Source of the DNA: Escherichia coli | GTDB taxonomy: Bacteria > Pseudomonadota > Gammaproteobacteria > Enterobacterales > Enterobacteriaceae | Assembly: GCF_003334785.1 (NCBI RefSeq) | Contig: NZ_QOWV01000008.1 | Direction: 5' to 3' (one strand) | Length of the DNA stretch: 64,000 nt | Shown here: piece by piece, positions 1 to 64,000 of the stretch | How the letters are laid out: the number at the start of each line of letters is the position of its first letter | How positions within the stretch are numbered: position 1 is the stretch's first letter | Position numbers and translations under genes: made by a program | Notes under the pieces: model-generated | Databases searched by the model: none | Told to the model about the DNA's origin: nothing | The model's input: only the letters and a program-made list of their open reading frames with translations

Positions 1-1605
1 GTCAATTTGTTCCGCCAGCGACTGCGCCGTGTCGGTGCTCATCAGCCCGGCAATGGGTAACGGCAGATGACTTTGTACCTGGCCGTTACGTACCACGCAC
101 AGCCCGCCGCCATCCTGAATCACCTGATTGACCGCCAGCGCCATCTCTTCGGCACTGCGACCGATCACCACAATATTATGGCTGTCATGGCTGACCGTCG
201 CAGCCAGCGCACCTTCATTCAGTCCAAAGCCGCCAAGCAAACCACAAGCCGGAGCCAGCCGTTGCCCGTAACGCTCAAGTACGGCAATAAAGCTCACATC
301 ATCGCGATCAAAACCATTTTCGCTGTAGACGCTGGAGTGGGAGTGCGTAATCAATTCGTTATGGATGACGTCAATGACCCGATAGCGTTTTCCGGGCGTA
401 AATTGCAGGGCAAAGTCGCTGGCGGAAACTGGCTGGCGGGCAATGGTGTTGCCATATGGCGGAGCGGATTGTGCCAGTCTCGCCGACTCTTCCGCCTGTA
501 AGGTTTGCGCATCAATCGGCTCGCCTTTCACCAGTACCTGCTGCACCGTGACCTTACGCGCATCGCTCAACAGGACGATATCGGCCTGCTTGCCGGGTGC
601 CAGTAAGCCGAGGTGATTCAGACCAAAGTGGCGCGCCGTCGACCAGCTGGCGACGCGATATGCCACATGCAGCGGCACATTGTGTTGTTCGATCAGGCGG
701 CGAATTAAGGCATCGATGTGTCCTTCATGGGCGATCTCCCACGGGTTACGGTCATCGGTACAGAGCATGCATTGCGGGCTGTTAAATTCGTTGATCAACG
801 GTGCCAGCGCGTTGAGATTGCGGGCAGCGGACCCTTCGCGGATCATCAACGACATGCCGAGTTGTAATTTCCGGCGTCCTTCTTCCAGCTGATAACTTTC
901 GTGGCAGTTTTCAATACCCGCAGTAATATAGGCGTTAAGTTCTTTACCACCCAAACCCGGGCAGTGACCGTCCAGCGTCAGGTGGCGAAATGCATCCAGT
1001 TTATCGAGCAGCGCATTCTGCCCGCTAATTACGCCAGGGTAGTCCATCATTTCTGCAAGGCCGGTAACCTGCGGATGGTCCCGCCAGGCGAGCATCTGTT
1101 CAAGGGTAAAACTGGCACCGTTAACATCGCAGCCTTCCAGGGCGGGTACGCAAGAGCTGACCTGTAAGTACTGGTTTTGCCTTGCCTGTTCGGCACAGCG
1201 GGCAAACCAGGCGAATCCGGCTTCGCCCATCACGTTGACGATTTCATGAGGGTCGCAAATAACGGTCGTCAGGCCGCGCGGCAGGGTAGCGGTTTCAAAA
1301 GTGACCGGCGTCATCATGCTGGATTCAATATGCAGGTGAGCATCAATAAACCCTGGCACCGCCGTTGCGCCGCGAGCATCAATCCGCTGCAAAGCCGGAG
1401 CATCAGTGTATTCTGCGCCAACACCGGCAATGTAACGTCCTTTAATCACAATTGGGCCGGAAATTTCTCCGCCATTGATCAGGTCGAGAATAGAGACATT
1501 ATCAATAATATAATCGGCAACAGCGTCGCCACGGGAAACGGCTAACAATTCCTGGTATTCAGCCCGGCTAATGTGATGAAATTTATGGTTAATAGAATTA
1601 TTCAT
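1..1605 (-). CDS. ade: adenine deaminase, 3' end cut by window edge
   Basis: Reverse-strand reading from ATG at 1603-1605 gives [21 protein letters not shown]... open to position 1; absent from ORF track because the stop lies outside the window; plus-strand ORFs listed here are shadow frames. Confidence 0.85.
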
Positions 1606-1779
1606 ATTTTTCTCATTTTGATTTTATCAATTTGATTATTATTTATCATAAAGAAACGTCGCGAGATTATTAAAGAATATCCATTAATGTGCAATTGAAA
1701 TGTGATAATTATCACTGAACCGTTGTTGTCATTTGTTTTACAAAAGCAAGGGATTAAATCTCCTCCAATGGACAAAAAA

Positions 1780-3114
1780 ATGAATAATGACAATACCGAT
1801 TACGTGAGTAATGAATCAGGGACGCTTTCGCGATTATTTAAACTACCTCAGCATGGGACCACCGTCCGCACAGAATTGATTGCGGGGATGACCACTTTTT
1901 TAACCATGGTGTACATCGTTTTTGTGAACCCGCAAATCCTCGGCGCGGCACAAATGGACCCGAAAGTGGTGTTTGTTACCACCTGTTTGATTGCCGGTAT
2001 CGGCAGTATTGCGATGGGGATATTTGCTAACTTACCCGTGGCGCTGGCTCCGGCAATGGGGCTGAACGCCTTCTTTGCCTTCGTGGTCGTGGGGGCGATG
2101 GGCATCTCCTGGCAGACCGGGATGGGCGCAATATTCTGGGGCGCAGTTGGACTATTTTTGCTCACGCTGTTTCGTATCCGGTACTGGATGATCTCCAACA
2201 TTCCCTTAAGTTTACGTATTGGTATCACCAGCGGAATTGGATTATTTATCGCCTTAATGGGATTAAAAAATACTGGCGTTATTGTCGCCAATAAAGACAC
2301 GCTGGTGATGATTGGCGATTTAAGTTCTCACGGCGTGTTGTTAGGTATTTTAGGGTTTTTTATTATAACCGTGTTGTCATCACGTCATTTTCATGCCGCG
2401 GTGCTGGTTTCTATTGTGGTGACGTCTTGCTGTGGATTATTTTTCGGTGATGTTCATTTTAGCGGCGTCTATTCCATTCCGCCTGATATTAGCGGCGTCA
2501 TTGGTGAAGTAGATTTGAGCGGCGCGTTAACACTTGAACTCGCCGGTATCATTTTCTCCTTTATGCTGATCAACCTATTTGATTCATCAGGAACATTAAT
2601 TGGTGTAACTGATAAAGCGGGCTTAATAGATGGTAACGGTAAATTCCCCAATATGAATAAGGCGCTGTATGTTGATAGCGTCAGTTCGGTGGCGGGTGCG
2701 TTTATCGGCACCTCGTCTGTTACTGCCTATATTGAAAGTACTTCTGGTGTGGCAGTCGGTGGCCGCACGGGGCTGACTGCGGTTGTGGTTGGCGTTATGT
2801 TCCTGTTGGTTATGTTCTTCTCACCGCTGGTGGCGATAGTTCCTCCTTACGCAACCGCCGGAGCGTTAATCTTTGTTGGCGTGCTGATGACTTCGAGCCT
2901 GGCGCGCGTTAACTGGGATGATTTTACCGAATCGGTGCCTGCGTTTATTACCACGGTGATGATGCCCTTTACTTTCTCGATCACCGAAGGGATTGCACTC
3001 GGCTTTATGTCGTACTGCATCATGAAAGTATGCACCGGGCGCTGGCGCGATCTGAACCTGTGTGTGGTGGTGGTCGCAGCTCTGTTTGCACTGAAGATTA
3101 TTCTGGTGGATTAG
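1780..3114 (+). CDS. adeQ: adenine permease (NCS2/AzgA family)
   Basis: ORF 1702..3114; internal ATG at 1780 (MNNDNTDYVSNESG...) gives 444 aa, the length I recall for YicO/AdeQ; multi-pass hydrophobic profile. Confidence 0.8.
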   Translation: MNNDNTDYVSNESGTLSRLFKLPQHGTTVRTELIAGMTTFLTMVYIVFVNPQILGAAQMDPKVVFVTTCLIAGIGSIAMGIFANLPVALAPAMGLNAFFAFVVVGAMGISWQTGMGAIFWGAVGLFLLTLFRIRYWMISNIPLSLRIGITSGIGLFIALMGLKNTGVIVANKDTLVMIGDLSSHGVLLGILGFFIITVLSSRHFHAAVLVSIVVTSCCGLFFGDVHFSGVYSIPPDISGVIGEVDLSGALTLELAGIIFSFMLINLFDSSGTLIGVTDKAGLIDGNGKFPNMNKALYVDSVSSVAGAFIGTSSVTAYIESTSGVAVGGRTGLTAVVVGVMFLLVMFFSPLVAIVPPYATAGALIFVGVLMTSSLARVNWDDFTESVPAFITTVMMPFTFSITEGIALGFMSYCIMKVCTGRWRDLNLCVVVVAALFALKIILVD

Positions 3115-3139
3115 TAACTGGCGAGGGTTTCCAGATATC

Positions 3140-3619
3140 ATGAGTTCTGATTACGCAGGAGAACTCATGATCTGGATAATGCTCGCCACGCTGGCGGTAG
3201 TGTTTGTGGTTGGTTTTCGGGTGCTGACATCCGGGGCCAGAAAAGCGATTCGCCGTCTCAGCGATCGGCTGAACATCGATGTCGTACCCGTGGAGTCGAT
3301 GGTCGATCAAATGGGAAAGTCAGCTGGTGACGAATTTTTACGTTATTTGCATCGTCCGGATGAGTCGCACCTGCAAAACGCCGCGCAGGTGTTGCTCATC
3401 TGGCAAATTGTCATTGTCGATGGTAGCGAACAGAACCTGCTGCAATGGCATCGGATTTTACAAAAAGCTCGCCTCGCCGCGCCGATTACCGACGCTCAGG
3501 TCAGGCTGGCGCTAGGTTTTCTGCGCGAAACCGAACCTGAAATGCAGGATATTAATGCTTTTCAGATGCGCTATAACGCGTTCTTTCAGCCTGCCGAGGG
3601 CGTTCACTGGTTGCATTGA
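3140..3619 (+). CDS. yicN: DUF1198-type small inner membrane protein
   Basis: 159-aa ORF with N-terminal TM helix; position after adeQ as in E. coli. Confidence 0.55.
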   Translation: MSSDYAGELMIWIMLATLAVVFVVGFRVLTSGARKAIRRLSDRLNIDVVPVESMVDQMGKSAGDEFLRYLHRPDESHLQNAAQVLLIWQIVIVDGSEQNLLQWHRILQKARLAAPITDAQVRLALGFLRETEPEMQDINAFQMRYNAFFQPAEGVHWLH

Positions 3620-3627
3620 AACCGTTT

Positions 3628-3695
3628 CGTCTTATCAGCCTACAGACCGCGCCTGACCTGTCGGGTGGATAAGACGTTCACGCCGCATCCGGTAA
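3628..3695. repeat. REP-like extragenic palindromic element
   Basis: gtcttatcagcctaca ... ggtggataagacgttcacgccgcatccggtaa; reverse complement resembles the REP consensus gccggatgcggcgtgaacgccttatcc. Confidence 0.5.
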
Positions 3696-3829
3696 TCTTT
3701 GCCCTGTTCCGTTTCGATCTTAACTCCAGCTCAAGCAACACCGTAAAAGTTGCAAAAACGTTAAATGCGTCACACATTTCAATGTTAAAGTGGTCGGCTT
3801 TTCCCCTGAAACATGCCACGGGTAACACC

Positions 3830-5020
3830 ATGAGTGAATTTATTGCCGAAAACCGCGGCGCGGATGCCATCACCCGACCGAACTGGTCAGCCGTTTTCTC
3901 GGTGGCGTTTTGTGTCGCCTGTCTGATTATCGTTGAGTTTTTGCCCGTCAGTTTGTTGACGCCAATGGCCCAGGATTTAGGCATTTCGGAAGGGGTTGCC
4001 GGGCAATCGGTGACCGTGACCGCCTTTGTGGCAATGTTTGCCAGTTTGTTTATTACCCAGACAATTCAGGCTACTGACCGCCGCTACGTTGTTATTTTGT
4101 TTGCCGTTTTGCTGACGCTCTCCTGCTTGCTGGTTTCCTTTGCTAACTCATTCAGTTTGCTTTTAATCGGTCGTGCCTGTCTGGGGCTGGCGCTGGGCGG
4201 GTTCTGGGCGATGTCGGCGTCGCTGACCATGCGTCTGGTGCCGCCGCGTACGGTGCCGAAGGCGCTGTCGGTGATCTTCGGCGCGGTTTCTATTGCGCTG
4301 GTGATTGCCGCGCCGTTGGGCAGTTTTTTAGGCGAGCTTATCGGTTGGCGCAATGTCTTTAATGCGGCGGCGGTGATGGGCGTGCTGTGTATTTTCTGGA
4401 TTATCAAATCATTGCCTTCACTGCCAGGCGAACCCTCGCATCAGAAACAAAATACTTTCCGCTTATTACAACGTCCGGGTGTGATGGCAGGGATGATCGC
4501 CATCTTCATGTCTTTCGCCGGGCAGTTTGCTTTCTTCACGTATATTCGCCCGGTGTATATGAACCTGGCGGGATTCGGCGTGGATGGCTTAACGCTGGTG
4601 CTGTTGAGTTTTGGTATCGCCAGCTTTATTGGTACGTCGCTTTCGTCGTTCATTCTTAAACGTTCGGTAAAACTGGCCTTAGCAGGCGCGCCGTTAATAC
4701 TGGCTGTGAGTGCGTTGGTACTGACGTTGTGGGGAAGCGATAAAATCGTTGCTACCGGCGTGGCGATTATCTGGGGGCTAACTTTTGCATTGGTTCCCGT
4801 CGGCTGGTCAACGTGGATCACCCGCTCGCTGGCCGATCAGGCAGAAAAAGCCGGGTCTATTCAGGTGGCGGTTATTCAGCTTGCTAATACCTGTGGCGCG
4901 GCAATCGGCGGTTATGCGCTGGATAATATTGGTCTGACTTCGCCGTTGATGTTGTCCGGCACATTGATGTTGCTGACTGCATTGTTGGTTACTGCAAAGG
5001 TGAAAATGAAGAAATCCTGA
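3830..5020 (+). CDS. nepI: MFS purine ribonucleoside efflux pump
   Basis: ORF 3665..5020; ATG at 3830 ([10 protein letters not shown]...) gives 396 aa; 12-TM MFS profile; upstream part of ORF overlaps the REP element. Confidence 0.75.
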
Positions 5021-5060
5021 TATCAGGTAAAGAAGCGTTGGTCAGTAGTTGTTGCTGTTC

Positions 5061-5354
5061 TTACATATCCGGGCATTCTACCTTACCCAACGCTTCCCAA
5101 TAATTGCTCTGATTATTACGTTCCATCGCCACGATGGCCTCGCGTATATGTTGTTTATTGTTTTCATCTGACAACATTAACTTTTCCCACGCTTCATCTG
5201 ATAATGACGCCTGTGGCGTGCAAATTTTACGTAAATCTTGTAATACCGTGGTTTTCTCTTTTGCGGACTGCAGTGAGCTAAAAGGCGACTCGGCGTATAC
5301 GATGCCTGGCATAGCGAAAAAAGTGAAAATAAGCAGTAGTGTCGTTGGTTTCAT
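5061..5354 (-). CDS. yicS: small secreted protein (signal peptide)
   Basis: 97-aa ORF, N-terminal signal-like MKPTTLLLIFTFFAMPGIVYA. Confidence 0.55.
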   Translation of the reverse strand: MKPTTLLLIFTFFAMPGIVYAESPFSSLQSAKEKTTVLQDLRKICTPQASLSDEAWEKLMLSDENNKQHIREAIVAMERNNQSNYWEALGKVECPDM

Positions 5355-5575
5355 GGATTCAACCTTTTACAAATGTGTATCGAATGAAGCATAAGTGTAG
5401 TTTGCTTTCATCGCTCTCATCATGCTGTACGAAACGCGCTTGCGTGGTCAGTAAGAAGTGCCAGACTTTATATTCCACTTTTATTCCTTTTTATTCTTAT
5501 CGATAGCGTTTCGTTTTTTAAACCGCAGCGACCTTACCGCTATAGTCAGGTAATCATTAATAAAAGGATAAAAAA

Positions 5576-6394
5576 ATGAAACTGACAACACATCATCTAC
5601 GGACAGGGGCCGCATTATTGCTGGCCGGAATTCTGCTGGCAGGTTGCGACCAGAGTAGCAGCGATGCAAAACACATTAAAGTTGGCGTTATAAATGGCGC
5701 AGAACAAGATGTCGCGGAAGTCGCTAAAAAGGTGGCAAAAGAGAAATATGGCCTCGATGTTGAACTGGTAGGATTTAGCGGTTCGTTGCTACCGAACGAT
5801 GCGACAAATCATGGCGAACTTGATGCGAATGTCTTCCAGCATCGACCCTTTCTTGAACAAGATAATCAGGCGCATGGTTATAAACTGGTAGCGGTGGGAA
5901 ATACGTTTGTCTTCCCTATGGCGGGTTATTCCAAAAAAATCAAAACCGTGGCGCAAATAAAAGAAGGCGCGACAGTGGCGATCCCCAACGACCCGACCAA
6001 CCTTGGTCGCGCACTTTTACTGTTGCAAAAAGAGAAGCTAATTACTCTGAAAGAGGGAAAAGGGTTATTACCTACCGCGCTGGATATAACCGATAATCCT
6101 CGTCATTTGCAGATTATGGAACTCGAGGGGGCGCAGCTCCCGCGCGTACTGGATGATCCCAAAGTTGATGTAGCGATTATCAGCACCACTTACATTCAGC
6201 AGACCGGGCTTTCTCCGGTGCACGACAGCGTATTTATTGAAGATAAGAATTCGCCGTATGTGAATATTTTGGTGGCACGGGAAGATAATAAGAATGCAGA
6301 AAACGTGAAGGAATTTCTGCAATCTTATCAATCACCCGAAGTCGCTAAAGCGGCAGAAACCATTTTTAACGGTGGCGCGGTGCCTGGCTGGTAA
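5576..6394 (+). CDS. nlpA: lipoprotein-28, methionine-binding NlpA family
   Basis: 272 aa, lipobox LLAGC near N-terminus, MetQ/NlpA-like sequence. Confidence 0.8.
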   Translation: MKLTTHHLRTGAALLLAGILLAGCDQSSSDAKHIKVGVINGAEQDVAEVAKKVAKEKYGLDVELVGFSGSLLPNDATNHGELDANVFQHRPFLEQDNQAHGYKLVAVGNTFVFPMAGYSKKIKTVAQIKEGATVAIPNDPTNLGRALLLLQKEKLITLKEGKGLLPTALDITDNPRHLQIMELEGAQLPRVLDDPKVDVAIISTTYIQQTGLSPVHDSVFIEDKNSPYVNILVAREDNKNAENVKEFLQSYQSPEVAKAAETIFNGGAVPGW

Positions 6395-6397
6395 TTC

Positions 6398-7321
6398 TCA
6401 CTTATGCCGCGCCGGACGATTTATTTTTCTGGCGCGGCGACGGGAATCCATTGAAATCAAAATCACCGATGACAGAATCAGCAGCGTTCCCAGCCAGTCC
6501 GGTAATGTGAACGTGATCCCCAGCAACAGCAAAGAGAGTAGCGCGCTACTTAATGGTTCTGCACAGCTCAAAATGCTGGCTTTTGGACCGCCAATTAATT
6601 GTGCTCCTTTCAGGTACAGACTAAATGTCAGGGACGTACCAATGACCACCAAATAAAAAAACGCCAGAATCAAACTGCCGTTAACGACAAAGTTTGTTCC
6701 TTGTCTGGCATAAAAAGGCAACAGAATCAGACCGCCAATCAGCATACTCCAGCCGACGACTGGTAACGTGCCATAGCGGGCAATTAGCGTTGAGGGATAG
6801 GTGGTATAGAATGCAGCAGCAAATGCCGAGGCAATGCCCCAGAACAACGCGGCAGGAGAGATCGATAATGACGTCGGATTACCGTGTGTCACCAATAAAA
6901 AAGTCCCGACCAGCGATGTCAAAATAGCGCAGAAAACCAGAATGCCCGGGCGCGATTTACGCACCAGTGAGAACCAGGCGACGATAATCGTCGGTGAGAG
7001 GAATTGCAGCACCGTTGCCGTGGCTGCGTTCGATTTTTCGATGGTTAGCAAAAAAGTGAGCTGTACAGTTAGCGCGCCAACCACGGAAAAAATCAGCAGG
7101 CTAATGGCATCTTTATGATTGTTAATAATAGAAAAGATTTTATCGCCATGAACAAATGACAGCGTCAGTAGAATCAAACCGGCGAATATCAAACGCGTCA
7201 TAGTCAAAAACTGCGACGACATCTGGCTTTGCTCCATGATGTATTGCGCGCAGACCCCTGAACTTCCCCACAACACGGCGGCAATCAGAACGTTCAGCAT
7301 CCCCTTTCTGGTGGAACCCAT
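6398..7321 (-). CDS. yicL: EamA/DMT family transporter
   Basis: 307 aa, ~10 TM segments, position between nlpA and setC. Confidence 0.7.
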
Positions 7322-7431
7322 TTTTCCCTCTGCATACTGTTTTGTCGTTTATGTATGCAGGCATGATAGCAAAAATGGCGAGGATGGCTCTGTTTGCGCC
7401 ACGCCGATTTTTCTTAGCCCAGACTGGTGAG

Positions 7432-8616
7432 CTAAATATCTTTAATAAACAGCAGGCAAATCATCGCAATACCCAACATCCCTATCGCCAGCCAGAACAA
7501 CGCATGGTAGCTCCAGATTTCAACCATAATTCCGTCAACAGAGCCGGCGATAATCCAGCCGACGCGTGAAGTATTTGCATATAACGTTGTCGCAGAGCCT
7601 ATTTTTTCAGGCATCAAGTCCTGAAAATAAAGCATGCCGATACCACAGAGAATACCAAGGAAGATGGCATTAAGAATTTGCAATTCCAGCTCAACCGCCG
7701 GAGTCGTCGCCATGAGTACGCTGGCGTAAAAACACATTCCACTCACGATAGCAATGAGCATTAATAGTCGCTTGCCAATACGTTTCATGTAATAGCCTGC
7801 GATTAACATCATCGGAATTTCCAGACCGGCAGCGATACCAATCATTTCTCCAGCCAGTTTATCGGTTAGATGCAGTTCATCAATAATAAATAGCGGCATA
7901 TTTATCATGTAGAGATTATTCGCCGCCCACATCATTGAACAGACCACAAAAAGTAGCCGCGTATCCCGCTTCCTGTGGGTGGAGGGTAAAATTTCTACGG
8001 GTTGGGTAACGACAGGAATATTTCTTTGTATTGATGGCAAAAACAACCAGACTATCAGTCCGCAAACAACAAATGCGATGGCAGCGGTGAGATACATCAC
8101 TTTAAAACTAAATCCCATTGCCAGTTCATAAGCGAGCGGTGGCCCGATAACCCAGGCAAGCGAGATCTGAGCACGTAAAAATGTACTGAACATGACCGTC
8201 TCACGGCCTGTTCTGTCGGCGTGTTCACGGGCGAGGGCGAACATTTGCGGGTTTGCGGTGGAAGCAAAACTACTCAGAAGTACGCCCGTTGAGAGGAGAA
8301 TGAAGTAGTTGCGATTCCACGCAAAAAGCGTGCAGGCCAGCACTCCAAATAAGCAACATAGCAGAATCAGTAATTTACGGTCGCCTTGTTTATCGGAGTG
8401 CCTTGCCAGAAATTGACTGACCAGAATTCCCATAATAGCGCTACCGGTGAAGAAAAAACCTACCATTATAGGACGGGCTTTCAGTTCATCTGCGAGGAAT
8501 ATACTTAGGGTAGGAGTCTGAAGAGCGCCCGCAATACCCGTCAGAAAGGCGACAAGTAAAAATGCCGCGGCAGTGAGATCAAGTATTTTTGATGGAGTGG
8601 TAGCCGTTTTTTGCAT
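7432..8616 (-). CDS. setC: MFS sugar efflux transporter SetC
   Basis: 394 aa, 12-TM MFS; neighbour of selC in E. coli. Confidence 0.8.
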   Translation of the reverse strand: MQKTATTPSKILDLTAAAFLLVAFLTGIAGALQTPTLSIFLADELKARPIMVGFFFTGSAIMGILVSQFLARHSDKQGDRKLLILLCCLFGVLACTLFAWNRNYFILLSTGVLLSSFASTANPQMFALAREHADRTGRETVMFSTFLRAQISLAWVIGPPLAYELAMGFSFKVMYLTAAIAFVVCGLIVWLFLPSIQRNIPVVTQPVEILPSTHRKRDTRLLFVVCSMMWAANNLYMINMPLFIIDELHLTDKLAGEMIGIAAGLEIPMMLIAGYYMKRIGKRLLMLIAIVSGMCFYASVLMATTPAVELELQILNAIFLGILCGIGMLYFQDLMPEKIGSATTLYANTSRVGWIIAGSVDGIMVEIWSYHALFWLAIGMLGIAMICLLFIKDI

Positions 8617-9248
8617 TCTTCTGAATCACCGGGCGAAAAAATATAACTGAGTTACAAATAAGTACCAGTCGAATGAGTATTGTATTAAGAATTTTTGAGT
8701 ATCGCTGATACAACCAGAAAGCAATGCTAGCGCAATATTATAGGGCCAGCAATTGAGATTATTAGTAAAAGCATGTTAAGAATTAATTACCGAATTTATA
8801 TATTAATTATAGTAAGGCAATGAGCTATTTTTGATAGTAAAAATAAAACAAGTTGATTTGATATATTAAATGAACAAATTAATCTTGATGGCAGTCTGAT
8901 TATTGGTGAAGTTTATAGTCAGTTTTTTTCGCCAGCGGTTAAAGAAATAGAATAGTCGTATAAAAAAGGGTGTTCTGGGGCGAGTAAAACAACATCTTCA
9001 CCTTAATGGCGATACAGTTGGCTGAGAGTCAGCAGGGGGGCAAATCACCTGCAAATAAACACGGCGCATACTGGCGTGAATATCGCGGATGCGTTCGAGG
9101 ACAGAAGAACCGACAGGCGGATTCTTCAGCCGCTCATCGTCCATCACAAAACCTTAGACCAGGTATTCCTGAAGCCGATTGAATATTGAGCAGTAGAAAA
9201 TATCTGGATTGACAGTATTACAAGGGGTTGGAGAACGTCAGGAGAGGC

Positions 9249-9273
9249 ATTTTGGCGGAAGATCACAGGAGTC
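9249..9273. repeat. attL core: duplicated 3' end of tRNA-Sec
   Basis: 25-nt attttggcggaagatcacaggagtc identical to 21074..21098; sequence diverges immediately on both sides. Confidence 0.85.
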
Positions 9274-9399
9274 AAAATTGACATATAACAATTTGATTCC
9301 AATCGTTTATATTTATCAGCTCTAATTCATTTATACACATCCTTATACACATAATATCTGTCGATTAATTTTTACACGTATCTTCACGCACGTTAACTC

Positions 9400-9700
9400 A
9401 GGAAAAAAATTTTTTTTCGAAAGAACTGTTCACACTGTTCACCTTTCTGTTTTCTCCTTTTATTTCAGTTTGATAGGTGGTGAATAATGGGTGAAGGGTG
9501 AACATTCGATTCTTCACCTCCGGCATTCTGCCGGTGTGACTTGTGCAGGGGATTAATCCTCCGCACTGAAATCACACAGGGAGAAAAAAGTTTTTTTGAT
9601 TTGATTGTTCATCTTTCGTTTTTCTCTTTTAATTTCAGTGTGATAACGGGTGAATATACGGTGAAGGGTGAACAGTGGATTGTTCACTTTCGGGGAATTC
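9400..9700. repeat. crr-like region: two ~120-bp direct repeats carrying TGTTCACC/GGTGAACA iterons
   Basis: Unit 1 about 9403..9525 and unit 2 about 9583..9700 share (a)8-9ttttttt...tgttca...tttctc...atttcagt.tgata..ggtgaa...ggtgaagggtgaaca; iteron motif matches the P4 alpha-binding repeats. Confidence 0.7.
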
Positions 9701-9705
9701 AGGGA

Positions 9706-9731
9706 TAAAAAAAGACCGGCAGATGCCGGTC
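9706..9731 (-). terminator. rho-independent terminator after alpha
   Basis: Minus-strand hairpin gaccggcatctgccggtc followed by TTTTTTTA, directly 3' of the alpha stop at 9739. Confidence 0.7.
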
Positions 9732-9738
9732 AGATGAG

Positions 9739-12072
9739 TCAGGCTGTTGCAGGGTCGTCACATTTCGGCAGCCAGTCGCCGTAGCTTTCCTCTTTCAGCG
9801 TCAGGTTGGTCTGTATCCCCTGTTTGGTATGGCGCTTCTCGTAATTCAGTCCGTATTCCTTCAGCATCACCGGCAGCCCCAGCCCGAACATTTTCAGACT
9901 GAGTACATTCCGGTAGCCGTTTGCCTCCATGTAGGCCAGATAGGCGTGATAGAGGTATTTACGGTAATTACGCGGGATGATACTGGCGTTCCCCATATAC
10001 ATGCCGCTGGTCTGCGGCAGGGTTTCCAGATAGCCGATAAAATCAAACGTCGGGTCGGCATCCCGTTTGATGTTCAGTGCCTCGTCTGAGTTCTGCTGGG
10101 ACTGAAGCAGTGACCGGGCGAGCATCGGGTCGCTGAACTTCTGCATCAGGTAACGCACGATGACCGCCAGCTCGCGGGTGATTTTGTCCTTAAGCTGCGG
10201 GTCGCGCTCCTGCGGGGCTATCTGTTCCGGGAAGTGAATAATCACCCGCCGGCGTGACACGCCGCCGCTGCGGTCGGTGAAGCGCATCGGGTTATTGTTC
10301 ACGGCCAGAATCACCGCCGGGATGTGCGTGGAGTACGCATCCCGGTATTTCGGGTCAACGGACACCGCATCGCCGCCGGTGATGGCCTTGAGTCCGGCAC
10401 CGTCGCCGCTCCATTTTTCCTGGTCCGGCAGGCGTATCAGTGAGAAGCCAGTTAACGCGGCACGTTCACGCGGGGATTCCAGCGTCTCGATGGTGGCCGA
10501 CGTGGCGTTATCCTCACCGGCCAGCAGGGTGGCTATTTCGGCCATGATACTTTTGCCGCTGCCGCCGGGACCGGTCACCTCCAGAAAGAGCTGCCAGTCG
10601 TAGCGGTTTGCCAGCACCATAAACAGTGCGGCCAGAATCACGTCGCGTTTTTCCGCACGGCCACCGGCGGCACGGTCAAGCCAGCGCCAGAATGCGGGGG
10701 CGTGGGTTTCCAGCGTTTCACCTTCCACCGGCGGGGTGAAATCCACATCGCACAGGGCGCGCATCCAGTGTGACGGACTGTGCGGGTGGAACGTGCCGTT
10801 CTGCGTGTCGAGCACGCCGTTACGAAAGCCAATCAGGCGGCGGGAGGGGGCTTCCTGCTGCGGAATAATCAGCTTCAGGGTGTCCACCACGGAGGCCACC
10901 TTCCCGGAGGAGAACGGCGCGCGCAGACGCTGAAACAGCCCGGCCACATCCCGGGCAAAGTCCTGTGGTGGCAGCACCTTCCAGACACCATTTTCATAGC
11001 GGGACAGAAGCTGGCCGTTGGCATCGACCGCGAGCGCCTCGCCGTAATGCTCATAGATACGCATGGCCTTTTCGCTGGTACTCATGGCGGAAAACTCCGC
11101 TTCGCTCATGGTGTCGAACGGGCTTTCAGCCGGTGGCCGGATGGCATCATAAATGGCCTTACGGGTGGTTTCCCCGCCGTACTGCGTGAAGGCATCATTC
11201 CAGTCACCGAAGACCGGCGGCAGGGCAACAACGCCCTCACACGCATCTGCGGCTGCGGCGGCTTTTTTCTGGCCGTCACCGCTGAGGTCACGGTCTGCGG
11301 CAAGGACAATCTGACAGGCCGGATGCTTCTGCCGGGCAAGGCTGGCCAGAGAAAGGAGGTTCACGGAAGAAAGCGCCACCATCACCGTTTCACCGGTCAG
11401 GTGATGTACGGTAAGTGCGGTCGCGTATCCCTCCGCTATCCACAGACGTTTTCCGGCCTGATTCTGTCCTTCAAGGGTGTGACAGGTGCCCCTGACCTGT
11501 CCGCCTTTCAGGGTGCGCTTACGGCCGTCAGCACTGATTAACTGAAGGTTAACCAGTTCGCCGCTGTCGTCATACAGTGGCACCACAAGGTCACCGGCGC
11601 GCCAGCTCACGCCACCGGCTCTGTGTGTGCCGGTCAGCATCCGGCATTCCCGGCCGGGAAAGCCCTTGCGGGTCAGGTAGGCGTTACCGGTTCCGGGACG
11701 GGTTTTCGCCATCAGGGTTTGTGCCAGTGCGGCGGCGTTCTTCCGGGCGGCTTCTGTTTCAGCACCGGCGGCGGCCGTCACTGCCGGGTCAGCCGGGGGC
11801 AGGCAGCCGGTCACGGCAGCCACCTTTGCGGCCGCGTCGGACGGGGAAACACCAAACACCTTTTCAACCAGTTTCAGGCCGTCACCGGCACCACACTGAT
11901 TGCAGTACCAGGTGCCGCGCCCCTCCCTGTCATCAAAACGGAAACGGTCACTTCCGCCACAGACCGGACAGGGCTGATGACGGTTTTTCAGCACCTGAAT
12001 CCCCAGCGACGGGAGAATACGCGGCCAGTGGCCGAGCGCATGGCTGACGGTGGCGGTTACGTTCATTTTCAT
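9739..12072 (-). CDS. P4 alpha-type primase/helicase
   Basis: 777 aa, the size of P4 alpha; N-terminal CPVCGG...CNQCG zinc-binding primase motif; Walker A GPGGSGKS in C-terminal half. Confidence 0.9.
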   Translation of the reverse strand: MKMNVTATVSHALGHWPRILPSLGIQVLKNRHQPCPVCGGSDRFRFDDREGRGTWYCNQCGAGDGLKLVEKVFGVSPSDAAAKVAAVTGCLPPADPAVTAAAGAETEAARKNAAALAQTLMAKTRPGTGNAYLTRKGFPGRECRMLTGTHRAGGVSWRAGDLVVPLYDDSGELVNLQLISADGRKRTLKGGQVRGTCHTLEGQNQAGKRLWIAEGYATALTVHHLTGETVMVALSSVNLLSLASLARQKHPACQIVLAADRDLSGDGQKKAAAAADACEGVVALPPVFGDWNDAFTQYGGETTRKAIYDAIRPPAESPFDTMSEAEFSAMSTSEKAMRIYEHYGEALAVDANGQLLSRYENGVWKVLPPQDFARDVAGLFQRLRAPFSSGKVASVVDTLKLIIPQQEAPSRRLIGFRNGVLDTQNGTFHPHSPSHWMRALCDVDFTPPVEGETLETHAPAFWRWLDRAAGGRAEKRDVILAALFMVLANRYDWQLFLEVTGPGGSGKSIMAEIATLLAGEDNATSATIETLESPRERAALTGFSLIRLPDQEKWSGDGAGLKAITGGDAVSVDPKYRDAYSTHIPAVILAVNNNPMRFTDRSGGVSRRRVIIHFPEQIAPQERDPQLKDKITRELAVIVRYLMQKFSDPMLARSLLQSQQNSDEALNIKRDADPTFDFIGYLETLPQTSGMYMGNASIIPRNYRKYLYHAYLAYMEANGYRNVLSLKMFGLGLPVMLKEYGLNYEKRHTKQGIQTNLTLKEESYGDWLPKCDDPATA

Positions 12073-12086
12073 GGTGTTGTTCTCCT

Positions 12087-12407
12087 TCAGTGCAGTACCG
12101 GCGCTTTTATGTGACGGGCACAGAGTTCATCCATCACAACCAGCCCGAGAAAGGACAGCGACGGCGCGGCCTTCAGGGGGCCGGATTCCATTAAATCTTC
12201 CAGCAGGGCACAGGCTATCTGACGCCCTTTTTCCTCACCGTGCTGGCGCAGATAAAAGCCTTCCAGCTCAGCGGCGATGGCCGCCTCCAGTGACTCAAGG
12301 GTGAGATGCGGGTAGCGGTGCTGACGTTCGCACACGGTCAGCCAGGCACAGGCGACAGCGCGACGGTAAAGGGCAGCGCGTAAGACGGGCGGTAAGGGGG
12401 TTTTCAT
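12087..12407 (-). CDS. hypothetical protein, P4-like satellite backbone
   Basis: 106-aa ORF immediately upstream of alpha, same strand. Confidence 0.5.
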
Positions 12408-12542
12408 TTGTTTTCCTCCCTGTGACAGATGACTGCATTCCGTGCCGGTTGCATTAACTGATAAGGCATATCTGCGTCTCCTGAAGACGTGCGTATCCCT
12501 GCGCGAATACGCACATTTAATTTTTCGGGTGTCGTTTTTTAA

Positions 12543-12998
12543 TTACAGATAATTGCGGTAACTGTTATCCGGGGTGATTTCCGGGTCAGGCTCCGTGCGG
12601 GGAATTTCCCGCCATTCCCGCGCCACCGGTGCCGCCCGGCTGACCGGAACAGGGTCCTGCGGGTAAATATCCAGATATTTCTCCCGCCATTTCTGTAATT
12701 CCGGGTCTCCGGCCATTTCTTTCAGTACCGCATGCCGGTTTACGGGGCTGCGTTTAAACAGGTCAGGACGGTCACAGGTAAATTCCCGCAGAAAACGCCC
12801 CAGCGGGATGTCTGTGGTGCGCCCGTCGGCGATGATACGCACAAGGATACTGAATTTACGGCGGTACGGGTTCCAGACAATTTCCGGGCAGCGGTACGGC
12901 ATTTCCCACGGAATACCGTCTTCCAGAATGCCGACCACGGCCACATCGGGAAAACCGGCAGAACGGTAAATCTCACCGGGCTGGGGAAAATCAAACAT
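12543..12998 (-). CDS. hypothetical protein, P4-like satellite backbone
   Basis: 151-aa ORF, same strand as alpha, in the P4 left operon position. Confidence 0.5.
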   Translation of the reverse strand: MFDFPQPGEIYRSAGFPDVAVVGILEDGIPWEMPYRCPEIVWNPYRRKFSILVRIIADGRTTDIPLGRFLREFTCDRPDLFKRSPVNRHAVLKEMAGDPELQKWREKYLDIYPQDPVPVSRAAPVAREWREIPRTEPDPEITPDNSYRNYL

Positions 12999-13857
12999 GC
13001 GTCCTGTCTCCCCGGTCTTTCTGCTGGGCGAGAAAATCGCGGCACAGGCCTTTGGCTTTCAGCTCATTCAGCACAAAATCAATATCTTCATTCAGGTAAC
13101 TGAAAATATGCGGAATGTAGAGCTGATGCAGGCCGGAGAGTTCACGGTGAATCAAATCACCCCCAACAAACTGGGATACGGCGCTGGCGCGGTTGAGCTT
13201 ATGGTAAGCCTCAATGCTGAGGTGTTCACGGGCGTCATGACGCGCTGAGACGGTCTGAGGGGCTTTTTTATTACGCACGGGACACCTCCACCACCGGCAG
13301 ACGGGCAGCAAGGGAGAGCACATAGTCACGGACAAGGGAACGGCGGGCGCTGCGTTCATCACCGGCGACGGTGCGAAGCATACAGATACGGGGATGACGG
13401 TCTGTGCGACGGACAGCCGCAAACACAAAGACAAATTCAGGGTGTGAGGGGGTAAGGGTTGTAGCCATGATGGCAGCCTCCTGTGAATAGCAAATAACGC
13501 TATCGCCGGAGTTCTCACGCTCGATGGCGATAGCCCAGACGGGGGTGAGAATACCGGCTTCACAGGATACCGGCCAGCCCGGAGGCTGCCCCGCCTGAGC
13601 TACCATTGACTCAGAGGCATAACATGCGATTGCGAACAGGATCATACCTGCACGGCAAACCACACGCCACACCATAATCTGGTGCTCTGTGGCGTTGATT
13701 GCGACACAAAAAAAGACGCATGGCGCGTCATATGTCGCCTGTGAATTGCTCGGGTTCTCACGCCCGGCTGCCGATTTTGCGGCAGCGGAAAAACTATATC
13801 CGCAAATGCCGGAAAAAGGCAAGCCAGAAAAAGGGAGTTTTTGCAGAGCGGGCATCA
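12999..13857 (-). other. P4-like immunity/early region with unresolved small ORFs
   Basis: Overlapping ORFs in several frames (12991..13563, 13271..13906, 12997..13248); only C-terminal parts look protein-like; position corresponds to P4 kil/cI-RNA/eps. Confidence 0.3.
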
Positions 13858-14124
13858 TCATGCGTCGTACCCCCGTTTGCGTCCGGCAATGCGTCCGGCC
13901 ATCCATGCGGTGACTTCAGAGTGCAGCCAGGCCACATTTTTACCGCCAAGACTCACCTGCGGCGGAAATTCCCCCTTACGGATGAGTTCGTAGATGGTCG
14001 AGCGTGACAGGCCGCACAGGTGCATCACTTCCGGAAGACGTAAAAAACGCTCCTGTGTGATGTCCGGCAGCGGCATCAGTGGCGTCACAGGGGCGGGAGA
14101 CGGGGAAGAAAAAACAGCTTGCAT
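13858..14124 (-). CDS. AlpA/Vis-family DNA-binding regulator/excisionase
   Basis: 88-aa ORF with [48 protein letters not shown], typical AlpA-type HTH; true start may be the internal Met (MPLPDITQ). Confidence 0.8.
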
Positions 14125-14403
14125 CGGGCTACCTCGTTAATGTCCATACAGCACCGGATAAGTCCGTCCGGCTTCAGGTAGCGCTTTATTTTGTGAATAT
14201 TTTCAGCAGACGCAACAGGGGGGATTTGTTCCGGCAGCCTTACAATGCTTGTGTATTTTTTGTTCATCTCCACTTAAAGTCATTTAAAGCCACTTAAAGC
14301 AATTCGTAATTTTTATAGTGAAATACAAATCGTTTTTTCTTATTCATTCCCGGCGAATTAATAAAAACAAACAGTAATAAACAGCACAAAAAGCCCATCA
14401 ACG

Positions 14404-14508
14404 GGTGAACAGTGGTGAACAGACGGTGAACAGTCATTACTGCGATTGTTCACCCTTTAACTTACTGTATTACTTATCTTTTTTCTTATGGTGAACAGAG
14501 GTGAACAG
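14404..14508. repeat. ori-like iteron cluster
   Basis: Five direct GGTGAACAG copies (14404, 14414, 14425, 14490, 14500) plus one inverted TGTTCACC (14447) between vis and sid. Confidence 0.7.
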
Positions 14509-14586
14509 TAAAATATAAAAAAACAAACAGTAAGCCGGTTTTTCCTACGACCTTTTCCTGGCTTGCCGGTGTGAGGATGAGTCTCC

Positions 14587-14604
14587 TGTGTCAGGGCTGG
14601 CACA
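14587..14604 (+). promoter_or_regulatory. TGT-N12-ACA activator site of a P2/P4-type late promoter upstream of sid
   Basis: tgtgtcagggctggcaca lies ~75-90 bp upstream of the sid ATG; Ogr/Delta-activated late promoters carry TGT-N12-ACA near -55. Confidence 0.5.
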
Positions 14605-14676
14605 TCTGCAATGCGTCGTGTTGTTGTCCGGTGTACGTCACAATTTTCTTAACCTGAAGTGACGAGGAGCCGGAAA

Positions 14677-15411
14677 ATGTCTGACAACACCATCCCTGAA
14701 TATCTGCAACCCGCACTGGCACAACTGGAAAAGGCCAGAGCCGCCCACCTTGAGAACGCCCGACTGATGGATGAGACCGTCACGGCCATTGAACGGGCAG
14801 AGCAGGAAAAAAATGCGCTGGCGCAGGCCGACGGAAATGACGCTGATGACTGGCGCACAGCCTTTCGTGCAGCCGGTGGTGTCCTGAGCGACGAGCTGAA
14901 ACAGCGCCACATTGAGCGCGTGGCACGCCGGGAGCTGGTACAGGAATATGACAATCTGGCCGTGGTGCTGAATTTTGAACGTGAACGCCTGAAAGGGGCG
15001 TGTGACAGCACGGCTACCGCCTACCGGAAGGCACATCATCACCTTCTGAGTCTGTATGCAGAGCATGAGCTGGAACACGCCCTGAATGAAACCTGTGAGG
15101 CGCTTGTCCGGGCAATGCATCTGAGCATTCTGGTACAGGAAAATCCGATCGCCAACACCACCGGCCATCAGGGCTACGTCGCACCCGATAAGGCTGTCAT
15201 GCAGCAGGTGAAATCATCGCTGGAACAGAAAATTAAACAGATGCAAATCAGCCTCAGCGGCGAGCCGGTTCTCCGGCTGACCGGACTGTCAGCGGCAACA
15301 CTTCCGCACATGGATTATGAGGTGGCAGGCACACCGGCACAGCGCAAGGTGTGGCAGGACAAAATAGACCAGCAGGGAGCAGAGCTTAAGGCCAGAGGAC
15401 TGCTGTCATGA
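14677..15411 (+). CDS. sid: Sid-like capsid size-determination protein
   Basis: 244 aa from ATG 14677 preceded by GAGGAG; alanine-rich coiled-coil protein; first gene of a sid-delta-psu operon. Confidence 0.75.
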   Translation: MSDNTIPEYLQPALAQLEKARAAHLENARLMDETVTAIERAEQEKNALAQADGNDADDWRTAFRAAGGVLSDELKQRHIERVARRELVQEYDNLAVVLNFERERLKGACDSTATAYRKAHHHLLSLYAEHELEHALNETCEALVRAMHLSILVQENPIANTTGHQGYVAPDKAVMQQVKSSLEQKIKQMQISLSGEPVLRLTGLSAATLPHMDYEVAGTPAQRKVWQDKIDQQGAELKARGLLS

Positions 15412-15908
15412 TTTACTGCCCGTCGTGTGGACATGTTGCTCACACCCGCCGCGCACATTTTATGGACGATGGCACCAAGATAATGATTGCACAGTGCCGG
15501 AATATTTATTGCTCTGCGACATTTGAAGCGAGTGAAAGCTTTTTCTCTGACAGTAAAGATTCAGGAATGGAATACATTTCAGGCAAACAGAGATACCGCG
15601 ATTCACTGACGTCAGCCTCCGGTAGCATGAAGCGCCCGAAAAGAATGCTTGTTACCGGATATTGTTGTCGGAGATGTAAAGGCCTTGCACTGTCAAGAAC
15701 ATCGCGGCGTCTGTCTCAGGAAGTCACCGAGCGTTTTTATGTGTGCACGGATCCGGGCTGTGGTCTGGTGTTTAAAACGCTTCAGACCATCAACCGCTTC
15801 ATTGTCCGCCCGGTCACGCCGGACGAACTGGCAGAAAGCCTGCATGAAAAACAGGAACTGCCGCCAGTACGCTTAAAAACACAATCATATTCGCTGCGTC
15901 TGGAATGA
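15408..15908 (+). CDS. delta: Delta, duplicated Ogr-type zinc-finger late activator
   Basis: 166 aa with two Cys4 motifs (CPSCGH...CRNIYC and CRRCKG...CTDPGCG); start overlaps sid stop. Confidence 0.8.
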   Translation: MIYCPSCGHVAHTRRAHFMDDGTKIMIAQCRNIYCSATFEASESFFSDSKDSGMEYISGKQRYRDSLTSASGSMKRPKRMLVTGYCCRRCKGLALSRTSRRLSQEVTERFYVCTDPGCGLVFKTLQTINRFIVRPVTPDELAESLHEKQELPPVRLKTQSYSLRLE

Positions 15909-15981
15909 GGGCTGCCGGTTAACACCGGCCGTCGCCGCACACCGTATTTTTATTCTTCAGCATGATGAGAAAGAGATAACG

Positions 15982-16554
15982 ATGGAAAGCACAGCCTTAC
16001 AGCAGGCCTTTGACACCTGTCAGAATAACAAAGCAGCATGGCTGCAACGCAAAAATGAGCTGGCTGCGGCCGAACAGGAATATCTGCGGCTTCTGTCAGG
16101 AGAAGGCAGAAACGTCAGTCGCCTGGACGAATTACGCAATATTATCGAAGTCAGAAAATGGCAGGTGAATCAGGCCGCCGGTCGTTATATTCGTTCGCAT
16201 GAAGCCGTTCAGCACATCAGCATCCGCGACCGGCTGAATGATTTTATGCAGCAGCACGGCACAGCACTGGCGGCGGCACTGGCACCGGAGCTGATGGGCT
16301 ACAGTGAGCTGACGGCCATTGCCCGAAACTGTGCCATACAGCGTGCCACAGATGCCCTGCGTGAAGCCCTTCTGTCCTGGCTTGCGAAGGGTGAAAAAAT
16401 TAATTATTCCGCACAGGATAGCGACATTTTAACGGCCATTGGATTCAGACCTGACGCGGCTTCGGTGGATGACAGCCGTGAAAAATTCACCCCTGCGCAG
16501 AACATGATTTTTTCGCGTAAAAGTGCGCAACTGGCATCACGTCAGTCTGTGTAA
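15982..16554 (+). CDS. psu: Psu polarity-suppression protein
   Basis: 190 aa, MESTALQQAFDTCQNNKAAWLQRKNELAAAEQEY..., recalled as P4 Psu. Confidence 0.8.
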   Translation: MESTALQQAFDTCQNNKAAWLQRKNELAAAEQEYLRLLSGEGRNVSRLDELRNIIEVRKWQVNQAAGRYIRSHEAVQHISIRDRLNDFMQQHGTALAAALAPELMGYSELTAIARNCAIQRATDALREALLSWLAKGEKINYSAQDSDILTAIGFRPDAASVDDSREKFTPAQNMIFSRKSAQLASRQSV

Positions 16555-16718
16555 AATTCCCCGAAAATCCGCCCGTTTTTACTGAAAAAAGCCATGCATC
16601 GATAAGGTGCATGGCTTTGCATGCGTTTTCCTGCCTCATTTTCTGCAGATCGCGCCACGCCCGGCGTGGCCTGAGCGTGTCAGCGCAACTGCATTAAAAC
16701 CATCCCACAAAGCGGGCG

Positions 16719-16737
16719 GGCGAGGCGGGGAAAGCAC
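16719..16737. other. cos site (P2/P4-type 19-nt cohesive end)
   Basis: Exact ggcgaggcggggaaagcac, ~165 bp downstream of psu as in P4. Confidence 0.8.
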
Positions 16738-16979
16738 TGCGCGCTTACTTAGATGCGTGAATTTATTTATATCACTGAAGTATATCCCTAAGCTCATTTC
16801 TCAAAGGGCCTATGGTTGCACAAGGTTGTACCATGGCATTCAAAACTTTTTAAACCAAGAATGACAATTTCATTATTAGGCCGGAATAGTTACTAATTTT
16901 AGTATAGGTTGCGATTGTTTAACGCATTTTTTATTATGATGCAGATTTTATTATTACTAATGGGGTGCAAAAAACACGT

Positions 16980-18269
16980 ATGAAAAAAAATGTTGGTAAC
17001 CGCAATAAAAATTCTGATGTGCTTATTCTTAAAGGTATGTTGAACAATTTAAAAGATGGTTTAAATAATTTTGAATTATTGCTTAAATTGCAGTTTAAAA
17101 TATTGGTGTGCGTGATGAGATGTGAGCGGAAAATTAAGTTTCTTAAAAAGAATAATGCTCATTTAAGGTCGGTGTTAAAAAAATCAAGACTTCCAAAAGA
17201 AAAATCTCTGGCAGTAAAAGAAAAAATTAAATACAATTCTGAAGTAATTACTGCTGAAAAATTCAAGATATATACGTATAAAATGTTTGGCGATGCTGTT
17301 GCATTTTTATACATCGATAAATATACAATTAAACAGTTATACTACAATGTACATAATTACAATGTTAAAGAAACGTCGGGGGATTTGAGCGGTAAGTCTG
17401 GATTGCGAGAGGAATGGGAATGCGTAAAACTTGCATGTGATAATAAAGTTCCAGCTCTGTTGCATGATATTACAATGAGTATAAGGCATGGAGATGTATC
17501 ACTTTTAGGTAAAGATGAGCCATTTATTATTGAGATGAAATCAAGCTCAAATACAAATAAGAGAGTTGAGCGGCAAAAATCTAACCTTGAAAAATTAGGA
17601 AGTTTCATAGCAAAAGACGAAGCTGAAAATTTTCGAGGGATTCCATTGTTAATCAGGAAAAATTTGTTAACTGAAGAGGAATCATATTCTCAGGTTTTAA
17701 ATGAGTGTCTTAATGATTGTCGCAGCAAAGGAATGGCTTTGGTTGAAGCTGAAAAAGGATTTTATATCTGCGCAGTTAGAGAAGGGAATATGGCTTCTAT
17801 GCTAGAAAATATAGATTTTGATGAAAAAAAAGAAGTTTTTCCTGTATTTCTCAATCAATATAAAAATAATGGGGAGTGGCTACCATTAACACCATTTACA
17901 CTATTAATTAACGATCCTTACGATCTCCATGATTTTATCGAAGGGGAATTAACAATAGCTTGTTTTTTAATGCTCGATGAATACAAAAAAATTGCTATAG
18001 AACTAGGCTATGAATTAGTTTTTGTTTCTAATGATGAATATAGTATCTTGTTAAAAAGAATTGGTGAAGATATTATATTTGGTGTTTCCTGGCAAATGTT
18101 GTTAAGAGTTCCATTAGAGATGATGTCCATGTCATGGTTGATAAAAGAAAGTATTAATATATATAGTAACTCCCTAGAAAATAGCACCCATAATGATGAA
18201 TTAAATCAGGGGCAGGGAAATACTAAAAATTCATTATTCGAAAAATACAAGAATTTATTTTCTTACTAA
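16980..18269 (+). CDS. hypothetical cargo protein A, possible PD-(D/E)xK nuclease
   Basis: ORF 16965..18269 (GTG) or ATG 16980; strongly AT-rich, Lys/Asn-rich; motif LHDITMSIRHGDVSLLGKDEPFIIEMK; no homologue recognised. Confidence 0.6.
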   Translation: MKKNVGNRNKNSDVLILKGMLNNLKDGLNNFELLLKLQFKILVCVMRCERKIKFLKKNNAHLRSVLKKSRLPKEKSLAVKEKIKYNSEVITAEKFKIYTYKMFGDAVAFLYIDKYTIKQLYYNVHNYNVKETSGDLSGKSGLREEWECVKLACDNKVPALLHDITMSIRHGDVSLLGKDEPFIIEMKSSSNTNKRVERQKSNLEKLGSFIAKDEAENFRGIPLLIRKNLLTEEESYSQVLNECLNDCRSKGMALVEAEKGFYICAVREGNMASMLENIDFDEKKEVFPVFLNQYKNNGEWLPLTPFTLLINDPYDLHDFIEGELTIACFLMLDEYKKIAIELGYELVFVSNDEYSILLKRIGEDIIFGVSWQMLLRVPLEMMSMSWLIKESINIYSNSLENSTHNDELNQGQGNTKNSLFEKYKNLFSY

Positions 18270-18301
18270 TTAAGCATTGTAATTATATTTGATTTTTTCT
18301 A

Positions 18302-18335
18302 CAGGCTTGGACGGAATCATATAGCTCCAAGCCTG
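18302..18335. terminator. bidirectional hairpin between the convergent cargo genes
   Basis: caggcttgga (18302..18311) pairs with tccaagcctg (18326..18335); flanked by T-rich sequence. Confidence 0.5.
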
Positions 18336-18370
18336 TTGTGTCGGTATCAAAAAGAAAGTGATATTATTGT

Positions 18371-19744
18371 TTATCTAATATATTTTGTTACTTCCATATT
18401 ATCTTCATCGTCAAAAGAGTACTCAACCATCATACGACTATTTTTACCTGACTTAATATCTTGAAGCCAAGCTGAGGCAACCCTAGGGTCTAAATGCTGT
18501 TTTCTACTCAGCTCATTATTTTTTAGCCTATCAAGCCTTATTGCTCTTTGAAGAGTTTTATCGATGTAGTCTTCCAAATCAATGGACAACCTCCTTTTTG
18601 GATATAAATATTGGTATTCATCACACAATAGTACTCCTGGTAATTTAATTTCGCGTAGGTCGAAAGAATACCAACTATAGTTTTTAGACTCATTAGCTAA
18701 TTCCGAAACTAGATGAGCCCCATTTTGTTGTAAGAGAGATATTTTGTGATCGATGCTAATGTCAGATATTTCTCTTAAAGACTCAAAATGCATGTTTTCG
18801 TAGATAGTATTTAATAAAATACTCTCCATGTAAGAGTAAAAATCAGTACCATCGATGATAATATTAGTTTCATTGTAGACTGCAAGAGACATAAGATATA
18901 TGAAGAAAACTGCGGGAGTACTATTACCTCTGTTTATATCAAGTCTAAGGGAGTTGACATAATCAGGCGGAGAGTTTGAGAAAATTTCTCTTATTAACCA
19001 GTCTGGAATAGTGGTTCTTGTTAGAATGTCAGCGTTCAAACTTGAACGACATAAAAAAATACACATCTTTAATTTTAATTTTATTGAAAATGATGGGAAT
19101 AAATGATCGATGAAAGATAAAATACATGTATACTCTGCTAAGTCTGTTTGTTGCAACTTTTCTTTTATTTCATTTTCAAGCATTTTTAATTTAAAAAAAT
19201 CATTCCTTTTTTCTAATATTTCCCAATGAAATAATTGCTCCTGAGCGTACGCATGCCCCTCTAAAATAGCTAGCATGCTTAAAGGAATGTTTAGGATTTC
19301 TTGATAATTATTAACATACCCAAAGAAATGGACTCTGATATACACACCCATATCGTCATCATATTGTAATGATGCTTTAATATTTTTATAATTTAATTTA
19401 TTAGTGCTGTTGTTTTTGAAGTGATAATGTAAAGTAATTTCAGTATCATCAACTAATAAATTATCAAAAGCCTCCTTTGTTTCATATTTAAAATAGTTAT
19501 ATAGCCGACATGAATAATTTAACCCCCAGTGAGTTGTAGAACAATCAAGTAAATGGATTGTTTCATGGAGATATGTTTTATAAAATTCAATTTCGCTATC
19601 ATCAAAATCATATATGCTTTTACTGTCTATGATATTTTGTGCTTGCGGTAAACTTATATTTAATTCATCGTTTGAAATCTCAATTAAATGTGATGAAAAA
19701 TCATAAGAACCCAATGTTTTGCTGTTAAATATACATCCGCTCAT
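18371..19744 (-). CDS. hypothetical cargo protein B, HExxH motif (possible zinc metallopeptidase)
   Basis: 457 aa, AT-rich; N-terminal YLHETIHLLDCSTTH; start ATG overlaps the integrase stop (ATGA at 19741..19744). Confidence 0.6.
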   Translation of the reverse strand: MSGCIFNSKTLGSYDFSSHLIEISNDELNISLPQAQNIIDSKSIYDFDDSEIEFYKTYLHETIHLLDCSTTHWGLNYSCRLYNYFKYETKEAFDNLLVDDTEITLHYHFKNNSTNKLNYKNIKASLQYDDDMGVYIRVHFFGYVNNYQEILNIPLSMLAILEGHAYAQEQLFHWEILEKRNDFFKLKMLENEIKEKLQQTDLAEYTCILSFIDHLFPSFSIKLKLKMCIFLCRSSLNADILTRTTIPDWLIREIFSNSPPDYVNSLRLDINRGNSTPAVFFIYLMSLAVYNETNIIIDGTDFYSYMESILLNTIYENMHFESLREISDISIDHKISLLQQNGAHLVSELANESKNYSWYSFDLREIKLPGVLLCDEYQYLYPKRRLSIDLEDYIDKTLQRAIRLDRLKNNELSRKQHLDPRVASAWLQDIKSGKNSRMMVEYSFDDEDNMEVTKYIR

Positions 19745-20916
19745 AGCAAATCCCCTAAAAGATAATCAGAGTACCATTGAATCATCGTTTTCCTTTGAGA
19801 AAAATATTGTGCGTGATTATAGGTTCCTCGGATATTGTTCTTATCAACATGTGCTAATTGCATTTCAATCCAGGTACTATCAAATCCCTGTTCATGTAGG
19901 ATTGTTGACATTGTATGTCTAAAACCGTGACCTGTAGCACGTCCTTTGTAACCAAGTAACTCAATCACTTGTGAAACACTTTCTTTTGAAATTGGTTTGC
20001 TACGATTGTTCCTGCCAATAAAAATATAGGGATAATGGCCGGTGATAGGCTTTAGCTGTTTAAAGAGGTCTACCACCTGAGTAGACAAAGGTACAATATG
20101 TGGTCTGCGCATTTTCATACGTTCCGCTGGTATCTCCCATATACCTTTTTCGAGGTCTACTTCTTCCCACGTAGCAAAGCGCATCTCCTGCGTTCTTACA
20201 CCAGTCAGCATGACTATCTTCGTAGCATTTTTGGTGATGATGCTACCGGTATAAGCTTCGAGATCCCGAATAAAATGAGGCAATTCTTCGGCAGATAGAA
20301 ATGGATGATGTTTTTGCTTAGGAACGGCCAGAGCGATGGCTAAATCAGGCGCAGGATTGTATTCAGCGCGGCCAGTTATGATTGCGTAGCGATAAACCTC
20401 ACCGCACCTCTGACGTACCTTACGTGTTTTCTCTAGTGCTCCACGCTTCTCTATTCGTCGCAACACTTCAAGAAGTTCTAAGGGTTTGATTTCACTAATA
20501 GGACGTTTACCAATGAACGGGAAAACATCTTGCTCAAATGTTTTAATAATTTCTTCGCGGTAGGCAAGTGTCCAGCGATCGGCTTTATTTGAGTGCCACT
20601 CACGACATATAGCCTCGAATGAGTTTTCTGTTGAGAGCTGCTGTGCCAGCTTTTGGGCTTTACGTTCTTCCACTGGGTCTATGCCGTTTGCAACCTGCTT
20701 CCGAGCTGTATCGCGTTTCTCACGTGCTTCAGCTAGGCTCACAAGGTCGTAGCTACCAAATGACATTAACCGCGCTTTTCCGGCAAAGCGGAAACGGAAA
20801 CGCCAGCCCTTCGAGCCATCGGGATTGATAAGCAATGACAGGCCCTGCCCGTCGTTCAATGTGTATGGCTTGTCTTGGGGCTTTGCTCGTTTGATTTGTA
20901 TATCTGTAAGTGCCAT
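19741..20916 (-). CDS. int: P4-family tyrosine integrase
   Basis: 391 aa; N-terminus MALTDIQIKRAKPQDKPYTLNDGQGLSLLINPDGSKGWRFRFRFAGK typical of P4-type integrases; C-terminal catalytic region with HGFRHT...Y; adjacent to the tRNA. Confidence 0.9.
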   Translation of the reverse strand: MALTDIQIKRAKPQDKPYTLNDGQGLSLLINPDGSKGWRFRFRFAGKARLMSFGSYDLVSLAEAREKRDTARKQVANGIDPVEERKAQKLAQQLSTENSFEAICREWHSNKADRWTLAYREEIIKTFEQDVFPFIGKRPISEIKPLELLEVLRRIEKRGALEKTRKVRQRCGEVYRYAIITGRAEYNPAPDLAIALAVPKQKHHPFLSAEELPHFIRDLEAYTGSIITKNATKIVMLTGVRTQEMRFATWEEVDLEKGIWEIPAERMKMRRPHIVPLSTQVVDLFKQLKPITGHYPYIFIGRNNRSKPISKESVSQVIELLGYKGRATGHGFRHTMSTILHEQGFDSTWIEMQLAHVDKNNIRGTYNHAQYFSQRKTMIQWYSDYLLGDLL

Positions 20917-21073
20917 GTGTATAAGCCAAAAATATGTATAAAAAATCTATACACATCACTATACATATTTTTCATGGATTCAGGGAGATCTTGTCGGACG
21001 GTTACGGATGAGTGATTTACTATATGTTTTGAAAATAAAGGATTTTTAGACTCTCTCGGATGGTGACGGAAGA

Positions 21074-21098
21074 ATTTTGGCGGAAGATCACAGGAGTC
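21074..21098. repeat. attR core overlapping the 3' end of selC
   Basis: Same 25-nt sequence as 9249..9273. Confidence 0.85.
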
Positions 21099-21172
21099 GA
21101 ACCTGCCCGGGACCGCTGGCGGCCCCAACTGGATTTGAAGTCCAGCCGCCTCACCGGAGACGACGATCTTCC
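21078..21172 (-). tRNA. selC: tRNA-Sec (selenocysteine, UCA anticodon)
   Basis: Reverse complement reads ggaagatcgtcgtctccggtgaggcggctggacttcaaatccagttggggccgccagcggtcccgggcaggttcgactcctgtgatcttccgcca, the 95-nt E. coli selC sequence. Confidence 0.95.
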
Positions 21173-21464
21173 GCGCCTCGATTGCTACATGGAGGCGGGG
21201 CGCATTATAGCTACTTCCTTGAGTTTCTACATCCCCCAGATCAGTTTTTTCCGCCTAATACACGCAGCGTATTATCACGAAAGCATTATAGTTCATATAA
21301 AATCCATATTTTACAATGATATATGAGCGGAATTAACGCTACCACGATCACATAAAACAAGAATCATAAATTAATAACCAGATATCGGAATATTCGCTCT
21401 CACAGGGATGGTTTACAAAATGCGTTATCGGTCTCAGCACCCCTATAGCATCAAGGAAAAGTAG

Positions 21465-22847
21465 ATGAAGAGTGAAGTGTTGTCCGTTAAAGAGAAAATT
21501 GGTTATGGCATGGGAGACGCCGCCAGCCACATTATTTTCGATAACGTAATGTTATATATGATGTTCTTTTATACCGATATTTTTGGCATTCCTGCCGGAT
21601 TTGTCGGAACCATGTTTTTGGTCGCTCGTGCACTGGATGCGATTTCCGATCCTTGCATGGGGTTGTTGGCCGATCGAACGCGCTCTCGCTGGGGTAAATT
21701 TCGTCCGTGGGTACTGTTTGGCGCACTGCCATTTGGGATCGTCTGTGTACTGGCCTATAGCACGCCAGATCTCAGTATGAACGGAAAAATGATTTATGCA
21801 GCAATTACTTACACCCTACTTACCTTACTTTATACCGTCGTCAATATCCCTTACTGCGCATTGGGTGGTGTAATCACCAATGACCCGACTCAGCGTATCT
21901 CGCTGCAATCCTGGCGTTTTGTGCTGGCGACCGCGGGAGGCATGCTTTCTACGGTTCTGATGATGCCACTGGTTAATTTAATTGGTGGTGATAATAAACC
22001 ACTCGGTTTCCAGGGTGGTATCGCGGTCCTTTCCGTGGTGGCATTCATGATGCTGGCATTCTGTTTCTTCACCACTAAAGAACGCGTTGAAGCACCACCT
22101 ACAACGACGTCTATGCGGGAAGATTTACGTGATATCTGGCAAAACGACCAGTGGCGGATTGTCGGTTTACTAACCATTTTCAATATCCTGGCGGTGTGCG
22201 TACGCGGTGGAGCGATGATGTATTACGTCACATGGATTTTGGGTACGCCGGAAGTGTTTGTCGCTTTTCTCACCACTTATTGCGTGGGTAACCTGATTGG
22301 TTCCGCTCTGGCAAAACCGCTGACCGACTGGAAATGTAAAGTCACTATTTTCTGGTGGACGAACGCCCTGCTGGCAGTGATTAGCCTCGCGATGTTCTTT
22401 GTTCCCATGCAGGCCAGCATCACTATGTTTGTCTTCATCTTCGTGATTGGTGTGTTGCATCAACTGGTGACACCTATCCAGTGGGTAATGATGTCCGATA
22501 CCGTCGACTACGGCGAGTGGTGCAATGGTAAACGCCTGACCGGGATCAGTTTTGCTGGCACGCTGTTTGTGCTCAAACTGGGGTTGGCCTTCGGCGGCGC
22601 TCTTATCGGCTGGATGCTGGCTTATGGCGGATATGATGCGGCAGAAAAAGCGCAGAACAGCGCCACGATTAGCATCATTATTGCGCTATTCACGATTGTT
22701 CCGGCGATCTGTTATTTGCTGAGCGCGATTATCGCTAAACGCTACTACTCACTCACGACGCACAATCTGAAAACCGTTATGGAACAGCTGGCCCAGGGCA
22801 AACGCCGTTGCCAGCAACAATTCACCTCTCAAGAAGTGCAGAACTAA
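21465..22847 (+). CDS. yicJ: GPH-family glycoside/cation symporter
   Basis: 460 aa, 12-TM; followed by a GH31 gene. Confidence 0.75.
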   Translation: MKSEVLSVKEKIGYGMGDAASHIIFDNVMLYMMFFYTDIFGIPAGFVGTMFLVARALDAISDPCMGLLADRTRSRWGKFRPWVLFGALPFGIVCVLAYSTPDLSMNGKMIYAAITYTLLTLLYTVVNIPYCALGGVITNDPTQRISLQSWRFVLATAGGMLSTVLMMPLVNLIGGDNKPLGFQGGIAVLSVVAFMMLAFCFFTTKERVEAPPTTTSMREDLRDIWQNDQWRIVGLLTIFNILAVCVRGGAMMYYVTWILGTPEVFVAFLTTYCVGNLIGSALAKPLTDWKCKVTIFWWTNALLAVISLAMFFVPMQASITMFVFIFVIGVLHQLVTPIQWVMMSDTVDYGEWCNGKRLTGISFAGTLFVLKLGLAFGGALIGWMLAYGGYDAAEKAQNSATISIIIALFTIVPAICYLLSAIIAKRYYSLTTHNLKTVMEQLAQGKRRCQQQFTSQEVQN

Positions 22848-22856
22848 GGAACGGCA

Positions 22857-25175
22857 ATGAAAATTAGCGATGGAAACTGGTTGATTCAACCTGGCCTCAA
22901 TTTGATTCACCCGCTTCAGGTGTTCGAGGTTGAACAGCAGGGTAATGAAATGGTGGTCTATGCTGCCCCCCGTGATGTGCGTGAACGTACCTGGCAGCTT
23001 GATACGCCTTTATTTACGCTGCGCTTTTTCTCCCCACAGGAAGGTATTGTCGGTGTACGGATTGAGCATTTTCAGGGGGCGCTGAATAACGGTCCTCATT
23101 ACCCACTCAATATTTTGCAGGACGTGAAGGTCACAATCGAAAACACAGAGCGTTATGCTGAGTTTAAAAGTGGCAACTTAAGTGCGCGTGTCAGCAAAGG
23201 TGAGTTCTGGTCACTGGATTTTCTGCGCAACGGCGAACGTATTACCGGTAGTCAGGTGAAAAATAATGGCTACGTGCAGGACACGAATAATCAACGAAAT
23301 TATATGTTTGAGCGGCTGGATCTTGGCGTTGGCGAAACAGTTTATGGTCTGGGAGAGCGCTTCACTGCCCTGGTGCGCAATGGTCAAACGGTAGAGACCT
23401 GGAACCGGGACGGCGGCACAAGTACTGAACAGGCGTATAAAAATATCCCGTTCTACATGACTAACCGTGGTTATGGGGTACTGGTCAATCATCCCCAATG
23501 CGTCTCTTTTGAAGTGGGATCGGAGAAAGTCTCCAAAGTGCAGTTCAGCGTTGAGAGTGAATATCTCGAATACTTTGTTATCGACGGTCCGACGCCGAAA
23601 GCGGTACTTGATCGTTATACCCGCTTTACTGGTCGTCCGGCGCTGCCGCCCGCGTGGTCCTTCGGTCTGTGGCTAACCACTTCATTTACCACCAACTACG
23701 ACGAGGCGACAGTAAACAGCTTTATCGATGGTATGGCGGAACGCAATCTGCCACTGCATGTTTTCCACTTTGACTGTTTCTGGATGAAAGCCTTCCAGTG
23801 GTGCGATTTTGAGTGGGACCCGCTGACTTTCCCGGACCCGGAAGGGATGATCCGCCGCCTGAAAGCGAAAGGGCTGAAAATCTGCGTCTGGATTAACCCC
23901 TATATCGGGCAAAAATCCCCCGTCTTTAAAGAGTTACAAGAGAAAGGCTATTTACTCAAACGCCCGGACGGTTCGCTGTGGCAGTGGGATAAATGGCAGC
24001 CAGGTCTGGCGATTTATGACTTTACCAATCCGGATGCCTGCACATGGTACGCCGACAAACTGAAAGGTCTGGTCGCGATGGGCGTTGATTGCTTTAAGAC
24101 CGACTTTGGCGAACGTATCCCAACCGATGTTCAGTGGTTTGACGGTTCCGATCCGCAGAAAATGCATAACCATTATGCGTACATCTACAACGAACTGGTG
24201 TGGAACGTGCTCAAGGACACCGTTGGTGAGGAAGAAGCCGTCTTGTTTGCCCGCTTGGCCTCCGTTGGTGCGCAGAAATTCCCGGTACACTGGGGTGGTG
24301 ACTGTTACGCTAACTACGAATCAATGGCGGAAAGCCTGCGCGGTGGTTTGTCTATTGGCCTTTCAGGTTTTGGCTTCTGGAGCCACGATATCGGCGGCTT
24401 TGAAAATACCGCTCCGGCACACGTTTACAAACGCTGGTGCGCGTTTGGTTTGCTCTCCAGCCATAGCCGTTTACATGGCAGCAAATCTTATCGTGTGCCG
24501 TGGGCCTACGATGATGAGTCCTGTGATGTGGTGCGCTTCTTCACGCAACTGAAATGCCGCATGATGCCGTATCTGTATCGTGAAGCTGCGCGTGCAAACA
24601 CGCGGGGTACGCCGATGATGCGGGCCATGATGATGGAGTTCCCGGACGATCCGGCTTGTGATTACCTTGACCGTCAATACATGTTAGGCGACAACGTGAT
24701 GGTTGCGCCGGTGTTCACTGAAGCGGGCGATGTGCAGTTCTACCTGCCGGAAGGTCGCTGGACACACCTGTGGCACAACGATGAACTCGACGGTAGTCGC
24801 TGGCATAAACAGCAGCACAGCTTCCTGAGTCTGCCCGTTTATGTGCGTGATAACACTCTACTGGCGCTGGGCAACAACGATCAACGTCCCGATTACGCGT
24901 GGCACGAAGGCACGGCATTCCACCTCTTTAATCAGCAAGACGGGCATGAAGCCGTCTGTGAAGTGCCCGCTGCTGACGGTTCGGTGATCTTTACTCTAAA
25001 AGCAACACGTACTGGTAACACGATTACTGTGATTGGTGCGGGCGAGGCGAGGAACTGGACACTGTGCTTGCGCAATGTTGTGAAAGTAAATGGTCTGCAA
25101 GGCGGTTCGCAGGCTGAAAGTGAGCAGGGGCTGGTGGTGAAGCCTCAAGGGAATGCGCTGACAATTACGTTGTAA
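22857..25175 (+). CDS. yicI: alpha-xylosidase (GH31)
   Basis: 772 aa; GH31-like motifs (WINPY, KTDFGE, HWGGD). Confidence 0.8.
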
Positions 25176-25227
25176 TCTATTGATGGAATGCCGGGTACGT
25201 CTGAGTCGTACCCGACGAGATTGATGT

Positions 25228-26937
25228 TTACTGCACCGGCTCCGTCGATGTAACTTCACCGCTGGAAACGACGCCCGCATTCATGGTTTGAGTCACTTGC
25301 TGCTTTGCGGCGTTCACGGCATGCAATTGCCCGCTAACCGTAGGTTTCAGCGGGGCATTGGCCTGAATATCTCCACTGGCGGTAAGCTGAATATTGCCGT
25401 CGCCAGTCAACGGTAATTCAGGCCATCCCCATTGTTGCAAAATATTCACCGGCACACCGCGTCCATTCAGGCTGATATGGGTCTGACGTTGTGGCGTTTG
25501 TGAAACACTGGCGGTGGCTTCCAGAATGCCTTTTTCAGTAAATGCACTCAGTTCGCTGATATTCACCGTGCTGCTGTTGGCGGTCAGCGCCAGCGACGGG
25601 CGACGAACATCAACACGATTGAATGTCGCGGCGGCGGCATTCAGATTCGCCGAGCCACTCCAGACGCCCCATTTATGATCGGTAACCAGCGTCAGGTTGG
25701 CACCGTAACCATCGAGCGTGGTGAGCTGCCACGGGAAGTCAGGGTCGATATCAATGATCAGATTGCGGCTGGCGCTAAATCTCTTCAGTTGCAGGCTGTT
25801 TAACCAACCGGGTGTCGTTTCCATCCACAACTGTTGCCAGTTTTTCGGCAAGGTATATTCCAGCCCGGCAATTGCCGCATCATCAAGGATCAACGTTTTC
25901 CCGTCACGCAGCCAGTTCCCTGACGTTCTGACCATACCCCCTTCCCAGCGGCTGGTGAACTGGCGCAGCGCTACGCCCTGCGGGGAAAATTCCGCGTTTA
26001 TAATCGGGTCAAATAAATGCAGCGAACCATAAATGAACTCGCTAGCGTTCATCGACAGTTTGCCTTCTTGTGTCTGCCAGTCATCTTTACTGAAGGTCAT
26101 GTTGCGCAAGCTGAGATCGAGGTCGGTCACCGCCCAGTCCGGACCTTGCAAACGAGCATCGATCACTTCCAGGCGACCAATCTGCAACGACGGGACAGAG
26201 CGTAATGGCGCAAAGAAGTCGGTTAGCGATTTTTCGCTTTGTAGACGGATATCCGCCATGCGCAGGTTTTCCACTTGCCAGCTGCCGTCGGCGTTACGCT
26301 GCGCGTTTCCGGTTAATGTCCCGCGCGCGATGTCGGCACCCAGGTTAGTCAGCGTAACGCGATCGTTATCAATACTGCCTTCAATCAGTACATTGGTGGC
26401 AGGAACATCATTGAGCGAAAGCGATCCGGCACTAAACTGAATCTGCGCCTTCGTACCCAGCACTTTACCGGCTTCTGGTGACCACGGAACCACGCCGCCA
26501 TTTACCCGCTGCGCGCTCAGTTTCCATTCGCTATTCGGGCTATTAAACGCCATATCACGCAGTTGCAGACGATCGGCTTTGAACGGTAGCGGCGCGGTCT
26601 GGTCGGTGAGATTCAGCGTCCCGTTTTCCAGCAGGATGGTATCGACATGGCGTGGTTCGGTCAGTTGCCGACTACTTAGCGCAATGTCGACACTTTTGGC
26701 CACCAGGGTCGCGGGCTGGCCATCACGACCAAACGTGACATTCTCCAGCACGATATGAGATGGCGCGGAAAAACGGTGATCCATCGCCCCGAAGGCCAGA
26801 TGATAGTCGCTATTCTCGGAAACCCATGCGCTGATATGTTCTGCTCCCCAGCGGGTTTGCAGAAGAAAATAGAGGCCAGCGATCACCACTAACAGAGCGA
26901 TGAGAATGTAGAGAAGCAGCTTCCCAATAAATTTCAT
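25228..26937 (-). CDS. yicH: AsmA-family protein
   Basis: ORF 25228..26961; probable start MKFIGKLLLYILIALLVV (N-terminal anchor); ~569 aa. Confidence 0.7.
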   Translation of the reverse strand: MKFIGKLLLYILIALLVVIAGLYFLLQTRWGAEHISAWVSENSDYHLAFGAMDHRFSAPSHIVLENVTFGRDGQPATLVAKSVDIALSSRQLTEPRHVDTILLENGTLNLTDQTAPLPFKADRLQLRDMAFNSPNSEWKLSAQRVNGGVVPWSPEAGKVLGTKAQIQFSAGSLSLNDVPATNVLIEGSIDNDRVTLTNLGADIARGTLTGNAQRNADGSWQVENLRMADIRLQSEKSLTDFFAPLRSVPSLQIGRLEVIDARLQGPDWAVTDLDLSLRNMTFSKDDWQTQEGKLSMNASEFIYGSLHLFDPIINAEFSPQGVALRQFTSRWEGGMVRTSGNWLRDGKTLILDDAAIAGLEYTLPKNWQQLWMETTPGWLNSLQLKRFSASRNLIIDIDPDFPWQLTTLDGYGANLTLVTDHKWGVWSGSANLNAAAATFNRVDVRRPSLALTANSSTVNISELSAFTEKGILEATASVSQTPQRQTHISLNGRGVPVNILQQWGWPELPLTGDGNIQLTASGDIQANAPLKPTVSGQLHAVNAAKQQVTQTMNAGVVSSGEVTSTEPVQ

Positions 26938-27057
26938 GGTCTTCCATCCCGTGAAATGCACATAAGGGAGTTATGCACGATTTACGCGCAATCCTCAAGG
27001 CGGGAATGGTGAAAGAGGTGAGACTGCGGCGGTAATTATCTTACCGCCGCCAGTGAA

Positions 27058-28449
27058 TTACTGTTTTTCTGGTGGGAAAATCAGATTCAGCACGATGGCA
27101 GTAATACCGCCCGCGGCGATCCCGGAGGAGAGCAGGTTTTTCAGCCATTCAGGGGCAAACTGCAAAATCAGCGGCTGCTGAGACACGCCCAGACCAACCG
27201 CCAGCGACAGCGCGATAATCAGAATCGCCCGACGGTTCAGCGGCTCACGAGAAACGATACGCACACCGGAGGCGGCGATGGTGCCAAACATTACAAGCGT
27301 TGCGCCGCCCAGAACCGGTTCTGGAATGTGTTGTACAAAACCGCTCACTGCCGGGAACAGACCCAGCACGATCAACATCAGCGCGACGACAAAACCGACA
27401 TAGCGGCTGGCAACACCAGTCAACTGGATCACTCCGTTGTTTTGCCCGAAGCAGGAGTTCGGGAAGGTGTTAAACACCGCCGAAACAAACGAGTTCAGGC
27501 CGTTTGCCAGCACGCCACCTTTCAGGCGTTTCATGTACAGCGGACCGGACACTGGCTGTTCGGAAACGTCAGAGGTCGCCGTGATATCGCCAATGGTTTC
27601 CAGCGAAGTGATCATAAAGACCAGCATCAGCGGCAGCAGCAGACTCCATTCAATGCCAAGACCGTAATAGAGCGGCGTTGGCACCATAATCAGTTCTTGC
27701 GTCATCGGTTCGTTGCTTTCTGGCAACATGCCCATAAACCACGCCAGCGCATATCCGGCCGCCATCGCAATCACCAGTGAGGCCACGCGTAAGTAAGGGT
27801 TACGTTGACGGTTAAGCAGGATAATTAAGGCTAAGACCACGCCTGCCAGCAGCAGATTTTTCGGTGCGCCGAAGGTGTTATCGCTCATGGCTGCGTAACC
27901 GCCGCCAATGGACGTTAACCCAACCTGAATTAGCGACAGGCCGATAATCATCACCACAACGCCAGAAACCAGCGGCGTAATAATGCGGCGCGCCAGATGC
28001 AGAACGCGGGAGATCACCATCTCGGTGCAACTTGCCAGCATCAACGTGCCGAACAAAGCCGCCATCATGGTAGGAACATCAGCACCACCGGTTTTCAGCG
28101 CGGTACCGCCCATAATCAGCGGGGCAACAAAGTTGAAGCTGGTGCCCTGAATAGACAACAGCCCGGAGCCAACCGGACCCCAGGCCTTAATTTGAATAAT
28201 CGATGCCACACCGGAGGCAAACAGCGACATACTAATAATGTGTTGCGTGTCTTGTGCCGGTAAACCCAGCGCCTGGCAGATTAATAGCGCTGGCGTGATC
28301 ACCGCAACGAACATCGCCAGCAGATGCTGACAGGCGGCAAACAGGGTTTGAGGAAGCGGCGGACGATCTTCAAGACGGTAAATCAGTTCGCTGTTTTGAG
28401 TCTGCGCAACCGGTTGCGCATTTTCTGACTCGAGGGTGGAAACAGACAT
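27058..28449 (-). CDS. xanP: xanthine permease (NCS2)
   Basis: 463 aa from [13 protein letters not shown]; NCS2 transporter profile. Confidence 0.8.
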
Positions 28450-28728
28450 CGAAAACAATCCCGTGGTAGCAAAGCGGGCATTTTAGCTGACCGAAAGAGA
28501 AAAGCAAACGTTTGCCACATCCTCATCTAAATATTTAAATGAGATAAATGCACTTTTTTATATAACTTTTGGTATTTTTCTGCTTAAAATCCATGCCATT
28601 TGTTCATTAACAGCTGAGAATTTGACCCAGGAAAGCATAACTCGATACCCGTCATAGTTCATGAAGTTGCCACTGCGCGATGAAGTATGACGAGTATGAA
28701 AGAGTGATGCGGATACAAAGGAGTAACT

Positions 28729-29934
28729 ATGTTTCATCTCGATACTTTAGCAACGCTTGTTGCCGCAACGCTGACGTTGCTGCTCGGGCGTAAGTTGGTC
28801 CATTCCGTCTCCTTTTTGAAGAAATACACCATACCGGAACCTGTTGCGGGTGGTTTGTTGGTGGCGCTGGCGCTACTAGTACTGAAAAAAAGCATGGGCT
28901 GGGAAGTCAACTTTGATATGTCCCTGCGCGATCCGTTAATGCTGGCTTTCTTCGCCACCATTGGCCTGAACGCCAACATTGCCAGTTTGCGTGCCGGTGG
29001 GCGTGTGGTTGGCATCTTCTTGATTGTGGTTGTTGGTCTGTTGGTGATGCAAAATGCCATTGGCATTGGTATGGCTAGCCTGTTAGGGCTTGATCCGCTG
29101 ATGGGGCTGTTGGCCGGTTCTATTACGCTTTCCGGCGGTCACGGTACGGGCGCTGCGTGGAGTAAATTGTTCATTGAACGTTATGGCTTCACCAATGCGA
29201 CGGAAGTGGCGATGGCCTGTGCAACGTTCGGTCTGGTGCTGGGCGGCTTGATTGGCGGTCCGGTGGCGCGCTATCTGGTGAAACACTCCACCACGCCGAA
29301 CGGTATTCCGGATGACCAGGAAGTCCCGACGGCGTTTGAAAAGCCGGATGTGGGCCGCATGATCACCTCGTTGGTGCTGATTGAAACTATCGCGCTGATT
29401 GCTATCTGCCTGACGGTGGGGAAAATTGTTGCGCAACTTTTGGCTGGCACTGCTTTTGAACTGCCGACCTTCGTCTGTGTACTGTTTGTTGGCGTGATTC
29501 TGAGCAACGGTCTGTCAATAATGGGCTTTTACCGCGTCTTTGAGCGTGCGGTATCCGTGCTGGGTAACGTAAGCTTGTCGTTGTTCCTGGCGATGGCGTT
29601 GATGGGGCTGAAACTGTGGGAGCTGGCTTCGCTGGCGCTGCCGATGCTGGCGATTCTGGTGGTACAGACCATCTTCATGGCGTTGTATGCCATCTTCGTT
29701 ACCTGGCGCATGATGGGCAAAAACTACGATGCGGCAGTGCTGGCTGCGGGTCACTGTGGTTTTGGCCTCGGTGCAACGCCAACGGCAATCGCCAACATGC
29801 AGGCGATCACTGAACGCTTTGGCCCGTCGCACATGGCGTTTTTGGTGGTGCCGATGGTCGGTGCGTTCTTTATCGATATCGTCAATGCGCTGGTAATTAA
29901 GTTGTATTTGATGTTGCCGATTTTTGCCGGTTAA
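28729..29934 (+). CDS. gltS: sodium/glutamate symporter
   Basis: 401 aa, GltS-like membrane protein. Confidence 0.85.
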   Translation: MFHLDTLATLVAATLTLLLGRKLVHSVSFLKKYTIPEPVAGGLLVALALLVLKKSMGWEVNFDMSLRDPLMLAFFATIGLNANIASLRAGGRVVGIFLIVVVGLLVMQNAIGIGMASLLGLDPLMGLLAGSITLSGGHGTGAAWSKLFIERYGFTNATEVAMACATFGLVLGGLIGGPVARYLVKHSTTPNGIPDDQEVPTAFEKPDVGRMITSLVLIETIALIAICLTVGKIVAQLLAGTAFELPTFVCVLFVGVILSNGLSIMGFYRVFERAVSVLGNVSLSLFLAMALMGLKLWELASLALPMLAILVVQTIFMALYAIFVTWRMMGKNYDAAVLAAGHCGFGLGATPTAIANMQAITERFGPSHMAFLVVPMVGAFFIDIVNALVIKLYLMLPIFAG

Positions 29935-30099
29935 CCGATGAAGCGGCGGTAGAAGTGCCGCCGCAACAAAGACAAATGCCTGATACGCTTCGCTTATCAA
30001 GCCTGCGTATTGATTCATAATTTATTGAATTTGTAGGGTGAATCGCATCCGGCAGGAAGGTAGGGTAACCTGAAATGGCGGTCTTCTCACTGCCGCCTT

Positions 30100-32181
30100 T
30101 TACGCATTCGAGTAACGTTCTGTCTCCGGCATCCAGCGTTCTATCAAGGCTTTTGCCTGTTGTGGGTAACGTTCGTGAATATGTCGCGCCAGGCGCTGAA
30201 CTTCCGGGATCATCGCCTGATCGCGCAGTAAATCCGCCACTTTAAATTCAGCATTACCCGTCTGACGCGTGCCTAACAATTCGCCAGGGCCGCGAATCTC
30301 CAGATCTTTTTGCGCAATCACAAAACCGTCGTTACTGTCGCGCAGCACTTGCAGGCGAATTTGCGCCGTTTTAGAAAGCGGCGTTTTGTAGAGCAGCACG
30401 CAGTGAGAAGCCACCGCGCCACGACCTACGCGCCCGCGCAGCTGGTGTAACTGCGCCAGACCCAGACGCTCAGGGTTTTCGATAATCATCAGGCTGGCGT
30501 TAGGCACATCAACACCGACTTCAATAACGGTAGTGGCAACCAGCAGATGTAGCTCACCTTGTTTAAACGACGCCATCACCGCCTGTTTCTCGGCTGGTTT
30601 CATCCGCCCGTGTACCAGGCCAACATTCAATTCTGGTAGCGCCAGTTTCAACTCTTCCCAGGTAGCTTCCGCCGCCTGCGCTTCCAGTAACTCTGACTCT
30701 TCAATCAACGTACAAACCCAGTACGCCTGACGACCTTCAGTTATGCAGGCGTGGCGCACGCGGTCAATGATGTCGGTACGGCGGGTATCAGGAATAGCGA
30801 CCGTAGTCACTGGCGTGCGGCCTGGCGGCAGCTCATCTATCACCGAGGTATCGAGATCGGCATACGCCGTCATTGCCAGCGTGCGGGGGATCGGCGTGGC
30901 GGTCATGATCAACTGATGCGGATGGAAGCCCTGCTGCTGGCCTTTCTCCCACAATGCCAGACGCTGATGCACGCCAAAACGATGCTGTTCGTCGATAATC
31001 ACCAGCGCCAGGCCGTTAAACTGCACCTGTTCCTGGAAGATGGCGTGTGTACCGACAATCATCTGCACCTGACCGCTGGCGATGGCTTCCTGCTGAGACA
31101 GTCGCGCTTTGCCTTTCTGCTTACCGGCGAGCCAGCCCACTTTGATACCGAGCGGTGCAAACCAGTTGCGGAAGTTATTGGCGTGCTGCTCGGCGAGTAA
31201 TTCGGTTGGTGCCATCAGTGCCACCTGTTTGCCGTGGGCAATCGCACGCAGCGCGGCGAGGGCGGCGACCAGCGTTTTACCGGAACCTACATCGCCCTGT
31301 ACCAGGCGCATCATCGGCACATCCAGCGCCATATCATGCTCGATCTCCGCCACTACGCGTGCCTGTGCGCCCGTTGGCTTGAACGGTAAGGCGGCGAGGA
31401 GTTTATTTTTCAGCGTGTCATTGGCGCTCAGCGGCTGGGCATGAAAACGCTGTGCTCCGGCACGTAAGGCTAACATGCTGAGGTTGTGCGCCAGCAGTTC
31501 TTCCAGAATCAGACGACGTTGCGCCGGATGCTGCCCGGTTTCCAGATCGCTAAGCTGTAGCGTCGGTGGCGGGCGGTGCAAAGTGCGCAACGCTTCCGGT
31601 AGCGTCATCATTCCTTGTGACAGTTCCGGCGGCAGGAGTTCTTCAATGGCGCAGGTGTCGAGCAGATCCAGCGCCTGGTCGGTTAATTTACGCAGCGTGG
31701 CCTGCTTTACGCCTTCCGTTGTTGGATAAACCGGCGTGAGCGTTTCCTGTAATTCTGGCGTGCTGAGATCGCCCTGCACGCGGTATTCCGGGTGGATCAT
31801 CTCCGCACCATATTTACCGCGCTTTGCTTCGCCATAAGCCAGTACACGGCGGCCCGTCGCCAGGCTATTTTTCATTGCCGCGCTGAAATTGAAAAAGCGC
31901 ATGGTGAGGATGCCGGAACCGTCGCTGATCTGGCAGGTCATCATCCGCCGACCGCCGAAGGAGATATTGCAGTTCAGCACTTCGCCTTCCACCGTGGCAT
32001 AAACGCCCGGCAGTAGTTCTCCGATGGGGTAGAGATGGGTGCGATCTTCGTAGCGCAGGGGAAGGTGTAAGAGTAAATCCTGCACGGTATGCAGGTTGAT
32101 TTTCGCCAGTTTGTTACTAAGCGCTGCGCCAACGCCCGTTAGGGAACTGAGCGGGACAGTATCTAACAGGCGGCCTTTCAT
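30100..32181 (-). CDS. recG: ATP-dependent DNA helicase RecG
   Basis: 693 aa from MKGRLLDTVPLSSL; helicase motifs GDVGSGKT, DEQHRFG. Confidence 0.9.
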   Translation of the reverse strand: MKGRLLDTVPLSSLTGVGAALSNKLAKINLHTVQDLLLHLPLRYEDRTHLYPIGELLPGVYATVEGEVLNCNISFGGRRMMTCQISDGSGILTMRFFNFSAAMKNSLATGRRVLAYGEAKRGKYGAEMIHPEYRVQGDLSTPELQETLTPVYPTTEGVKQATLRKLTDQALDLLDTCAIEELLPPELSQGMMTLPEALRTLHRPPPTLQLSDLETGQHPAQRRLILEELLAHNLSMLALRAGAQRFHAQPLSANDTLKNKLLAALPFKPTGAQARVVAEIEHDMALDVPMMRLVQGDVGSGKTLVAALAALRAIAHGKQVALMAPTELLAEQHANNFRNWFAPLGIKVGWLAGKQKGKARLSQQEAIASGQVQMIVGTHAIFQEQVQFNGLALVIIDEQHRFGVHQRLALWEKGQQQGFHPHQLIMTATPIPRTLAMTAYADLDTSVIDELPPGRTPVTTVAIPDTRRTDIIDRVRHACITEGRQAYWVCTLIEESELLEAQAAEATWEELKLALPELNVGLVHGRMKPAEKQAVMASFKQGELHLLVATTVIEVGVDVPNASLMIIENPERLGLAQLHQLRGRVGRGAVASHCVLLYKTPLSKTAQIRLQVLRDSNDGFVIAQKDLEIRGPGELLGTRQTGNAEFKVADLLRDQAMIPEVQRLARHIHERYPQQAKALIERWMPETERYSNA

Positions 32182-32186
32182 GGCGC

Positions 32187-32876
32187 TTACCCTGCGGCCT
32201 GCATGGTGGACCACCAGTCAGCATCAGCTTCGATCTCGCCTTGCTGATTGACGTGGGGGTAAGGCAGGCCTTTGCGTTTTGCGACTTTCGCCAGCACCGG
32301 ATAGCCGCCTTCAAACAACAGGCGTTGTTGCTCTGCTTCCGGCAACATGCTGTTTTCACGCAGGTACATGCCTGCATTTTGCCGCTGACGCTGGGCTTCG
32401 TAAAGAATGAGGGCTGAGGCAACGGAAACATTCAGCGACTGCACCATGCCGATCATCGGAATGATGATGTCCTGATCCGCCAGGGCCAATGCTTCCTGCG
32501 TGATGCCCGTTTTCTCCTGTCCCATCAAAATGCAGGTCGGGCGAGTGTAATCAATTTCGCGGAAATCGACAGCATTATCAGAAAGATGGGTTGCCAGAAT
32601 CTGCATGCCCTGGCCTTTCAGATGAGCGACGGCATCGCCAATGGTGCGGTGTGTTTTCACCTGTACCCAGCTGTTACTACCCGCCGCTGCCGAAGCCATG
32701 GTGCGCATCCGGCTACCAGGCCAGACGGCGTGAACTTCATGTACGCCAACGGCATCTGCGGTACGAATAATCGCAGAAACGTTATGAGGTTTGTGGACCT
32801 GCTCCATGCAGACGGTCAGGTCAGGCTGCCGCCTGGCGAGCATTTCGCAGATGCGTGCATAACGTGTTGGGTTCAT
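32187..32876 (-). CDS. trmH: tRNA (Gm18) 2'-O-methyltransferase
   Basis: 229 aa SpoU-family methyltransferase, between spoT and recG. Confidence 0.85.
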   Translation of the reverse strand: MNPTRYARICEMLARRQPDLTVCMEQVHKPHNVSAIIRTADAVGVHEVHAVWPGSRMRTMASAAAGSNSWVQVKTHRTIGDAVAHLKGQGMQILATHLSDNAVDFREIDYTRPTCILMGQEKTGITQEALALADQDIIIPMIGMVQSLNVSVASALILYEAQRQRQNAGMYLRENSMLPEAEQQRLLFEGGYPVLAKVAKRKGLPYPHVNQQGEIEADADWWSTMQAAG

Positions 32877-32882
32877 AAAACA

Positions 32883-34991
32883 TTAATTTCGGTTTCGGGT
32901 GACTTTAATCACGTCTGGCATCACGCGGATTTTGCGCATGATATTCGCCAGATGCACACGGTCACGAGCGGTCAGACGAATAAAGGCGCTGTAGACGCGA
33001 CCATCTTTCTCTTCCGTATTCAAACTTTGAATATTCGAGGTCGTGGTGTTAATTGCCGCCGTCAGGTTTGCCAGCGCACCCTGATGATTGAACATCTCCA
33101 CCTTGATTTCGGTGATGAATTCCTGCGCCGTCTCTTTATCCCATTCCACAGCCATAAACTTCTCTGGCTCTTTCTGGTAGCCACGGATGTTACGGCAGGA
33201 TTCATGGTGGATCACCAGACCTTTACCGGGGCTGACGTGGGCGATAATCGGGTCGCCAGGAATAGGGCGGCAGCATTTCGCAAAGGTGATCAGCACGCCA
33301 TCGGCACCTTTAATTGGCAGATGTCCGTGACTTTGGGTTGCCGGTGGAATGGAGGCGTCCCCATGTTGTAGATTTTTCGCGACCACCACGCTCATTGCGT
33401 TACCAAGGCCGATTTCAGCCAGCAGATCGTCAAGCGTTGCCAGCTTCATGCGATCCAGCTCGCGCTGAATATTTTCCTGCGGGATTTCATTCAGCTTACG
33501 GCTACCACCCAAAGCATGGTTGAGCAGACGACGGCCCAGGCTTACAGAATCATCACGCTTGAGGTTTTTCAGCAACTGACGAATTTTGGCGCGCGCTTTT
33601 GAGCTAACGACAAAGTTCAGCCACGCGGCATTCGGGCGAGCGCCCGGTGCGGTAATGATTTCAACGGTTTGACCGCTGGTAAGCGGCTGCGACAGCGGGT
33701 AAGGCTGGCGGTCAACGCGTGCGCCCACGCAGGCATGACCGATATCGGTATGCACTGCATAAGCGAAGTCGACGGGCGTTGCACCGGCAGGCAGCTCGAC
33801 AATGCGCCCTTCCGGTGTGAAAACGTAAATCTCATCCGGGAAGAGATCGGATTTAACGCTCTCGATAAATTCAAACGAACTACCGGCGCTCTGTTGCAGC
33901 TCCAGCAGGCTTTGCATCCAGCGCTGGGCGCGGATTTGTGCGGTAGTACTGGTTTCGCCGTGCTCTTTATAAGCCCAGTGCGCGGCAACACCCATCTCCG
34001 CCATCTGATCCATATCTTCGGTACGGATCTGGACCTCAACCGGCACGCCGTGCGGGCCAATCATCGAGGTGTGCAAAGACTGATAGCCGTTCGCTTTTGG
34101 AATGGCGATATAGTCTTTCACGCGGCCCGGACGCGGCTTGTACAGGCTGTGCATCTGGCCCAGCACGCGATAACAGGTGTCAGAATCATTGACGATCACG
34201 CGGAAAGCGTAGATGTCCATGATTGAGTGAAAACGCTGCTCTTTGAGCACCATTTTGCAGTAAATCGAATAAAGATGCTTTTCGCGACCACTGACGCGGC
34301 ACGGTATTCCCGCTTCCTGCAAACGCCCTTCGATTTCAGAAAGAATCTTCTGGATCATCTCTTTACGGTTGCCGCGCGCGGCTTTCACCACTTCTTTGAT
34401 TACGCGATAACGGTTGGGATACAGCGCCTCAAAACCCAGCTCTTCGAGTTCGGTTTTAATGTGGTGGATACCTAAACGGTGCGCCAGCGGGCTGTAAATT
34501 TCGAGAGTTTCACGGGCGATGCGGCGACGTTTGTCCGGGCGAAGTGAGCCCAGCGTGCGCATGTTGTGGGTACGGTCGGCAAGTTTGATGAGGATGACGC
34601 GGATATCCTGCACCATCGCCATAATCATCTTGCGAAAGTTTTCGGCCTGCGCCTCTTTCTTATCGCGGAACTTGAGTTTATCAAGTTTCGACACCCCCTC
34701 TACCAGCTCGGCGACGCTTTTACCAAAAAGCTGTTCCATATCCTGGTAGGTGGCGGGAGTATCTTCAATCACGTCATGCAGCAGCGCCGCCATCAGCGTT
34801 TCATAGTCGAGTTTCATCTCGGCCAGAATGCAGGCAACCGCTACCGGGTGCGTGATATAGGGTTCACCGCTTGAACGTGTTTGCCCCTCGTGAGCATCAC
34901 GTGCAACGAGATACGCCTGCCGCAGACGCTTGATTTGGTCTTCCGGCAGGTAGGTTTGAATCAGTTGATTCAGGCTTTCAAACAGATACAA
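32883..34991 (-). CDS. spoT: bifunctional (p)ppGpp synthetase/hydrolase
   Basis: 702 aa; HD-domain motif and RelA/SpoT synthetase domain, ACT C-terminus. Confidence 0.9.
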   Translation of the reverse strand: MYLFESLNQLIQTYLPEDQIKRLRQAYLVARDAHEGQTRSSGEPYITHPVAVACILAEMKLDYETLMAALLHDVIEDTPATYQDMEQLFGKSVAELVEGVSKLDKLKFRDKKEAQAENFRKMIMAMVQDIRVILIKLADRTHNMRTLGSLRPDKRRRIARETLEIYSPLAHRLGIHHIKTELEELGFEALYPNRYRVIKEVVKAARGNRKEMIQKILSEIEGRLQEAGIPCRVSGREKHLYSIYCKMVLKEQRFHSIMDIYAFRVIVNDSDTCYRVLGQMHSLYKPRPGRVKDYIAIPKANGYQSLHTSMIGPHGVPVEVQIRTEDMDQMAEMGVAAHWAYKEHGETSTTAQIRAQRWMQSLLELQQSAGSSFEFIESVKSDLFPDEIYVFTPEGRIVELPAGATPVDFAYAVHTDIGHACVGARVDRQPYPLSQPLTSGQTVEIITAPGARPNAAWLNFVVSSKARAKIRQLLKNLKRDDSVSLGRRLLNHALGGSRKLNEIPQENIQRELDRMKLATLDDLLAEIGLGNAMSVVVAKNLQHGDASIPPATQSHGHLPIKGADGVLITFAKCCRPIPGDPIIAHVSPGKGLVIHHESCRNIRGYQKEPEKFMAVEWDKETAQEFITEIKVEMFNHQGALANLTAAINTTTSNIQSLNTEEKDGRVYSAFIRLTARDRVHLANIMRKIRVMPDVIKVTRNRN

Positions 34992-35009
34992 GGGCGACCC
35001 GCTTTGTGA

Positions 35010-35285
35010 TTAACGACGACCTTCAGCAATAGCGGTAACGGCTTGTAATTCAGCGGCTTCCTGCTCTTGCTGTTCCTGGCGTTCGCGAACGTCGAGGATC
35101 TGGTTGTTGATCAGACCTTCTTCGATTTCGCGCAGCGCGATTACAGTGGTTTTATCGTTTTCTTCCGGTACCAGCGGATCCTTTCCGCCTACCTGCATCT
35201 GACGAGCGCGACGCGCGGCGACCAGTACCAGGTCAAAACGGTTACCAATTTTCTCTACAGCGTCCTGAACAGTTACGCGTGCCAT
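35010..35285 (-). CDS. rpoZ: RNA polymerase omega subunit
   Basis: 91 aa, [29 protein letters not shown]. Confidence 0.9.
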
Positions 35286-35339
35286 ACTTAAAAAGCTCCA
35301 CAGGTGAAGAAATGACTGGGCATGATACTGAAATCAGGT

Positions 35340-38517
<3,178 letters not shown>

Positions 38518-38808
38518 GGTTCTCTCCCTAAAAATCTGTCTGGCAGGGTAGCGATTTGTGCGTATTGTCACGATTGAGATTTTTTAAGGTGAGAGGAAAT
38601 TGATAACTTGTAGTTATGTGAAATCGCTATTTTCTGTAGCGTAGATGCATTCTTCTGACTTCTTGTCTGAGAAAATGCATAAGAAAAAATAGGTTAAAAT
38701 TGAGGGGTGGAAAAGAAAGGTGCAATGTTTAGCCATTGTGTTCACCGCACCTGGACTTTGGCTTACGCATCGGGTATCTCAATCAACAAAAAGAGTTTTT
38801 AGTTTCTG

Positions 38809-39633
38809 CTATTTCTTCTCTGTAATTTTTACACTGTTTTCCAACTGCTTGATGCTGACCTGCGGGGTCGGCAACTCCTCAGGCATGGTTCCGCCAAGTT
38901 CCTGAATGGTTTGCATCACCTTGCTACCCACGTCAAAGTGTGTGGTATTAGCTTGCTGTTTTGAATTCACGCCATCCCGCTTGAGTTTTTCTTCTGTTTG
39001 GGTAGCTCGAAAGAGATTAGCCGCCAGTTCTGTTGAACCCATATGATCCAGGATCTTCTGATTCTTTTTCAGCCCCTTCCGCTGATGAATAGCTTTCTGA
39101 TCTAATCCACCATACAGCCCCTGGTAACCATGATTCTGAAATATGGCGAAATCAGTAGCTGTCGCTACCCCAGCTTGCTGTGCTGCCTCAACCAATTGTT
39201 TGTTATGTTCTTTCAACTCATTTCTCAGAAACAGACGCTTTTCGTCTTCACGAAGTTGCTTAAATGCTTCATCGTCAGCAAGCTCCTGCCGTCGGGTCTG
39301 GATAGCAAAATAAGTCTGCCCTGCCGCAATGACCGGTTTCGCAGGGTCGCCGTTTTGTACTACCAGGTAACAGGCATAGCGGGAGAGTACGATGTCTTTT
39401 AATGCTCTTTTGGCATTTGAGCCAATTTTGACCATATCGAGGATCTCCTCGAAATGGTCATCAATTGTGTGACCACTGTTCTCACAGGCTTCTTTGGCGC
39501 GCGTTAATACAGGTATAAAGTGACGATACTCTGAATAACCCAGTAGTTTCCCAAGTTGTCTTGCTGACCATTGTTCTGCTCCGTTTGCATTAATCAGTTT
39601 TATCTCTTCAAAAGGTTGATGATGTTCGTTCAT
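38809..39633 (-). CDS. dinD: DNA damage-inducible protein D
   Basis: 274 aa from MNEHHQPFEEIKLINANGAEQWSARQLGKLLGY. Confidence 0.8.
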   Translation of the reverse strand: MNEHHQPFEEIKLINANGAEQWSARQLGKLLGYSEYRHFIPVLTRAKEACENSGHTIDDHFEEILDMVKIGSNAKRALKDIVLSRYACYLVVQNGDPAKPVIAAGQTYFAIQTRRQELADDEAFKQLREDEKRLFLRNELKEHNKQLVEAAQQAGVATATDFAIFQNHGYQGLYGGLDQKAIHQRKGLKKNQKILDHMGSTELAANLFRATQTEEKLKRDGVNSKQQANTTHFDVGSKVMQTIQELGGTMPEELPTPQVSIKQLENSVKITEKK

Positions 39634-39678
39634 TGCCCACTCCATGTGATATCAATTGCAAAGAAAGTAAATCTGTAA

Positions 39679-39694
39679 CTGTATTTATATACAG
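39679..39694. promoter_or_regulatory. LexA (SOS) box upstream of dinD
   Basis: ctgtatttatatacag matches CTGT-N8-ACAG, ~45 bp upstream of the dinD start. Confidence 0.7.
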
Positions 39695-39854
39695 TTGTGA
39701 GTATCTCACGTTCTCAGTGTGCTGGGCAAAAAAACATCGCAAAATCTGGAGCAGGCACGAAAAACAGAATTGAAAGTTGCGGGGAAGAAAAATGCCGCTC
39801 TGTTTGAGTGGGCGGCATTTGTGAAGGCTGAAAAGTAAGAATTGGCGTTACGAG

Positions 39855-40718
39855 TTATTCAATATTCTGAATCTGCTCGCGCATCTGCTCAATCAACACT
39901 TTCAGCTCAATCGCGGAGTTTGTCACTTCGGCATTGATAGACTTCGACGCAAGAGTGTTCGACTCGCGGTTGAACTCCTGCATCATAAAGTCCAGACGAC
40001 GACCAACGGCTTCTTTTTTCTTCAGAATGTTGTAGGTCTCTTTGACATGCGCTTCGAGGCGGTCCAGTTCTTCGGCAACGTCAATTCGTTGTGCCAGCAG
40101 AACCAACTCCTGCTCCAGACGGTTGTTTTCCAACTGAACCTGAGCATCTTCCAGCTTCGCGACCAAGCGTTCACGCTGCCATTGCAGGATTTCCGGCATA
40201 TGGGAGCGGACTTTGACCACTTCGGCGGTGACGCCTTCCAGACGCTGCTCGATCAATGCTTTCAGTGCCTGACCTTCGGTTTCGCGCGCGACAATAAAGT
40301 CGTCCAGCGTACCATCCAGCGCCGCGAGAATTTCAGCGGCAATGGCGTCAAGATCCTGCTCCTGGGCTGCCATCACGCCCGGCCAGCGTAGAATATCAAC
40401 CGGGTTGATTTCCCCTTCGTCACTCTGCATTTTTACCCAGTTCGCGGCAGTTACCAGCTGTTTAGCCAGTTTTTCGTTGAGGATCAGCTCACCTTGCGCG
40501 CTAACATCTGGCTCATAGCGCAGGGTACATTCCACTTTACCGCGCGTCAGGCGAGAACGAATACGCTCGCGAACGACAGGTTCAAGGCTACGGAACTGCT
40601 CCGGCAGACGAAAGTAAGTTTCCAGATAACGCTGGTTTACCGAGCGCATTTCCCAGGTTGCGCTCCCCCATTCACCCTTGATTTCACGCCGGGCGTAGGC
40701 GGTCATACTGCGGATCAT
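39855..40718 (-). CDS. yicC: YicC-family stress-induced protein
   Basis: 287 aa, MIRSMTAYARREIKGEWGSATWEMRSVNQRYLE. Confidence 0.8.
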   Translation of the reverse strand: MIRSMTAYARREIKGEWGSATWEMRSVNQRYLETYFRLPEQFRSLEPVVRERIRSRLTRGKVECTLRYEPDVSAQGELILNEKLAKQLVTAANWVKMQSDEGEINPVDILRWPGVMAAQEQDLDAIAAEILAALDGTLDDFIVARETEGQALKALIEQRLEGVTAEVVKVRSHMPEILQWQRERLVAKLEDAQVQLENNRLEQELVLLAQRIDVAEELDRLEAHVKETYNILKKKEAVGRRLDFMMQEFNRESNTLASKSINAEVTNSAIELKVLIEQMREQIQNIE

Positions 40719-40844
40719 AGACGTTCCTGTTTATAAAAGGAGAGGTGGAAGGATTATAGCCATCGATGCCTTGTCAGGATAGGAATAACCGCCGGAAGTC
40801 CGTATAATGCGCAGCCACATTTGTTTCAAGCCGGAGATTTCAAT

Positions 40845-41561
40845 ATGCGTCCAGCAGGCCGTAGCAATAATCAGGTGCGTCCCGTTACCCTGACTCGTAA
40901 CTATACAAAACATGCAGAAGGCTCGGTGCTGGTCGAATTTGGCGATACCAAAGTGTTGTGTACCGCCTCTATTGAAGAAGGCGTGCCGCGCTTCCTGAAA
41001 GGTCAGGGCCAGGGCTGGATCACCGCAGAGTACGGCATGCTGCCACGTTCTACCCACACCCGTAACGCTCGTGAAGCGGCGAAAGGTAAGCAGGGTGGAC
41101 GCACAATGGAAATCCAGCGTCTGATCGCCCGTGCGCTTCGCGCGGCAGTAGATTTGAAAGCGCTGGGTGAGTTCACCATTACGCTGGACTGCGACGTGCT
41201 TCAGGCTGATGGTGGCACGCGTACCGCTTCGATTACGGGTGCCTGTGTGGCGCTGGCAGATGCGCTACAGAAGCTGGTGGAAAACGGCAAGCTGAAAACC
41301 AACCCGATGAAAGGGATGGTAGCCGCGGTTTCTGTCGGGATTGTGAACGGCGAAGCGGTTTGCGATCTGGAATACGTTGAAGACTCTGCCGCAGAGACCG
41401 ACATGAACGTAGTGATGACCGAAGACGGGCGCATCATTGAAGTGCAGGGGACGGCAGAAGGCGAGCCGTTCACCCATGAAGAGCTACTCACCTTGTTGGC
41501 GCTGGCCCGAGGGGGAATCGAATCCATTGTAGCGACGCAGAAGGCGGCGCTGGCAAACTGA
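40845..41561 (+). CDS. rph: ribonuclease PH, full length
   Basis: 238 aa from [14 protein letters not shown], ending ...ATQKAALAN. Confidence 0.9.
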
Positions 41562-41568
41562 TTTTTAA

Positions 41569-41593
41569 GGCGACTGATGAGTCGCTTTTTTTT
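41569..41593 (+). terminator. rph terminator / pyrE attenuator
   Basis: Hairpin ggcgactgatgagtcgc followed by TTTTTTTT, between rph stop and pyrE start. Confidence 0.75.
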
Positions 41594-41625
41594 GTCTGTA
41601 GAAAAGTAAGATGAGGAGCGAAGGC

Positions 41626-42267
41626 ATGAAACCATATCAGCGCCAGTTTATTGAATTTGCGCTTAGCAAGCAGGTGTTAAAGTTTGGCGAGTTTACGCTG
41701 AAATCCGGGCGTAAAAGCCCCTATTTCTTCAACGCCGGGCTGTTTAATACCGGGCGCGACCTGGCACTGTTAGGCCGTTTTTACGCTGAAGCATTGGTGG
41801 ACTCCGGCATTGAGTTCGATCTGCTGTTTGGCCCTGCTTACAAAGGGATCCCGATTGCCACCACAACCGCCGTGGCGTTGGCGGAGCATCATGACCTGGA
41901 CCTGCCGTACTGCTTTAACCGCAAAGAGGCAAAAGACCACGGTGAAGGCGGCAATCTGGTTGGTAGCGCGTTACAAGGACGCGTAATGCTGGTAGATGAT
42001 GTGATCACCGCCGGAACGGCGATTCGTGAGTCGATGGAAATTATTCAGGCCAATGGCGCGACGCTTGCTGGCGTGTTGATTTCGCTCGATCGTCAGGAAC
42101 GGGGGCGCGGCGAGATTTCGGCGATTCAGGAAGTTGAGCGTGATTACAACTGCAAAGTGATCTCTATCATCACCCTGAAAGATCTGATTGCTTACCTGGA
42201 AGAGAAGCCGGAAATGGCGGAACATCTGGCGGCGGTTAAGGCCTATCGCGAAGAGTTTGGCGTTTAA
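41626..42267 (+). CDS. pyrE: orotate phosphoribosyltransferase
   Basis: 213 aa from [23 protein letters not shown]. Confidence 0.9.
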
Positions 42268-42303
42268 AGAAACTCGCCGGATGAAAATTCATCCGGCGTC
42301 ATA

Positions 42304-42900
42304 TTACTGCAACTGCGCGGCAATTAGCGGCCAGCGGGCGTCAAAATCATCCGTCGGGCGGTATTTAAATTCGCTGCGGACAAAACGTGACAGCATACCT
42401 TCACAGAAGGCCAGGATCTGGCTTGCCAGCAGGGTTTCATCGGTGGTGTAACCTTCACCCTCACGCATTCTCTTTTCACGCAATACCTGGCGCAGCTGCG
42501 CTTCAATACGCTCGAACAGCTGGTTGATGCGCCCTTGCAGGCGATCCTGTTCAAACATTAGCGCATGACCAGTGAGGATGCGGGTCAGGCCAGGATTACG
42601 CTCACCAAAACCGAGAAGCAGCAACACAATCAGACGCAGGCGCGCTGTGGTGTCTTTCTCATCTTTCAGAATCAGATTGATGCGAGTAATCAGGCTATCT
42701 TCGATAAACTCAATCAGGCTATCGAACATGCGGGTCTTACTGGGGAAGTGGCGATACAGTGCCGCTTCGGAAACGCCGACAGAGGCGGCCAGTTTTGCCG
42801 TCGTGATACGTTGGCTTCCATCGCTGGATTCCAGCATCAGCGCCAGAGACTGAAGTATTTCCTCGCGACGGTTCCTTTTCGCAGTTTGTTTTTCTGCCAT
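42304..42900 (-). CDS. slmA: nucleoid occlusion factor SlmA (TetR family)
   Basis: 198 aa from [24 protein letters not shown]. Confidence 0.85.
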
Positions 42901-43006
42901 GTTACAAAATACCCCTGAAAATAAGCACTTGCCAGGCGGCACCCACGCTATGACCGCAAACGAAATGTTTGCGGCTATGTTATGACGTTATTCGGATGCG
43001 TATGTG

Positions 43007-43462
43007 TTACTGACGACCAGAGTGACCAAAGCCGCCTTCACCGCGGTCGGTGGCGTCGAAATCTTCCACCAGATTAAATTCAGCCTGTACTACCGGAACA
43101 AAAATCATCTGGGCGATGCGTTCGCCAGGTTGAATGGTGAAGCTGTCCTGACCACGGTTCCACACGGAAATCATCAACTGGCCCTGATAGTCGGAATCGA
43201 TCAATCCTACCAGGTTACCAAGCACGATACCGTGCTTATGTCCCAATCCGGAGCGCGGCAGCATCATTGCCGCCAGTGAAGGATCGGCAATATGAATCGC
43301 CAGCCCGGTCGGAACCAGCGTAGTGTCACCCGGAGCCAGTTCTACGGCGTCGTCGAGACAGGCACGCAGGTCAAGTCCGGCAGAGCCAGAGGTGGCATAA
43401 GTCGGGAGCGGAAATTCCTTCCCAACGCGCGGGTCCAGAATCTTAACGTCGATTTTTTTCAT
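43007..43462 (-). CDS. dut: dUTP diphosphatase
   Basis: 151 aa [34 protein letters not shown]; start overlaps the end of coaBC. Confidence 0.9.
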
Positions 43463-44663
43463 CATAACGGGTCACGATCTCGTCGAGTAATAATTGGCCA
43501 AGGAGCTCTTTGCGCTCAAGCGGTAAGACTTTATCTCCGTCCTGCCAGAAAAGGTGTAATGCGTTGTTGTCGCTGTTAAATCCTTGAGTTGGCTGGGAAA
43601 CATCGTTCGCGCAGATCAGATCAAGGTTTTTACGGATACGTTTTTGCCGGGCGTATTCTTCCACATTATTTGTTTCGGCGGCAAATCCAACGACGTAGGG
43701 TCGATGGTCTTTTAGTGCGGCAACGCCTGCGACGATATCGGGGTTTTTAACCATTTTTATTGTTAATTCATCACCCTGCGTGGCCTGCTTTTTGATTTTT
43801 TCTGGGGCCACGGTAGCTGCGCGATAATCCGCCACGGCGGCGCAGCCGATAAAAATATTTTGCTGCTGTACAGAAGCATTCACGGCGGCTTCCATTTCCA
43901 GCGCGGTCATCACATCAACACGTTTAACAAACGGTGGCGTCGGTAGTGAAACCGGACCTGATACCAGCGTGACGTTCGCGCCACGACGGGCAGCGGCGGC
44001 GGCGATAGCAAAACCCATCTTGCCGGAGCTGTGATTAGAGATATAACGCACCGGATCGAGCGGTTCACGCGTCGGACCGGCGGTAATCATAATGTTCAGA
44101 TGTTTCAGGTCGTTGACGGGCGAAAAATGCGCCACCGCCATATCCACAATGGTTAACGGATCGAGCATTCGCCCAGGACCGATATCACCACAAGCCTGAC
44201 TGCCACTGTCTGGCCCCCAGATGAGCAAACCACGGGAAGCAAGCACCTCTAAATTATGCTGCGTGGCAGCGGCACGGTACATCTGCTGGTTCATGGCGGG
44301 GAGCACGGCTACAGGCGCAGGTGTAGCCAGACAAATCGTCGATACCAGGTCATTCGCCATTCCGGCAGCAACACGGGCAATCAAATCTGCCGTGGCAGGG
44401 GCGAGAATCACTAAATCAGCCCATTTACCCAGCTCAATATGGCCCATAGCGGCTTCGGCTGCCGGGTCCAGCAAACTGTCGGAAACGGGATAACCAGAAA
44501 CCGCCTGCAAGCTAAGTGGGGTGATAAAGGCTTTTGCCGCTTCGGTCATGGCTACGCGGACGTCGGCCCCGCGATCGCGCAAACGACGCACCAGTTCAGG
44601 GGTTTTATAGGCAGCAATACCGCCGCTAACGCCGAGAACGATTTTTTTACCGGCCAGGCTCAT
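43443..44663 (-). CDS. coaBC: phosphopantothenoylcysteine decarboxylase / phosphopantothenate-cysteine ligase
   Basis: 406 aa from [20 protein letters not shown]; flavoprotein N-domain and CoaB C-domain. Confidence 0.9.
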
Positions 44664-44834
44664 GATGATTTTTCCTGTTGGGTGACACCAGAAGTTGGCG
44701 ATTTTATCACAATACTTTTGTTGTCGTGCCTTCACCTGAGAATCACTTTGCGAGGCGCTTTCCAGGATTGAAAACTGGCCGTCGATTTAACGGAACGGCT
44801 ATGACAGGATGCGAGCACCACAAAGGAGGTGAAG

Positions 44835-45503
44835 GTGAAAAACAATTCACAGCTGTTGATGCCGCGCGAAAAAATGCTGAAGTTTGGTATTAGCGCCTTA
44901 ACGGATGTCGAGCTGCTGGCGCTATTTCTGCGTACCGGAACGCGCGGTAAAGATGTATTAACCCTGGCAAAAGAGATGCTGGAGAATTTCGGCTCTCTTT
45001 ATGGCTTGTTAACCTCTGAATATGAACAATTTAGTGGCGTTCATGGAATTGGCGTGGCGAAATTTGCCCAGTTAAAGGGGATTGCTGAACTGGCGCGGCG
45101 TTACTACAACGTGCGGATGCGTGAAGAAAGCCCTTTACTCAGCCCGGAGATGACGCGGGAATTTTTACAAAGCCAGCTCACGGGTGAGGAGCGGGAGATC
45201 TTTATGGTGATCTTTCTCGACTCACAACACCGGGTTATAACGCATAGCCGTCTTTTTTCCGGCACGCTAAACCATGTTGAAGTCCATCCTCGGGAAATTA
45301 TCCGCGAAGCGATAAAAATAAACGCCTCGGCGCTGATCCTTGCACATAATCACCCTTCGGGTTGTGCTGAACCCAGTAAAGCGGATAAACTCATTACTGA
45401 ACGGATAATAAAGAGTTGTCAGTTCATGGATTTACGCGTGCTCGACCATATCGTGATTGGGCGTGGAGAGTATGTTTCTTTTGCCGAACGCGGTTGGATT
45501 TAA
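44835..45503 (+). CDS. radC: RadC-like JAB-domain protein
   Basis: 222 aa from GTG 44835 (AGGAGG 5 nt upstream); JAMM-like HNHPSG motif. Confidence 0.75.
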
Positions 45504-45698
45504 CCCGCTATGCGCGATCCTTCGGGATCTTTGTCTGTTCGGGACTTGAGCACATCGCTGAGTCAGCGTATACTACGCCACCTTTGAGAATCTCGGGTTT
45601 GGCATTTGGGCCTGGCAATCGAGAGTTCACATAGAACTGCGATGACCGGGCTGTAAAGCCTGACGAGGCGCCAATACCCCATACGAAGCTCGAGCTAA

Positions 45699-45956
<258 letters not shown>

Positions 45957-45973
45957 GTACTTAGAGGAAATAA

Positions 45974-46144
<171 letters not shown>

Positions 46145-46170
46145 TTCTCGCTTTGATGTAACAAAAAACC

Positions 46171-46199
46171 TCGCTCCGGCGGGGTTTTTTGTTATCTGC
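46171..46199 (+). terminator. rho-independent terminator after rpmG
   Basis: cctcgctccggcgggg hairpin followed by TTTTTTGTT. Confidence 0.65.
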
Positions 46200-46241
46200 T
46201 TGCCCCCATATTGACTGCATCTGTTCATTCCTGGAGATGCT

Positions 46242-47051
46242 ATGCCTGAATTACCCGAAGTTGAAACCAGCCGCCGCGGCATAGAACCGCATCTCGTTGG
46301 TGCAACCATTCTTCATGCAGTGGTGCGCAACGGACGCTTGCGCTGGCCGGTTTCAGAAGAGATCTACCGTTTAAGCGACCAACCAGTGCTTAGCGTGCAG
46401 CGGCGGGCTAAATATCTGCTGCTGGAGCTGCCTGAGGGCTGGATTATCATTCATTTAGGGATGTCTGGCAGCCTGCGCATCCTTCCAGAAGAACTTCCCC
46501 CTGAAAAGCATGACCATGTGGATTTGGTGATGAACAACGGCAAAGTGCTGCGCTACACCGATCCGCGCCGCTTTGGTGCCTGGCTGTGGACCAAAGAGCT
46601 GGAAGGGCATAATGTGCTGGCCCATCTTGGACCGGAGCCGCTTAGCGACGATTTCAATGGTGAGTATCTGCATCAGAAGTGCGCGAAGAAAAAAACGGCG
46701 ATCAAACCGTGGCTGATGGATAACAAGCTGGTGGTAGGCGTAGGGAATATCTATGCCAGCGAATCTCTGTTTGCGGCGGGGATCCATCCGGATCGGCTGG
46801 CGTCATCACTGTCGCTGGCGGAGTGCGAATTGCTGGCTCGGGTGATTAAAGCGGTGTTGCTGCGTTCGATTGAGCAGGGCGGTACAACGCTAAAAGATTT
46901 TCTGCAAAGCGACGGTAAACCGGGCTATTTCGCGCAGGAATTGCAGGTTTACGGGCGAAAAGGTGAGCCGTGTCGGGTGTGCGGTACGCCGATTGTGGCG
47001 ACTAAACATGCGCAGCGGGCAACGTTTTATTGTCGGCAGTGCCAGAAGTAA
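46242..47051 (+). CDS. mutM: formamidopyrimidine-DNA glycosylase
   Basis: 269 aa [14 protein letters not shown]..., C-terminal zinc finger CRVCGTP...CRQCQ. Confidence 0.9.
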
Positions 47052-47060
47052 TTCATGCGC

Positions 47061-47082
47061 GCCGGATGGCATACCATCCGGC
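47061..47082. terminator. hairpin between convergent mutM and coaD
   Basis: gccggatggcataccatccggc perfect stem-loop; no strong T-tract. Confidence 0.4.
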
Positions 47083-47089
47083 ATAAACG

Positions 47090-48854
<1,765 letters not shown>

Positions 48855-49201
48855 AATAAATAGCTGACTTATGGATGTGCTGGGGATTCTATGTATTTAG
48901 CACCGGGTTTGCCATTACTTTTCCTTTTTTTGACTTAATTAGCCTCTGTTTGAGCTGATCTGCCGCTAGATCTTCATTTTTTTTGTATTTTTATGCGATT
49001 CATTGAATTTCAGCCAGGATTGCAGCTTTACATCGACAATATCTGGATTCTCGAGTATGCAAAATTTTATCTCTATGATTTTTATAATTAAAACATATTT
49101 TGTGTATAAAAATCATTCGGGTCGGATTGCTGCGAAAGAAATGATACACTAGCGCGTCAAAGTAAGTGCGTTATCAGTATTCGGGTAGCTGTTGAGCCTG
49201 G

Positions 49202-49213
49202 GGCGGTAGCGTG
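49202..49213 (+). promoter_or_regulatory. ops element (RfaH recruitment) in the waaQ leader
   Basis: Exact ggcggtagcgtg ~50 bp upstream of the waaQ start. Confidence 0.8.
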
Positions 49214-49260
49214 CTTTTTTCTGCTTAACTTAACCAGACAATCACACAAAAGAGTCGCTA

Positions 49261-50331
49261 GTGGAAAAGCCATTTCGAAAAATCCTGGTCATAAAGATGC
49301 GATATCACGGAGATATGTTATTAACTACTCCTGTAATCAGTACACTCAAGCAGAATTATCCCGACGCAAAAATCGATATGCTGCTTTACCAGGATACAAT
49401 TCCGATTTTATCTGAAAACCCAGAAATTAATGCACTCTATGGTATAAGCAATAAAGGTACGGGAACATTCGATAAAATTAAAAATGCACTTTCACTGATA
49501 AAAACTCTGCGTGCGAATAATTACGACCTGGTCATTAATCTTACGGATCAGTGGATGGTGGCCCTGCTGGTACGTTGTTTACCTGCTCGTATGAAAATAT
49601 CGCAGCTTTATGGTCATCGGCAGCATGGCATTTGGAAAAAAAGCTTTACACACTTAGCGCCTATACACGGTACACATATTGTTGAGCGTAATTTGTCGGT
49701 CCTTGAGCCATTAGGTATTACCGATTTTTATACTGAAACAACCATGAGTTACGCCGAGGATTGCTGGAAGAAAATGCGCCAGGAATTAGATGCACTGGGC
49801 GTGAAAGATCATTATGTCGTCATCCAGCCGACAGCCAGACAGATATTTAAGTGCTGGGACAACGATAAATTTTCTATGGTTATCGATGCGTTGCAACATC
49901 GTGGTTATCAGGTTGTGCTGACTTGTGGCCCTTCGGCAGATGATCTCGCTTGCGTAGATGAAATTGCACGAGGCTGCCAAACAAAACCTATTACCGGCCT
50001 TGCCGGTAAAACACGTTTTCCTGAACTGGGCGCATTAATTGATCATGCAGTGCTCTTTATTGGTGTGGATTCTGCGCCGGGGCATATTGCAGCGGCTGTG
50101 AAGACGCCAGTTATTAGCCTGTTTGGGGCCACTGATCATGTATTCTGGCGTCCATGGACCGAGAATATTATTCAGTTCTGGGCGGGGAATTATCAAAAAA
50201 TGCCTACCCGGCACGAACTTGACCGCAACAAAAAATATCTTTCTGTTATTCCAGCGGAAGATGTCATTGCCGCTACGGAAAAGCTGTTGCCAGAAGATGC
50301 ACCTTCAGCTGACAGGAATGCGCAATTATGA
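49261..50331 (+). CDS. waaQ: LPS heptosyltransferase III (GT9)
   Basis: 356 aa from GTG; FRKILVIKMRYHGDMLLTTPV aligns with N-termini of WaaC/WaaF. Confidence 0.8.
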   Translation: MEKPFRKILVIKMRYHGDMLLTTPVISTLKQNYPDAKIDMLLYQDTIPILSENPEINALYGISNKGTGTFDKIKNALSLIKTLRANNYDLVINLTDQWMVALLVRCLPARMKISQLYGHRQHGIWKKSFTHLAPIHGTHIVERNLSVLEPLGITDFYTETTMSYAEDCWKKMRQELDALGVKDHYVVIQPTARQIFKCWDNDKFSMVIDALQHRGYQVVLTCGPSADDLACVDEIARGCQTKPITGLAGKTRFPELGALIDHAVLFIGVDSAPGHIAAAVKTPVISLFGATDHVFWRPWTENIIQFWAGNYQKMPTRHELDRNKKYLSVIPAEDVIAATEKLLPEDAPSADRNAQL

Positions 50332-51452
50332 TCGTGGCATTTTGCTTATATAAATATTTTCCATTTGGTGGGCTACAGCGTGACTTTATGCGTATTGCCT
50401 CAACAGTTGCCGCACGGGGCCACCATGTTCGGGTATATACACAGTCGTGGGAAGGCGATTGCCCGGAAGCATTTGAGCTTATTCGCGTACCGGTTAAATC
50501 CCATACTAACCATGGACGTAATGCAGAATATTATGCCTGGGTTCAAAACCATCTGAAGGCACATCCCGCTGATCGCGTTGTTGGCTTTAATAAGATGCCT
50601 GGGCTGGATGTTTATTTTGCCGCCGATGTCTGTTATGCCGAGAAAGTGGCGCAAGAAAAGGGATTTTTCTATCGTTTAACATCGCGCTATCGCCATTATG
50701 CTGCATTCGAGCGAGCGACTTTCGAACATGGTAAATCGACGAAACTTATGATGTTGACCGATAAGCAAATCGCCGATTTTCAGAAGCATTACCAAACTGA
50801 ACCAGAACGTTTTCAAATTCTTCCCCCTGGTATCTATCCTGACAGAAAATACAACGCGCAAATCCCAAACAGTCGTGAAATTTATCGCCAGAAAAATGGC
50901 ATCACTGAACAACAAAACTTATTGCTGCAGGTTGGTTCAGATTTTGGTCGTAAAGGTGTGGATCGCTCAATTGAAGCTTTGGCATCGTTACCAGAATCGT
51001 TACGCCATAATACGTTGTTGTTTGTTGTTGGCCAGGATAAACCGCGTAAATTTGAAGTGCTGGCAGAAAAACTCGGTGTGCGTAGTAAAGTGCATTTCTT
51101 TTCCGGGCGGAATGATGTGTCTGAATTAATGGCAGCCGCTGATTTATTAATGCATCCCGCTTATCAGGAGGCTGCAGGTATTGTTCTCCTTGAGGCAATT
51201 GCCGCGGGATTACCTGTGTTGACGACTGCGGTATGCGGATACGCACACTATATCACAGATGCTAATTGTGGAACGGTCATCGCTGAACCTTTCTCCCAGG
51301 AACAATTAAATGACGTTTTACGTAAAGCGTTAACTCAATCTCCATTGCGCATGGCCTGGGCGGAGAATGCTCGGTATTACGCCGATACTCAGGATTTATA
51401 CAGCCTGCCGGAGAAAGCGGCAGATATCATTACAGGTGGTTTAGATGGTTGA
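50328..51452 (+). CDS. waaG: LPS glucosyltransferase I (GT4)
   Basis: 374 aa, GT4 E-x7-E motif, position after waaQ. Confidence 0.85.
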
Positions 51453-52242
51453 ATTAGAAGAGCCACTTGCCACACTCTGGCGTGGTAAAGATGCCTTTGC
51501 AGAAGTTAAAAAACTGAATGGCGAGGTCTTCCGTGAACTGGAGACGCGTCGCACATTACGCTTTGAACTGGCCGGCAAAAGTTATTTCCTCAAATGGCAC
51601 AAAGGGACGACCCTAAAGGAGATTATAAAAAATCTGCTCTCATTGCGGATGCCCGTTTTAGGTGCAGACAGAGAGTGGCACGCTATTCATCGACTGCATG
51701 ATGTCGGTGTTGATACGATGCACGGAATAGGATTTGGTGAAAAAGGGTTAAATCCATTAACTCGCACATCATTTATTATTACCGAAGATCTCACTCCCAC
51801 AATTAGCCTTGAAGATTATTGTGCAGATTGGGCGGTCAACCCGCCTGATGTACATATTAAGCGTATGCTGATCGCGCGTGTGGCAACCATGGTGCGCAAA
51901 ATGCATGCAGCAGGGATTAATCACCGTGATTGTTATATCTGCCACTTTTTACTCCATTTGCCATTTACTGGCCGGGAAGATGAATTAAAAATTTCGGTTA
52001 TCGATCTGCACCGGGCACAGATACGTGCAAAAGTACCACGTCGTTGGCGGGATAAAGATTTGATTGGTTTATATTTCTCATCAATGAATATTGGTCTGAC
52101 GCAGAGAGATATCTGGCGATTTATGAAGGTTTATTTTGGGATGCCTTTACGCGATATTTATAGACTTGAGATTGATTTACTTAAAAAGGCAAGGATTAAA
52201 GCAGGAAAAATAGAAGCAAGAACAATAAGAAAAAACTTGTAA
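51445..52242 (+). CDS. waaP: LPS core heptose(I) kinase
   Basis: 265 aa kinase-like protein, overlaps waaG stop. Confidence 0.85.
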
Positions 52243-52274
52243 ATAGTATTTTATTACAAAAAGGGATTCTAAAA

Positions 52275-53255
52275 TTGTTGAAATATAGAAACTTCGTTGC
52301 TAAGAAGAAAAATTTATACCAAAACGAAGTGTCGTATGTTAAAAATTTACATATTGCACTATGCTTTGACCGTGAATTCATAATGCCAGCGGGTGTTGCA
52401 TTATATTCAATTATATCCAACAATAGACATATTAACCTTCATTTTCACCTTCTTATATCAGGCATAGAAGAAAAGGAGTGTTCAGCTTTTTACGAACTAG
52501 AAGGTCCTAATACATCAATATCTGTATATTATATAACTGATAAATTTGACATTAATCCGGATACATTAGTTCTTGGTATTCCTTTATCAACATGTTTACG
52601 TTTTTTAATCCCAGAAGTTATTGATGATAAAATAAATAAGATACTTTATCTTGACTGTGATGTCATATGTAATGGTCCTTTAGATGAACTGGTTGATTAT
52701 AATTTAAATGCTGATATTGCATGTGTAATTCCAGATTCGCCAGAAATGCAAGAACGTGTAAAAAAATTAGACTATGGCATTGAGTTTATTAATTATTTTA
52801 ATGCCGGGGTTATGTTTATTAATACCAGCGAATGGAAAAAAAATAATATAACACAAAAAGCGTTAGAAATGATCAACAGTGGAAAAGTATATAGGTATGC
52901 AGATCAGGATGTGCTCAATATTTTACTTAATGGACGAGTGCATTACCTTGATAAGAAGTACAATAATAAGACAACATTGTCAGTACGATGTGATGAAGAA
53001 CAAAAAAACTTGCCCAACACAATTATAATGCATTATGTTACCCAGAATAAACCATGGTACAAAATATTTAGAGCACAAAATTTTGATCATTATTTTTCAA
53101 ATTCTCCTTGGAAGAACCATAAAAGAAATCTAGCTCCATCATCAAGTGAGATTAGGTTAAAGTCTAAAGTTTTTTGGCTAGAAGGAAAATATTGTAAAGC
53201 CATTTCTTATTATTATAAGTATTTACTTGTTAAATTATTTGGCTTAAAGATTTAG
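52275..53255 (+). CDS. GT8-family LPS core glycosyltransferase (waaS position)
   Basis: 326 aa, AT-rich; GT8 motifs YLDCDVIC, FNAGVMFIN, HYVTQNKPW; identity within the waa family not resolved. Confidence 0.6.
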   Translation: MLKYRNFVAKKKNLYQNEVSYVKNLHIALCFDREFIMPAGVALYSIISNNRHINLHFHLLISGIEEKECSAFYELEGPNTSISVYYITDKFDINPDTLVLGIPLSTCLRFLIPEVIDDKINKILYLDCDVICNGPLDELVDYNLNADIACVIPDSPEMQERVKKLDYGIEFINYFNAGVMFINTSEWKKNNITQKALEMINSGKVYRYADQDVLNILLNGRVHYLDKKYNNKTTLSVRCDEEQKNLPNTIIMHYVTQNKPWYKIFRAQNFDHYFSNSPWKNHKRNLAPSSSEIRLKSKVFWLEGKYCKAISYYYKYLLVKLFGLKI

Positions 53256-53268
53256 CTGGAATGAAATT

Positions 53269-54348
53269 ATGAAAATAGCCTTTATTGGCGAAGCTGTTTC
53301 TGGATTTGGCGGCATGGAAACAGTCATTCGTGATGTTATTACTACCTTCAGGCAACAACATATCCAAAGTGAAATTTTTTTCTTTTGTCGTAATGACAAA
53401 ATGGATAAGGGATGGCTGGAAGGTATTAAGTACTCGTGTTCATTTTCCAATATTCGCTTAGGTTTTTTGCGTCGCGCGAAACATATTCATGCTTTAAGCA
53501 AATGGCTTCATGATTATCAGCCAGATGTTGTTATTTGTATTGACGTGATCTCGTGTTTGTATGCGGCCAAAGCTCGTAAAAAATCGGGGATTGATGTACC
53601 TGTATTTTCATGGCCGCATTTTTCTTTAGATCATAAAAAACATGCCGAATATATCACCTGTGCCGACTATCATTTAGCCATCAGCTCTGGTATTAAACAG
53701 CAAATGATTAGCCGGGGTGTACCAGAATCGACAATAAACGTTATTTTTAATCCCGTTGAGGCGAAAAATTCAGTCATTCCTGCACCCGGGGAAGGCGAAA
53801 CGGCAACATTCATTTATGTTGGGCGCATGAAATTTGAAGGCCAAAAGCGCGTAAAAGATCTGCTTGATGGCTTATCACAAGTGCAAGGTGACTGGAAACT
53901 TCATGTATTGGGAGATGGCTCCGATTTCGAAAAATGCCAGGCTTATGGTAGAGGATTAAATATTGATGATCGAATTGTCTGGTATGGTTGGCAACAACAT
54001 CCCTGGAAATTAGTTCAGCAAGATATTAAAAAAGTGAGTGCATTATTACTCACGTCATCTTTTGAAGGTTTCCCAATGACTCTACTTGAAGCCTTGTCGT
54101 GGGGGATCCCTTGTATCAGTGCAGATTGTGTCTCCGGGCCTGTTGATATCATTCAGCCTGATGTTAATGGTCATTTATATCAACCGGGGGATATGACCGG
54201 TTTTGTTGCTCTTCTCAATAAATACATAGCCGGTGAAATTCACATCGCACATGAAAAAATTCCGGCGTCGATCGATAAATTTTATCAACCGAAATATTAC
54301 GACAGATTGCAAAAGATAATTATTTCTGTTATTTCCCGGAGGAAATAA
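53269..54348 (+). CDS. waaB: LPS 1,6-galactosyltransferase (GT4)
   Basis: 359 aa MKIAFIGEAVSGFGGMETVIRDVITTFRQQ, recalled as WaaB. Confidence 0.8.
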   Translation: MKIAFIGEAVSGFGGMETVIRDVITTFRQQHIQSEIFFFCRNDKMDKGWLEGIKYSCSFSNIRLGFLRRAKHIHALSKWLHDYQPDVVICIDVISCLYAAKARKKSGIDVPVFSWPHFSLDHKKHAEYITCADYHLAISSGIKQQMISRGVPESTINVIFNPVEAKNSVIPAPGEGETATFIYVGRMKFEGQKRVKDLLDGLSQVQGDWKLHVLGDGSDFEKCQAYGRGLNIDDRIVWYGWQQHPWKLVQQDIKKVSALLLTSSFEGFPMTLLEALSWGIPCISADCVSGPVDIIQPDVNGHLYQPGDMTGFVALLNKYIAGEIHIAHEKIPASIDKFYQPKYYDRLQKIIISVISRRK

Positions 54349-55367
54349 TGCAGCAGGTTTTTTTCCAGGAGACTGAGTTTCTCAATTCGGTTATTGATTA
54401 TAATCATAAAATAGAAGCAGAAAATCTTTGTCTGGATATTGCTTATGGGACTGACAAAAATTTTCTTTTTGGATGCGGAATATCGATTGCTTCAATATTA
54501 AAATATAATGAAGGAAATCAATTATGCTTTCATATTTTTACTGATTATTTCGGTGATGACGATCGCAAATATTTTGATGCCCTGGCCAGGCAATATAAAA
54601 CAAGAATTAAGATATATTTAATTAATGGTGATCGACTCCGTTCATTACCCTGCACCAAGAACTGGACTCATGCTATTTATTTTCGTTTTGTTATCGCCGA
54701 TTACTTTTTTAATAAAGCACCCAAAGTTCTTTATCTGGATGCAGATATTATTTGTCAGGGAACTATAGAACCACTTATCAATTACACGTTTTCTGAACAT
54801 ACAGTCGCAATGGTTGTTACAGAAGGACAAAAAGACTGGTGGGCAAAACGTGCTCATTCGTTAGGTGTTGCTGGGATTGCTAATGGTTACTTTAACTCCG
54901 GTTTTTTACTGATTAATACTAATCAATGGACGAATGAGCGGGTTTCTGCACGGGCCATTGCAATGTTAAGTGATCCAGAGATAGTCAAAAAAATAACACA
55001 TCCTGATCAGGATGTATTAAATATGTTATTGGCAGACAAACTTGTTTATGCTGATATTAAATATAACACTCAGTTTAGTTTAAATTATCAACTAAAAGAA
55101 AGTTTTAAAAACCCAGTAACTAACGATACAGTTTTTATTCATTATATTGGTCCAACTAAACCCTGGCATGACTGGGCCTGGGATTATCCAATATCACAAG
55201 CTTTTATGGCGGCAAAAAATGCTTCACCATGGAAGGATACTGCGTTATTGAAACCGGTTAATAGTAATCAATTAAGATACAGTGCTAAACATATGTTGAA
55301 AAAAAAGCAATATATCAAAGGATTTGGCAACTATCTTTTGTATTTTATAAAAAAGCTAAAGCATTAA
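54348..55367 (+). CDS. waaO: LPS alpha-1,3-glycosyltransferase (GT8), WaaO/WaaI type
   Basis: 339 aa, GT8 motifs YLDADIIC, FNSGFLLIN, HYIGPTKPW; follows waaB. Confidence 0.65.
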   Translation: MQQVFFQETEFLNSVIDYNHKIEAENLCLDIAYGTDKNFLFGCGISIASILKYNEGNQLCFHIFTDYFGDDDRKYFDALARQYKTRIKIYLINGDRLRSLPCTKNWTHAIYFRFVIADYFFNKAPKVLYLDADIICQGTIEPLINYTFSEHTVAMVVTEGQKDWWAKRAHSLGVAGIANGYFNSGFLLINTNQWTNERVSARAIAMLSDPEIVKKITHPDQDVLNMLLADKLVYADIKYNTQFSLNYQLKESFKNPVTNDTVFIHYIGPTKPWHDWAWDYPISQAFMAAKNASPWKDTALLKPVNSNQLRYSAKHMLKKKQYIKGFGNYLLYFIKKLKH

Positions 55368-55530
55368 TACTGATAATCTATACTCTAAATAATTCGAGTT
55401 GCAGGACAAAAAGCCAGTGGCGTTTTGAGGAACGCTTGCGTTGGCCCTGAAATGCCGAGTAACTCGCCGATGCAGCACATGCAACTTGAAGTATAACGAG
55501 TATATAAAGTAATGATATAAGGATAGCCTT

Positions 55531-56547
55531 GTGAACTCATTTCCTGCCATAGAGATAGATAAAGTTAAAGCCTGGGATTTTAGGCTTATTGATGAAAATA
55601 CTGCTGAAAGTTTAAATGTTGCCTATGGTGTCGATTCCAATTATCTTGATGGTGTAGGTGTTTCCATTACTTCAATTGTCATTAATAATCGACATGTTAA
55701 TCTTGATTTTTATATTATTGCTGATGTTTATAACGACGATTTCTTTCAAAAAGTTGAGAAACTTGCTGAGCAATACCAATTAAGAATCACACTTTATAGA
55801 ATAAATACTGATAATCTTCAGTGCCTGCCTTGTACACAAGTCTGGTCAAGAGCAATGTACTTCCGTTTATTTGCTTTTCAATTATTGGGAGTAACACTTA
55901 ATCGTTTGCTTTATCTTGATGCCGATGTAGTTTGTAAGGGAAATATTAGTCAACTATTGCATTTAGAGTTTAATGGAGCGGTGGCTGCAGTAGTCAGGGA
56001 TGTAGACCCAATGCAGGAAAAGGCGGTAGTCAGATTATCTGATCCTGAACTTCGGGGGCAGTATTTTAATTCTGGTGTCGTTTACTTAGACCTAAAAAAA
56101 TGGACAGAAGCAAAACTAACCGAAAAAGCACTGTCTATTCTTATGAGTAAAGATAGTATTTATAAGTATCCTGACCAGGACGTTATGAATGTCCTACTAA
56201 AAGGGATGACAATATTCCTGCCACGTGAGTTCAATACTATATATACAATAAAAAGTGAGTTAAAAGATAAAACGCATCAAAAATATAAAGAGTTGATAAA
56301 AGAGGATACTCTTCTTATTCATTATACTGGGGCCACCAAGCCGTGGCACAAATGGGCAATTTATCCATCGGTAAAATACTATAAAATAGCTTTAGAAAGA
56401 TCCCCCTGGAAAGATGACTCACCACGAGATGCAAAATCAATTATTGAATTCAAAAAAAGATATAAACATCTGTTAGTGCAACATCATTATATCTCAGGAC
56501 TCATTGCAGGAGTGTGTTATCTTTGCCGAAAATATTACCGTAAATAA
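55531..56547 (+). CDS. waaJ: LPS alpha-1,2-glycosyltransferase (GT8), WaaR/WaaJ type
   Basis: 338 aa, GT8 motifs YLDADVVC, FNSGVVYLD, HYTGATKPW. Confidence 0.6.
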   Translation: MNSFPAIEIDKVKAWDFRLIDENTAESLNVAYGVDSNYLDGVGVSITSIVINNRHVNLDFYIIADVYNDDFFQKVEKLAEQYQLRITLYRINTDNLQCLPCTQVWSRAMYFRLFAFQLLGVTLNRLLYLDADVVCKGNISQLLHLEFNGAVAAVVRDVDPMQEKAVVRLSDPELRGQYFNSGVVYLDLKKWTEAKLTEKALSILMSKDSIYKYPDQDVMNVLLKGMTIFLPREFNTIYTIKSELKDKTHQKYKELIKEDTLLIHYTGATKPWHKWAIYPSVKYYKIALERSPWKDDSPRDAKSIIEFKKRYKHLLVQHHYISGLIAGVCYLCRKYYRK

Positions 56548-56564
56548 CATTTAACTGGTTTAAC

Positions 56565-57263
56565 ATGATTCAGAAGAATAAAATCAAAGATTTAGTTGTT
56601 TTTACCGATGAAAATAACTCAAAGTATCTCAATGTATTAAATGACTTTCTTTCTTATGATATTAATATCATCAAAGTTTTTCGTTCTATAGATGATACAA
56701 AAGTCATGCTTATTGATACCGATTACGGTAAATTGATACTTAAAGTTTTTTCGCCTAAAGTAAAACGCAACGAACGTTTCTTTAAATCTCTTTTAAAGGG
56801 AGATTATTATGAACGCCTTTTTGAGCATACTCAAAAAGTGCGTAACGAGGGGCTACATTCTCTCAATGATTTTTATTTGTTGGCAGAACGGAAAACATTA
56901 CGTTTTGTCCATACTTATATCATGCTTATCGAATATATCGATGGCGTAGAGTTGTGTGATATCCCCGATATTGATGAAACTTTAAAAAATAAAATTCAAC
57001 AATCAATTCGTTCATTACACGAACACGGTATGGTATCTGGTGATCCTCACCGCGGTAATTTTATTATTGAAAATGGTGAAGTACGCATTATTGATCTTTC
57101 AGGAAAACGGGCATCTGCACAACGTAAAGCGAAAGATCGTATTGATTTAGAGCGACATTATGGTATTAAGAATGAGGTTAAAGATCTCGGTTATTATCTT
57201 TTAGTTTATCGTAAAAAAATACGTAATCTTATGCGGCGTTTGAAAGGGAAGCCAGCACGATAA
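56565..57263 (+). CDS. waaY: LPS core heptose(II) kinase
   Basis: 232 aa, kinase-like (GDPHRGNFII), position. Confidence 0.75.
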   Translation: MIQKNKIKDLVVFTDENNSKYLNVLNDFLSYDINIIKVFRSIDDTKVMLIDTDYGKLILKVFSPKVKRNERFFKSLLKGDYYERLFEHTQKVRNEGLHSLNDFYLLAERKTLRFVHTYIMLIEYIDGVELCDIPDIDETLKNKIQQSIRSLHEHGMVSGDPHRGNFIIENGEVRIIDLSGKRASAQRKAKDRIDLERHYGIKNEVKDLGYYLLVYRKKIRNLMRRLKGKPAR

Positions 57264-57334
57264 AGTAAAAGTCTTACATTTAAACGTCTTCGTCAGGACA
57301 TTTCTATGCGGAGTTCTTATTTCACAGGTTTATC

Positions 57335-58144
57335 ATGAAGAATATTAGATACATTGACAAAAAAGATGTTGAAAACCTGATAGAAAGTAAAACGTCTGAT
57401 GATGTTATTATTTTTCTTTCCGGCCCCACATCGCAAAAAACACCATTGTCAGTGCTGCAGACAAGGGATGTTATTGCTGTCAATGGTTCTGCACAATATC
57501 TATTAAGTCATAATATTATTCCCTATATTTATGTACTTACCGATGTTCGCTTTTTACATCAACGGCGTGATGATTTTTATAAATTTAGCCAGAGAAGTCG
57601 TTATACCATCGTAAATGTTGACGTTTATGAACATGCTTCTGAAGAAGATAAGCGGTACATCCTTCAAAACTGCCTGGTACTACGTTCATTTTACCGCAGA
57701 GAAAAAGGTGGATTGATCAAGAAGATCAAGTTTAATATTTTGAGCCGAATTCATAAAGAGCTCCTGATCTCTGTACCTTTTTCTAAAAAAGGTCGTCTGG
57801 TTGGCTTTTGCAAGGATATTAACCTCGGTTATTGTTCATGCCATACCGTTGCTTTTGCTGCAATCCAAATAGCCTATTCGCTGAAGTATGCTCGTATTAT
57901 CTGTTCAGGCCTTGATTTAACGGGTAGCTGTTCGCGTTTCTATGATGAAGATAAGAATCCTATGCCCTCAGAGTTGATTCGGGATTTATTCAAAATTTTA
58001 CCATTTTTCCGTTTTATGCGTGAAAATATAGAAGATATCAATATTTATAATTTATCCGACGATACTGCAATTCAATATGATATTATTCCCTATATGAAAA
58101 TATCCGAAATTGAAGAGCCGTGTGTTTATGAAAAAATAAGCTAA
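57335..58144 (+). CDS. waaZ: LPS core biosynthesis protein (WaaZ position)
   Basis: 269 aa, AT-rich, between waaY and the terminal GT4 gene. Confidence 0.55.
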   Translation: MKNIRYIDKKDVENLIESKTSDDVIIFLSGPTSQKTPLSVLQTRDVIAVNGSAQYLLSHNIIPYIYVLTDVRFLHQRRDDFYKFSQRSRYTIVNVDVYEHASEEDKRYILQNCLVLRSFYRREKGGLIKKIKFNILSRIHKELLISVPFSKKGRLVGFCKDINLGYCSCHTVAFAAIQIAYSLKYARIICSGLDLTGSCSRFYDEDKNPMPSELIRDLFKILPFFRFMRENIEDINIYNLSDDTAIQYDIIPYMKISEIEEPCVYEKIS

Positions 58145-58196
58145 TATTTTATATGTGTTTATTACGTGTTATAAATTATATTGGAGTTGGCTAATA

Positions 58197-59339
58197 ATGA
58201 TTAAAAAAATAATATTTACCGTCACACCAATATTTTCTATACCGCCAAAAGGAGCTGCAGCGGTTGAAACATGGATTTATCAGGTCGCAAAAAGACTTTC
58301 GATTCCAGTAACTATCGCCTGTATTCGAAACGAAGGTTACCCAACCTACACAAAAGTAAATGATCACTGTGATATTCACTACATTGGTTTTAGTCGAGTC
58401 TATAAACGACTTTTCCAAAAGTGGACTCGACTTGATCCTGTGCCATATTCTCAGCGTATTTTAAATACCCAACCTAAAAACACTGATCCGAAAGACTCTG
58501 TTATTGTTATCCACAATAGCATGAAGCTGTATAAACAGATTCGTAGCAGAAGCCCTCACGCGCAGCTAGTTATGCATCTTCATAATGCTTTCGAGCCAGG
58601 TGAGTTAGACAAAAATGCAAAGATAATTGTTCCTAGCCAGTTTCTTTTCGATTTCTATTCGGAAAAAATGCCTGATGCAAATATTGCTATTGTGCCTAAT
58701 GGTTTTTGTTCTGAATCGTATGAACAAAATAATACTGAAGATTTGAGGCAGAAACTGAACATTGATGCAAATGATACCGTGTTATTATTTGCAGGAAGGA
58801 TATCACCAGATAAAGGTTGCCTGATGCTTATGGAGGCTTTTAATCAGCTGAATAAGATACAAGATAACCTCAAACTGGTGATTGTCGGAGATCCTTTTGC
58901 CAGTAAAAAAGGCGAAAAAGCTGAATATCAGAAAAAAGTTCTGGATGCAGCGAAAGCTATTGGAGCGCAATGCATTATGGCGGGTGGACAGCCTCCAGAG
59001 CAGATGCATAACTATTACCGTTTAGCAGATTTAGTTGTTGTTCCTTCTCAGGTAGAAGAAGCTTTTTGTATGGTAGCTGTTGAAGCGATGGCGGCAGGTA
59101 AACCAGTGCTTGCCAGTCAAAAAGGTGGAATTAGTGAGTTTGTTCTGGAAGGAATTACAGGCTATCACCTTGCAGAGCCTATGACATCTGAAAGTATTCT
59201 CGCGGATATTAAGCGCGTTTTGGCGGATGCTGACAGAGCTCAAATTGCTAAAAATGCCCGAAATTTTGTTTTCTCAAAATATAGCTGGGAACATGTTACT
59301 CAGCGTTTTGAAGCACAAATACAAGACTGGTTTGGTTAA
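58197..59339 (+). CDS. waaK: GT4 glycosyltransferase, WaaK-like
   Basis: 380 aa from ATG 58197 (GGAG upstream); GT4 E-x7-E motif EAFCMVAVEAMAAGKPV; last gene before waaL. Confidence 0.6.
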   Translation: MIKKIIFTVTPIFSIPPKGAAAVETWIYQVAKRLSIPVTIACIRNEGYPTYTKVNDHCDIHYIGFSRVYKRLFQKWTRLDPVPYSQRILNTQPKNTDPKDSVIVIHNSMKLYKQIRSRSPHAQLVMHLHNAFEPGELDKNAKIIVPSQFLFDFYSEKMPDANIAIVPNGFCSESYEQNNTEDLRQKLNIDANDTVLLFAGRISPDKGCLMLMEAFNQLNKIQDNLKLVIVGDPFASKKGEKAEYQKKVLDAAKAIGAQCIMAGGQPPEQMHNYYRLADLVVVPSQVEEAFCMVAVEAMAAGKPVLASQKGGISEFVLEGITGYHLAEPMTSESILADIKRVLADADRAQIAKNARNFVFSKYSWEHVTQRFEAQIQDWFG

Positions 59340-59357
59340 AAATTATTGGATTTGAAG

Positions 59358-59394
59358 AGCCTGCCTGAACTTAATGTCAGGCAGGCTTTTTTTT
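59358..59394. terminator. bidirectional terminator between waaK and waaL
   Basis: agcctgcctgaacttaatgtcaggcaggct hairpin followed by TTTTTTTT; overlaps waaL stop. Confidence 0.7.
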
Positions 59395-60610
59395 ATTTAT
59401 TCCGCATTGCTAACAGTAAACCAACAATCAAGCCAATTGGTTTGAGATCAACTTCCTCGAAGTTACCTCGAATAATATAAAAGCTTACAAGCGTTAAAAA
59501 TAGTAGTAATTGACCATTATAAGGAGTGACGACAACTGTTTTAAACGTTGCATTAGCTGTCTCTTTGATAATAGAGCCATACAGATAAAGTAAAGCGAGT
59601 AGTCCAGCCAAACCCGCTGCAAACCAAATTGACAAAACAACGTTGTGTGGCCCAATGGATTGCCTGAACTTCCATGACGGAAAATCTACAACACGCTTAT
59701 TATATATTGCATGGTAAATATCATCGCCGTAGCCATATCCCTTAAGAGGATTTTCCATAATTAATGTCCACGCCGTACCTTGAGTACCATTGGTATAGCG
59801 ATAAGAACTGTCGGTCTGTTGAAGTTTATAAATAAGCCTGTCTTTACCAGCATGATCACCTTTATAGGTAAATACACCCACTGCGGCAACAGAAATAACG
59901 ATGGAAGTCAGCATCAATAATTTCCACTGACGATTTAAGATTAACCATAGCAGAGTCACTATGAATACTGCCAGCCATGCACCACGAGACAGCGTTCCTA
60001 ATAGCAGAAATAAGAAAACTGCACTAAAAATTACGAATGCTATTTTATAAGAGGTTTTCTTGATAAGCCAAAGGTTTAATAATGCTGGAAACAGAAACAC
60101 CATTGAATCGGAAATACTACGGTGTTCATAGGTGGAAAATGGCATTATTCCTTTATTATAATCCTGAATATAAAGAATAAGTTCAACAAGACAACGTAAG
60201 CCAAGTCCGGTAACTAATGAGTATAGTACAATTTTACCAATGCTTTCATTATCTTCATCTTTTAATAATGCAGGTATAAGTAAACTATAGGCCAAAAATC
60301 CTTTAAGTACCGTATTACTGAATTCTTTAAAACTGATTTTCAGATCAGGTGATATAAAAGTAGCATATAAAAGAATGAGTGATAGTGCCAGGACACTATA
60401 AAAAAGATTATTTTTATAGAGTACTTTAAATGTTCCCGGAGCACGAGAAACTTGATAGATTACCGTAATAATCATTAGTATAGATATGATGTGTTTATAA
60501 CGGGTTATACCATCAAGGAAAAAGGTTGCAATAAAGAGGAATACCAACGCTTTATTCCAGTACGGTTTCCACTTTTCTTTATTACGTAGCGCCAGCGAGG
60601 CTGTTAACAT
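59393..60610 (-). CDS. waaL: O-antigen ligase
   Basis: 405 aa polytopic membrane protein between waaK and waaC. Confidence 0.8.
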   Translation of the reverse strand: MLTASLALRNKEKWKPYWNKALVFLFIATFFLDGITRYKHIISILMIITVIYQVSRAPGTFKVLYKNNLFYSVLALSLILLYATFISPDLKISFKEFSNTVLKGFLAYSLLIPALLKDEDNESIGKIVLYSLVTGLGLRCLVELILYIQDYNKGIMPFSTYEHRSISDSMVFLFPALLNLWLIKKTSYKIAFVIFSAVFLFLLLGTLSRGAWLAVFIVTLLWLILNRQWKLLMLTSIVISVAAVGVFTYKGDHAGKDRLIYKLQQTDSSYRYTNGTQGTAWTLIMENPLKGYGYGDDIYHAIYNKRVVDFPSWKFRQSIGPHNVVLSIWFAAGLAGLLALLYLYGSIIKETANATFKTVVVTPYNGQLLLFLTLVSFYIIRGNFEEVDLKPIGLIVGLLLAMRNK

Positions 60611-60648
60611 TGCTTCTCCACCATCTTAAATAATATATAACGTATTAA

Positions 60649-61605
60649 TCAGGAATTGATTTTATTAAATACCGTTTCTGCAGTCAGATGAGCAAGATCT
60701 TTATCTGGTGCCCTACAAACCACCTGATTCTTCCCATATCCGCCAATTAATCCCGGATCGGTTGGTCCATAAACCGTGATATTCGGTCGATCCAGTGCTG
60801 CAGTTAAATGACTTAACCCAGTGTCTACCGATACCACGAATTTCGCTCCGGCCAGCACACGGGCAACACCTTCCAGACTCATCTTCGGCAATACTTCAAC
60901 ATAAGCAAATCCTTCCGCCAGTCGTTTCGCCCGTTTTTCCTCATGCGGCGCACCCCACGGAAGTTTAATGCGAATCCCTGAATCTGCCAGTAAACCAATC
61001 AATTCTCGCCAGTGTTCTTCCGGCCAGTGTTTATCATCACGGGTCGTCGCATGAAGAAATACGGCATATTCGCCAGCATCTGTAGGCAGGTTCGTCAGAA
61101 AATGCTGTGCGATAGCATAATCGCCCTGGGTTTGCGGTTTGCTATAGCCCAGACTTTTGGCAAAAAGTTCGCGGATGCGTTCTACGGCGTGCTGCTGTTT
61201 TGCAATATGATGTTTACGATTGTAAAACAGGCTGGCTAAAGGTTCGCGAGCGGTTTGCCAGTCCATTCCATGCTTTACGCCATGCGCCAGACGCGTCACC
61301 AGCGCCGCGCTTTTTACCAGCCCCTGAGCATCGATAACTGCGTCATAGTTCTCTGCTTGTAGCGCTTCACGAAACGCTTTGCGTTCAGCTTTTATGGGGG
61401 CCGAGAACCAGGCTTTACGCCAGCGACGTATTGCCACAGGAATAACTCGCTCAACGGCGGCGTGCCAGGAAGGAATCTGTGCGAACCCTTCTTCCACCAC
61501 CCAGTCAAACTTAATCCCTGGGATTGCCTGCTGGGCATCAGTGAGTGCGGGCAACGTATGGAGAACATCGCCCATCGACGATGTTTTAACGATCAAAACC
61601 CGCAT
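60649..61605 (-). CDS. waaC: LPS heptosyltransferase I
   Basis: 318 aa MRVLIVKTSSMGDVLHTLPALTDA. Confidence 0.9.
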   Translation of the reverse strand: MRVLIVKTSSMGDVLHTLPALTDAQQAIPGIKFDWVVEEGFAQIPSWHAAVERVIPVAIRRWRKAWFSAPIKAERKAFREALQAENYDAVIDAQGLVKSAALVTRLAHGVKHGMDWQTAREPLASLFYNRKHHIAKQQHAVERIRELFAKSLGYSKPQTQGDYAIAQHFLTNLPTDAGEYAVFLHATTRDDKHWPEEHWRELIGLLADSGIRIKLPWGAPHEEKRAKRLAEGFAYVEVLPKMSLEGVARVLAGAKFVVSVDTGLSHLTAALDRPNITVYGPTDPGLIGGYGKNQVVCRAPDKDLAHLTAETVFNKINS

Positions 61606-61608
61606 CCG

Positions 61609-62655
61609 TCAGGCTTCCTCTTGTAACAATAGAGAGTTGAGTTCTTCCAGCACGCGCTGGGGAGTAATGTCGATCAAGCTCTGGTGATAACCTTCTGCGG
61701 CGTCGCCTTTGCGTACTTTGTGATAGCCGGTAATCAGGCGGATCACGCGCGCTTTATGGGATAGCGGCGGTGTGAAGTCCGGGCTACTCGGACCATACAG
61801 GGCAACCAGCGGACGATTGAGCGCCGCCGCAACGTGCATCAGGCCAGAATCGTTAGTGACAATGGCTTTACAGGCTGCAATCAGGATAACCGCTTGATCA
61901 AGCTGTGTTTCCCCCGCCAGGTTCCGGCACCATGCCTGCTGCTCGGTATTTAAAGCGGCAAGAATCTCATTGCCCGCTTCATGATCTTTCGCCGAGCCAA
62001 ACAGAACCACTTGATAACCTTCATCAATCAGTTGCTTTGCCAGTTCCGCATAGTGGTAGTGTGGCCAGCGTTTTGCCGGACCAAACTCCGCACCCGGGCA
62101 AAAACCAATCATTGGACGTTCTGATGAAAGCGAAAATTGATTACAGGTATATGATTTTTCACCTTCGCTCACCTGCAACTGCGGCCATAACAATGGCTGC
62201 GGCAGATCTTGTGCGGTACGCATAATACCTTTGTCATAGGCCAGCGCCACATAGCGTTCCACCATCAGCGGCCAGGCTTCTTTATCCAGCACACGCACAT
62301 CGTTGAGTAAACCGTAGCGCATTTCGCCGCGCCAGCCGGTGCGATGAGGAATACCCGCGAAGAAAGGCACTAATGCGGATTTGAAGGAGTTGGGTAAAAC
62401 GTAGGCGCGGTCGTAACGTTTTTCGCGCAGGCTATGACCCAGCTTGCGGCGTTCGCCAATTTCCAGCGCCCCGTGACCAAGCGGCATAGGAATGGCTTCG
62501 TTAACTTCCGGCATCCGCGATAATAATGGACGGCACCATGCCGGTGCCATCACGTCGATTATCGCCTGGGGATAGCGCGCCTGGAGCGTGCGATAGAGAC
62601 TTTGCGACATCATCATGTCGCCAACCCATGACGGGCCGATCACCAATATTTTCAT
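61609..62655 (-). CDS. waaF: LPS heptosyltransferase II
   Basis: 348 aa MKILVIGPSWVGDMMMSQSLYRTLQARYPQ. Confidence 0.9.
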   Translation of the reverse strand: MKILVIGPSWVGDMMMSQSLYRTLQARYPQAIIDVMAPAWCRPLLSRMPEVNEAIPMPLGHGALEIGERRKLGHSLREKRYDRAYVLPNSFKSALVPFFAGIPHRTGWRGEMRYGLLNDVRVLDKEAWPLMVERYVALAYDKGIMRTAQDLPQPLLWPQLQVSEGEKSYTCNQFSLSSERPMIGFCPGAEFGPAKRWPHYHYAELAKQLIDEGYQVVLFGSAKDHEAGNEILAALNTEQQAWCRNLAGETQLDQAVILIAACKAIVTNDSGLMHVAAALNRPLVALYGPSSPDFTPPLSHKARVIRLITGYHKVRKGDAAEGYHQSLIDITPQRVLEELNSLLLQEEA

Positions 62656-62734
62656 TCACTTCATCCTTCAAGCTGTCTCTGCGGCGGCTGCCTGCGTTCA
62701 CTCCGGTCACTTACTTTTGTAAGCTCCCGGAGAT

Positions 62735-63715
62735 TCACTTAGTTGCTGCCTTGATACCGCTCGAATGATTTTGTGAATTTACGTTGATGTCGCGATTCAG
62801 CCAGGCCATGTATTCCGTTACGCCTTCGGCAACGGTTTTGAACGGTTTGTCATAACCCGCCGCGCGCAGATTCGTCAGATCTGCCTGCGTGAATGCCTGA
62901 TAGCGGCCTTTCAGTTTATCCGGGAACGGAATGTATTCGATCTGGCCTTTCTTGTGATAAGCAAGCGTTGCATCGGCTACCGCCTGGAAGGATTCCGCAC
63001 GACCAGTACCGAGGTTGAAGATGCCGGAAACGCCATTTTCCAGGAACCACAGGTTTACATCTGCCACGTCGCCAACATAGACGAAGTCGCGTTTAAAGTT
63101 CTCGCTACCTTCGAACAGCTTCGGTGATTCACCGTTATTAAGCTGGGTGTTGAGATGGAAAGCGACGCTCGCCATGCTGCCTTTATGGCCTTCACGCGGT
63201 CCATAAACGTTGAAATAACGGAAGCCAACAATCTGTGAGTTTGCTTCCGGCAGAATTTGACGAACATATTCATCAAACAGGAATTTCGAGTAACCGTAGA
63301 CGTTCAACGGTTTTTCGTACTCGCGGGATTCAATAAAGTCGGAAGTGCGACCGCCGTAAGTGGCTGCGGATGAAGCGTACAGGAACGGGATTTCACGCTC
63401 CAGGCAGTAGTGCAGCAGCTCCTTGGAGTATTGATAGTTGTTATCCATCATATACTTGCCGTCCCACTCGGTGGTGGAAGAGCACGCGCCTTCGTGGAAA
63501 ATCGCTTCGACATCGCCGAACTCTTCGCCAGCCATAATCTGGATCAGGAAGTCTTCCTTATCCATATAGTCTGCGATATTCAGGTCCACCAGGTTCACAA
63601 ACTTGGTGCCGTCTTTCAGGTTGTCCACCACCAGAATATCGGTGATGCCTTTGTCATTCAGGGCTTTAACGATGTTGCTGCCGATAAAGCCCGCGCCGCC
63701 GGTAACGATGATCAT
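62735..63715 (-). CDS. hldD: ADP-L-glycero-D-manno-heptose 6-epimerase, C-terminus apparently extended
   Basis: [23 protein letters not shown]...; ORF is 326 aa, ending ...[23 protein letters not shown] rather than the ...AWLNRDA I recall. Confidence 0.85.
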
Positions 63716-63928
63716 AACTGTAACCTTCGAATTGTGGAGTCAGAGACAATCTCAGACACGAATACTTCTATCATATCACTACACGGCGCTGGCTACAGCC
63801 ATTCACCGAAAGTGGTATGCCTGAGCGTGATTTATGCTTATTTTTTGACAAGTACAAATGCTTCATCTCGTATCAACCTATGGCTTTCGGTAATATGTGC
63901 TGAAATTTGCCCAGTCTGGAGAATCGCG

Positions 63929-64000
63929 ATGCGTGGAGATTTTTATCAGCAGTTAGCCAACGATCTGGAAACCGCTCGTGCGGAAGGATTGTTTAAAGAA
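63929..64000 (+). CDS. kbl: 2-amino-3-ketobutyrate CoA ligase, 5' end only
   Basis: ATG 63929 then MRGDFYQQLANDLETARAEGLFKE, runs off the window; divergent from hldD. Confidence 0.8.
   Translation, partial: MRGDFYQQLANDLETARAEGLFKE

Follow-up and report, generated by a model that had tools for sequence, protein, structure and literature searches.

A K-12-type selC-setC spacer with a promoter island and a rhuM remnant beside a P4-like satellite in Escherichia coli

Spacer, att core and P4-like satellite

The window analysed here is a stretch of 64,000 nucleotides from an Escherichia coli genome (contig NZ_QOWV01000008.1), in which a spacer separates setC from one of two copies of a direct repeat. 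The features that delimit the spacer and the element beside it are listed below.

7432 to 8616, minus strand: setC, encoding a sugar efflux MFS transporter of 394 aa (open reading frame and annotation)
8617 to 9248, no strand: selC-setC spacer of the K-12 type (K-12 identity and genome counts)
9249 to 9273, no strand: tRNA-distal att core at the satellite junction, duplicating part of the selC 3' end (exact 25-bp repeat)
9739 to 12072: satellite alpha primase gene (PHROGs)
19741 to 20916, minus strand: satellite integrase gene, next to selC (PHROGs)
21074 to 21098, no strand: att core inside intact selC, next to the integrase gene (exact 25-bp repeat)
21078 to 21172, minus strand: selC (tRNA-Sec), the only tRNA gene in the window, overlapping the second att copy at its 3' end

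The left edge of the spacer is the setC ATG at 8616 on the minus strand and the right edge is the att core, a 25-bp exact direct repeat (ATTTTGGCGGAAGATCACAGGAGTC) located at 9249-9273 and again at 21074-21098; both edges had been placed correctly in the initial annotation. The native intergenic region between selC and setC is 636 bp long (8617-9252), as it is in K-12. Located between the repeats were genes for the alpha primase, a repressor-like protein, Sid-, delta- and Psu-like proteins and the integrase, as classified with PHROGs, and the element is a P4-like satellite. The repeat covers the last 21 nt of selC and brackets an 11.8-kb element with the integrase gene next to the intact tRNA gene, as in P4-family attB sites at tRNA 3' ends. 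The copy at 9249-9273 is the partial one, distal to the tRNA gene and the integrase gene, and the term attL that had been applied to it is a mere label of left position. The core at 9249-9273 fixes the exact boundary of the satellite.

The region 8560-9273 was identical at every base to K-12 MG1655 (NC_000913.3) and to strain S3. The window is oriented as the reverse complement of the K-12 nlpA-yicL-setC-selC-yicJ region, and the K-12 counterpart of the native spacer is NC_000913.3 3836317-3836952 (100% identity), where the K-12 annotation holds selC, the yicT pseudogene, setC and nothing more. The earlier description of the spacer as native sequence beside selC, into which the satellite had inserted, holds given this identity through the att core. 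Among 5426 complete E. coli genomes, 3619 carried at least 80% of the spacer, 3722 at least 80% of setC and 378 at least 80% of the spacer-satellite junction seen here. The 25-bp repeat, the P4-like gene set and the unoccupied site of K-12 and S3, whose sequence is the same up to the core, together identify the spacer as the flank of an attB site. On sequence comparison it is pre-existing K-12-type backbone and not satellite DNA.

The spacer directly abuts the satellite att core, and the satellite end (9274-9450) is AT-rich too, as might be expected if the spacer belonged to the satellite or had arrived with it, for instance in the role of att arm or regulatory end. There is practically no chance that this is so, as the same sequence lies beside selC in K-12 and S3 with no satellite there, the match to K-12 breaks off at the last base of the core (9273), after which K-12 continues into selC and the window into the satellite, and the junction is found in 378 genomes compared with 3619 for the spacer. 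An origin with the satellite was rejected on the alignment to K-12, which is identical through the att core. In comparison with P4-family attB sites the spacer is the bacterial flank only and gave no sign of a role in recombination. The P4-like satellite would have used the selC 3'-end att site at a later time, pushing selC 11.8 kb away, and the spacer would be the bacterial flank of the tRNA-distal junction, neither brought nor needed by the satellite. The flank of this satellite junction is therefore standard K-12 backbone that can be annotated cleanly, with no new element to seek.

Several other observations were made within the satellite and at the same att position in another strain. Immediately downstream of the alpha primase gene (9425-9693) were two 88-nt direct repeats, 170 bp apart and 81% identical, each with TGTTCACC/GGTGAACA octamers in both orientations; this looks like the cis replication region (crr) of the satellite and resembles the crr of P4. 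Two low-GC cargo ORFs were located between psu and the integrase gene, one of 434 aa at 16965-18269 (plus strand), which matched only phrog_14906, a PHROG of unknown function, and one of 457 aa at 18371-19744 (minus strand), which had no PHROG match; neither matched PADLOC. In P4-like elements, the position between psu and the integrase gene is a known variable hotspot for defence genes. Strain RIVM_C037166 (locus L006, 3294-5629) carried a different island end at the same att position, including DUF4942, DUF957, DUF5983 and a CbtA/YeeU-type toxin-antitoxin pair. This selC site is thus used by elements of several kinds.

Base composition and the rhuM relic

GC content was 29.9% in 8617-8960 and 48.3% in 8961-9248, relative to a mean of 48.1% for the 64-kb window, and only 3.5% of the 344-bp windows of the 64 kb matched the AT-richness of 8617-8960. 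The spacer included six runs of 5 to 7 A or T bases. The initial annotation had called the whole spacer strongly AT-rich, which is accurate for the setC-proximal 55% but not for the remainder. It had also stated that no ORF of 60 aa or more was present; this is true, the longest ORF within 8617-9248 being 58 aa, but carries little information since 1231 of 2000 composition-preserving shuffles of the same region (62%) likewise lacked such an ORF. The spacer is a mosaic of two unrelated pieces, an AT-rich block at approximately 8617-8960 and a GC-normal block at approximately 8961-9252. The second of these contains the following features.

9007 to 9174, minus strand: decayed internal fragment of rhuM (tblastn, Pfam and annotation)
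9013 to 9144, minus strand: equivalent of the K-12 pseudogene yicT (b4653) (K-12 annotation)
9013 to 9174, minus strand: PGAP pseudogene "RhuM family protein", flagged "internal stop; incomplete" with both ends missing
9175 to 9248, no strand: short remainder separating the rhuM fragment from the selC 3' end; no other stretch varies more among E. coli alleles

The segment 9007-9174 corresponds to yicT (b4653) at the same place beside selC, and PGAP applies the RhuM family pseudogene label here in thousands of genomes. In a tblastn comparison of the intact 345-aa LF82 RhuM with the window, residues 121-187 aligned to 9174-9007 with 61% identity (E 3e-19), and relative to the LF82 protein the frame is interrupted by one in-frame stop and lacks 8 codons at one place and 3 at another. 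The conceptual translation matched Pfam Virulence_RhuM PF13310 (E 4.1e-10) at model positions 52-98 of 252. The fragment thus combines a PF13310 match with a disrupted and truncated frame, as expected of a RhuM-family pseudogene, and this pseudogene had been overlooked when the spacer was described as ORF-free. Compared with intact LF82 rhuM, the window keeps about 56 codons with the N- and C-terminal parts lost, has a DNA identity of approximately 75% and is non-functional. A literature search for "yicT" returned nothing relevant.

Divergence of the rhuM fragment among four diverged alleles was 3.6-6.0%, and that of setC third codon positions was 1.0-4.8%. The divergence of the fragment therefore equals or exceeds that of synonymous sites, as a pseudogene would show. 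The fragment and its flanks differed from the window by 3.6-10.9%, except for two short flanks that were identical in the closest allele (L007), and divergence of the AT-rich block among the alleles was 2.0-3.2%.

The selC-yicL locus of strain LF82 (L003, 2324-4480) has an intact 345-aa rhuM next to selC. It is without setC and the AT-rich block and carries a gene for a hypothetical protein of 165 aa instead, and homology to the window resumes at three places only: the 5' end of yicL, the rhuM fragment (approximately 75% DNA identity) and the last 15 bp before selC. By blastn, 9238-9276 of the window matched L003 4466-4504 with 97% identity, and 9238-9248 match sequence upstream of the intact LF82 rhuM. 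On either side of the LF82 rhuM lie the selC 3' end and, at L003 3252-3286, a degenerate copy of that end, which reads GAGGCATTTTGGCG and ATCACAGGAGTCG joined across a 4-bp deletion. Such an arrangement is what an old integration at selC leaves behind. Unlike LF82, the K-12-type spacer had no further degenerate copy of the selC 3' end. Intact-length rhuM was found in 843 of the 5426 complete E. coli genomes; this set and the 3722 genomes with setC were counted separately, and the replacement of setC by rhuM was inspected in LF82 alone. The rhuM gene of Salmonella SPI-3 is linked to selC as well.

The GC-normal block would therefore represent, on this comparison, the neutrally decaying remnant of an older element once integrated at selC, of which an internal rhuM (yicT) fragment survives. 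Together with the satellite this points to selC as an integration site used repeatedly. All components of the locus have been described before: the sequence is that of K-12, the pseudogene is annotated as yicT/RhuM, the H-NS data accompany the catalogue of promoter islands, and P4-family integrases are known to use tRNA 3' ends. Mildly new is only the view that the "native" flank itself consists of island relics stacked at selC.

The AT-rich block upstream of setC

The setC-proximal half of the spacer includes the following features.

8630 to 8960, no strand: AT-rich "promoter island" upstream of setC (GC 29.9%; mapping to a published K-12 island)
8737 to 8765, minus strand: best candidate promoter of the sigma-70/sigma-S type facing setC, CTAATA and TATAAT with a 17-nt spacer (loose consensus scan)
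8625 to 8630, minus strand: Shine-Dalgarno-like GGTGAT, 8 nt upstream of the setC ATG (read from the sequence)

The GGTGAT element is complementary to the 3' end of 16S rRNA.

Panyukov and Ozoline (PLoS One 2013; PMC3661553) catalogued 78 "promoter islands" in K-12. One of them, at 3834632-3834962 (331 bp), is listed as "selC(+)/setC(+), intergenic", is tied in Table 1 to a gene predicted to be foreign and is marked "A" in the same table, denoting H-NS binding in all of the ChIP studies compared (Grainger, Kahramanoglou and Oshima) (PMC3661553). The coordinates of the catalogue follow the older U00096.2 numbering and were converted to NC_000913.3 with an offset of 1977, which was checked at istR/tisB. 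The value of the offset was derived from the change in K-12 genome length between U00096.2 and NC_000913.3. With this offset and the 100% identity to K-12, the island maps 14-344 bp upstream of the setC ATG, that is to 8630-8960 of the window, which places this segment among the 78 catalogued intervals. The mapped edge coincides with the compositional break found independently at approximately 8960.

The segment is the same sequence as the K-12 island (3834632_331 of Shavkunov, Panyukov and Ozoline), being 100% identical; it is AT-rich and crowded with promoter-like hexamers, the catalogue lists H-NS binding for it, and the neighbouring gene is predicted to be foreign. It differs in context only, as the P4-like satellite here separates the block from selC. 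The initial annotation had suggested that the spacer could hold binding sites for nucleoid proteins, and this was a correct guess that had already been published, the island being H-NS-bound in K-12 (PMC3661553). As evidence against its reading it had named a full alignment with the K-12 intergenic sequence together with no transcription or binding signal; the alignment was indeed full, but a binding signal exists in the literature. Binding of H-NS and RNA polymerase is taken here from that literature on the identical K-12 sequence, and H-NS binding was measured in K-12, whereas in the window the satellite lies 290 bp from the AT-rich block. The AT-rich half of the spacer accordingly corresponds to a promoter island that precedes setC and is catalogued as H-NS-bound. 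This locus was unmentioned in two other promoter-island papers, one of which (PMC11661796) disputes the role of H-NS in keeping such islands silent.

Genomic SELEX from the Ishihama laboratory placed a peak of RpoS holoenzyme at 3834856 and a peak of RpoH holoenzyme at 3834954 (PMC5493296), both in U00096.2 numbering, which correspond to approximately 8736 and 8638 of the window. The spacer is the only DNA upstream of setC and contains both peaks, in agreement with the earlier statement that it includes the setC promoter region. Two perfect TATAAT hexamers were located on the setC strand (8742-8737 and 8811-8806), the first of which is the -10 element of the best candidate, lies 121 bp upstream of the setC ATG and coincides with the RpoS peak. 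Promoter-like sites occurred on both strands of the spacer in the loose scan, no such site was found on the setC strand in the strict consensus scan and no mapped transcription start site of setC was found. The ROSE in-vitro transcription supplement had no entry for setC, selC or yicT. The hexamers and TATAAT sites are putative assignments read from the sequence.

A count of loose hexamer pairs gave 11 sites in the island compared with a mean of 2.6 per 331 bp of the window (97th percentile), a crude count that differs from the PlatProm scoring of the catalogue. Composition-matched shuffles had 8.6 +/- 2.8 loose promoter-like sites and 23% of them reached 11. The density of promoter-like sites is thus not above that of the shuffles, which suggests that the "island" property follows from AT content. 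The strict consensus scan returned one site, with counts at or below the shuffle expectation, and a search of the spacer for the H-NS motif TCGATAAATT gave only two 8-of-10 matches.

Such figures are what would be seen if the spacer were functionless filler, its AT-rich block a compositional residue of horizontal transfer to which RNA polymerase and H-NS bind passively because of AT content and without regulatory consequence, with setC read by read-through or from a trivial promoter. The motif density equal to that of the shuffles, the IS1 insertions tolerated inside the spacer in several genomes, the third or so of E. coli genomes that are without most or all of the block and the disputed silencing of promoter islands by H-NS (PMC11661796) are all in keeping with this, but we consider it unlikely. 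The setC-proximal 250 bp (8617-8866) had 6 variable columns across five alleles, compared with setC third codon positions that were about 4.7% from the window in three of the four comparison alleles, a weak contrast given the small numbers. Deletion of setC in K-12 MG1655 raises intracellular arabinose (PMC3429515), which implies that setC is expressed at some level and that some working promoter activity must lie upstream. The satellite moreover separates setC from selC, and with a strong terminator past the alpha gene the spacer is the only plausible source of a promoter. That terminator is a strong intrinsic-terminator-like hairpin (GACCGGCATCTGCCGGTC followed by TTTTTTT) at about 9705-9733 on the minus strand, directly past the alpha primase stop codon. 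As it faces the spacer and setC, it should block read-through from the satellite toward setC.

The reading that we prefer is that the spacer is an unmodified K-12-type selC-setC region consisting of a setC upstream block that binds H-NS and RNA polymerase and a dead rhuM remnant, with a probability of about 0.8. The identity of the two parts, setC upstream AT-rich DNA and dead rhuM DNA, is very likely to be correct. The AT-rich block would serve to regulate the accessory gene setC from upstream, as published for promoter islands, and its GC content of about 30% would give rise to the many -10-like and -35-like hexamers through which it may bind RNA polymerase. It presumably contains one or more weak or silenced setC promoters. 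H-NS would then coat the block and hold setC low, possibly with a bias toward stationary phase or stress, and such silencing is likely the mechanism that keeps setC expression low. Both this silencing of setC from the spacer and the choice of the true promoter hexamers are what we infer from the published binding data and the sequence. The block resembles regions subject to xenogeneic silencing in that it is AT-rich, precedes an accessory gene and is occupied by H-NS according to published data, and differs from them in that no derepression of setC in hns mutants and no mapped nucleation site were found; a literature search for setC expression in hns mutants returned nothing relevant.

Small-RNA signals and neighbouring AT-rich DNA

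The spacer had also been suggested to hold small RNAs, and an unannotated small RNA or small protein acting on setC or the satellite could be envisaged in 632 bp without an annotated function that binds RNA polymerase in vitro (PMC5493296) and has promoter-like sites on both strands. Promoter islands are also reported to yield short abortive oligonucleotides (PMC3661553). An Rfam scan of 8400-9800 with E values up to 10 gave no match in the spacer, the only hits being chance matches to eukaryotic families that were outside the spacer or far below threshold. Fold z-scores of 26 sliding 120-nt windows on both strands were unremarkable, ranging from -1.7 to +1.35 with none lower, and a terminator scan of the spacer detected one weak 5-pair stem only, inside the rhuM fragment. 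In the closely curated K-12 record the spacer is given neither an RNA gene nor one for a small protein, although small proteins of the Ribo-seq era such as yicU are annotated nearby, and the K-12 Term-seq supplement lists a 3' end for selC only, with none assigned to setC or yicT. Neither a family match, nor an unusually stable structure, nor a convincing terminator was therefore found in the spacer, and the variation among alleles revealed no sharply conserved island beyond the general conservation near setC. The suggestion was left unsupported by these searches, and a small RNA or protein is very improbable.

A further reading concerns the order in which the flank was assembled and its effect on the satellite. 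The flank could be layered, with a rhuM islet followed by setC and the AT-rich block, which replaced the distal part of the islet, and then by the satellite, and the H-NS-coated block, approximately 290 bp from the crr end, could nucleate the spreading of H-NS or insulate transcription. If this were so, replication or induction of the satellite might be affected, or setC might be decoupled from selC and from satellite read-through. We regard this proposal as improbable and favour the unmodified K-12-type region described above.

Across selC, the yicJ-selC spacer (21173-21464) is AT-rich too. The sigma-70 holoenzyme SELEX paper (PMC3946193) records its K-12 counterpart as a constitutive-promoter site of sigma-70 that also has an H-NS site; this is the only spacer beside selC to appear there, setC being unmentioned and the selC-setC spacer not listed. 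Insertions of IS1 were present in the AT-rich selC-setC spacer of several E. coli genomes, and the AT-rich block seems to tolerate IS1 as an insertion. In strain Z142-6 (locus L008, 4056-6400) two copies flank a truncated integrase fragment, an arrangement that starts 55 bp upstream of setC. Long low-GC stretches were also present at approximately 49000-63700, with windows of at most 32% GC clustered at 52-60 kb and coinciding with a run of co-oriented ORFs. By synteny with K-12 this region should be the waa LPS-core cluster, which in K-12 has several other catalogued promoter islands (PMC3661553).

Follow-up and report, generated by a model that had tools for sequence, protein, structure and literature searches.

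P4 uses the leuX tRNA gene as its own attachment site. A P4-like prophage in selC is also on record, the retronphage phiR73 (Sun, Inouye and Inouye 1991, J Bacteriol, as cited in PMC6174562), whose cargo, in the account given there, is a retron composed of a reverse transcriptase plus msDNA. The interval between psu and int of P4-like elements has been described as a reservoir of anti-phage systems, with retrons in this slot noted as reported earlier (Rousset et al. 2022, PMC9122126). Furthermore, six of eight uncharacterized loci picked at random from P4 cargo were found to protect against phage (de Sousa et al. 2026 preprint, 10.64898/2026.02.27.708500).

We analyzed a window of 64,000 nucleotides of Escherichia coli DNA that contains an element of 11,825 bp in selC, similar in size to P4 (11,624 bp). 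This region is almost certainly a P4-type phage satellite, and comparison of its sequence with that of P4 makes it very likely that the satellite is intact and probably mobilizable. Like phiR73, as that prophage is presented in the citing article, it is a P4-like prophage in selC, but two genes, which we refer to as cargo A and cargo B, stand in place of the retron. The features of the element, in window positions, are as follows.

9249 to 9273, no strand: attR core, the distal repeat copy, duplicating the selC 3' end (exact repeat, empty-site reconstruction)
9274 to 9403, no strand: attP arm on the crr side, 28.5% GC, without P4 homology
9404 to 9703, no strand: crr, the cis replication region, collinear with annotated P4 crr (4291 to 4590)
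9739 to 12072, minus strand: alpha, primase-helicase of 777 aa, 98.5% identical to P4 alpha over 777/777 aa (phrog_2249, E=4e-240)
12087 to 12407, minus strand: orf106 (DUF5375), 100% identical to P4 ORF106
12543 to 12998, minus strand: orf151, 97.4% identical to P4 ORF151
12991 to 13278, minus strand: epsilon, helper-prophage derepressor of 95 aa, 98.9% identical to P4 epsilon and an annotated CDS in strain A1
13271 to 13861, minus strand: kil/eta/"cI orf" region, from the RefSeq annotation of a 99.9%-identical copy, 91% identical to P4 "orf137"
13523 to 13610, minus strand: CI immunity RNA of the Rfam C4 antisense RNA family (RF01695, 74.9 bits, E=1.7e-13, full model)
13709 to 13799, minus strand: leader region with CI RNA targets (Rfam RF03163 and RF01394, both above gathering score)
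13858 to 14124, minus strand: vis (orf88), AlpA-type excisionase and regulator, 98.9% identical to P4 ORF88 (excisionase PHROGs)
14180 to 14600, no strand: putative ori region, placed solely by collinearity with P4 ori repeats (9086 to 9413)
14677 to 15411, plus strand: sid, capsid size-determination scaffold of 244 aa, 98.4% identical to P4 Sid
15408 to 15908, plus strand: delta, zinc-finger protein of the Ogr/Delta type that transactivates late genes of the helper, 98.2% identical to P4 Delta
15982 to 16554, plus strand: psu, protein that decorates capsids and inhibits Rho, 98.9% identical to P4 Psu
16719 to 16737, plus strand: cos cohesive-end sequence GGCGAGGCGGGGAAAGCAC (exact 19/19 match)
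16980 to 18269, plus strand: cargo A, 429 aa (WP_000742539), candidate nuclease effector with a PD-(D/E)xK-like core (phrog_14906)
18371 to 19744, minus strand: cargo B, 457 aa (WP_001406847), candidate zinc metallopeptidase with an invariant HExxH
19741 to 20916, minus strand: int, P4-Int-type tyrosine integrase of 391 aa with selC specificity, 38% identical to P4 Int (integrase PHROGs)
20915 to 21073, no strand: int-side attP arm, in which TATACA(C/T)AT is present four times
21074 to 21098, no strand: attL core, which is the selC 3' end (exact repeat)
21078 to 21172, minus strand: selC, intact tRNA-Sec with anticodon TCA (ARAGORN; Rfam RF01852, 83.8 bits at 21082 to 21172)

Positions 9404 to 16718 aligned in one piece and collinearly with P4 positions 4291 to 11624 (NC_001609/X51522), from crr to cos, at 97.7% identity. 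Homology to P4 starts at 9404 and stops at 16718, a position that corresponds to where the linear record of P4 ends. The initial annotation had proposed a complete P4-like satellite in the P4 arrangement, and alignment to P4 bore out the gene order from the tRNA: int, two cargo genes, cos, psu, delta, sid, vis, small open reading frames (ORFs), alpha, and crr. The assignments of alpha, sid, delta, and psu also held (98.5, 98.4, 98.2, and 98.9% identity to P4, respectively). All P4 core proteins, including orf106, orf151, epsilon, and vis, are full length and 97 to 100% identical to their P4 counterparts, with Int as the exception in identity. The completeness of the satellite is further supported by the exact cos sequence and the crr repeats, which consist of two long direct repeats (9436 to 9523 and 9606 to 9693) bearing TGTTCAC iterons.

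The element also shares the RNA immunity of P4, with the CI RNA accompanied by its targets in the leader, where a c4-a1b1 match (RF03163, 49.5 bits) lies at 13747 to 13799 and an isrK-family match (RF01394, 71.4 bits) at 13709 to 13786. In RefSeq, the product of the kil/eta/"cI orf" region is named an Icd-like cell-division inhibitor. Both replication sites of P4, crr and ori, have counterparts in the element, ori by collinearity only. The cos sequence is unique in the window, with 0 occurrences expected in shuffles, and is of the P2/P4 type, which is predicted to allow packaging by a helper terminase. We considered an 85-aa ORF that spans cos (16607 to 16864) to be spurious.

In contrast to the core, the integration module differs from that of P4 in Int, arm repeats, and core site, with the selC 3' end used here. 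Int aligned with P4 Int over 406 columns (E=1e-95), with homology across the arm-binding, core-binding, and catalytic domains and with the motifs GVRTQE, HGFRH, and RGTYNH of the R, HxxR, and Y catalytic regions aligned, which places it among P4-Int-type integrases. Its match to NCBIfam PRK09692 (290.8 bits) was under the 434-bit cutoff, and a 391-aa Int counterpart in another locus (L007) contains Arm-DNA-bind_3, Phage_int_M, and Phage_integrase domains. We observed two direct copies of TATACACAT in the crr-side arm (9332 to 9340 and 9344 to 9352), which are putative arm-type Int-binding sites. In the int-side arm, TATACA(C/T)AT occurs inverted at 20915 to 20923 and 20932 to 20940 and direct at 20948 to 20956 and 20960 to 20968; all six occurrences of this motif in the window are inside the two att arms. 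At the level of sequence, the element is a mosaic of a P4-like crr-to-cos core, a replaced integration module, and an exchanged cargo slot. The initial annotation was silent both on the integrase not being that of P4 and on the cargo being located in the P4 defense hotspot.

The gop, beta, and cII genes of P4 are absent from the element, and the AT-rich cargo A and cargo B genes (30.5% GC each versus 55% for the core) take their place. The two genes occupy exactly the psu-int hotspot described for P4 (PMC9122126), adjoining cos and lying between psu and int. This slot is variable among similar elements, as the backbone found at the selC site in many other genomes carries genes for SIR2, GapS4a/b, dCTP deaminase, AIPR, or a P-loop NTPase instead of A and B. 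The pair itself has been catalogued as system 32, "hypothetical + hypothetical," with 48 occurrences (WP_001406847 + WP_000742539; Table S1, PMC9122126), but is absent from the systems cloned and assayed in that study, and a search of the supplementary files accompanying the 2026 preprint (10.64898/2026.02.27.708500) did not find it. The systems named in the preprint, Crouga, Bandua, Aernus, Toga, Reve, and Hailong, differ in domain content from the cargo pair. Comparison of A and B with known defense-system models returned 0 PADLOC families and 0 NCBIfam families, searches among sequenced phages found neither gene, and no PDB match above chance level came from sequence-profile searches, whether the alignment was shallow or deep.

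Cargo A was without a family in Pfam, PADLOC, or NCBIfam scans and matched only phrog_14906, a PHROG of unknown function. In its structural model (pLDDT 82.6), an N-terminal helical hairpin is followed by a predicted alpha/beta domain with a PD-(D/E)xK-like core. Across 34 sequences, E145, D172, E185, and K187 are invariant, which fits the E...D...(D/E)xK residue pattern, and in the model these residues are surrounded by an alpha-beta-beta-beta-alpha-beta topology (helix 142 to 154; strands 159 to 161, 173 to 175, and 182 to 184; helix 192 to 212; strand 214 to 218). We did not detect significant sequence-profile or structural similarity to established PD-(D/E)xK members. Cargo A as a relative of cII, the P4 gene that it replaces, was considered and rejected, as the D...ExK segments align without significance. 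The predicted center suggests that cargo A would be a DNA-cleaving effector. P2-like prophages of Serratia fonticola and Citrobacter freundii have relatives of cargo A (~50% identity) in the variable region that forms the P2 hotspot, which is bounded by gpA and the portal gene Q (Rousset et al. 2022). In these cases, the element is the helper rather than a satellite, and cargo B is absent. A 456-aa neighbor of the Serratia homologue was tested as a hidden relative of B and proved unrelated.

Cargo B, whose start overlaps the int stop codon by 4 nt, had no useful match in Pfam, PADLOC, NCBIfam, or PHROG, and a member-by-member Pfam scan of 59 relatives likewise yielded nothing useful. H60, E61, H64, D67, W73, G74, G133, E162, and Y205 are invariant across 59 sequences. 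The model of cargo B (pLDDT 91.5, pTM 0.91) places the HExxH residues H60, E61, and H64 in a predicted helix (49 to 70), as in zincins, and a second helix (157 to 179) holds the invariant E162 and the near-invariant E169, which are candidates for a third zinc ligand. Neither fold nor profile similarity to any known peptidase family was found. The HExxH motif plus Glu162 suggests that cargo B would be a zinc-dependent protease or hydrolase. The family comprises 188 representatives at 50% clustering, one relative being a lone cassette among toxin-antitoxin cassettes in the chromosomal integron of Vibrio parahaemolyticus.

Considering their location, we lean toward cargo A and cargo B being anti-phage genes carried in the P4 defense hotspot, most likely as two autonomous single-gene modules that are stacked. 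A more specific and tentative proposal, to which we give somewhat less than even weight, is that both are new anti-phage genes of two orphan protein families, B representing a family of ~450-aa HExxH proteins and A one of nuclease effectors of satellites and helpers. The pair may instead form one two-component system, for example with an infection-sensing protease that activates or licenses a nuclease, and several observations are consistent with this reading. Rousset et al. list the two genes as a single system, and a variant element has kept them, also convergent, at equal divergence (A 74%, B 73%). We also observed the pair in Klebsiella (A 96%, B 97%) and a B remnant adjoining A in Pluralibacter. 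However, A and B are convergent, so a shared transcript is impossible, and B is translationally linked to int. A occurs without B in the Citrobacter P2 hotspot, beside an unrelated neighbor in Serratia, and alone amid transposases and integrases in distant genomes; B occurs alone in the Vibrio integron, as a cassette, and in Idiomarina, where a Tn7-like element adjoins it. Furthermore, exchange of the slot as a block leads one to expect coinheritance even without functional coupling. We consider a two-component system unlikely, although a serious contender.

Slightly less probable still is a role other than defense, with the cargo aiding the satellite against its helper, stabilizing the prophage as an addiction module, or acting on the host. 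Such a role would fit the lack of any known defense domain detected in A or B and the co-orientation and overlap of B with int. It also has precedent in the reference cargo gop-beta, which acts like a toxin-antitoxin pair (PMC9122126), and the 2026 preprint raises the possibility of P4 genes acting on P2. Nonetheless, the slot is overwhelmingly filled by proven or recognizable defense systems, and relatives of A are also located in the variable region of the helper itself, which argues against a purely anti-helper role. We continue to favor anti-phage activity of the two genes.

Based on established P4 biology, CI RNA would keep the prophage silent. In the presence of a P2-like helper, epsilon would derepress the helper and delta would turn on helper late genes. 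Alpha would replicate the excised circle from ori and crr, and Sid would force the formation of small capsids that Psu would decorate, with helper terminase cutting at cos. Int together with Vis would perform excision and reintegration at selC.

Alternatively, the element might be a domesticated or cryptic remnant that neither excises nor is packaged and is kept because its cargo benefits the host, which we regard as improbable. Decay of this kind is seen among relatives, as a Pluralibacter copy is reduced to a psu fragment, A, a 64-aa B remnant, and an int fragment; Klebsiella strain 176 contains B and a split A beside selC with an IS5-family insertion and without the P4 core; and two E. coli copies have an ISEc12 insertion. 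The 64-kb window also lacks a helper prophage. In the element analyzed here, however, each core gene is full length and 97 to 100% identical to that of functional P4, cos is exact, the att cores are identical, and both arms contain the repeats. The element is also 99.9% identical to the copy in strain A1, whereas the flanking chromosome of A1, 18 to 31 kb beyond the element (39601 to 52138), is 92.8% identical, which suggests recent horizontal spread. An intact satellite remains the reading that we prefer.

The boundaries of the insertion are set by ATTTTGGCGGAAGATCACAGGAGTC, an exact 25-nt direct repeat (9249 to 9273 and 21074 to 21098) around the 11,825 bp, as the initial annotation had noted. 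The placement of tRNA-Sec by ARAGORN and RF01852 shows the right copy to be the tRNA 3' end with a few downstream bases, confirming the further claim that this copy ends an intact tRNA-Sec. Because the Int core site is the last ~20 nt of tRNA-Sec, insertion duplicates 25 nt and the tRNA stays intact. We reconstructed the empty site in silico by joining 8750 to 9248 to 21074 to 21500 with one repeat copy kept and searched for it in 5,426 complete genomes. Many E. coli genomes contain the reconstructed setC-selC junction uninterrupted, with 100% identity along its full 926 nt, indicating that the 11,825 bp were inserted precisely and do not belong to the core genome. At least 80% of the empty site was covered at one place in 2,480 of the 5,426 genomes. 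The element thus combines a duplicated att core with a site that is unoccupied in other strains, as for site-specific insertion. There is virtually no probability that the repeat arose by chance and that the 11.8 kb belong to a conserved stretch of the E. coli core from setC to selC, as ATTTTGGCGGAAGATCACAGGAGTC is the sole exactly repeated 25-mer in the window (chance expectation for the pair, ~2e-6 by our own arithmetic, 64000^2/2 x 4^-25), the empty junction is common, the whole element is present in only 10 of the 5,426 genomes, and we found nothing in favor of this reading. The junction of flank, attR, and crr was found as here in 378 of the 5,426 genomes, so that ~7% of complete E. coli genomes have a P4-type element at the setC-selC junction. 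The initial annotation had implied that it was surprising for selC to hold a small satellite rather than a large island of virulence genes, which our analysis does not support; such an arrangement is long known from phiR73 and is frequent.

As a P4-like satellite in selC, the element is ordinary and nothing new in kind, and as one more case of a common arrangement it carries little weight. It illustrates well the evolution of P4 by module exchange, in that the core is kept and both the cargo and the integrase with its att module have been replaced. The point of interest is the cargo, two uncharacterized genes with a probable role in anti-phage defense. If our more specific proposal is true, B would found an HExxH family with a very confidently predicted fold that lacks a PDB neighbor, and members of this family would be dispersed singly among satellites, integron cassettes, and transposon-linked islands. 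Likewise, A would represent a family of helical-hairpin-plus-nuclease effectors of P4 and its helper P2, each carrying it in its own hotspot. The practical value of the element lies in this cargo, as the two genes form a compact locus with clear limits that is already in a catalogue but has apparently never been assayed. The structures of both proteins are predicted with confidence, residues of catalytic type are invariant in each, and neither has a relative whose function is known, which makes the locus a cheap candidate for a defense screen and, should it be active, a point of entry to two protein families that are so far uncharacterized.

A 25-nt sequence, ATTTTGGCGGAAGATCACAGGAGTC, was found at 9249-9273 and again at 21074-21098, and this pair is the only exact 25-mer repeat in the 64-kb window, against a chance expectation of ~2e-6 by our own arithmetic. 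These results bear out the initial annotation that a 25-nt direct repeat brackets ~11.8 kb, with both copies exact. The right copy had been assigned to the 3' end of tRNA-Sec, and the gene position obtained with both ARAGORN and Rfam confirms that this copy covers the tRNA 3' end. Features of the element and its edges are as follows.

9249-9273, left copy of the 25-nt repeat
13523-13610, P4 immunity RNA of the C4 family (Rfam)
16719-16737, cos, exact 19-nt cohesive-end sequence, directly after the P4-aligned stretch
16980-18269, plus strand, cargo A (WP_000742539, 429 aa)
18371-19744, minus strand, cargo B (WP_001406847, 457 aa), start overlapping the int stop codon
19741-20916, minus strand, int
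21074-21098, right copy of the 25-nt repeat
21078-21172, minus strand, tRNA-Sec (ARAGORN; Rfam RF01852, 83.8 bits)

The proposed comparison of the selC-setC junction was performed with an in silico empty site of 926 nt, composed of the left flank (8750-9248) joined to 21074-21500. This site matched many E. coli genomes in an unbroken alignment at 100% identity and was at least 80% covered at a single place in 2,480 of 5,426 complete genomes. Because the empty junction is common in E. coli genomes, the 11,825 bp constitute a precise insertion between setC and selC, and the possibility that they belong to the E. coli core genome is ruled out. Ordinary E. coli chromosome lies on either side, spanning adeD-setC to the left and, to the right, yicJ, yicI, and further genes as far as the waa cluster and kbl/tdh. 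We also observed a RhuM-family pseudogene fragment (9013-9174), with an internal stop and both ends absent, between setC and the att site. Since this fragment is annotated in empty-selC genomes as well, it is part of the conserved backbone. In Salmonella, the SPI-3 island at selC includes rhuM, so the fragment may have been left behind by an earlier island at this tRNA.

Positions 9404-16718 aligned in a single piece with positions 4291-11624 of phage P4 at 97.7% identity, a stretch whose limits in the P4 annotation are the start of crr and the cos terminus of the linear genome. All P4 core proteins in the element are full length, with identities to P4 of 98.5% for alpha, 100% for orf106, 97.4% for orf151, 98.9% for epsilon, 98.9% for vis/orf88, 98.4% for Sid, 98.2% for Delta, and 98.9% for Psu, so that the gene order and gene identities first proposed were right. 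Rfam placed immunity-RNA target elements upstream of the immunity RNA, and crr repeats and iterons were also detected. On excision, the element would form a circle of 11,825 bp, relative to 11,624 bp for P4, a size near enough for the small capsid to accommodate the element. A match to isrK, an Hfq-binding sRNA family first described in a Salmonella island, scored above the gathering threshold at 13709-13786 and shares sequence with the c4-a1b1 target element of the P4 leader. The coincidence suggests that isrK is just another name for the P4 immunity leader, given to it in P4-like islands of Salmonella.

Homology to P4 ends at crr; the 130 bp from the att core to crr are non-P4, as is the entire region from cos to selC. 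The integrase aligns with P4 Int over its full length and keeps the catalytic-region motifs but is only 38% identical. The 9-mer TATACA(C/T)AT has six copies in the window, all of them within the att arms: a pair on the crr side and four beside int. Their pattern resembles the arm-type repeats annotated around P4 attP. These copies are putative binding sites of the integrase of the element.

The gop, beta, and cII genes of P4 are missing, and cargo A and cargo B stand in their place, with a GC content of 30.5% relative to 55% for the P4 core. The whole element with both cargo genes occurs in 10 of 5,426 complete E. coli genomes, with the best match (99.9%) in strain A1, from an echidna. Identity of the window to A1 was 99.9% in the satellite and 98.4% and then 92.8% (39601-52138) farther right, indicating that the satellite is more conserved than its chromosomal surroundings. 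Judged from sequence, the source of the window differs from A1. The outer part of the waa (lipopolysaccharide [LPS] core) cluster, ~52139-60724, gave no megablast match to A1, which suggests that the two differ in LPS core type. In two human isolates, E. coli 23CRST007 and 23CRST012, the element is split by ISEc12 (IS21 family, istA/istB). The junction of flank, att core, arm, and P4 crr was present in 378 genomes, or ~7% of complete E. coli genomes. In many genomes, an element next to tRNA-Sec combines this backbone and a related integrase with different cargo, including SIR2, GapS4a/b, dCTP deaminase, AIPR, and a P-loop NTPase.

Cargo A matched no Pfam, NCBIfam, or PADLOC model, and its sole profile match was phrog_14906, of unknown function. 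The family has few members: 36 clusters were found among 5.8 billion proteins, and no cluster carries a Pfam domain. Residues invariant in a 34-member alignment are E145, D172, E185, and K187, along with GD and RxxRQ motifs. In a confident AlphaFold model (pLDDT, 82.6; pTM, 0.84), a long helical hairpin at the N terminus precedes an alpha/beta domain. In the latter, E145 is on a helix, D172 opens the second strand, and E185-x-K187 closes the third, with a helix and a fourth strand after it. The modeled alpha/beta layout is that of a PD-(D/E)xK nuclease core. Relatives at ~50% identity occupy the variable region of P2-like prophages, between the gpA and portal genes, in Serratia fonticola (locus L008, 7001-10141) and Citrobacter freundii (locus L009, 7001-8290), and those at ~30% are lone genes amid integrases, transposases, and resolvases in distant genomes. 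By gene location, one family occupies the hotspots of both helper (P2) and satellite (P4). Almost no recent P2-P4 exchange (>85% identity) has been reported (de Sousa et al. 2026 preprint), so such sharing would be old or indirect. A 456-aa Serratia gene following the cargo A relative, which has no Pfam match, was considered as a cargo B relative and proved unrelated.

Cargo B had no match to the models of any library scanned. A full HMM search of 1.84 billion representatives yielded 188 relatives, nearly all of 430-470 aa. Only nine residues are invariant in 59 relatives (H60, E61, H64, D67, W73, G74, G133, E162, and Y205), a set that includes an HExxH motif and a distal glutamate. One relative in Idiomarina adjoins a Tn7-like tnsABC-tniQ module, and those on short metagenomic contigs lie 3' of a small toxin-antitoxin-like pair. 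Another is a lone cassette amid ParE/Phd cassettes in a Vibrio parahaemolyticus chromosomal integron (35% identity; loci L002-L005, 8001-9347). That array, which looks like a chromosomal superintegron, has many ~30-codon open reading frames separating its cassettes; it encodes GNAT acetyltransferases, ParE/Phd pairs, a protein kinase, and a MazG-like protein, and a reverse transcriptase cassette lies nearby. In the element itself, cargo B and int overlap by ATGA (19741-19744, minus strand), and cargo B may be translationally coupled to the integrase, which would be unusual for a presumed defense gene.

Both cargo genes recur in a diverged P4-at-selC element, each at 73-74% identity. In Klebsiella pneumoniae strain 176 (CP125156.1), yicI adjoins cargo B (97%) and a cargo A gene that is split (96%); ISKpn26 comes next, and no P4 core is annotated. 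This locus represents a relative of the element that has decayed in a different genus. PLSDB lists this 5.37-Mb sequence as 'plasmid unnamed2,' and it is evidently a chromosome. In Pluralibacter gergoviae (loci L011/L012), a 64-codon remnant of the cargo B C terminus (8390-8581; 73% identity) lies next to cargo A (91%) and to fragments of psu and int; the satellite has decayed there, but cargo A is intact. Co-occurrence in these three settings speaks for a single two-component system, which we nevertheless consider rather unlikely. Because the two genes are convergent and each is found without the other in other mobile elements, we favor two autonomous modules carried together.

Structurally, the element is an intact P4 whose integration module is specific for selC. 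By established P4 biology, CI RNA would maintain lysogeny, epsilon would derepress the helper, Delta would activate late genes, and Sid and Psu would assemble the small capsid; alpha would replicate the element at ori/crr, packaging would occur at cos, and Int with Vis would mediate integration and excision. The slot that holds the cargo is the psu-int hotspot of anti-phage systems, which Rousset et al. 2022 (PMC9122126) reported and de Sousa et al. 2026 took further. From this context, we lean slightly toward the cargo shielding the lysogen, and hence the satellite, from other phages, on account of the invariant catalytic-type residues and of published success rates, with protection found for 7 of 19 (PMC9122126) and 6 of 8 (de Sousa et al. 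2026 preprint) hotspot loci of unknown function.

The finding is real and the first reading of it correct, yet it is ordinary. P4-type satellites in selC have been known in kind since 1991, when the P4-like retronphage phiR73 in the selenocystyl-tRNA gene was published (as cited in PMC6174562), and the cargo pair is already catalogued in Table S1 of Rousset et al. as 'hypothetical + hypothetical' (system 32, 48 occurrences; PMC9122126). The pair is not in the table of cloned systems of that study, nor was it found in the supplementary material of the de Sousa et al. 2026 preprint, and neither accession is mentioned in the searchable literature, which likewise yields no test of cargo A or B. 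The interest that remains lies there and in the two proteins themselves, which belong to orphan families and have confidently predicted folds without a PDB neighbor.

Follow-up and report, generated by a model that had tools for sequence, protein, structure and literature searches.

The 64,000-nucleotide stretch of Escherichia coli DNA analysed here (contig NZ_QOWV01000008.1; hereafter the window) contains what is, judging by its sequence, an apparently complete P4-like satellite prophage, of which positions 9404-16744 form the conserved 7.3-kb core, and this element can probably be mobilised by a P2-like helper phage. An earlier note on this DNA had cautiously suggested that it may still be mobilisable, a reading that is supported by its agreement with all sequence tests that we ran. 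P4-like satellites at selC are already known as a kind of element, and another intact copy adds little alone; the cargo is the more interesting part.

The element is bounded by two copies of a sequence derived from selC. The attL core (ATTTTGGCGGAAGATCACAGGAGTC, 9249-9273) is a copy of the selC 3' end and forms an exact 25-nt direct repeat (33 nt at 91%) with the attR core at 21074-21098, which lies within the selC 3' end itself. From attL at 9249 to the end of attR at 21098, with a start-to-start spacing of the repeats of 11,825 bp, the element measures 11,825 bp, or 101.7% of the length of P4 (11,624 bp). The tRNA-Sec gene selC, the integration target, was located by ARAGORN at 21078-21172 on the minus strand (Rfam tRNA-Sec, 83.8 bits). 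When the empty site was reconstructed in silico by joining 8849-9248 to 21074-21473, the product matched E. coli genomes with a naturally empty selC at 100% and in a single piece; as in-silico removal recreates the natural attB, the insertion is precise. The att sites are also required in cis and had been left out of the earlier list of cis-acting signals. With selC-derived direct repeats on both flanks and the integrase gene adjoining selC, the element is of the phiR73 (selC-integrating) type. All seven members of the SatelliteFinder Type A set (int, psu, delta, sid, alpA/vis, epsilon and alpha) are present at full length and in the canonical order alpha-epsilon-vis-sid-delta-psu-(cargo)-int, the 4.5 kb from cos to attR being taken up by two cargo genes and int.

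Alignment of the core (9404-16744) to P4 (NC_001609, 4291-11624 plus 1-26) gave 97.7% identity with 153 mismatches and four indels; homology ends at P4 nucleotide 26 and resumes at nucleotide 4291. Eight P4 proteins (alpha, cnr, orf151, epsilon, vis, sid, delta and psu) are encoded at full length with 98-100% amino acid identity. The exact alignment to P4 revealed no inactivating mutation in any P4 gene, and none of ten genes contains a stop codon or frameshift. On the minus strand, orf106 (cnr, copy-number control; 12087-12407) is identical to P4 in all 106 residues, orf151 (12543-12998) in 147 of 151, and epsilon, the helper-prophage derepressor (12991-13278), in 94 of 95. They are followed by the Icd-like eta/kil reading frame (13271-13861), which between seqA and cI carries an 11-bp deletion and a 2-bp insertion relative to P4, together an in-frame indel, and by vis (13858-14124), an AlpA-type excisionase and late-promoter regulator that carries the PHROG label 'excisionase and transcriptional regulator'. 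The plus strand encodes the capsid size determinant sid (14677-15411; 240/244 residues as in P4), the late-gene transactivator delta with two Ogr-type zinc fingers (15408-15908; 163/166), in which the C72G change falls outside both cysteine sets, and psu, a capsid decoration protein and Rho inhibitor (15982-16554; 188/190).

The element has the parts of a P4-type replicon: alpha, an ori with iterons and a crr some distance away. The primase-helicase and origin-binding protein alpha (9739-12072, minus strand) is full length, as had been claimed: its 777 residues, 765 of them identical to P4 alpha, are uninterrupted by internal stops and include EGYATA at 214, the Walker A motif GPGGSGKS at 501 and a zinc-ribbon, and it scores 107.6 bits against the NCBIfam P4-family primase domain, just below the curated cut-off of 108.7. 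The hairpin of its terminator t-alpha (9707-9731, minus strand) shows no difference from P4 4604-4628. With 11 occurrences in the window, the iteron motifs GGTGAACA/TGTTCACC exceed the expected 1.6, and nine of the 11 fall into the two clusters that had been described, at 9436-9674 (crr) and 14404-14507 (ori). All six type-1 iterons of ori (14404-14507) are identical to P4 9310-9413, as are its three type-2 repeats with 10-bp spacing (14270-14299, plus strand) to P4 9176-9205. The crr (cis replication region; 9404-9693, plus strand), exactly aligned to P4 4291-4590, is less well preserved. All five iterons of its repeat 1 (9404-9523) are unchanged, whereas in repeat 2 (9584-9693) a 9-bp deletion (P4 4494-4502) has removed one iteron and two more are mutated, the further changes being TGTTCACC to TGTTCATC, TGTTCACC to TGTTCACT and a 1-bp deletion; the repeat spacing is 170 nt versus 180 in P4. 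The assertion that nothing looks degraded is therefore wrong for crr, and the intactness of all cis signals was overstated: it holds for ori, the Psid site, cos and the CI RNA, which are conserved, but not for crr repeat 2. One crr repeat is enough for P4 replication, and the partly decayed crr offers a natural test of the iteron number that P4 replication needs.

Immunity and late-promoter signals follow P4 closely. The CI immunity RNA (13523-13610, minus strand) was recognised by the Rfam C4 antisense RNA model at 74.9 bits (gathering score 45) and is covered by a stretch (13443-13610) identical to P4 8340-8507. Its leader target in the seqA region (13709-13799, minus strand) scores above gathering for both isrK (71.4 bits) and c4-a1b1 (49.5 bits). 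Where P4 has its PLL activator site, a TGT-N12-ACA site (14227-14244) retains the dyad with three spacer changes relative to P4 9133-9150, and the ori type-2 repeats also fit the P2 Cox-box consensus (PMC3936717), so that they are Cox-box-like by sequence. The activator site noted before sid stands as the Psid site of P4: TGTGTCAGGGCTGGCACA at 14587-14604 lies within a stretch identical to P4 9481-9591. The bare TGT-N12-ACA pattern, however, is not above chance in the window (18 matches versus 14.4 expected), and its occurrence before sid is meaningful solely because of this identity.

The cos site was confirmed as exact, with the 19-nt cohesive end GGCGAGGCGGGGAAAGCAC at 16719-16737. It lies in a 61-bp core (16685-16745) that is common to P2-like helpers; this core matches P2 at 95%, the matches of P2-like phages span the same 16685-16745, and the positions at which it differs from P4 are ones where P2 and YpM22 differ from each other as well.

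The integrase (391 aa; 19741-20916, minus strand) is a selC-specific tyrosine recombinase with the arm-binding, core-binding and catalytic domains of this class (Arm-DNA-bind_3, Phage_int_M and Phage_integrase), and its catalytic set is complete, as the residues R, K, HxxR, H and Y align with those of lambda and P4 Int. The description of int and vis as full length is accurate for both proteins (391 aa, and 88 aa with 87/88 residues as in P4), but int lies outside the interval to which that description referred and is not the int of P4, to whose 439-aa product it is ~40% identical (157 identical residues). P4 int, a leuX attP and gop-beta-cII, the marks of P4 sensu stricto, are not what is found here. 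Candidate Int arm sites occur on both sides. On the attL side a tandem pair of TATACACAT with 12-bp spacing (9332-9352, plus strand) parallels the layout of the 12-bp tandem arm repeats of P4, and on the int side (20859-20968) a tandem pair at 20948/20960 is accompanied by inverted copies; the motif is found 21 times in the window versus 11.4 expected, with eight of the 21 clustered beside the two att cores. Like that of retronphage phiR73, this integrase is not P4's and comes with att and arm sites that are specific to it. The sole part of the att regions that can be aligned to P4 is a core-adjacent block at 21037-21072, ~80% identical to P4 4036-4071, which is a candidate site for a shared factor (a Vis box, an IHF site or the int promoter). 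From the co-occurrence of the two, we infer that a P4-type Vis works with the non-P4 Int and att sites.

Between roughly a quarter and nearly half of E. coli genomes contain a P4-like satellite, and such satellites are well known to carry anti-phage systems. Here, the cargo consists of two low-GC genes (30.7%). Cargo A (429 aa; 16980-18269, plus strand) combines a long helical hairpin with a candidate PD-(D/E)xK / NERD-like nuclease domain. It has no match in Pfam, PADLOC or NCBIfam and corresponds to phrog_14906, of unknown function in PHROG; among its full-length AFDB50 matches some are annotated as NERD, Nuclease or DUF4263, and the residues D163, R169, D172 and E185-x-K187 are invariant. 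Cargo B (457 aa; 18371-19744, minus strand) is a zincin-like candidate of the form HExxHxxD...E. Its start overlaps the int stop (ATGA), by which it would be translationally coupled to the integrase gene. It has no Pfam or PDB sequence match, its family lacks a Pfam entry, and its structure model is poor (pLDDT 49). In 44 family members with 15-34% identity to the query, H60, E61, H64, D67 and E162 are invariant; the family comprises 188 representative clusters, and members are also found on their own in a Vibrio superintegron and next to a Tn7-like transposon. PADLOC v2.0.0 matched neither cargo protein to a defence family. The pair (WP_001406847 and WP_000742539) is listed in Table S1A of Rousset et al. 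(2022; PMC9122126), in the accessible part of which it appears only as 'hypothetical + hypothetical' and is absent among the tested systems. We see about an even chance that the pair represents one or two undescribed anti-phage systems, with A a coiled-coil hairpin and NERD-like nuclease and B the founder of an HExxHxxD...E family, spread by the satellite among Escherichia, Salmonella and Klebsiella.

All copies that we found occupy one locus, selC. The copy in E. coli strain A1 differs at five positions in 11.8 kb, while its flanks differ at 3.8 and 14.6 positions per kb; its attL core has decayed, whereas here attL is still a perfect copy of attR. In E. coli the same module of cargo and int is also joined to other P4 cores; it further occurs with a P4-like backbone of Salmonella type, and a decayed remnant with truncated int is present in Klebsiella. 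Several observations count against mobilisability: the cargo and int are present in only ten of 5,426 complete E. coli genomes, decayed relatives have ISEc12 in the ori region or a broken eta gene together with a split cargo A, and neither the cos-cargo junction nor a relative of cargo B turned up in IMG/VR viral contigs. No helper prophage is present within the window, and the strain A1 genome gave no second match to the cos core.

On the pattern of P4 and phiR73, from which we infer how each step works, the observed anatomy, the conserved parts and the precise insertion would allow the following cycle. In the lysogen, the replication genes would be kept silent by CI RNA paired with the early-transcript leader. 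Upon infection by or induction of a P2-like helper, the helper Cox would bind the Cox boxes upstream of PLL, and the TGT-N12-ACA sites at PLL and Psid would be the targets of Ogr and Delta. Vis and the selC-type Int would excise the element at the 25-bp att cores, and the circle would be replicated by Alpha bound to the iterons of ori and crr. Epsilon and Delta would turn on the helper late genes, Sid would force the assembly of small capsids and Psu would decorate them. The helper terminase would then cut at the common cos core, yielding a linear genome of 11.8 kb that has 19-nt cohesive ends and would circularise in a new cell and be re-inserted at selC by Int, with the two cargo genes and int (4.5 kb, cos to attR) travelling along. 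At 11,825 bp the element fits the size of a P4 genome, and a minimal P4 of 7.19 kb accepts a payload of up to 4.43 kb (PMC12239096). The cargo itself might restrict the helper, by analogy with a TIR-NLR system that lowers P4 transduction (PMC9122126).

It is virtually inconceivable that the motifs of iterons, cos and activator sites arose by chance and no P4 element is present, even though TGT-N12-ACA by itself is at chance level: this reading is refuted by 7.3 kb at 97.7% identity to P4 and by the excess of iterons (11 against 1.6). An anchored, domesticated island, which looks complete yet can no longer finish the satellite cycle and is kept vertically for its useful cargo, deserves more weight but is still unlikely. 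Possible causes would be the weakened crr, a mismatch of Vis and Int or a harmful substitution in alpha, delta or sid. The decay of crr repeat 2, the 12 alpha and three delta substitutions relative to P4, the IS insertion, gene breaks or truncated int seen in sister copies, the same locus in every copy and the lack of any trace in IMG/VR would all suit such an island. However, the substitutions spare known motifs, no stop codon or frameshift was found in the ten genes, and all cis sites other than crr are identical or conserved. The attL core, moreover, remains a perfect copy of attR although strain A1 demonstrates that it can decay, and the element is far more alike between strains than its flanks. 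A constant locus is in any case expected of a site-specific integrase.

That strains with divergent flanks carry nearly the same element could in principle reflect homologous recombination of a larger stretch of chromosome brought in by generalised transduction or conjugation, with no need for helper-mediated transfer, and the comparative evidence would then be silent on mobilisability. We consider this improbable. The block shared with strain A1 (7893-21302) does reach past the att sites, by 1.36 kb on the left and 0.2 kb on the right, but the invariant tRNA gene accounts for most of the right-hand extension, after which differences become dense, and recombination through the flanks cannot explain why cargo and int accompany different P4 cores and are found at selC in three genera. 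Provided that the favoured reading of a mobilisable satellite holds and a P2-type helper moves the element, the cargo would be testable in its native context and transferable between enterobacteria. The element is a clean natural vehicle, with a near-P4 core and a selC-type integrase, for cargo known only as hypothetical.

Compared with known systems, the essential 7.3 kb from crr through cos are collinear with satellite phage P4 (NC_001609 / X51522). In P4, however, the att core derives from leuX rather than selC and the arm repeats differ, gop-beta-cII stands in the place of the two unrelated low-GC genes, crr repeat 2 is one iteron longer, and eta lacks the in-frame indel found here. PICI/SaPI-type satellites are likewise helper-dependent, integrase-bearing and of similar size, and redirect helper capsids, but they package differently from P4-like elements, through pac or cos with TerS or Ppi, and their gene sets are unrelated; we know of none with any P4 core gene. 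Retronphage phiR73, the subject of reports by Inouye et al. (1991, Science 252:969) and Sun et al. (1991, J Bacteriol 173:4171) and reportedly ~12.7 kb long, is by locus and layout alike: it is P4-like, resides in selC and carries its cargo in the same place, although that cargo is retron Ec73 instead of two hypothetical genes. It provides an experimental precedent for mobilisation, since infection with P2 leads to excision and packaging of this P4-like prophage, which then integrates at selC again (reviewed in PMC6868368). There is no structural difference from the P4-like satellites with a cos-adjacent defence hotspot, in which variable cargo lies between psu/cos and int as it does here, and the exchange of hotspot modules among cores that our comparison revealed matches what has been described for these satellites (Rousset et al., 2022, PMC9122126; de Sousa and Rocha, 2021, PMC8628076; bioRxiv 10.64898/2026.02.27.708500).

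The part of the selC element that is related to satellite phage P4 is continuous and sharply bounded. A megablast search of window positions 6000-20000 against phage genomes matched P4 over 9404-16718 with 97.7% identity, and a sensitive alignment to a permuted P4 genome equated 9404-16744 with P4 4291-11624 followed by P4 1-26, crossing the cohesive end, with 153 mismatches and four indels. The homology starts exactly at the annotated crr start in the P4 record and stops seven bases beyond the 19-nt cohesive end; outside this interval the same alignment found P4 and the window to be unrelated, save for a 36-nt block near the att core. The element itself reaches further. Its att cores, a 25-nt exact direct repeat with the sequence ATTTTGGCGGAAGATCACAGGAGTC, lie at 9249-9273 and 21074-21098 (11,825 bp apart, start to start), the second copy forming the 3' end of the gene for tRNA-Sec (selC, 21078-21172, minus strand), the sole tRNA found in the window. 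When we rebuilt the empty site in silico by joining window 8849-9248 to 21074-21473, the resulting 800 nt were present as a single 100% identical piece in many E. coli chromosomes, such as those of ML35 and UMNF18, and in 2,484 of 5,426 genomes a single place accounts for 80% or more of this sequence. Judged by this match to natural empty sites and by the att repeat, the element is a precise insertion at selC. The interval of the earlier note, 9400-16737, thus takes in the conserved core alone; the two att sites and the integrase fall outside it. The stretch from setC to attL contains a short fragment of a rhuM pseudogene (9013-9174), which empty selC sites also have; a full rhuM gene stands at the equivalent position in Salmonella (L010 1-362), and the fragment might have been left behind by an earlier island at selC.

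Within the core, the P4 genes are preserved almost residue for residue: alpha (777 aa, 765 identical to P4), orf106/cnr (106 aa, 106), orf151 (151 aa, 147), epsilon (95 aa, 94), vis (88 aa, 87), sid (244 aa, 240), delta (166 aa, 163) and psu (190 aa, 188) are all free of internal stops, in agreement with the earlier description of alpha and vis as full length. The substitutions in alpha leave the EGYATA primase motif, the Walker A box and the zinc ribbons untouched, and the C72G change in delta falls in the linker between its two Ogr-type cysteine sets, inside neither. The eta/kil ORF carries an 11-bp deletion and a 2-bp insertion relative to P4 that are jointly in frame.

Most cis-acting sites are equally well kept. 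The window has 11 copies of the iteron GGTGAACA where 1.6 would be expected; no shuffle gave as many, and nine of the copies fall within two clusters, which corroborates the two iteron clusters proposed for the element. The ori has the same six type-1 iterons (14404-14507) and three type-2 repeats (14270-14299) as P4, without a single difference; the type-2 repeats also match, with the same 10-bp spacing as in P4, the P2 Cox-box consensus TTAAA(G/C)NC(A/C) (PMC3936717); derepression of P4 lysogens requires Cox (PMC3936717). The Psid activator site TGTGTCAGGGCTGGCACA (14587-14604) lies inside more than 100 bp identical to P4, and it is this context that upholds the proposed activator site before sid, as the bare motif TGT-N12-ACA has 18 matches in the window against 14.4 expected and is uninformative alone. 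At PLL, the TGT-N12-ACA site (14227-14244) keeps its dyad with three spacer changes relative to P4. The immunity region is identical to P4 in sequence, and Rfam models for the C4 antisense RNA (CI RNA, 13523-13610) and for isrK and c4-a1b1 (13709-13799) all score above gathering. The 19-nt cos end is exact, as had been noted (16719-16737). Its flanks differ from P4 at four positions, three immediately on the left side and one on the right, and at all four P4, P2 and Yersinia phage YpM22 also vary among themselves; right of the end the sequence is P2-like. P2-like prophage matches to the cos core span 16685-16745 and those of other P4-like elements end at 16744/16745; this places the end of the shared cos core at the beginning of the variable hotspot, the cargo region between cos and int, a border described by Rousset et al. 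(PMC9122126).

The exception is crr, for which the statement that nothing looks degraded proved too strong. Repeat 1 (9404-9523) has two differences from P4, both outside its five unchanged iterons. Repeat 2 (9584-9693) is partly decayed: a 9-bp deletion has removed one of two tandem TGTTCAC(A/C)C iterons, the surviving one reads TGTTCATC, the last iteron reads TGTTCACT, and the T-run is shorter by one base. The 9-bp deletion and the TGTTCACT change are common to E. coli strain A1; the TGTTCATC change and the T-run deletion are absent from that strain and are thus private to this copy. In three related elements at selC (A38, SC475 and 23CRST007) both repeats are collapsed into one full, fused repeat, with a loss of 170 bp (loci L005, L007 and L008, around 9240-9575), so that crr repeat number varies naturally. 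One crr repeat is sufficient for P4 replication, and the damage to repeat 2 is probably tolerable.

By its sequence, the integration module is different from that of P4. Its integrase, 391 aa long and encoded on the minus strand at 19741-20916, is identical to the 439-aa P4 Int at 157 residues, so the int gene reported earlier, complete as it is, does not encode the P4 integrase. The protein comprises Arm-DNA-bind_3, Phage_int_M and Phage_integrase domains, and in alignment each of its catalytic residues (R, K, HxxR, H and Y) has a counterpart in lambda and P4 Int. Repeats of the type TATACACAT form a tandem pair with 12-bp spacing on either side of the core (9332/9344 and 20948/20960), with inverted copies over the int start; the window holds 21 matches against 11.4 expected, and the layout parallels that of the arm repeats annotated for P4. 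The att regions of the two elements cannot be aligned apart from the 36-nt block, which lies beside the core on the int side (21037-21072, corresponding to P4 4036-4071, about 80% identity). Vis reportedly binds between int and the core (Calì and co-workers, in 2004, are said to have found this), and for this reason the block is a candidate binding site for a shared factor, Vis or IHF; it might also belong to the int promoter.

The stretch from cos to int holds two genes, here termed cargo A (16980-18269, plus strand, 429 aa) and cargo B (18371-19744, minus strand, 457 aa), with a GC content of 30.7% against 55% in the core. Neither matched Pfam, PADLOC v2 or NCBIfam, and the pair WP_001406847 and WP_000742539 is entered as "hypothetical + hypothetical" in Table S1A of Rousset et al. 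(PMC9122126). Cargo A has invariant residues D163, R169, D172 and E185-x-K187; its structural model is moderately confident (pLDDT 72, pTM 0.75) and poor in the motif region itself. It matches phrog_14906, a family of unknown function, and some of its full-length AFDB50 matches are annotated NERD, Nuclease or DUF4263. Cargo B, which has no Pfam or PDB sequence match and a poor model, belongs to a family that comprises 188 representative clusters and lacks a Pfam entry, and in which H60, E61, H64, D67 and E162 (HExxHxxD...E) are invariant in 44 divergent members. Its start overlaps the int stop as ATGA (19741-19744), likewise in the Salmonella copy (L010 12761-12764), and given this overlap cargo B is probably transcribed together with int and coupled to it in translation. 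The convergent cargo genes are separated by a long, perfect hairpin, ACAGGCTTGGA...TCCAAGCCTGT (18290-18340), which is probably a bidirectional terminator. Cargo B homologues with 34-35% identity occur without a cargo A homologue (L017/L018 6001-7347; L019 6001-7356): one stands alone in a Vibrio parahaemolyticus superintegron, surrounded by cassettes for toxin-antitoxin systems and acetyltransferases, and another directly adjoins tnsA-like genes of a Tn7-like transposon in Idiomarina. Cargo A and cargo B therefore need not occur together. Since phage resistance was conferred by six out of eight uncharacterised P4 hotspot loci picked at random (bioRxiv 10.64898/2026.02.27.708500), a defence role is plausible by analogy, and cargo A and cargo B are candidate anti-phage genes.

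To follow the module formed by both cargo genes and int, we compared window 16980-21098 with loci L005-L008 and L010-L015 from other genomes. In four other E. coli genomes the module shows 0-4 differences per kb and the P4 core 16-23, a combination that indicates module swapping. In Salmonella enterica it occupies selC within another P4-like backbone, whose Ogr has a single domain, and in Klebsiella pneumoniae it is a decayed remnant with truncated int; this distribution points to modular exchange between satellites across genera. Both patterns are consistent with the fast swapping of modules reported for P4 hotspots (bioRxiv 10.64898/2026.02.27.708500). They argue that elements of this kind move and are no proof for this copy. 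A comparison with strain A1 points the same way: A1 differs from the 11.8-kb element at five positions, three of them in attL/crr, and from its left and right flanks by 3.8 and 14.6 differences per kb, respectively. Further along, window 39601-52138 is only 92.8% identical to strain A1, and the outer LPS core (waa) cluster at 52139-60724, encoding WaaB-like, WaaZ, RfaY and WaaK-like proteins, cannot be aligned with it, so that the core type differs between the two strains. Other observations speak against movement or fail to support it. Sister copies decay in place, through ISEc12 between vis and sid in one (L008 14320-16622) and a broken eta/ash gene with a split cargo A in another (L006 13271-13819, 16980-18229). 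The module is carried by only 10 of 5,426 complete genomes, and neither the cos-cargo junction nor a cargo B relative was found among IMG/VR viral contigs. The window holds no helper prophage, its remainder being core chromosome, and a second cos-core match was not found in strain A1.

The predicted circular form of 11,825 bp amounts to 101.7% of P4, with 7.34 kb of core and 4.48 kb of other sequence; a 7.19-kb minimal P4 accepts a payload of up to 4.43 kb (PMC12239096). The features are real, and reading them, by sequence and analogy, as a P4-like satellite that could be mobilised by a P2-like helper is reasonable. The element belongs to an unremarkable type that has already been catalogued, and a precedent at this site has been mobilised in experiments; the remaining interest lies in the uncharacterised cargo genes. 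That precedent is retronphage phiR73, a P4-like prophage that occupies the gene for the selenocysteine tRNA; after P2 infection it gives rise to infectious particles, which use that locus again when they lysogenise new hosts (PMC6868368). Compared by description rather than by sequence, the two elements are alike in integration site and architecture and differ in their cargo.

Follow-up and report, generated by a model that had tools for sequence, protein, structure and literature searches.

Positions 12999–13857 of the window (the whole 64,000-nt stretch of Escherichia coli DNA that was analyzed) are almost certainly the immunity and early-leader region of a P4-type satellite prophage, and essentially represent P4's own kil/eta-cI-eps segment, located on the minus strand. 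This reading is carried by identity to phage P4, by matches to RNA families, by the structure of the CI RNA, by complementarity and covariation between this RNA and its targets, by the small genes and by a conserved eta frame. All of these were observed directly, and no sequence evidence contradicting the assignment to the P4 immunity region was found. All mapped features of this segment are on the minus strand, and together they cover every base of it. An earlier note on the same DNA had delimited the segment as the gap between the start of a 151-aa ORF (12998) and the stop codon of vis (13858), and these limits proved exact. The note had further remarked that the gap corresponds in position to kil, the CI immunity RNA and eps of P4, which was borne out by alignment to P4 (97% identity), and had suggested that it might encode an RNA-based immunity factor or very small proteins. 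Both were found: the former is the CI RNA, and the latter are the products of kil (65 aa) and epsilon (95 aa).

RNAs and genes of the immunity region

The CI immunity RNA gene, including its precursor flanks, occupies 13523–13610 on the minus strand and is identical to that of P4 (88/88 nucleotides). It was detected by the Rfam C4 model (RF01695) with 74.9 bits (gathering score 45, E = 1.6e-13) over model positions 1–87 of 87, which places it in this RNA family. The predicted fold is a long closing stem around two hairpins (MFE −49.3 kcal/mol, z = −5.2). In an alignment of ten P4-like CI genes, 99.6% of the cells were paired in the consensus structure, compared with 28–52% in slid controls, and three pairs of the stem showed compensatory changes across ten relatives. 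Two segments of the molecule remain unpaired. Hairpin 2 has a 12-nt loop that contains box 1 (positions 44–52, UCCUGUGAA), and box 2 (positions 60–66, UUCUCAC) lies in the single-stranded joint. The sequence GCCA, which follows the closing stem at the 3' side, was the sole sequence-level hint of processing. Matches to the eukaryotic family mir-4520 elsewhere in the window (9522–9589; 25 bits, gathering score 90) were discarded as chance matches.

A promoter scan identified a putative PLE-type sigma-70 promoter (TTGCCT, 18 nt, TATAGT; 13793–13822, minus strand) inside the eta frame. It was the sole promoter-like site in 12900–14400, coincides with the '-10 consensus' feature of the P4 record X02534, is identical to the P4 sequence and is conserved in relatives. 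The predicted transcript begins with an IsrK-like leader, the seqA RNA (13709–13786, minus strand). The isrK model (RF01394) matched these positions at full length with 71.4 bits (gathering score 50), beginning 7 nt downstream of the -10 hexamer, and the c4-a1b1 model (RF03163) matched 13747–13799 on the same strand with 49.5 bits (gathering score 46.7). Thus, the covariance-model search that the earlier note had proposed for the CI RNA gave three matches in this region, C4, isrK and c4-a1b1, all above their gathering scores. IsrK-like and C4-like RNAs have been equated with the seqA and CI RNAs of P4 (PMC3632133, PMC4825925). The leader contains two candidate targets of CI on the minus strand, seqA box 2 (13755–13761) in the loop of leader hairpin 2 and seqA box 1 (13738–13745) just 5' of the terminator, and a terminator scan placed an intrinsic terminator at its end (stem 13715–13729 followed by a tract of seven T residues, minus strand). 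It differs from the P4 leader by a GC/CG swap in the first hairpin and by one base change in the terminator loop. A putative PLE upstream of seqA, together with a leader fitting both the isrK and the c4-a1b1 models, is the arrangement expected for P4-type immunity.

For comparative analyses we used a set of ten elements composed of the element in the window, P4 and eight E. coli loci at 67–95% identity; both the CI and the leader RNA were present in P4 and in all eight diverged loci. In a folding model, blocking of the seqA boxes increased the probability of the terminator stem in nine of the ten leaders (from 0.53 to 0.94 for the leader in the window), and had no effect on the terminator in one of the ten, that of locus L012. 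The model is consistent with the possibility that pairing at seqA would favor the leader terminator.

It is unlikely, in our judgment, that the short leader RNA acts mainly in trans, like IsrK of the IsrK-orf45-anrP module of Salmonella Gifsy-1, by binding the long isoform or CI and opening the downstream ribosome-binding site; the leader would then be an activator or a sponge in addition to being a cis target of CI. Such a role is suggested by the full-length covariance-model match to isrK, which includes the terminal intrinsic terminator, and by the discrete 77-nt species that this terminator would yield. IsrK works in this way in Gifsy-1, where it is a trans-acting translation activator of its own long isoform, and the P4 seqA RNA is its structural homolog, whereas the documented role of the P4 leader is that of a cis target of the CI repressor RNA (PMC4825925). 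In addition, a requirement for the IsrK-like sequences found in P4-like prophages has been reported in S. Typhi (PMC3632133). The covariation described below does not discriminate between action in cis and in trans because CI pairing fits both equally. A function in trans, however, would add to the interpretation of the leader as the upstream target of CI, and would not replace it.

The first translated gene downstream of PLE is kil (13271–13468, minus strand). Its 65-aa product is identical to that of P4 kil at 64 of 65 positions and is an Icd-like cell-division inhibitor by the NCBIfam model NF033153 (phage_ICD_like; 76.9 bits, cutoff 25). A ribosome-binding site, AGGAGG, is located at 13475–13480, 6 nt before the ATG codon. 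This gene is contained, in the same frame, within a longer frame at 13271–13861 (minus strand), which PGAP annotated as a CDS in an identical E. coli genome. The 196-aa frame corresponds to P4 eta, within which kil is nested (PMC10111431). It uses the same ATG as P4 eta (199 aa in P4), and this ATG overlaps the stop codon of vis (ATGA). Pfam Phage_ASH matched residues 22–143 (E = 1.5e-24), and residues 143–190 correspond to an Icd-like domain. In 9 of 10 relatives, as distant as 67% DNA identity, no stop codon interrupted the frame, and the lengths of the spacer within it (98, 107, 62, 68 and 80 nt) all differed by multiples of three. Its phase is that of kil, its start lies upstream of PLE, and it is conserved and linked to vis by the ATGA overlap; these are the properties by which eta would be recognized from sequence. 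The earlier note had stated that full-length homology of one long ORF to a known protein would argue against its proposal. Eta, with its Phage_ASH and Icd-like domains, formally touches on this point, but it leaves the RNA elements in place: P4 has its promoter, leader, terminator and CI RNA within eta, and frame and RNA elements coexist there (PMC10111431).

At the downstream end of the segment, epsilon (eps; 12991–13278, minus strand) encodes a protein of 95 aa from a GTG start codon, and 94 of the 95 residues are identical to P4 epsilon. Its ends are those of the P4 epsilon CDS (7888–8175) and of a PGAP CDS in the identical genome of E. coli A1, and its product gave a full-length match to phrog_10016 (E = 8.9e-63). 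GGAGG is located 6 nt upstream of the GTG codon, and the stop codon overlaps the ATG of orf151. Based on identity to the P4 protein and on its position between kil and orf151, epsilon is predicted to be the P4-type helper derepression (anti-repressor) protein. The gene is hidden within a spurious 190-aa ORF (12991–13563), which was rejected as a gene; only its last 95 codons fit the P4 and PGAP annotations and the ribosome-binding site.

Overlapping ORFs in several frames, which the earlier note had described here, do occur. They include the 190-aa ORF and a 211-aa ORF (13271–13906), both on the minus strand, and ORFs of 83, 74 and 102 aa on the plus strand. We rejected the start of the 211-aa ORF at 13906, as only the nested 196-aa and 65-aa forms fit the P4 and PGAP annotations and the ribosome-binding sites, and the three plus-strand ORFs had no support. 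The impression that the composition of these frames is unconvincing is real for 13469–13861, because codon-position GC is flat there (0.55/0.53/0.57) and periodic in all neighboring genes (for example, 0.65/0.47/0.71 in alpha and 0.65/0.34/0.56 in eps). The view that the region has no clean ORF is right only in part: epsilon and kil are clean genes, and the eta frame is conserved and annotated, yet compositionally flat.

The satellite prophage at selC

The sequence from 9405 to 16719 of the window aligned with positions 4291–11624 of P4 at 97.7% identity, and 12500–14330 at 97% DNA identity. A base-level alignment across the immunity region showed 98% identity over 886 nt. Identity was 100% in CI, in the downstream segment (seqC) and at the kil start. 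Downstream of epsilon, the left-operon genes orf151 (12543–12998; 151 aa), orf106/cnr (12087–12407) and the alpha primase gene (9739–12072), all on the minus strand, are full-length, and the left-operon genes are 97–99% identical to P4. The upstream neighbor is vis (13858–14124, minus strand), which codes for the ORF88 excisionase/regulator of the AlpA type, has the ends given for ORF88 in the P4 records and is predicted to be translationally coupled to eta; its product is identical to P4 ORF88 at 87 of 88 positions and matched phrog_2790, an excisionase family, with E = 2.3e-17. Genes similar to sid, delta and psu follow beyond vis on the plus strand.

A TGT-N12-ACA dyad was found by pattern matching upstream of vis (14227–14244, minus strand), where, judging from the late promoters of P2 and P4, the site for the activator of PLL, the late promoter, would be expected. 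This candidate assignment rests on position and on the background on P2/P4 late promoters because the number of TGT-N12-ACA matches in the window was not above that expected by chance.

A 25-bp direct (att) repeat (9249–9273 and 21074–21098) marks the two ends of the element, which is about 11.8 kb long, i.e., of the size of P4. The second copy of the repeat overlaps the 3' end of the tRNA-SeC gene (selC; 21078–21172), and an intact tyrosine integrase gene adjoins it. For two cargo ORFs located between psu and the integrase gene, searches of Pfam, NCBIfam and PADLOC gave no match. E. coli strain A1 carries the region in identical form, and near-identical copies were detected in 1048 of 5426 complete E. 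coli genomes, or about a fifth.

Only the right 7.3 kb of P4 was matched in this element, and the gop/beta/cII/int part is replaced. This could point to a domesticated or defective remnant, in which the sequence of the region is intact, the immunity circuit has ceased to govern a replicating satellite, and CI and kil are kept only as relics or as a host-beneficial module. We consider such a scenario quite improbable, as the left-operon genes are full-length and nearly identical to those of P4, sid, delta and psu are also present, and the element has a P4-like size, the att repeat, an intact integrase gene and the selC location. Moreover, it is usual for P4-like satellites to have exchanged cargo and integrase modules.

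Complementarity and covariation of CI with seqA and seqC

Exact complements of CI, 7–10 nt in length, occur on either side of cI, at one upstream and one downstream site, as in P4-type immunity. Upstream, in the seqA leader, box 1 is complementary to 13745–13738 and box 2 to 13761–13755. The downstream target, seqC (13472–13518, minus strand), contains exact complements to CI positions 60–66, 44–52 and 21–30. Here, box 2 of the target (GUGAGAA, 13512–13518, minus strand) pairs with CI 60–66, and the complement of CI box 1 (13487–13479) runs into GGAGGCUGCC (13481–13472), the Shine-Dalgarno region of kil, which is complementary to CI 21–30. Box 1 of seqC is thus fused to the kil Shine-Dalgarno sequence in UUCACAGGAGGCUGCC (13472–13487, minus strand), which includes the AGGAGG motif. 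Overlap of the downstream target with the ribosome-binding site of kil is another property of P4-type immunity, and box 1 directly overlapped GGAGG followed by ATG in 61 of 99 other elements.

If these complementarities reflect pairing, the boxes should change together. The ten-element set contained seven variants of box 1 and four variants of box 2. In each of the ten elements, CI paired with its own boxes at 8 of 9 positions in seqA box 1, 9 of 9 in seqC box 1 and 7 of 7 in box 2 at both sites; boxes taken from other elements of the set averaged 5.3–6.3 pairs. We also scanned IMG/VR for the conserved CI core, leaving the loop open, and obtained 99 distinct elements. With complements defined as Watson-Crick or G-U pairs, a cognate complement was detected for seqA box 1 in 95, for seqC box 1 in 92, for seqA box 2 in 94 and for seqC box 2 in 91 of these elements, and all four cognate sites were present in 86 of the 99. 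When boxes were swapped among the 99 elements, the rate was 2–12%. This three-way covariation is strong evidence, at the level of sequence comparison, that CI pairs with both seqA and seqC.

That the region is purely protein-coding, with one Ash/Icd-like fusion protein and epsilon, and that the RNA matches are by-products of coding conservation, has a negligible probability: the single 196-aa PGAP CDS, its Phage_ASH and Icd-like matches and the conserved frame with indels in multiples of three would fit it, but coding constraint cannot explain pairing boxes in which three distant sites covary and keep their pairing with two unpaired CI segments, and it is also contradicted by the compensatory changes in CI stem pairs, by the lack of codon-position GC periodicity in the upstream part of the frame, by the promoter and intrinsic terminator inside it and by P4 genetics, in which cI acts as an RNA (PMC4825925, PMC3632133).

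We calculated duplex energies of the 88-nt CI with the target regions and with 40-nt windows slid along the sequence. The CI-seqC duplex had z = −4.4, and none of 500 shuffles was as good. The energy of the whole-molecule CI-seqA duplex was indistinguishable from that of shuffles (z = −0.23). In the scan, GC-rich coding sequences at other places reached scores as good as those of the true sites, and seqC alone stood out; likewise, register-free duplex energies with the CI center did not separate cognate from non-cognate pairs. Because duplex energies fail to make this separation, the case for seqA rests on box-level complementarity and covariation.

A separate observation concerns the combinations of boxes. 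The 99 elements contained 23 variants of box 1 and 11 variants of box 2 in 39 combinations, and 11 of the box-1 variants occurred with two to four different box-2 partners. Thus, the boxes appear to reassort.

Proposed circuit and related systems

The following circuit is proposed for the element, with expression in this strain, RNA processing, Rho-dependent termination and the effect of seqA on the terminator taken from the P4 literature or from modeling. In the immune state, the constitutive PLE inside the eta frame would produce the leader RNA with its seqA boxes and intrinsic terminator, and transcripts stopped there would form the short IsrK-like RNA. Read-through transcripts would be processed to the stable, highly structured CI RNA (13523–13610). 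In P4, this processing involves RNase P and PNPase. The two unpaired segments of CI would pair with the seqA boxes in the leader and also with the seqC boxes that closely follow CI, box 1 of seqC being fused to the Shine-Dalgarno sequence of kil; a third CI segment would cover the remainder of the kil ribosome-binding site. Pairing at seqC would block kil translation, and transcription could then terminate. The main termination site in P4 (timm) is Rho-dependent. As a result of termination, epsilon, orf151, cnr and the alpha primase would not be made and the prophage would be quiet. Pairing at seqA would favor the leader terminator, so that CI may limit its own synthesis. In P4, CI enhances termination at the leader terminator. 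In the late state, the upstream late promoter would fire and vis would be translated, as would eta through the ATGA overlap; ribosomes would then cross seqA, CI and seqC and make transcription insensitive to immunity.

These steps follow what has been described for P4. Pairing of CI with seqA and seqC leads to premature termination of the left operon (PMC3632133, PMC4825925). According to secondary accounts, the PLE transcript is processed to give CI, translation of Kil occurs only when transcription reads through, and Eta is translated only from the upstream late promoter (PMC4825925, PMC3632133, PMC10111431). The promoter lies inside eta, kil is a truncated Eta, eta is coupled to alpA/vis and translation of Eta prevents termination (PMC10111431).

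By sequence, the region is one that is already known, as it corresponds to the P4 immunity region in all testable respects. The P4 region (PLE, seqA, cI/seqB, seqC, kil/eta and eps; about 7888–8763) has been dissected genetically since the 1990s. It has the same gene order and the same overlaps as the region described here, with no difference in seqC or in the kil ribosome-binding site. The element differs from P4 in that it is located at selC and carries a different integrase and different cargo. Since CI is identical to that of P4 at all 88 positions, we predict that the prophage and P4 are homoimmune. The assignment is also of use for annotation: pipelines label 13271–13861 as one 'Icd-like protein' and epsilon as 'hypothetical', and leave the nested kil, the seqA leader, the PLE promoter and the CI RNA unmarked.

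The immI region of P1 and P7 (c4, the a1/b1 and a2/b2 targets, icd and ant) contains the same Rfam families, C4 and c4-a1b1, and has the same logic, i.e., an antisense RNA processed from the leader of its own operon, with two loop segments and with targets upstream and downstream. The downstream target covers the ribosome-binding site of an Icd-type ORF, as here, and the P1-like phages D6 and RCS47 matched 13429–13616 of the window at 72–75% identity. However, the controlled genes are different: the antirepressor gene ant in P1, and the P4 left operon (epsilon, orf151, cnr and alpha) here. P1 is not known to have an overlapping frame of the eta type that is coupled to an excisionase gene. The N15-type plasmid prophages and the IsrK locus of Gifsy-1 share this architecture and, like immI, came up here as weaker matches at the DNA or model level. 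The linear plasmid-prophages N15, phiKO2 and PY54 showed 76–80% DNA similarity to the C4 and leader parts of the region (window positions ~13500–13810). Their anti-immunity locus contains a C4-type RNA and icd, whereas the replicon type and the downstream genes differ from those of the element.

It is possible, although we propose this tentatively and regard it as somewhat doubtful, that the immunity specificity of P4/P1-type C4 RNAs resides in two separate short boxes, each mirrored at two targets, and that these boxes reassort. If both boxes are needed for repression, they would form a combinatorial 'barcode' that allows satellites and prophages to coexist in one cell without cross-immunity, and exclusion groups could be predicted by reading the barcode from genomes. 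Heteroimmunity of individual pairs, such as P4/phiR73 and P1/P7, has long been known; we found no treatment of box reassortment at population scale in the literature searched. The covarying, reassorting boxes offer a modest lead for predicting satellite immunity groups from sequence.

The sole part of the region that clearly differs from P4 is the variable spacer between the leader terminator and CI (13611–13708, minus strand), with a divergent patch at about 13615–13660. It is 98 nt long here and 107 nt in P4, an in-frame difference of 9 nt accompanied by about 20 substitutions. The 98-nt allele is also present in locus L012, and the 107-nt allele in P4 and in loci L005 and L006. The immunity region of the window is a mosaic, in which P4-type boxes are combined with a spacer allele common to another lineage.

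Specificity boxes of the CI RNA

CI, the P4-type antisense immunity RNA, carries two unpaired specificity segments, box 1 and box 2. These covary perfectly with the four target boxes across 10 P4-like elements, that is, the window (CI at 13523-13610 on the minus strand, seqA boxes of the leader within 13738-13761 and seqC boxes within 13472-13518, where box 1 is fused to the kil Shine-Dalgarno sequence), P4 and eight related E. coli loci (L005 to L132). The boxes also appear to be reshuffled from element to element: 99 distinct IMG/VR elements, detected by a scan for the conserved CI core, contained 39 combinations of 23 box-1 and 11 box-2 variants, and 11 of the box-1 variants each occurred with 2-4 different box-2 partners. 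Such reassortment among elements suggests a combinatorial immunity code.

Variation around the boxes

Clear divergence from P4 is confined to the spacer at 13611-13708, which separates CI from the leader terminator and is 98 nt long in the window and 107 nt in P4. The 98-nt allele is shared with the relative L012, whose specificity boxes differ from those of the window, whereas the 107-nt allele is common to P4, L005 and L006. As judged from this distribution, the immunity region is a recombinational mosaic. Every spacer length variant preserves the frame of eta, a 196-aa ORF (13271-13861, minus strand) which contains the 65-aa Icd-like kil. This frame was disrupted in one relative, E. coli strain M9 (locus L007, 232-831), where PGAP annotated an "ash family" pseudogene and a separate 65-aa Icd-like gene. 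Matches to both RNA models remained strong at this locus (CI, 86.1 bits; isrK, the Rfam model matching the leader RNA, 73.4 bits). Disruption of eta is therefore compatible with retention of both kil and the RNA circuit.

A further difference lies in the first hairpin of the leader, on its 5' side. Here P4 (X51522, about 8692-8693) reads CG, in contrast to GC in the window (13786-13787) and in each of the 8 other relatives. The CG weakens the hairpin and lowers the isrK score of P4 (60.8 versus about 71 bits); it could reflect either a long-standing sequencing error in the P4 entry or a change specific to P4.

Integration site, cargo and database matches

The satellite is about 11.8 kb long, is inserted at the tRNA-SeC gene selC (21078-21172) and is bounded by a 25-bp att direct repeat (9249-9273 and 21074-21098). 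It encodes its own tyrosine integrase (19741-20916), and its int/att module differs from that of P4. The interval between psu/cos and the integrase, a known hotspot for anti-phage cargo in P4-like satellites, is occupied by two large ORFs of 434 aa (16965-18269, plus strand) and 457 aa (18371-19744, minus strand), neither of which had a match in Pfam, NCBIfam or PADLOC.

When positions 2000-22000 were compared, two GenBank records named Campylobacter phage A18a/A11a (MG065686.1 and MG065691.1) showed 99.9% identity to about 8 kb of the window. It looks as if E. coli sequence was included in these phage assemblies.

Follow-up and report, generated by a model that had tools for sequence, protein, structure and literature searches.

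Candidate anti-phage genes in the cos-to-int slot of a P4-like satellite of Escherichia coli: one system or two?

Between the cos site and the integrase gene of a P4-like satellite lie two AT-rich genes, here called A and B (positions 16738-19744 of the window, which is the whole 64,000 nt stretch of DNA that was analysed). Do they form a single anti-phage system, as was originally predicted, or do they only share a slot? In the current study, comparison of the contexts in which each family occurs favours the latter. The region is read here, with a probability of about one half, as two independent single-gene modules situated side by side in the cos-to-int hotspot, each of which is most likely to be anti-phage alone.

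The satellite and its variable slot

The satellite is integrated at tRNA-Sec (selC; 21078..21172, minus strand, identified by ARAGORN) and spans 11.8 kb between att-like direct repeats. The left repeat (9244..9276) is 33 nt long and 91% identical to the right repeat (21069-21101), which overlaps the 3' end of the tRNA-Sec gene. The P4 backbone (9800..16718, plus strand) comprises the alpha primase, icd-like, delta, sid-like and psu genes, as in the RefSeq annotation of an identical locus (L001). Positions 9800-16718 are 98% identical to positions 4697-11624 of phage P4 (NC_001609), reaching the end of the linear P4 genome. [quoted passage not shown] The 19 nt cos core GGCGAGGCGGGGAAAGCAC (16719..16737), read from the sequence, begins directly after the last base aligning to the P4 right end, and is also present in the cloned P4 sequences of Table S2A of Rousset et al. 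To the right lies a tyrosine integrase gene, int (19741..20916, minus strand), a selC-specific allele linked to the A/B cargo. The slot is therefore, as predicted, the P4-like hotspot, with psu and cos on the left, int on the right and a backbone that is 98% P4. The psu/cos-int slot of P4-like satellites is a published, experimentally validated defence hotspot (PMC9122126), for which more than 300 arrangements have been described (Rousset et al., 2022; PMC9122126).

Gene A (16980..18269, plus strand) encodes a protein of 429 aa in its RefSeq form (WP_000742539.1), starting from an ATG at 16980; a GTG at 16965 would give 434 aa. Gene B (18371..19744, minus strand) encodes 457 aa (WP_001406847.1). 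The presence of two convergent AT-rich genes between cos and int was correctly anticipated: the GC content is 0.27-0.34 across 16750-19750, compared with 0.52-0.63 in the P4 backbone (9750-16750), and is 0.40-0.47 in int. Both A and B are under purifying selection (dN/dS of 0.12-0.25 for A and 0.09 for B), indicating that they are real genes and not AT-rich noise; dS is 1.2 for A, 1.8 for B and 0.86 for int.

The spacer between the convergent genes is 101 bp long and contains an 11-bp perfect inverted repeat (18301..18336); it folds with a minimum free energy of -22.6 kcal/mol (z = -1.8). The repeat is possibly a weak terminator. A bidirectional intrinsic terminator was considered and rejected, as there is no U-tract on either strand and the terminator scan did not call one, and the feature is for the former reason described as an inverted repeat only. 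At the int end of the cargo, the ATG that starts B shares bases with the stop codon of int (ATGA), as it also does in another satellite at selC (L009). Of the two genes, only B shows the tight linkage to int that was claimed for the cargo.

The full A+B cargo is present in 10 of 5426 complete E. coli genomes, in all of which both genes are intact and full-length at identities of at least 99.6%. At least part of the 3.3-kb query is matched in 2244 of the 5426 genomes; among the partial matches listed (H11-H25), coverage is confined to the first 165 nt of the query, the psu-to-cos flank. The content of the hotspot is swapped between otherwise similar satellites, and the A+B cargo is rare. An int allele at least 99% identical is found only in the 10 cargo-bearing genomes, and no other record among those sampled at lower ranks has an int more than 88.9% identical.

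Gene A encodes a putative nuclease

The A protein consists of an N-terminal helical hairpin (residues 13-111), a predicted PD-(D/E)xK-like core (approximately 140-235) and a C-terminal alpha/beta region. In an alignment of 34 sequences, with identities down to 26%, residues E145, D172, E185, K187, R195, R198 and Q199 are invariant, and these include a PD-(D/E)xK signature with an upstream glutamate (E145, D172 and E185-x-K187). The AlphaFold2 model (pLDDT 82.6) places these residues on elements that follow the canonical order of the superfamily core, alpha-beta-beta-beta-alpha-beta (helix 142-154, strands 159-161, 173-175 and 182-184, helix 192-212 and strand 214-218); local pLDDT in the predicted nuclease core is a moderate 64-79, and the model was read for secondary-structure order only.

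A matches the phage protein group phrog_14906 (PHROGs, function unknown; E 2e-135). No match was found in Pfam for A or any member of its alignment, in NCBIfam r20 for A, or in the PDB by sequence-profile searches with full-length A and with its nuclease core. Against PADLOC-DB v2.0.0, A and 10 relatives gave nothing beyond noise (DndE, E 0.026, for one relative), and a tblastn search of 50,697 phage records with A was negative up to an E value of 10. No established member of the PD-(D/E)xK superfamily was found to resemble A significantly in sequence or fold. A is probably a Mg2+-dependent PD-(D/E)xK-type nuclease with E145, D172, E185 and K187 as predicted catalytic residues, albeit one with no significant family match.

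Gene B encodes a putative metallohydrolase

B is predicted with confidence to be a mostly helical protein (pLDDT 91.5). An alignment of 59 sequences, with identities down to 17%, shows no variation at H60-E61-x-x-H64, D67 and E162, and conservation is highest at residues 61-90 and 151-180. In the predicted model the HExxH motif is situated inside a helix (residues 49-70), and E162 lies at the beginning of a second helix (157-179); E162 and D67 are candidates for the third metal ligand, which in gluzincins is a Glu on a later helix. B is accordingly read as a probable zinc-dependent hydrolase of the HExxH type, with protease the likeliest activity, again with no significant family match.

Searches with B and every member of its alignment against Pfam, and with B and 10 relatives against PADLOC-DB v2.0.0, gave no match, and B and the same number of relatives gave nothing meaningful in NCBIfam r20. 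Full-length B has no match in the PDB by sequence-profile search, its predicted structure has no PDB neighbour, and no known peptidase family was found to resemble it in fold or profile. No match was obtained, even at E 10, by tblastn of B, its relative P0119 and the P0119 N-terminal domain against the 50,697 phage records. The original remark that neither protein could be placed in a family agrees with these HMM searches, and the nuclease-like and HExxH motifs pointed out in the original prediction are invariant family-wide.

One relationship of B is to a phage family. The N-terminal 160 or so residues, including the HExxH motif, match positions ~98-251 of the 251 positions of phrog_228 in 10/10 diverse members of the B family (best E 1e-23), the window's own B reaching an E value of only 0.088. 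The family is labelled 'Arc-like repressor' (PHROGs v4), a label that probably refers to the remaining half of these phage proteins, which is missing from B; B in turn has ~300 further residues. In the literature searched, 'phrog_228' is not mentioned anywhere.

Comparison with known systems

The same locus has been catalogued as 'System #32' (Rousset et al., 2022; PMC9122126, Table S1B), with 48 occurrences in the psu-int slot and no Pfam domain; the representative proteins in that table start with the same N-terminal residues as A and B (PMC9122126). The claim that the system is undescribed is therefore overstated. The locus was catalogued only, with no analysis of domains, mechanism or separability (PMC9122126), is absent from the tested sets of Tables S2A and S2B (PMC9122126), and is likewise absent from the synthetic constructs of a 2026 follow-up on P4. 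None of the indexed main texts mentions the accessions of A or B.

The canonical cargo of the same slot, next to cos, is the validated anti-phage gop-beta-cII module of P4 (PMC9122126). It shows no significant homology, and differs in gene number and architecture. With hhalign, 'RRADLAI...FEIKSD' of cII falls in register with 'RHGDVSLL...IIEMKSS' of A, at a probability of 0.4%, which is not significant. Comparison of the A core with YraN also places the motif in register without significance, and both alignments are treated as a lead only.

Shedu SduA and NERD/Mrr-type effectors are single-protein PD-(D/E)xK defence nucleases. A resembles them in combining a PD-(D/E)xK-like core with extra non-catalytic regions in one polypeptide, and in occupying mobile defence slots; it differs in having its core in the middle of the protein, with the helical hairpin before it and another alpha/beta domain after it. 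A finds no counterpart among the PADLOC, Pfam and NCBIfam models, nor do its relatives among those of PADLOC and Pfam. The resemblance, drawn from a predicted core, is one of functional analogy and not of membership.

Lit is a classical protease-type abortive infection gene. Like B, Lit (the e14 'cell death peptidase', Peptidase_U49) is a single-gene HExxH protein carried on a mobile element; B is 160 aa longer and has no Pfam U49 match. Homology of B to Lit was rejected, since hhalign of the B family profile with E. coli Lit aligned only 11 columns around the HExxH motif (probability 1.2%).

Occurrence of A and B elsewhere

A is found without B in a Citrobacter P2-like prophage (L004), between gpA and the portal gene, a slot of P2-like phages that has been described as an anti-phage hotspot (PMC9122126). 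Searches with tblastn and HMMs also recovered A without B in five IMG/VR loci (L015-L018 and L021), in which ORF sizes and order resemble the P2 gpA-portal slot, the flanking ORFs being known by size and order alone. In Serratia (L002), A adjoins an unrelated 456-aa protein; the possibility that this is a cryptic B was dismissed, as BLASTP revealed no similarity and the B HMM matches no ORF of the locus. In Pluralibacter gergoviae, a decayed satellite has lost codons 1-393 of B, together with the C-terminus of int, to a deletion, and A (91% identity, in at least 24 contigs) is intact with a dN/dS of 0.25.

B is found without A as a single cassette with attC-like repeats at its bounds in the superintegron of Vibrio parahaemolyticus, beside tnsABC-tniQ in Idiomarina and beside csy2-csy3-csy4 in Photobacterium. 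Elsewhere it lies directly downstream of a retron-type reverse transcriptase gene (L027) and of an AIPR/Abi-alpha-like gene (L024). A genome-wide scan with a narrow B alignment recovered two loci. A published screen of the Vibrio cholerae integron mentions no metallopeptidase or HExxH protein.

Among approximately 20 independent contexts, A and B co-occur only in L001, in L009, where the pair has an unchanged layout at 73-74% identity, and in L026/L030, where distant homologues (29% identity for A and 24% for B) lie 5 kb apart on the metagenomic viral contig IMGVR_UViG_3300014774_000065. Around 17 of the 20 carry one of the two only (within +/-6-8 kb). A and B are therefore separable, each recurs in defence-rich mobile slots, and neither family is tied specifically to P4 or P2 backbones.

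One system or two genes

Adjacency within a hotspot is not in itself evidence of a system, and two separate defence genes are considered more probable than one two-gene system because each is found alone elsewhere, in places that collect anti-phage genes. It is doubtful, but worth weighing, that A and B cooperate in one two-component defence system, the solo copies being variants with other partners; for example, the A nuclease could be set free or kept in check by B as a protease-like sensor or regulator, or one gene could encode a toxin and the other its controller. Such a partnership would fit the 48 E. coli loci in which the genes are adjacent and co-inherited (Rousset et al., Table S1B), the identical layout in L009 and dS values of similar order for A, B and int. 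The L026/L030 co-occurrence on one viral contig, within 5 kb, is also unlikely to be due to chance, since both families are so rare (36 clusters for A and 188 for B). However, in L026 six ORFs, an integrase-like gene among them, separate the two homologues, and in the window the genes are convergent rather than a same-strand operon, with a hairpin between them and B coupled to int instead. The strictly bounded slots, P2 gpA-portal for A and a single integron cassette for B, hold one gene only, and the Pluralibacter A has remained intact and under purifying selection after the loss of B. As most occurrences of either family lack the other, the claim of one two-gene system gives way to that of two separable single-gene modules; a facultative partnership between A and B is conceivable.

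The same distribution bears on whether the cargo is anti-phage at all. Service to the satellite, through helper exploitation, P2 interference, int-coupled control of excision and integration, or an addiction module, is judged unlikely. It would account for the translational coupling of B to int through the ATGA overlap, seen also in L009, for the finding of this int allele only with the A/B cargo among the records sampled, for the resemblance of the B catalytic region to phrog_228, a phage family whose label is that of a transcription regulator, and for the lack of a defence-database match to A or B. It does not account for B homologues that have no integrase partner, in integron cassettes or next to a retron reverse transcriptase and AIPR Abi genes, nor for A homologues in the P2 gpA-portal slot, described as an anti-phage hotspot (PMC9122126), and neither family is specific to P4 or P2 backbones. 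Very improbable is a reading of A and/or B as decaying passenger DNA without current function, to which the AT-rich, foreign composition and several truncated copies could be referred (a 301-aa B fragment in Salmonella, P0015; a 167-aa A fragment, P0042; and the Pluralibacter B deletion). Selection and conservation largely refute it: dN/dS is 0.09-0.25, the residues that look catalytic do not vary even at identities as low as 17-26%, and both genes are intact in all 10 complete genomes that carry them.

Proposed action and implications

The case for an anti-phage role of the two modules is one of location only, and an abortive-infection-like logic may be envisaged for them. In the 2026 follow-up, six of eight randomly chosen unknown P4 loci protected against phages. 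The likeliest action of A would be to cut phage (or host) nucleic acid once infection has been sensed, with the core held on the long N-terminal helical hairpin, a possible oligomerization or regulatory arm, and with an extra C-terminal domain. B may be expressed from the int transcript. In its catalytic region, which is related to phrog_228, the metal would be bound by H60, H64 and E162 (or D67), with E61 acting as general base, and the less conserved C-terminal half (residues 300-360 and >420) could recognize the trigger or target.

A wider reading is offered tentatively. B may found an undescribed HExxH metalloenzyme fold class of stand-alone anti-phage sensor-effectors, distributed across P4 satellites, Vibrio integron cassettes, Tn7/CAST cargo and retron- or Abi-adjacent islands, with a catalytic module in common with phage regulators (phrog_228). 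A may represent a new PD-(D/E)xK defence nuclease family in P4 and P2 hotspots (~50% identity). Teaming of the two would be optional, and their recurrent association would reflect functional synergy, such as a protease-gated nuclease.

If either gene protects against phages, it would add to the bacterial immune repertoire a new protein family with no Pfam, PADLOC or PDB relatives. B is the more interesting of the two, combining a confidently predicted structure that lacks a PDB neighbour with an invariant HExxH...E signature, and it is spread over four kinds of mobile 'gene bank': a satellite hotspot, a superintegron, a CRISPR-associated transposon and a defence island. The comparison of contexts splits the catalogued System #32 into two modules, which changes the choice of constructs to clone. 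According to a recent survey, P4 and P2 elements almost never share closely related defence genes (>85% identity); A is an example of a gene family common to the hotspots of both.

Satellite structure and cargo genes

The tRNA-Sec gene selC (21078–21172, minus strand) holds an integrated 11.8-kb P4-like satellite, with a 33-nt att-like repeat at 9244–9276 and 21069–21101. Its backbone (9800–16718) matches the linear genome of phage P4, from position 4697 through to the right end, at 98% identity, and the 19-nt cos string GGCGAGGCGGGGAAAGCAC (16719–16737) lies directly 3' of it. This is followed by gene A (WP_000742539.1; 16980–18269, plus strand, 429 aa, or 434 aa from an alternative GTG start at 16965), gene B (WP_001406847.1; 18371–19744, minus strand, 457 aa) and a tyrosine integrase gene, int (19741–20916). 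The GC content of the cargo is 0.27–0.34, against 0.52–0.63 in the backbone, and the predicted arrangement of two convergent AT-rich genes between cos and the integrase was confirmed in every particular (ORFs, GC content, and cos and int positions). In the identical locus of E. coli A1 (L001), RefSeq annotates primase-helicase, icd-like, delta-like and psu genes, two 'hypothetical' genes and then the tyrosine integrase.

The spacer between the converging genes is 101 bp, with an 11-bp perfect inverted repeat. The int stop codon and the B ATG overlap (ATGA; 19741–19744), and the ATG is preceded by a Shine–Dalgarno sequence, AGGGGA. This, together with the convergent layout, suggests that B is expressed with int, and A from the cos side.

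At the left satellite end there are two 88-nt direct repeats (9436–9523 and 9606–9693), 81% identical and rich in TGTTCACC-like iterons, which we take to be probable P4 crr/ori-type repeats. Elsewhere in L001 (25338–26204, equivalent to approximately 29937–30803 in the window if collinear), RefSeq places an 867-bp 'hypothetical protein' gene (WP_000747329.1) between gltS and recG, overlapping the recG end.

A and B are real genes. Both are present, with layout unchanged, in a second selC satellite (L009), at 73–74% amino-acid identity, and int there is 96% identical; the dN/dS ratios of A, B and int are 0.12, 0.086 and 0.026, respectively. The int allele is found at ≥99% identity only in the 10 genomes carrying A and B. 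The best integrase identity among other records sampled down the ranking is 88.9%, and similarity to those records begins 16–60 nt inside the int 3' end. The integrase allele travels with the A and B cargo. The A family comprises 36 clusters at 90% identity among 5.8 billion proteins, and the B family 188 clusters at 50% identity among 1.8 billion representatives, nearly all 430–470 aa in length.

Distribution of A and B

Comparison of genomic contexts, the main result of this analysis, reveals that A and B are separable. In a Citrobacter P2-like prophage (L004), A alone occupies the interval from gpA to the portal gene, and in Serratia (L002) the same slot contains A and an unrelated 456-aa orphan. 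The A family is shared by the P4 hotspot of Escherichia and the P2 gpA–portal hotspot of Citrobacter and Serratia, at approximately 50% amino-acid identity. The Serratia fonticola orphan adjoining A (L002 9771–11141) is dissimilar to B, lacks an NCBIfam match and is another uncharacterized hotspot gene. In five IMG/VR loci (L015–L018 and L021), A was found and B was not, by tblastn and HMM searches; the sizes and order of the unannotated flanking ORFs look like the P2 slot, judged by ORF layout only. A decayed P4 remnant in Pluralibacter gergoviae (L033/L034 5575–8715), at the equivalent chromosomal site, retains a psu fragment, an intact A (91% identity, dN/dS 0.25) and, as the product of a deletion, the final 64 codons of B fused to the N-terminal region of int. 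This remnant is present in at least 24 contigs, and so appears to be fixed in the species. More distant A relatives adjoin integrases, transposases or an AAA_16 ATPase. On one contig (L013 1846–6738), such a homologue lies divergently next to genes for a 410-aa AAA_16/ATPase_2-like protein and a 1152-aa protein with no Pfam match; the same trio occurs on a second contig, L014.

B is likewise found without A. In the Vibrio parahaemolyticus superintegron it forms a single cassette between attC-like repeats. In Idiomarina, tnsA-tnsB-tnsC-tniQ adjoin B, and in Photobacterium, csy2-csy3-csy4 lie just downstream. The proximity, in these two loci (L029 5965–12453 and L010 8001–13356), of genes for Tn7-like transposition and for type I-F Cascade suggests that these homologues are cargo, or neighbours, of CRISPR-associated transposons. 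In L024, B directly follows an AIPR/Abi-alpha-like gene. In L027, the B homologue (3178–4629) directly follows, on the same strand and after 267 bp, a retron-type reverse transcriptase (1751–2911), whose best NCBIfam match is the retron St85 family (E 3e-53, under the curated cutoff). B-like proteins might be retron-associated effectors in some lineages.

When each ORF of the fetched loci was scanned by HMM, the two families coincided at just three sites: the window-type locus, L009 and a metagenomic viral contig (L026/L030). The A and B homologues on this contig (29% and 24% identity) share a strand, and the 5 kb separating them carries six ORFs, an integrase-like and an RNase H-like gene among them. 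The evidence favours two separable single-gene modules over the two-gene system of the original prediction, with one gene found alone in the other contexts. A facultative partnership is unlikely, yet keeps some weight because the co-occurrence of distant homologues from two families as rare as these exceeds chance expectation. Each gene is probably functional alone, and two stacked single-gene anti-phage modules are the best-supported reading.

Predicted proteins

The AlphaFold2 model of A (input 34 sequences; pLDDT 82.6, pTM 0.84) has a long helical hairpin (residues 13–111), a low-confidence linker and then alpha/beta structure. The residues invariant in the 34 sequences (E145, D172, E185, K187, R195, R198 and Q199) map to helix 142–154, strands 159–161, 173–175 and 182–184, helix 192–212 and strand 214–218. 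In the model, their order and placement are as expected of the core of a PD-(D/E)xK nuclease. Locally, the motif R-x-G-D-[IV]-x-L-L ... P-x-[LI]-I-E-[VIM]-K-S-S resembles YraN/NERD-type members. Alignment by hhalign sets it in register with both E. coli YraN and P4 cII, but the probabilities are <1%, and A is for this reason rated a probable nuclease, a reasonable assignment short of demonstrated membership. In P4 cII (Rousset et al., 2022, Table S2A), RRADLAI...AFEIKSD...R..Q is in register with A residues 165–203, in an alignment that is not significant; this hints that cII, itself a hotspot gene, may also be PD-(D/E)xK-like.

The B model (input 59 sequences) is confident (pLDDT 91.5, pTM 0.91). 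Invariant residues are H60, E61, H64, D67, W73, G74, G133, E162 and Y205; helix 49–70 contains HExxH, helix 157–179 starts with E162, and conservation is highest at residues 61–90 and 151–180. The nuclease-like and HExxH motifs noted in the original prediction are invariant, each across its own family (34 A and 59 B sequences). Lit is the classical HExxH abortive-infection protease; alignment of B with Lit is confined to this motif. In phrog_228, a phage protein family with the label 'Arc-like repressor', the C-terminal half matches the first ~160 residues (~11–162) of all 10 diverse B-family members tested (best E-value 1e-23, for P0119; only 0.088 for B of the window). This indicates that the B catalytic module also occurs in phage proteins, fused to another part. 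B might yet prove to have an enzyme fold that is new in immunity.

Known families and proposed function

Neither protein could be placed in a family, as had been anticipated. Pfam gave no match, whether for the two proteins themselves or for their aligned relatives (34 of A and 59 of B), and PADLOC v2 gave none for either protein or for ten of its relatives. NCBIfam r20 gave nothing meaningful for both proteins and ten relatives of B, and PDB sequence-profile searches gave no match. A falls in phrog_14906 (function unknown). The locus is not, as claimed, undescribed, and finding it is not new, since Rousset et al. (2022; PMC9122126) catalogued it as an unannotated candidate: 'hypothetical + hypothetical, WP_001406847 + WP_000742539' in Table S1A and, with the exact A and B sequences, System #32, for which Table S1B gives 48 occurrences and no Pfam. 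System #32 is absent from their tested sets, and the A/B locus from the constructs of the 2026 P4 follow-up, which named Crouga, Bandua, Aernus, Toga and Reve. What is new is the separation of the pair into two modules, the catalytic signatures conserved throughout each family, the confident B model without a PDB neighbour, the phrog_228 link and the distribution over P4, P2, integron and CRISPR-associated transposon contexts.

The slot is a validated defence hotspot, as originally noted: 7 of 19 systems protected in Rousset et al. (2022), and six of eight randomly chosen unknown loci in the 2026 follow-up. Unannotated genes here are expected to be defensive, so this will be of little surprise to the specialist. 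For A and B, we infer a defence role from their location in this validated slot and from the recurrence of both families in other defence-rich mobile slots. The enzymatic activities given below and the abortive-infection logic are likewise inferences. A would be a metal-dependent nuclease whose helical arm and C-terminal domain control oligomerization or activation, and B a zinc-dependent hydrolase that is probably a protease. The less conserved C-terminal half of B may recognize the trigger or substrate, and coupling to int could keep B at a low level.

Follow-up and report, generated by a model that had tools for sequence, protein, structure and literature searches.

Introduction

The archaeal Holliday-junction resolvase Hjc (PF01870; PDB 1hh1, 1gef, 1ob8 and 2wcw) acts as a dimer and consists of the PD-(D/E)xK core alone, in 120–145 residues. 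In Shedu (SduA; DUF4263, PF14082), a single-protein PD-(D/E)xK defence nuclease of defence islands, an N-terminal domain restrains the tetrameric nuclease (bioRxiv 10.1101/2023.08.10.552793). ZwsA, one of the NERD nucleases (PF08378), is a stand-alone single-protein defence RNase that cleaves RNA-phage genomes, requires its E-D-ExK residues for protection and also carries VHS, DUF647 and S4 domains. The psu-int interval of P4 satellites is a published hotspot for anti-phage systems (Rousset et al. 2022, PMC9122126), and Bandua and Aernus, two formerly unannotated loci, have been shown to protect against phage (bioRxiv 10.64898/2026.02.27.708500). Their nucleases are detectable with Pfam (NERD PF08378; DUF4365 plus AbiGii) and are paired or fused with kinase or MtlR-like parts, while those of Hna, Hachiman HamA and CBASS Cap4 come with helicases or SAVED sensors, either as fusions or as partner proteins.

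Here we analyse a gene, termed A, in a window of 64,000 nucleotides of the Escherichia coli chromosome, and conclude, with a probability of roughly 60%, that it encodes a self-sufficient, single-polypeptide PD-(D/E)xK nuclease in a P4-like satellite hotspot, with anti-phage defence as its most likely role. Akin to Shedu, A is modelled as a single-protein PD-(D/E)xK nuclease, and akin to the NERD nucleases it has a motif of the GD ... hhhE-h-K type with similar spacing; with Bandua and Aernus it shares the P4 hotspot and the effector superfamily, but not the Pfam-detectable nuclease or the partner modules. As opposed to Hjc, A has 429 residues with a helical hairpin and a C-terminal domain around the core, its sequence similarity to Hjc is not significant (E 0.24–0.5), and its context is that of defence hotspots rather than recombination genes. 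The flanking domains of A are unrelated to those of ZwsA, and it has neither the helicase nor the SAVED sensor of Hna, HamA and Cap4, nor does any PADLOC model match it. By analogy, A would work in the manner of single-protein nuclease defences already described (Shedu, NERD effectors, the Bandua and Aernus nucleases), yet none of the NERD, DUF4263 and Hjc HMMs recognises it, and it orders its domains differently from each of these.

Results and discussion

Gene A lies in the cargo interval of a P4-like satellite

The satellite spans about 9.7 to 20.9 kb of the window, and the features that define it and its cargo are as follows.

9739–12072, minus strand: primase of the P4-like satellite
13523–13610, minus strand: C4 immunity RNA (Rfam)
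15982–16554, plus strand: Psu, polarity suppression (PHROG 6366, E 7e-101; RefSeq), upstream landmark of the hotspot
16719–16737, plus strand: GGCGAGGCGGGGAAAGCAC, which we take to be the P2/P4 cos sequence (identical over 19 nt, with 0 occurrences expected by chance), bounding the cargo on the upstream side
16980–18269, plus strand: gene A, stand-alone protein of 429 residues with a predicted PD-(D/E)xK fold, WP_000742539.1 (ORF and RefSeq CDS with identical ends)
18303–18337, no strand assigned: 11-bp perfect inverted repeat, ACAGGCTTGGA ... TCCAAGCCTGT, read from the sequence
18371–19744, minus strand: gene B, 457 residues, WP_001406847.1, with an invariant HExxH; shares the cargo region with A
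19741–20916, minus strand: P4-type tyrosine integrase (PHROG integrase; RefSeq), downstream boundary of the hotspot
21078–21172: tRNA-Sec, attachment site adjoining the integrase

Further satellite genes encode an AlpA-like excisionase and a Psu-like protein (probably Sid), followed by Delta and then Psu. Rfam matches at 13523–13799 (minus strand) correspond to the P4 immunity RNA C4, the a1/b1 target and isrK, and since all three were found, the satellite immunity region appears intact. The GC content drops from ∼48–52% before cos to 31% right after it and stays low up to the integrase, the flanking satellite DNA having 48–62%. Two convergent ORFs, A and B, 101 bp apart, occupy this low-GC interval, such that the order Psu, cos, A, B, int, tRNA-Sec places gene A in the position of P4 hotspot cargo, between psu/cos and int. 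The inverted repeat sits in the A–B gap, between the convergent stop codons, and is possibly a bidirectional terminator, although a simple scan for terminators passed over it; Rfam detected no RNA family within the cargo region.

Translation from the ATG at 16980 yields 429 residues, and an alternative upstream GTG at 16965 would yield 434; the RefSeq product is the ATG version and is labelled ‘hypothetical protein’. Searches of NCBIfam, Pfam and PADLOC with A and B returned nothing (for A, no Pfam match even at E ≤ 10 and no PADLOC family at E ≤ 1), and the relatives of A went likewise unrecognised. In PHROGs the only match for the two proteins was phrog_14906, of ‘unknown function’, which lists gene A itself. 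Against PDB, neither the sequence of A nor the full family profile produced anything beyond coiled-coil noise, tblastn with A found no match among the isolated phages of INPHARED, and a literature search on the RefSeq accessions found no paper, nor any naming the gene A protein.

Conserved residues and a predicted fold point to a PD-(D/E)xK nuclease core

The original prediction, made from the letters of the window, had assigned a PD-(D/E)xK-like nuclease signature to this ORF on the strength of one peptide; both ORF and peptide are present as quoted. Taken from a single sequence, such a motif proves little, because 36% of shuffles of the protein that keep its composition also contain the bare pattern D-x(8–30)-hydrophobic-[DE]xK, which is therefore not significant. 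We thus rely on conservation in an alignment of 91 sequences with a mean column identity of 28%, in which most members are 24–35% identical to A. Invariance is confined to eight columns (G134, G141, E145, T165, D172, E185, K187 and Q199), all within residues 134–199; at D163, R169, G171, P181 and R195, conservation reaches at least 90%. Judged by this conservation, the motif is more than a chance occurrence. The elements of the core are the following, all on the plus strand.

17352–17684: nuclease core, residues 125–235, predicted restriction-endonuclease-like alpha-beta-beta-beta-alpha-beta
17412–17414: codon of E145, invariant Glu (91/91) of the first core helix (motif I), aligned to the Glu of Hjc ‘KGSAVE’
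17460–17540: LHDITMSIRHGDVSLLGKDEPFIIEMK, the peptide of the original prediction, an exact translation of residues 161–187 that includes D163, T165, R169, D172, P181, E185 and K187
17493–17495: codon of D172, invariant Asp (91/91) where beta2 begins, counterpart of the ‘PD’ (GD in this protein), aligned to the ‘PD’ Asp of Hjc
17532–17540: codons of E185-M186-K187, the ExK at the end of beta3, E and K both 91/91, aligned to Hjc ‘IEMKS’
17574–17576: codon of Q199, invariant Gln (91/91) of the helix after beta3, which also carries R195 and R198

AlphaFold2, supplied with the 91-sequence alignment, modelled the protein with a pLDDT of 93.2 and a pTM of 0.92. The restriction-endonuclease-like core whose absence was to count against the original prediction is there in the model, in the order alpha 141–154 (E145), beta 159–161, beta 173–177 (directly preceded by D172), beta 179–184 (followed by E185-x-K187), alpha 194–212 (R195, R198, Q199) and beta 214–218. 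Fold and residues are thus those of the PD-(D/E)xK superfamily, with an acidic residue at beta2, (D/E)xK on beta3 and a helix-1 Glu, and the motif residues, which were likewise to be conserved among homologues, are E185, K187 and D172 in 91/91 sequences and D163 in 90/91. The analysis supports the original prediction. Independent support came from a profile of the core alone, for which the top PDB matches were Hjc resolvases, at a non-significant E of 0.25–0.5, with E145, D172, E185 and K187 falling on the Hjc catalytic Glu, the ‘PD’ Asp and the ExK; in Pfam there was only a weak Hjc match (i-Evalue 0.24). Both the D-x12-ExK spacing and the profile alignment agree with the Hjc catalytic residues, and we infer a putative, Hjc/NERD-like catalytic set of E145, D172 and E185-x-K187, plus Q199. 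The original prediction had placed the acidic residue about 20 positions ahead of the ExK. D163 fits that description, but the catalytic Asp is better assigned to D172, 13 residues before E185, because the core profile alignment places D172 on the ‘PD’ Asp of Hjc; the nearly invariant D163 may be an additional ligand.

Inactivated PD-(D/E)xK domains exist, so that the core could in principle be inactive as well, leaving the protein to bind nucleic acid or to act as a scaffold. We regard this as highly improbable, since a full catalytic set that is invariant over 91 highly diverged sequences is the opposite of the inactivated-domain pattern.

Just ahead of the catalytic helix, a glycine-rich loop, K130-x3-G134-x3-G138-K139-x-G141 (17367–17402, residues 130–141), has invariant G134 and G141 and K130 and K139 conserved in >90%. 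It is P-loop-like, yet falls short of Walker A by one residue and has an unconserved residue after the Lys, and is hence not a canonical Walker A.

Structural neighbours suggest DNA rather than RNA as the probable substrate

The top structural neighbours were Hna (score 5.9), N.BspD6I (5.8), VRR-NUC (5.6), Hjc (5.4) and NgoMIV (5.4), followed at lower rank by AF1548, DUF820, a tRNA-splicing endonuclease, Cap4, NucS, FAN1, HamA, Card1, TnsA, EcoRI and FokI; these scores are modest and cover 60–80 residues, as expected for a small, divergent core. Foldseek against AFDB50 retrieved about 200 relatives at TM 0.85–0.98, nearly all ‘uncharacterized’, with a few named Nuclease or NERD in UniProt and one DUF4263. 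The NERD HMM (PF08378) matched neither A nor any of its 91 relatives at E ≤ 0.1, nor a core-only set, even though UniProt names a few structural homologues NERD. DUF4263 was detected neither with Pfam nor with the PADLOC SduA model, and whereas the Shedu nuclease is C-terminal and works in a homotetramer, that of A is central (residues 125–235) and followed by a 155-residue domain. Similarly, Hjc family members are small, core-only proteins with a significant PF01870 match, as opposed to the i-Evalue of 0.24 and the two extra domains of A. END nucleases (PLD plus iEndoIII) were also considered as relatives and proved unrelated.

Because of these neighbours, DNA is the more likely substrate. 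A defence nuclease directed at RNA (phage transcripts, RNA genomes or tRNA) has a precedent in ZwsA and its cleavage of RNA-phage genomes, but the top neighbours of A are mostly DNA enzymes (Hjc, VRR-NUC, nickase, NgoMIV, NucS, FAN1) and A is without the VHS, DUF647 and S4 domains of ZwsA, which makes an RNA-cutting A unlikely.

The core is flanked by a helical hairpin and a C-terminal domain

Two conserved parts of the protein, both on the plus strand, flank the core.

17070–17312: N-terminal Lys-rich antiparallel helical hairpin, residues 31–111, with conserved Q38, E49 and G104-D105 (AlphaFold2; weak coiled-coil-type profile matches)
17685–18149: C-terminal alpha/beta domain, residues 236–390, with conserved E258, G260, N292, K295, P305, F319, R376, E380 and S383

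The N-terminal ∼100 residues had been described as Lys-rich and coiled-coil-like. The first part of this description is borne out by a Lys content of 19% in residues 1–110 compared to 10.7% in the whole protein; as to the second, the model has a helical hairpin (helices 31–68 and 73–111, pLDDT ∼98), while matches to coiled-coil-type profiles are weak. In the second alpha/beta region the model runs to residue ∼383 and ends in C-terminal helices. A profile of residues 236–390 against PDB and Pfam gave noise only and no detectable relatives, and a reading of the C-terminal half as a second copy of the nuclease domain was dropped at an hhalign probability of 0.5%.

The catalytic activity, trigger, substrate, regulation and anti-phage phenotype that we infer for A would take the following form. 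Upon infection, A would cut nucleic acid, most likely DNA, in a metal-dependent reaction, the target being either phage DNA (restriction-like) or any DNA, by indiscriminate cleavage (abortive). The hairpin and/or the C-terminal domain would restrain the nuclease or choose its substrate, and by analogy with the N-terminal domain of Shedu they may gate the active site.

A widespread family in variable hotspots and beside defence genes

An exhaustive search of clusters at 50% identity recovered 540 representatives of the gene A family at E ≤ 1e-3 and 434 at E ≤ 1e-10, compared to 12 clusters by word-indexed search. The family thus comprises about 540 such clusters, mainly from Proteobacteria but widespread over many bacterial groups, and its members are mostly ∼400 residues long and alignable end to end. 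It also occurs on 17 IMG/VR viral contigs. Within complete E. coli genomes the allele described here is sporadic (10/5426), and 17 more carry a P2-borne version that is ∼65% identical.

The gpA–portal hotspot of P2-like prophages harbours A homologues in Serratia, Citrobacter and E. coli, in each case without B, and in the Citrobacter prophage the homologue is the sole gene between gpA and portal. A degraded P4 remnant in Pluralibacter gergoviae (L003/L012), reduced to a Psu fragment and a truncated integrase, still holds an intact A at 91% identity, again without B, which suggests that A was retained after satellite decay. Two of the P2-like hotspots hold further unannotated ORFs, none with a PADLOC match: in Serratia (L001, 9771–11141) the A homologue adjoins a 456-residue ORF that is unrelated to B, and in E. 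coli (L075, 3985–5603) it adjoins a 243-residue ORF and a DUF3850 protein.

Members from the P4 psu–int and P2 gpA–Q hotspots (A of the window compared with L002, L075 and L076) share about 50% protein identity. According to a 2026 preprint, exchange of defence genes between P2 and P4 is almost never seen, and the divergence of the P4 and P2 sequences would fit old, independent acquisitions rather than recent exchange.

For the wider neighbourhood we sampled 63 homologue loci from 100,044 species genomes and compared all ORFs within 5 kb all against all. No neighbour of A is conserved across these loci and no neighbour family occurs in more than three. When 19 large neighbours of distant homologues were searched with PADLOC, 12 matched defence models, a proportion that is indicative only since the 19 were chosen by size. 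Full-length matches were Dsr1, SngC and PDC-M49A; further ones were GajA, LmuB, Ppl, SspH and a type IIG RM enzyme; and weaker ones a PDC-S37/MkoA-like protein, a RecD-like helicase, a PycC-like protein and an SMC-like ATPase. Genes of Dsr1, Gabija, Lamassu, Shango and Ppl systems are thus represented beside A homologues, and the family also occurs in classical defence islands.

This distribution bears on whether A is an immune gene at all. Its nearest sequence and structure pattern is that of Hjc and its carriers are satellites and prophages, as might be expected of a housekeeping or structure-specific nuclease of the mobile element (a junction resolvase, or a replication or packaging helper). 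Yet A resides in variable hotspots as opposed to the conserved backbone, its distribution is sporadic, there are satellites of this type that lack it, and most of its homologues lie beyond recognisable P2/P4 elements and adjoin defence genes, such that we consider a housekeeping role very unlikely. An anti-phage nuclease remains our preferred reading of A, a credible single-gene phage-defence candidate whose defence function is predicted from genomic context.

The 2026 preprint tested a set of P4 ‘unknown’ loci. A is none of the six systems named among them, whose domains differ, but it may be one of the two unnamed negative loci. Eight short DNA strings (five from A, three guessed by back-translation) had no match in the supplementary synthesised-sequence files of bioRxiv 10.64898/2026.02.27.708500.

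Gene B is probably an independent defence candidate

Gene B has an invariant HExxH (H60, E61, H64) and a likewise invariant EGHAYAQE block (162–169), which suggest a zinc metallopeptidase-like site. B has relatives in 6 clusters among 5.8 billion proteins, a profile search returning the same 6, and neither B nor its profile found a match: the protein was searched against Pfam, PDB, PADLOC and NCBIfam, the profile against PDB and Pfam. One relative lies in a cassette array of Vibrio parahaemolyticus, where its neighbours include an AbiP2 reverse transcriptase (DRT) and a PD-T4-6-like kinase; another, in Idiomarina, adjoins a Tn7-like element. Neither is accompanied by A.

A and B might nonetheless form one two-gene system, with B as a metallopeptidase-like sensor or regulator and A as its nuclease effector. 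They occur together in all ten E. coli genomes with this cargo, and two P4 lineages that have diverged from each other both carry the pair in convergent arrangement, with matching divergence (A 74%, B 73% identity). Against this, every other locus examined (the P2 hotspots, the 63 diverse loci and the Pluralibacter remnant) has A without B, B occurs without A in the Vibrio array and next to the Tn7-like element, the two genes are convergent with separate promoters, and several independent systems are common in P4 hotspots. B was therefore rejected as an obligate partner on the basis of co-occurrence, and a two-gene system appears distinctly unlikely, no cluster of neighbours being present in more than three of the 63 loci as would be needed for a conserved partner. 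Since no neighbour is conserved across these loci and B stands alone elsewhere, we treat A as a single-gene module and B as probably an independent, very rare defence candidate.

Implications for defence annotation

Single-protein nucleases that reside in hotspots of phages and satellites have proved to be a source of novel immune mechanisms and novel enzymes. Fold and logic are familiar here; the novelty lies in the gene A family as such, in its C-terminal domain without a match, and in the occurrence of the family in P2 as well as P4 hotspots. Because Pfam, NCBIfam and PADLOC miss the family, loci that bear A are annotated as ‘defence-less’. In a broader reading, to which we give slightly less than even odds, A would be the first recognised member of a widespread, unnamed family of single-gene anti-phage nucleases, with an Hjc/NERD-like core controlled by the hairpin and the C-terminal domain as a new infection sensor or autoinhibitor, and the same hotspot would hold a second new defence gene, independent of A, in B, an extremely rare HExxH protein that elsewhere takes the form of an integron-type cassette. 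If validated, A would give defence catalogues one more single-gene system that can be detected, and would offer a compact model for a minimal Hjc-like core regulated by flanking domains, giving the C-terminal domain a function; should the defence role fail, the locus stays a well-described hypothetical nuclease.

Elsewhere in the window, a JUMPstart element at 49175–49213 precedes about ten co-directional ORFs of 31–40% GC, and this run (49175–61605) resembles an operon of the polysaccharide or LPS-core type.
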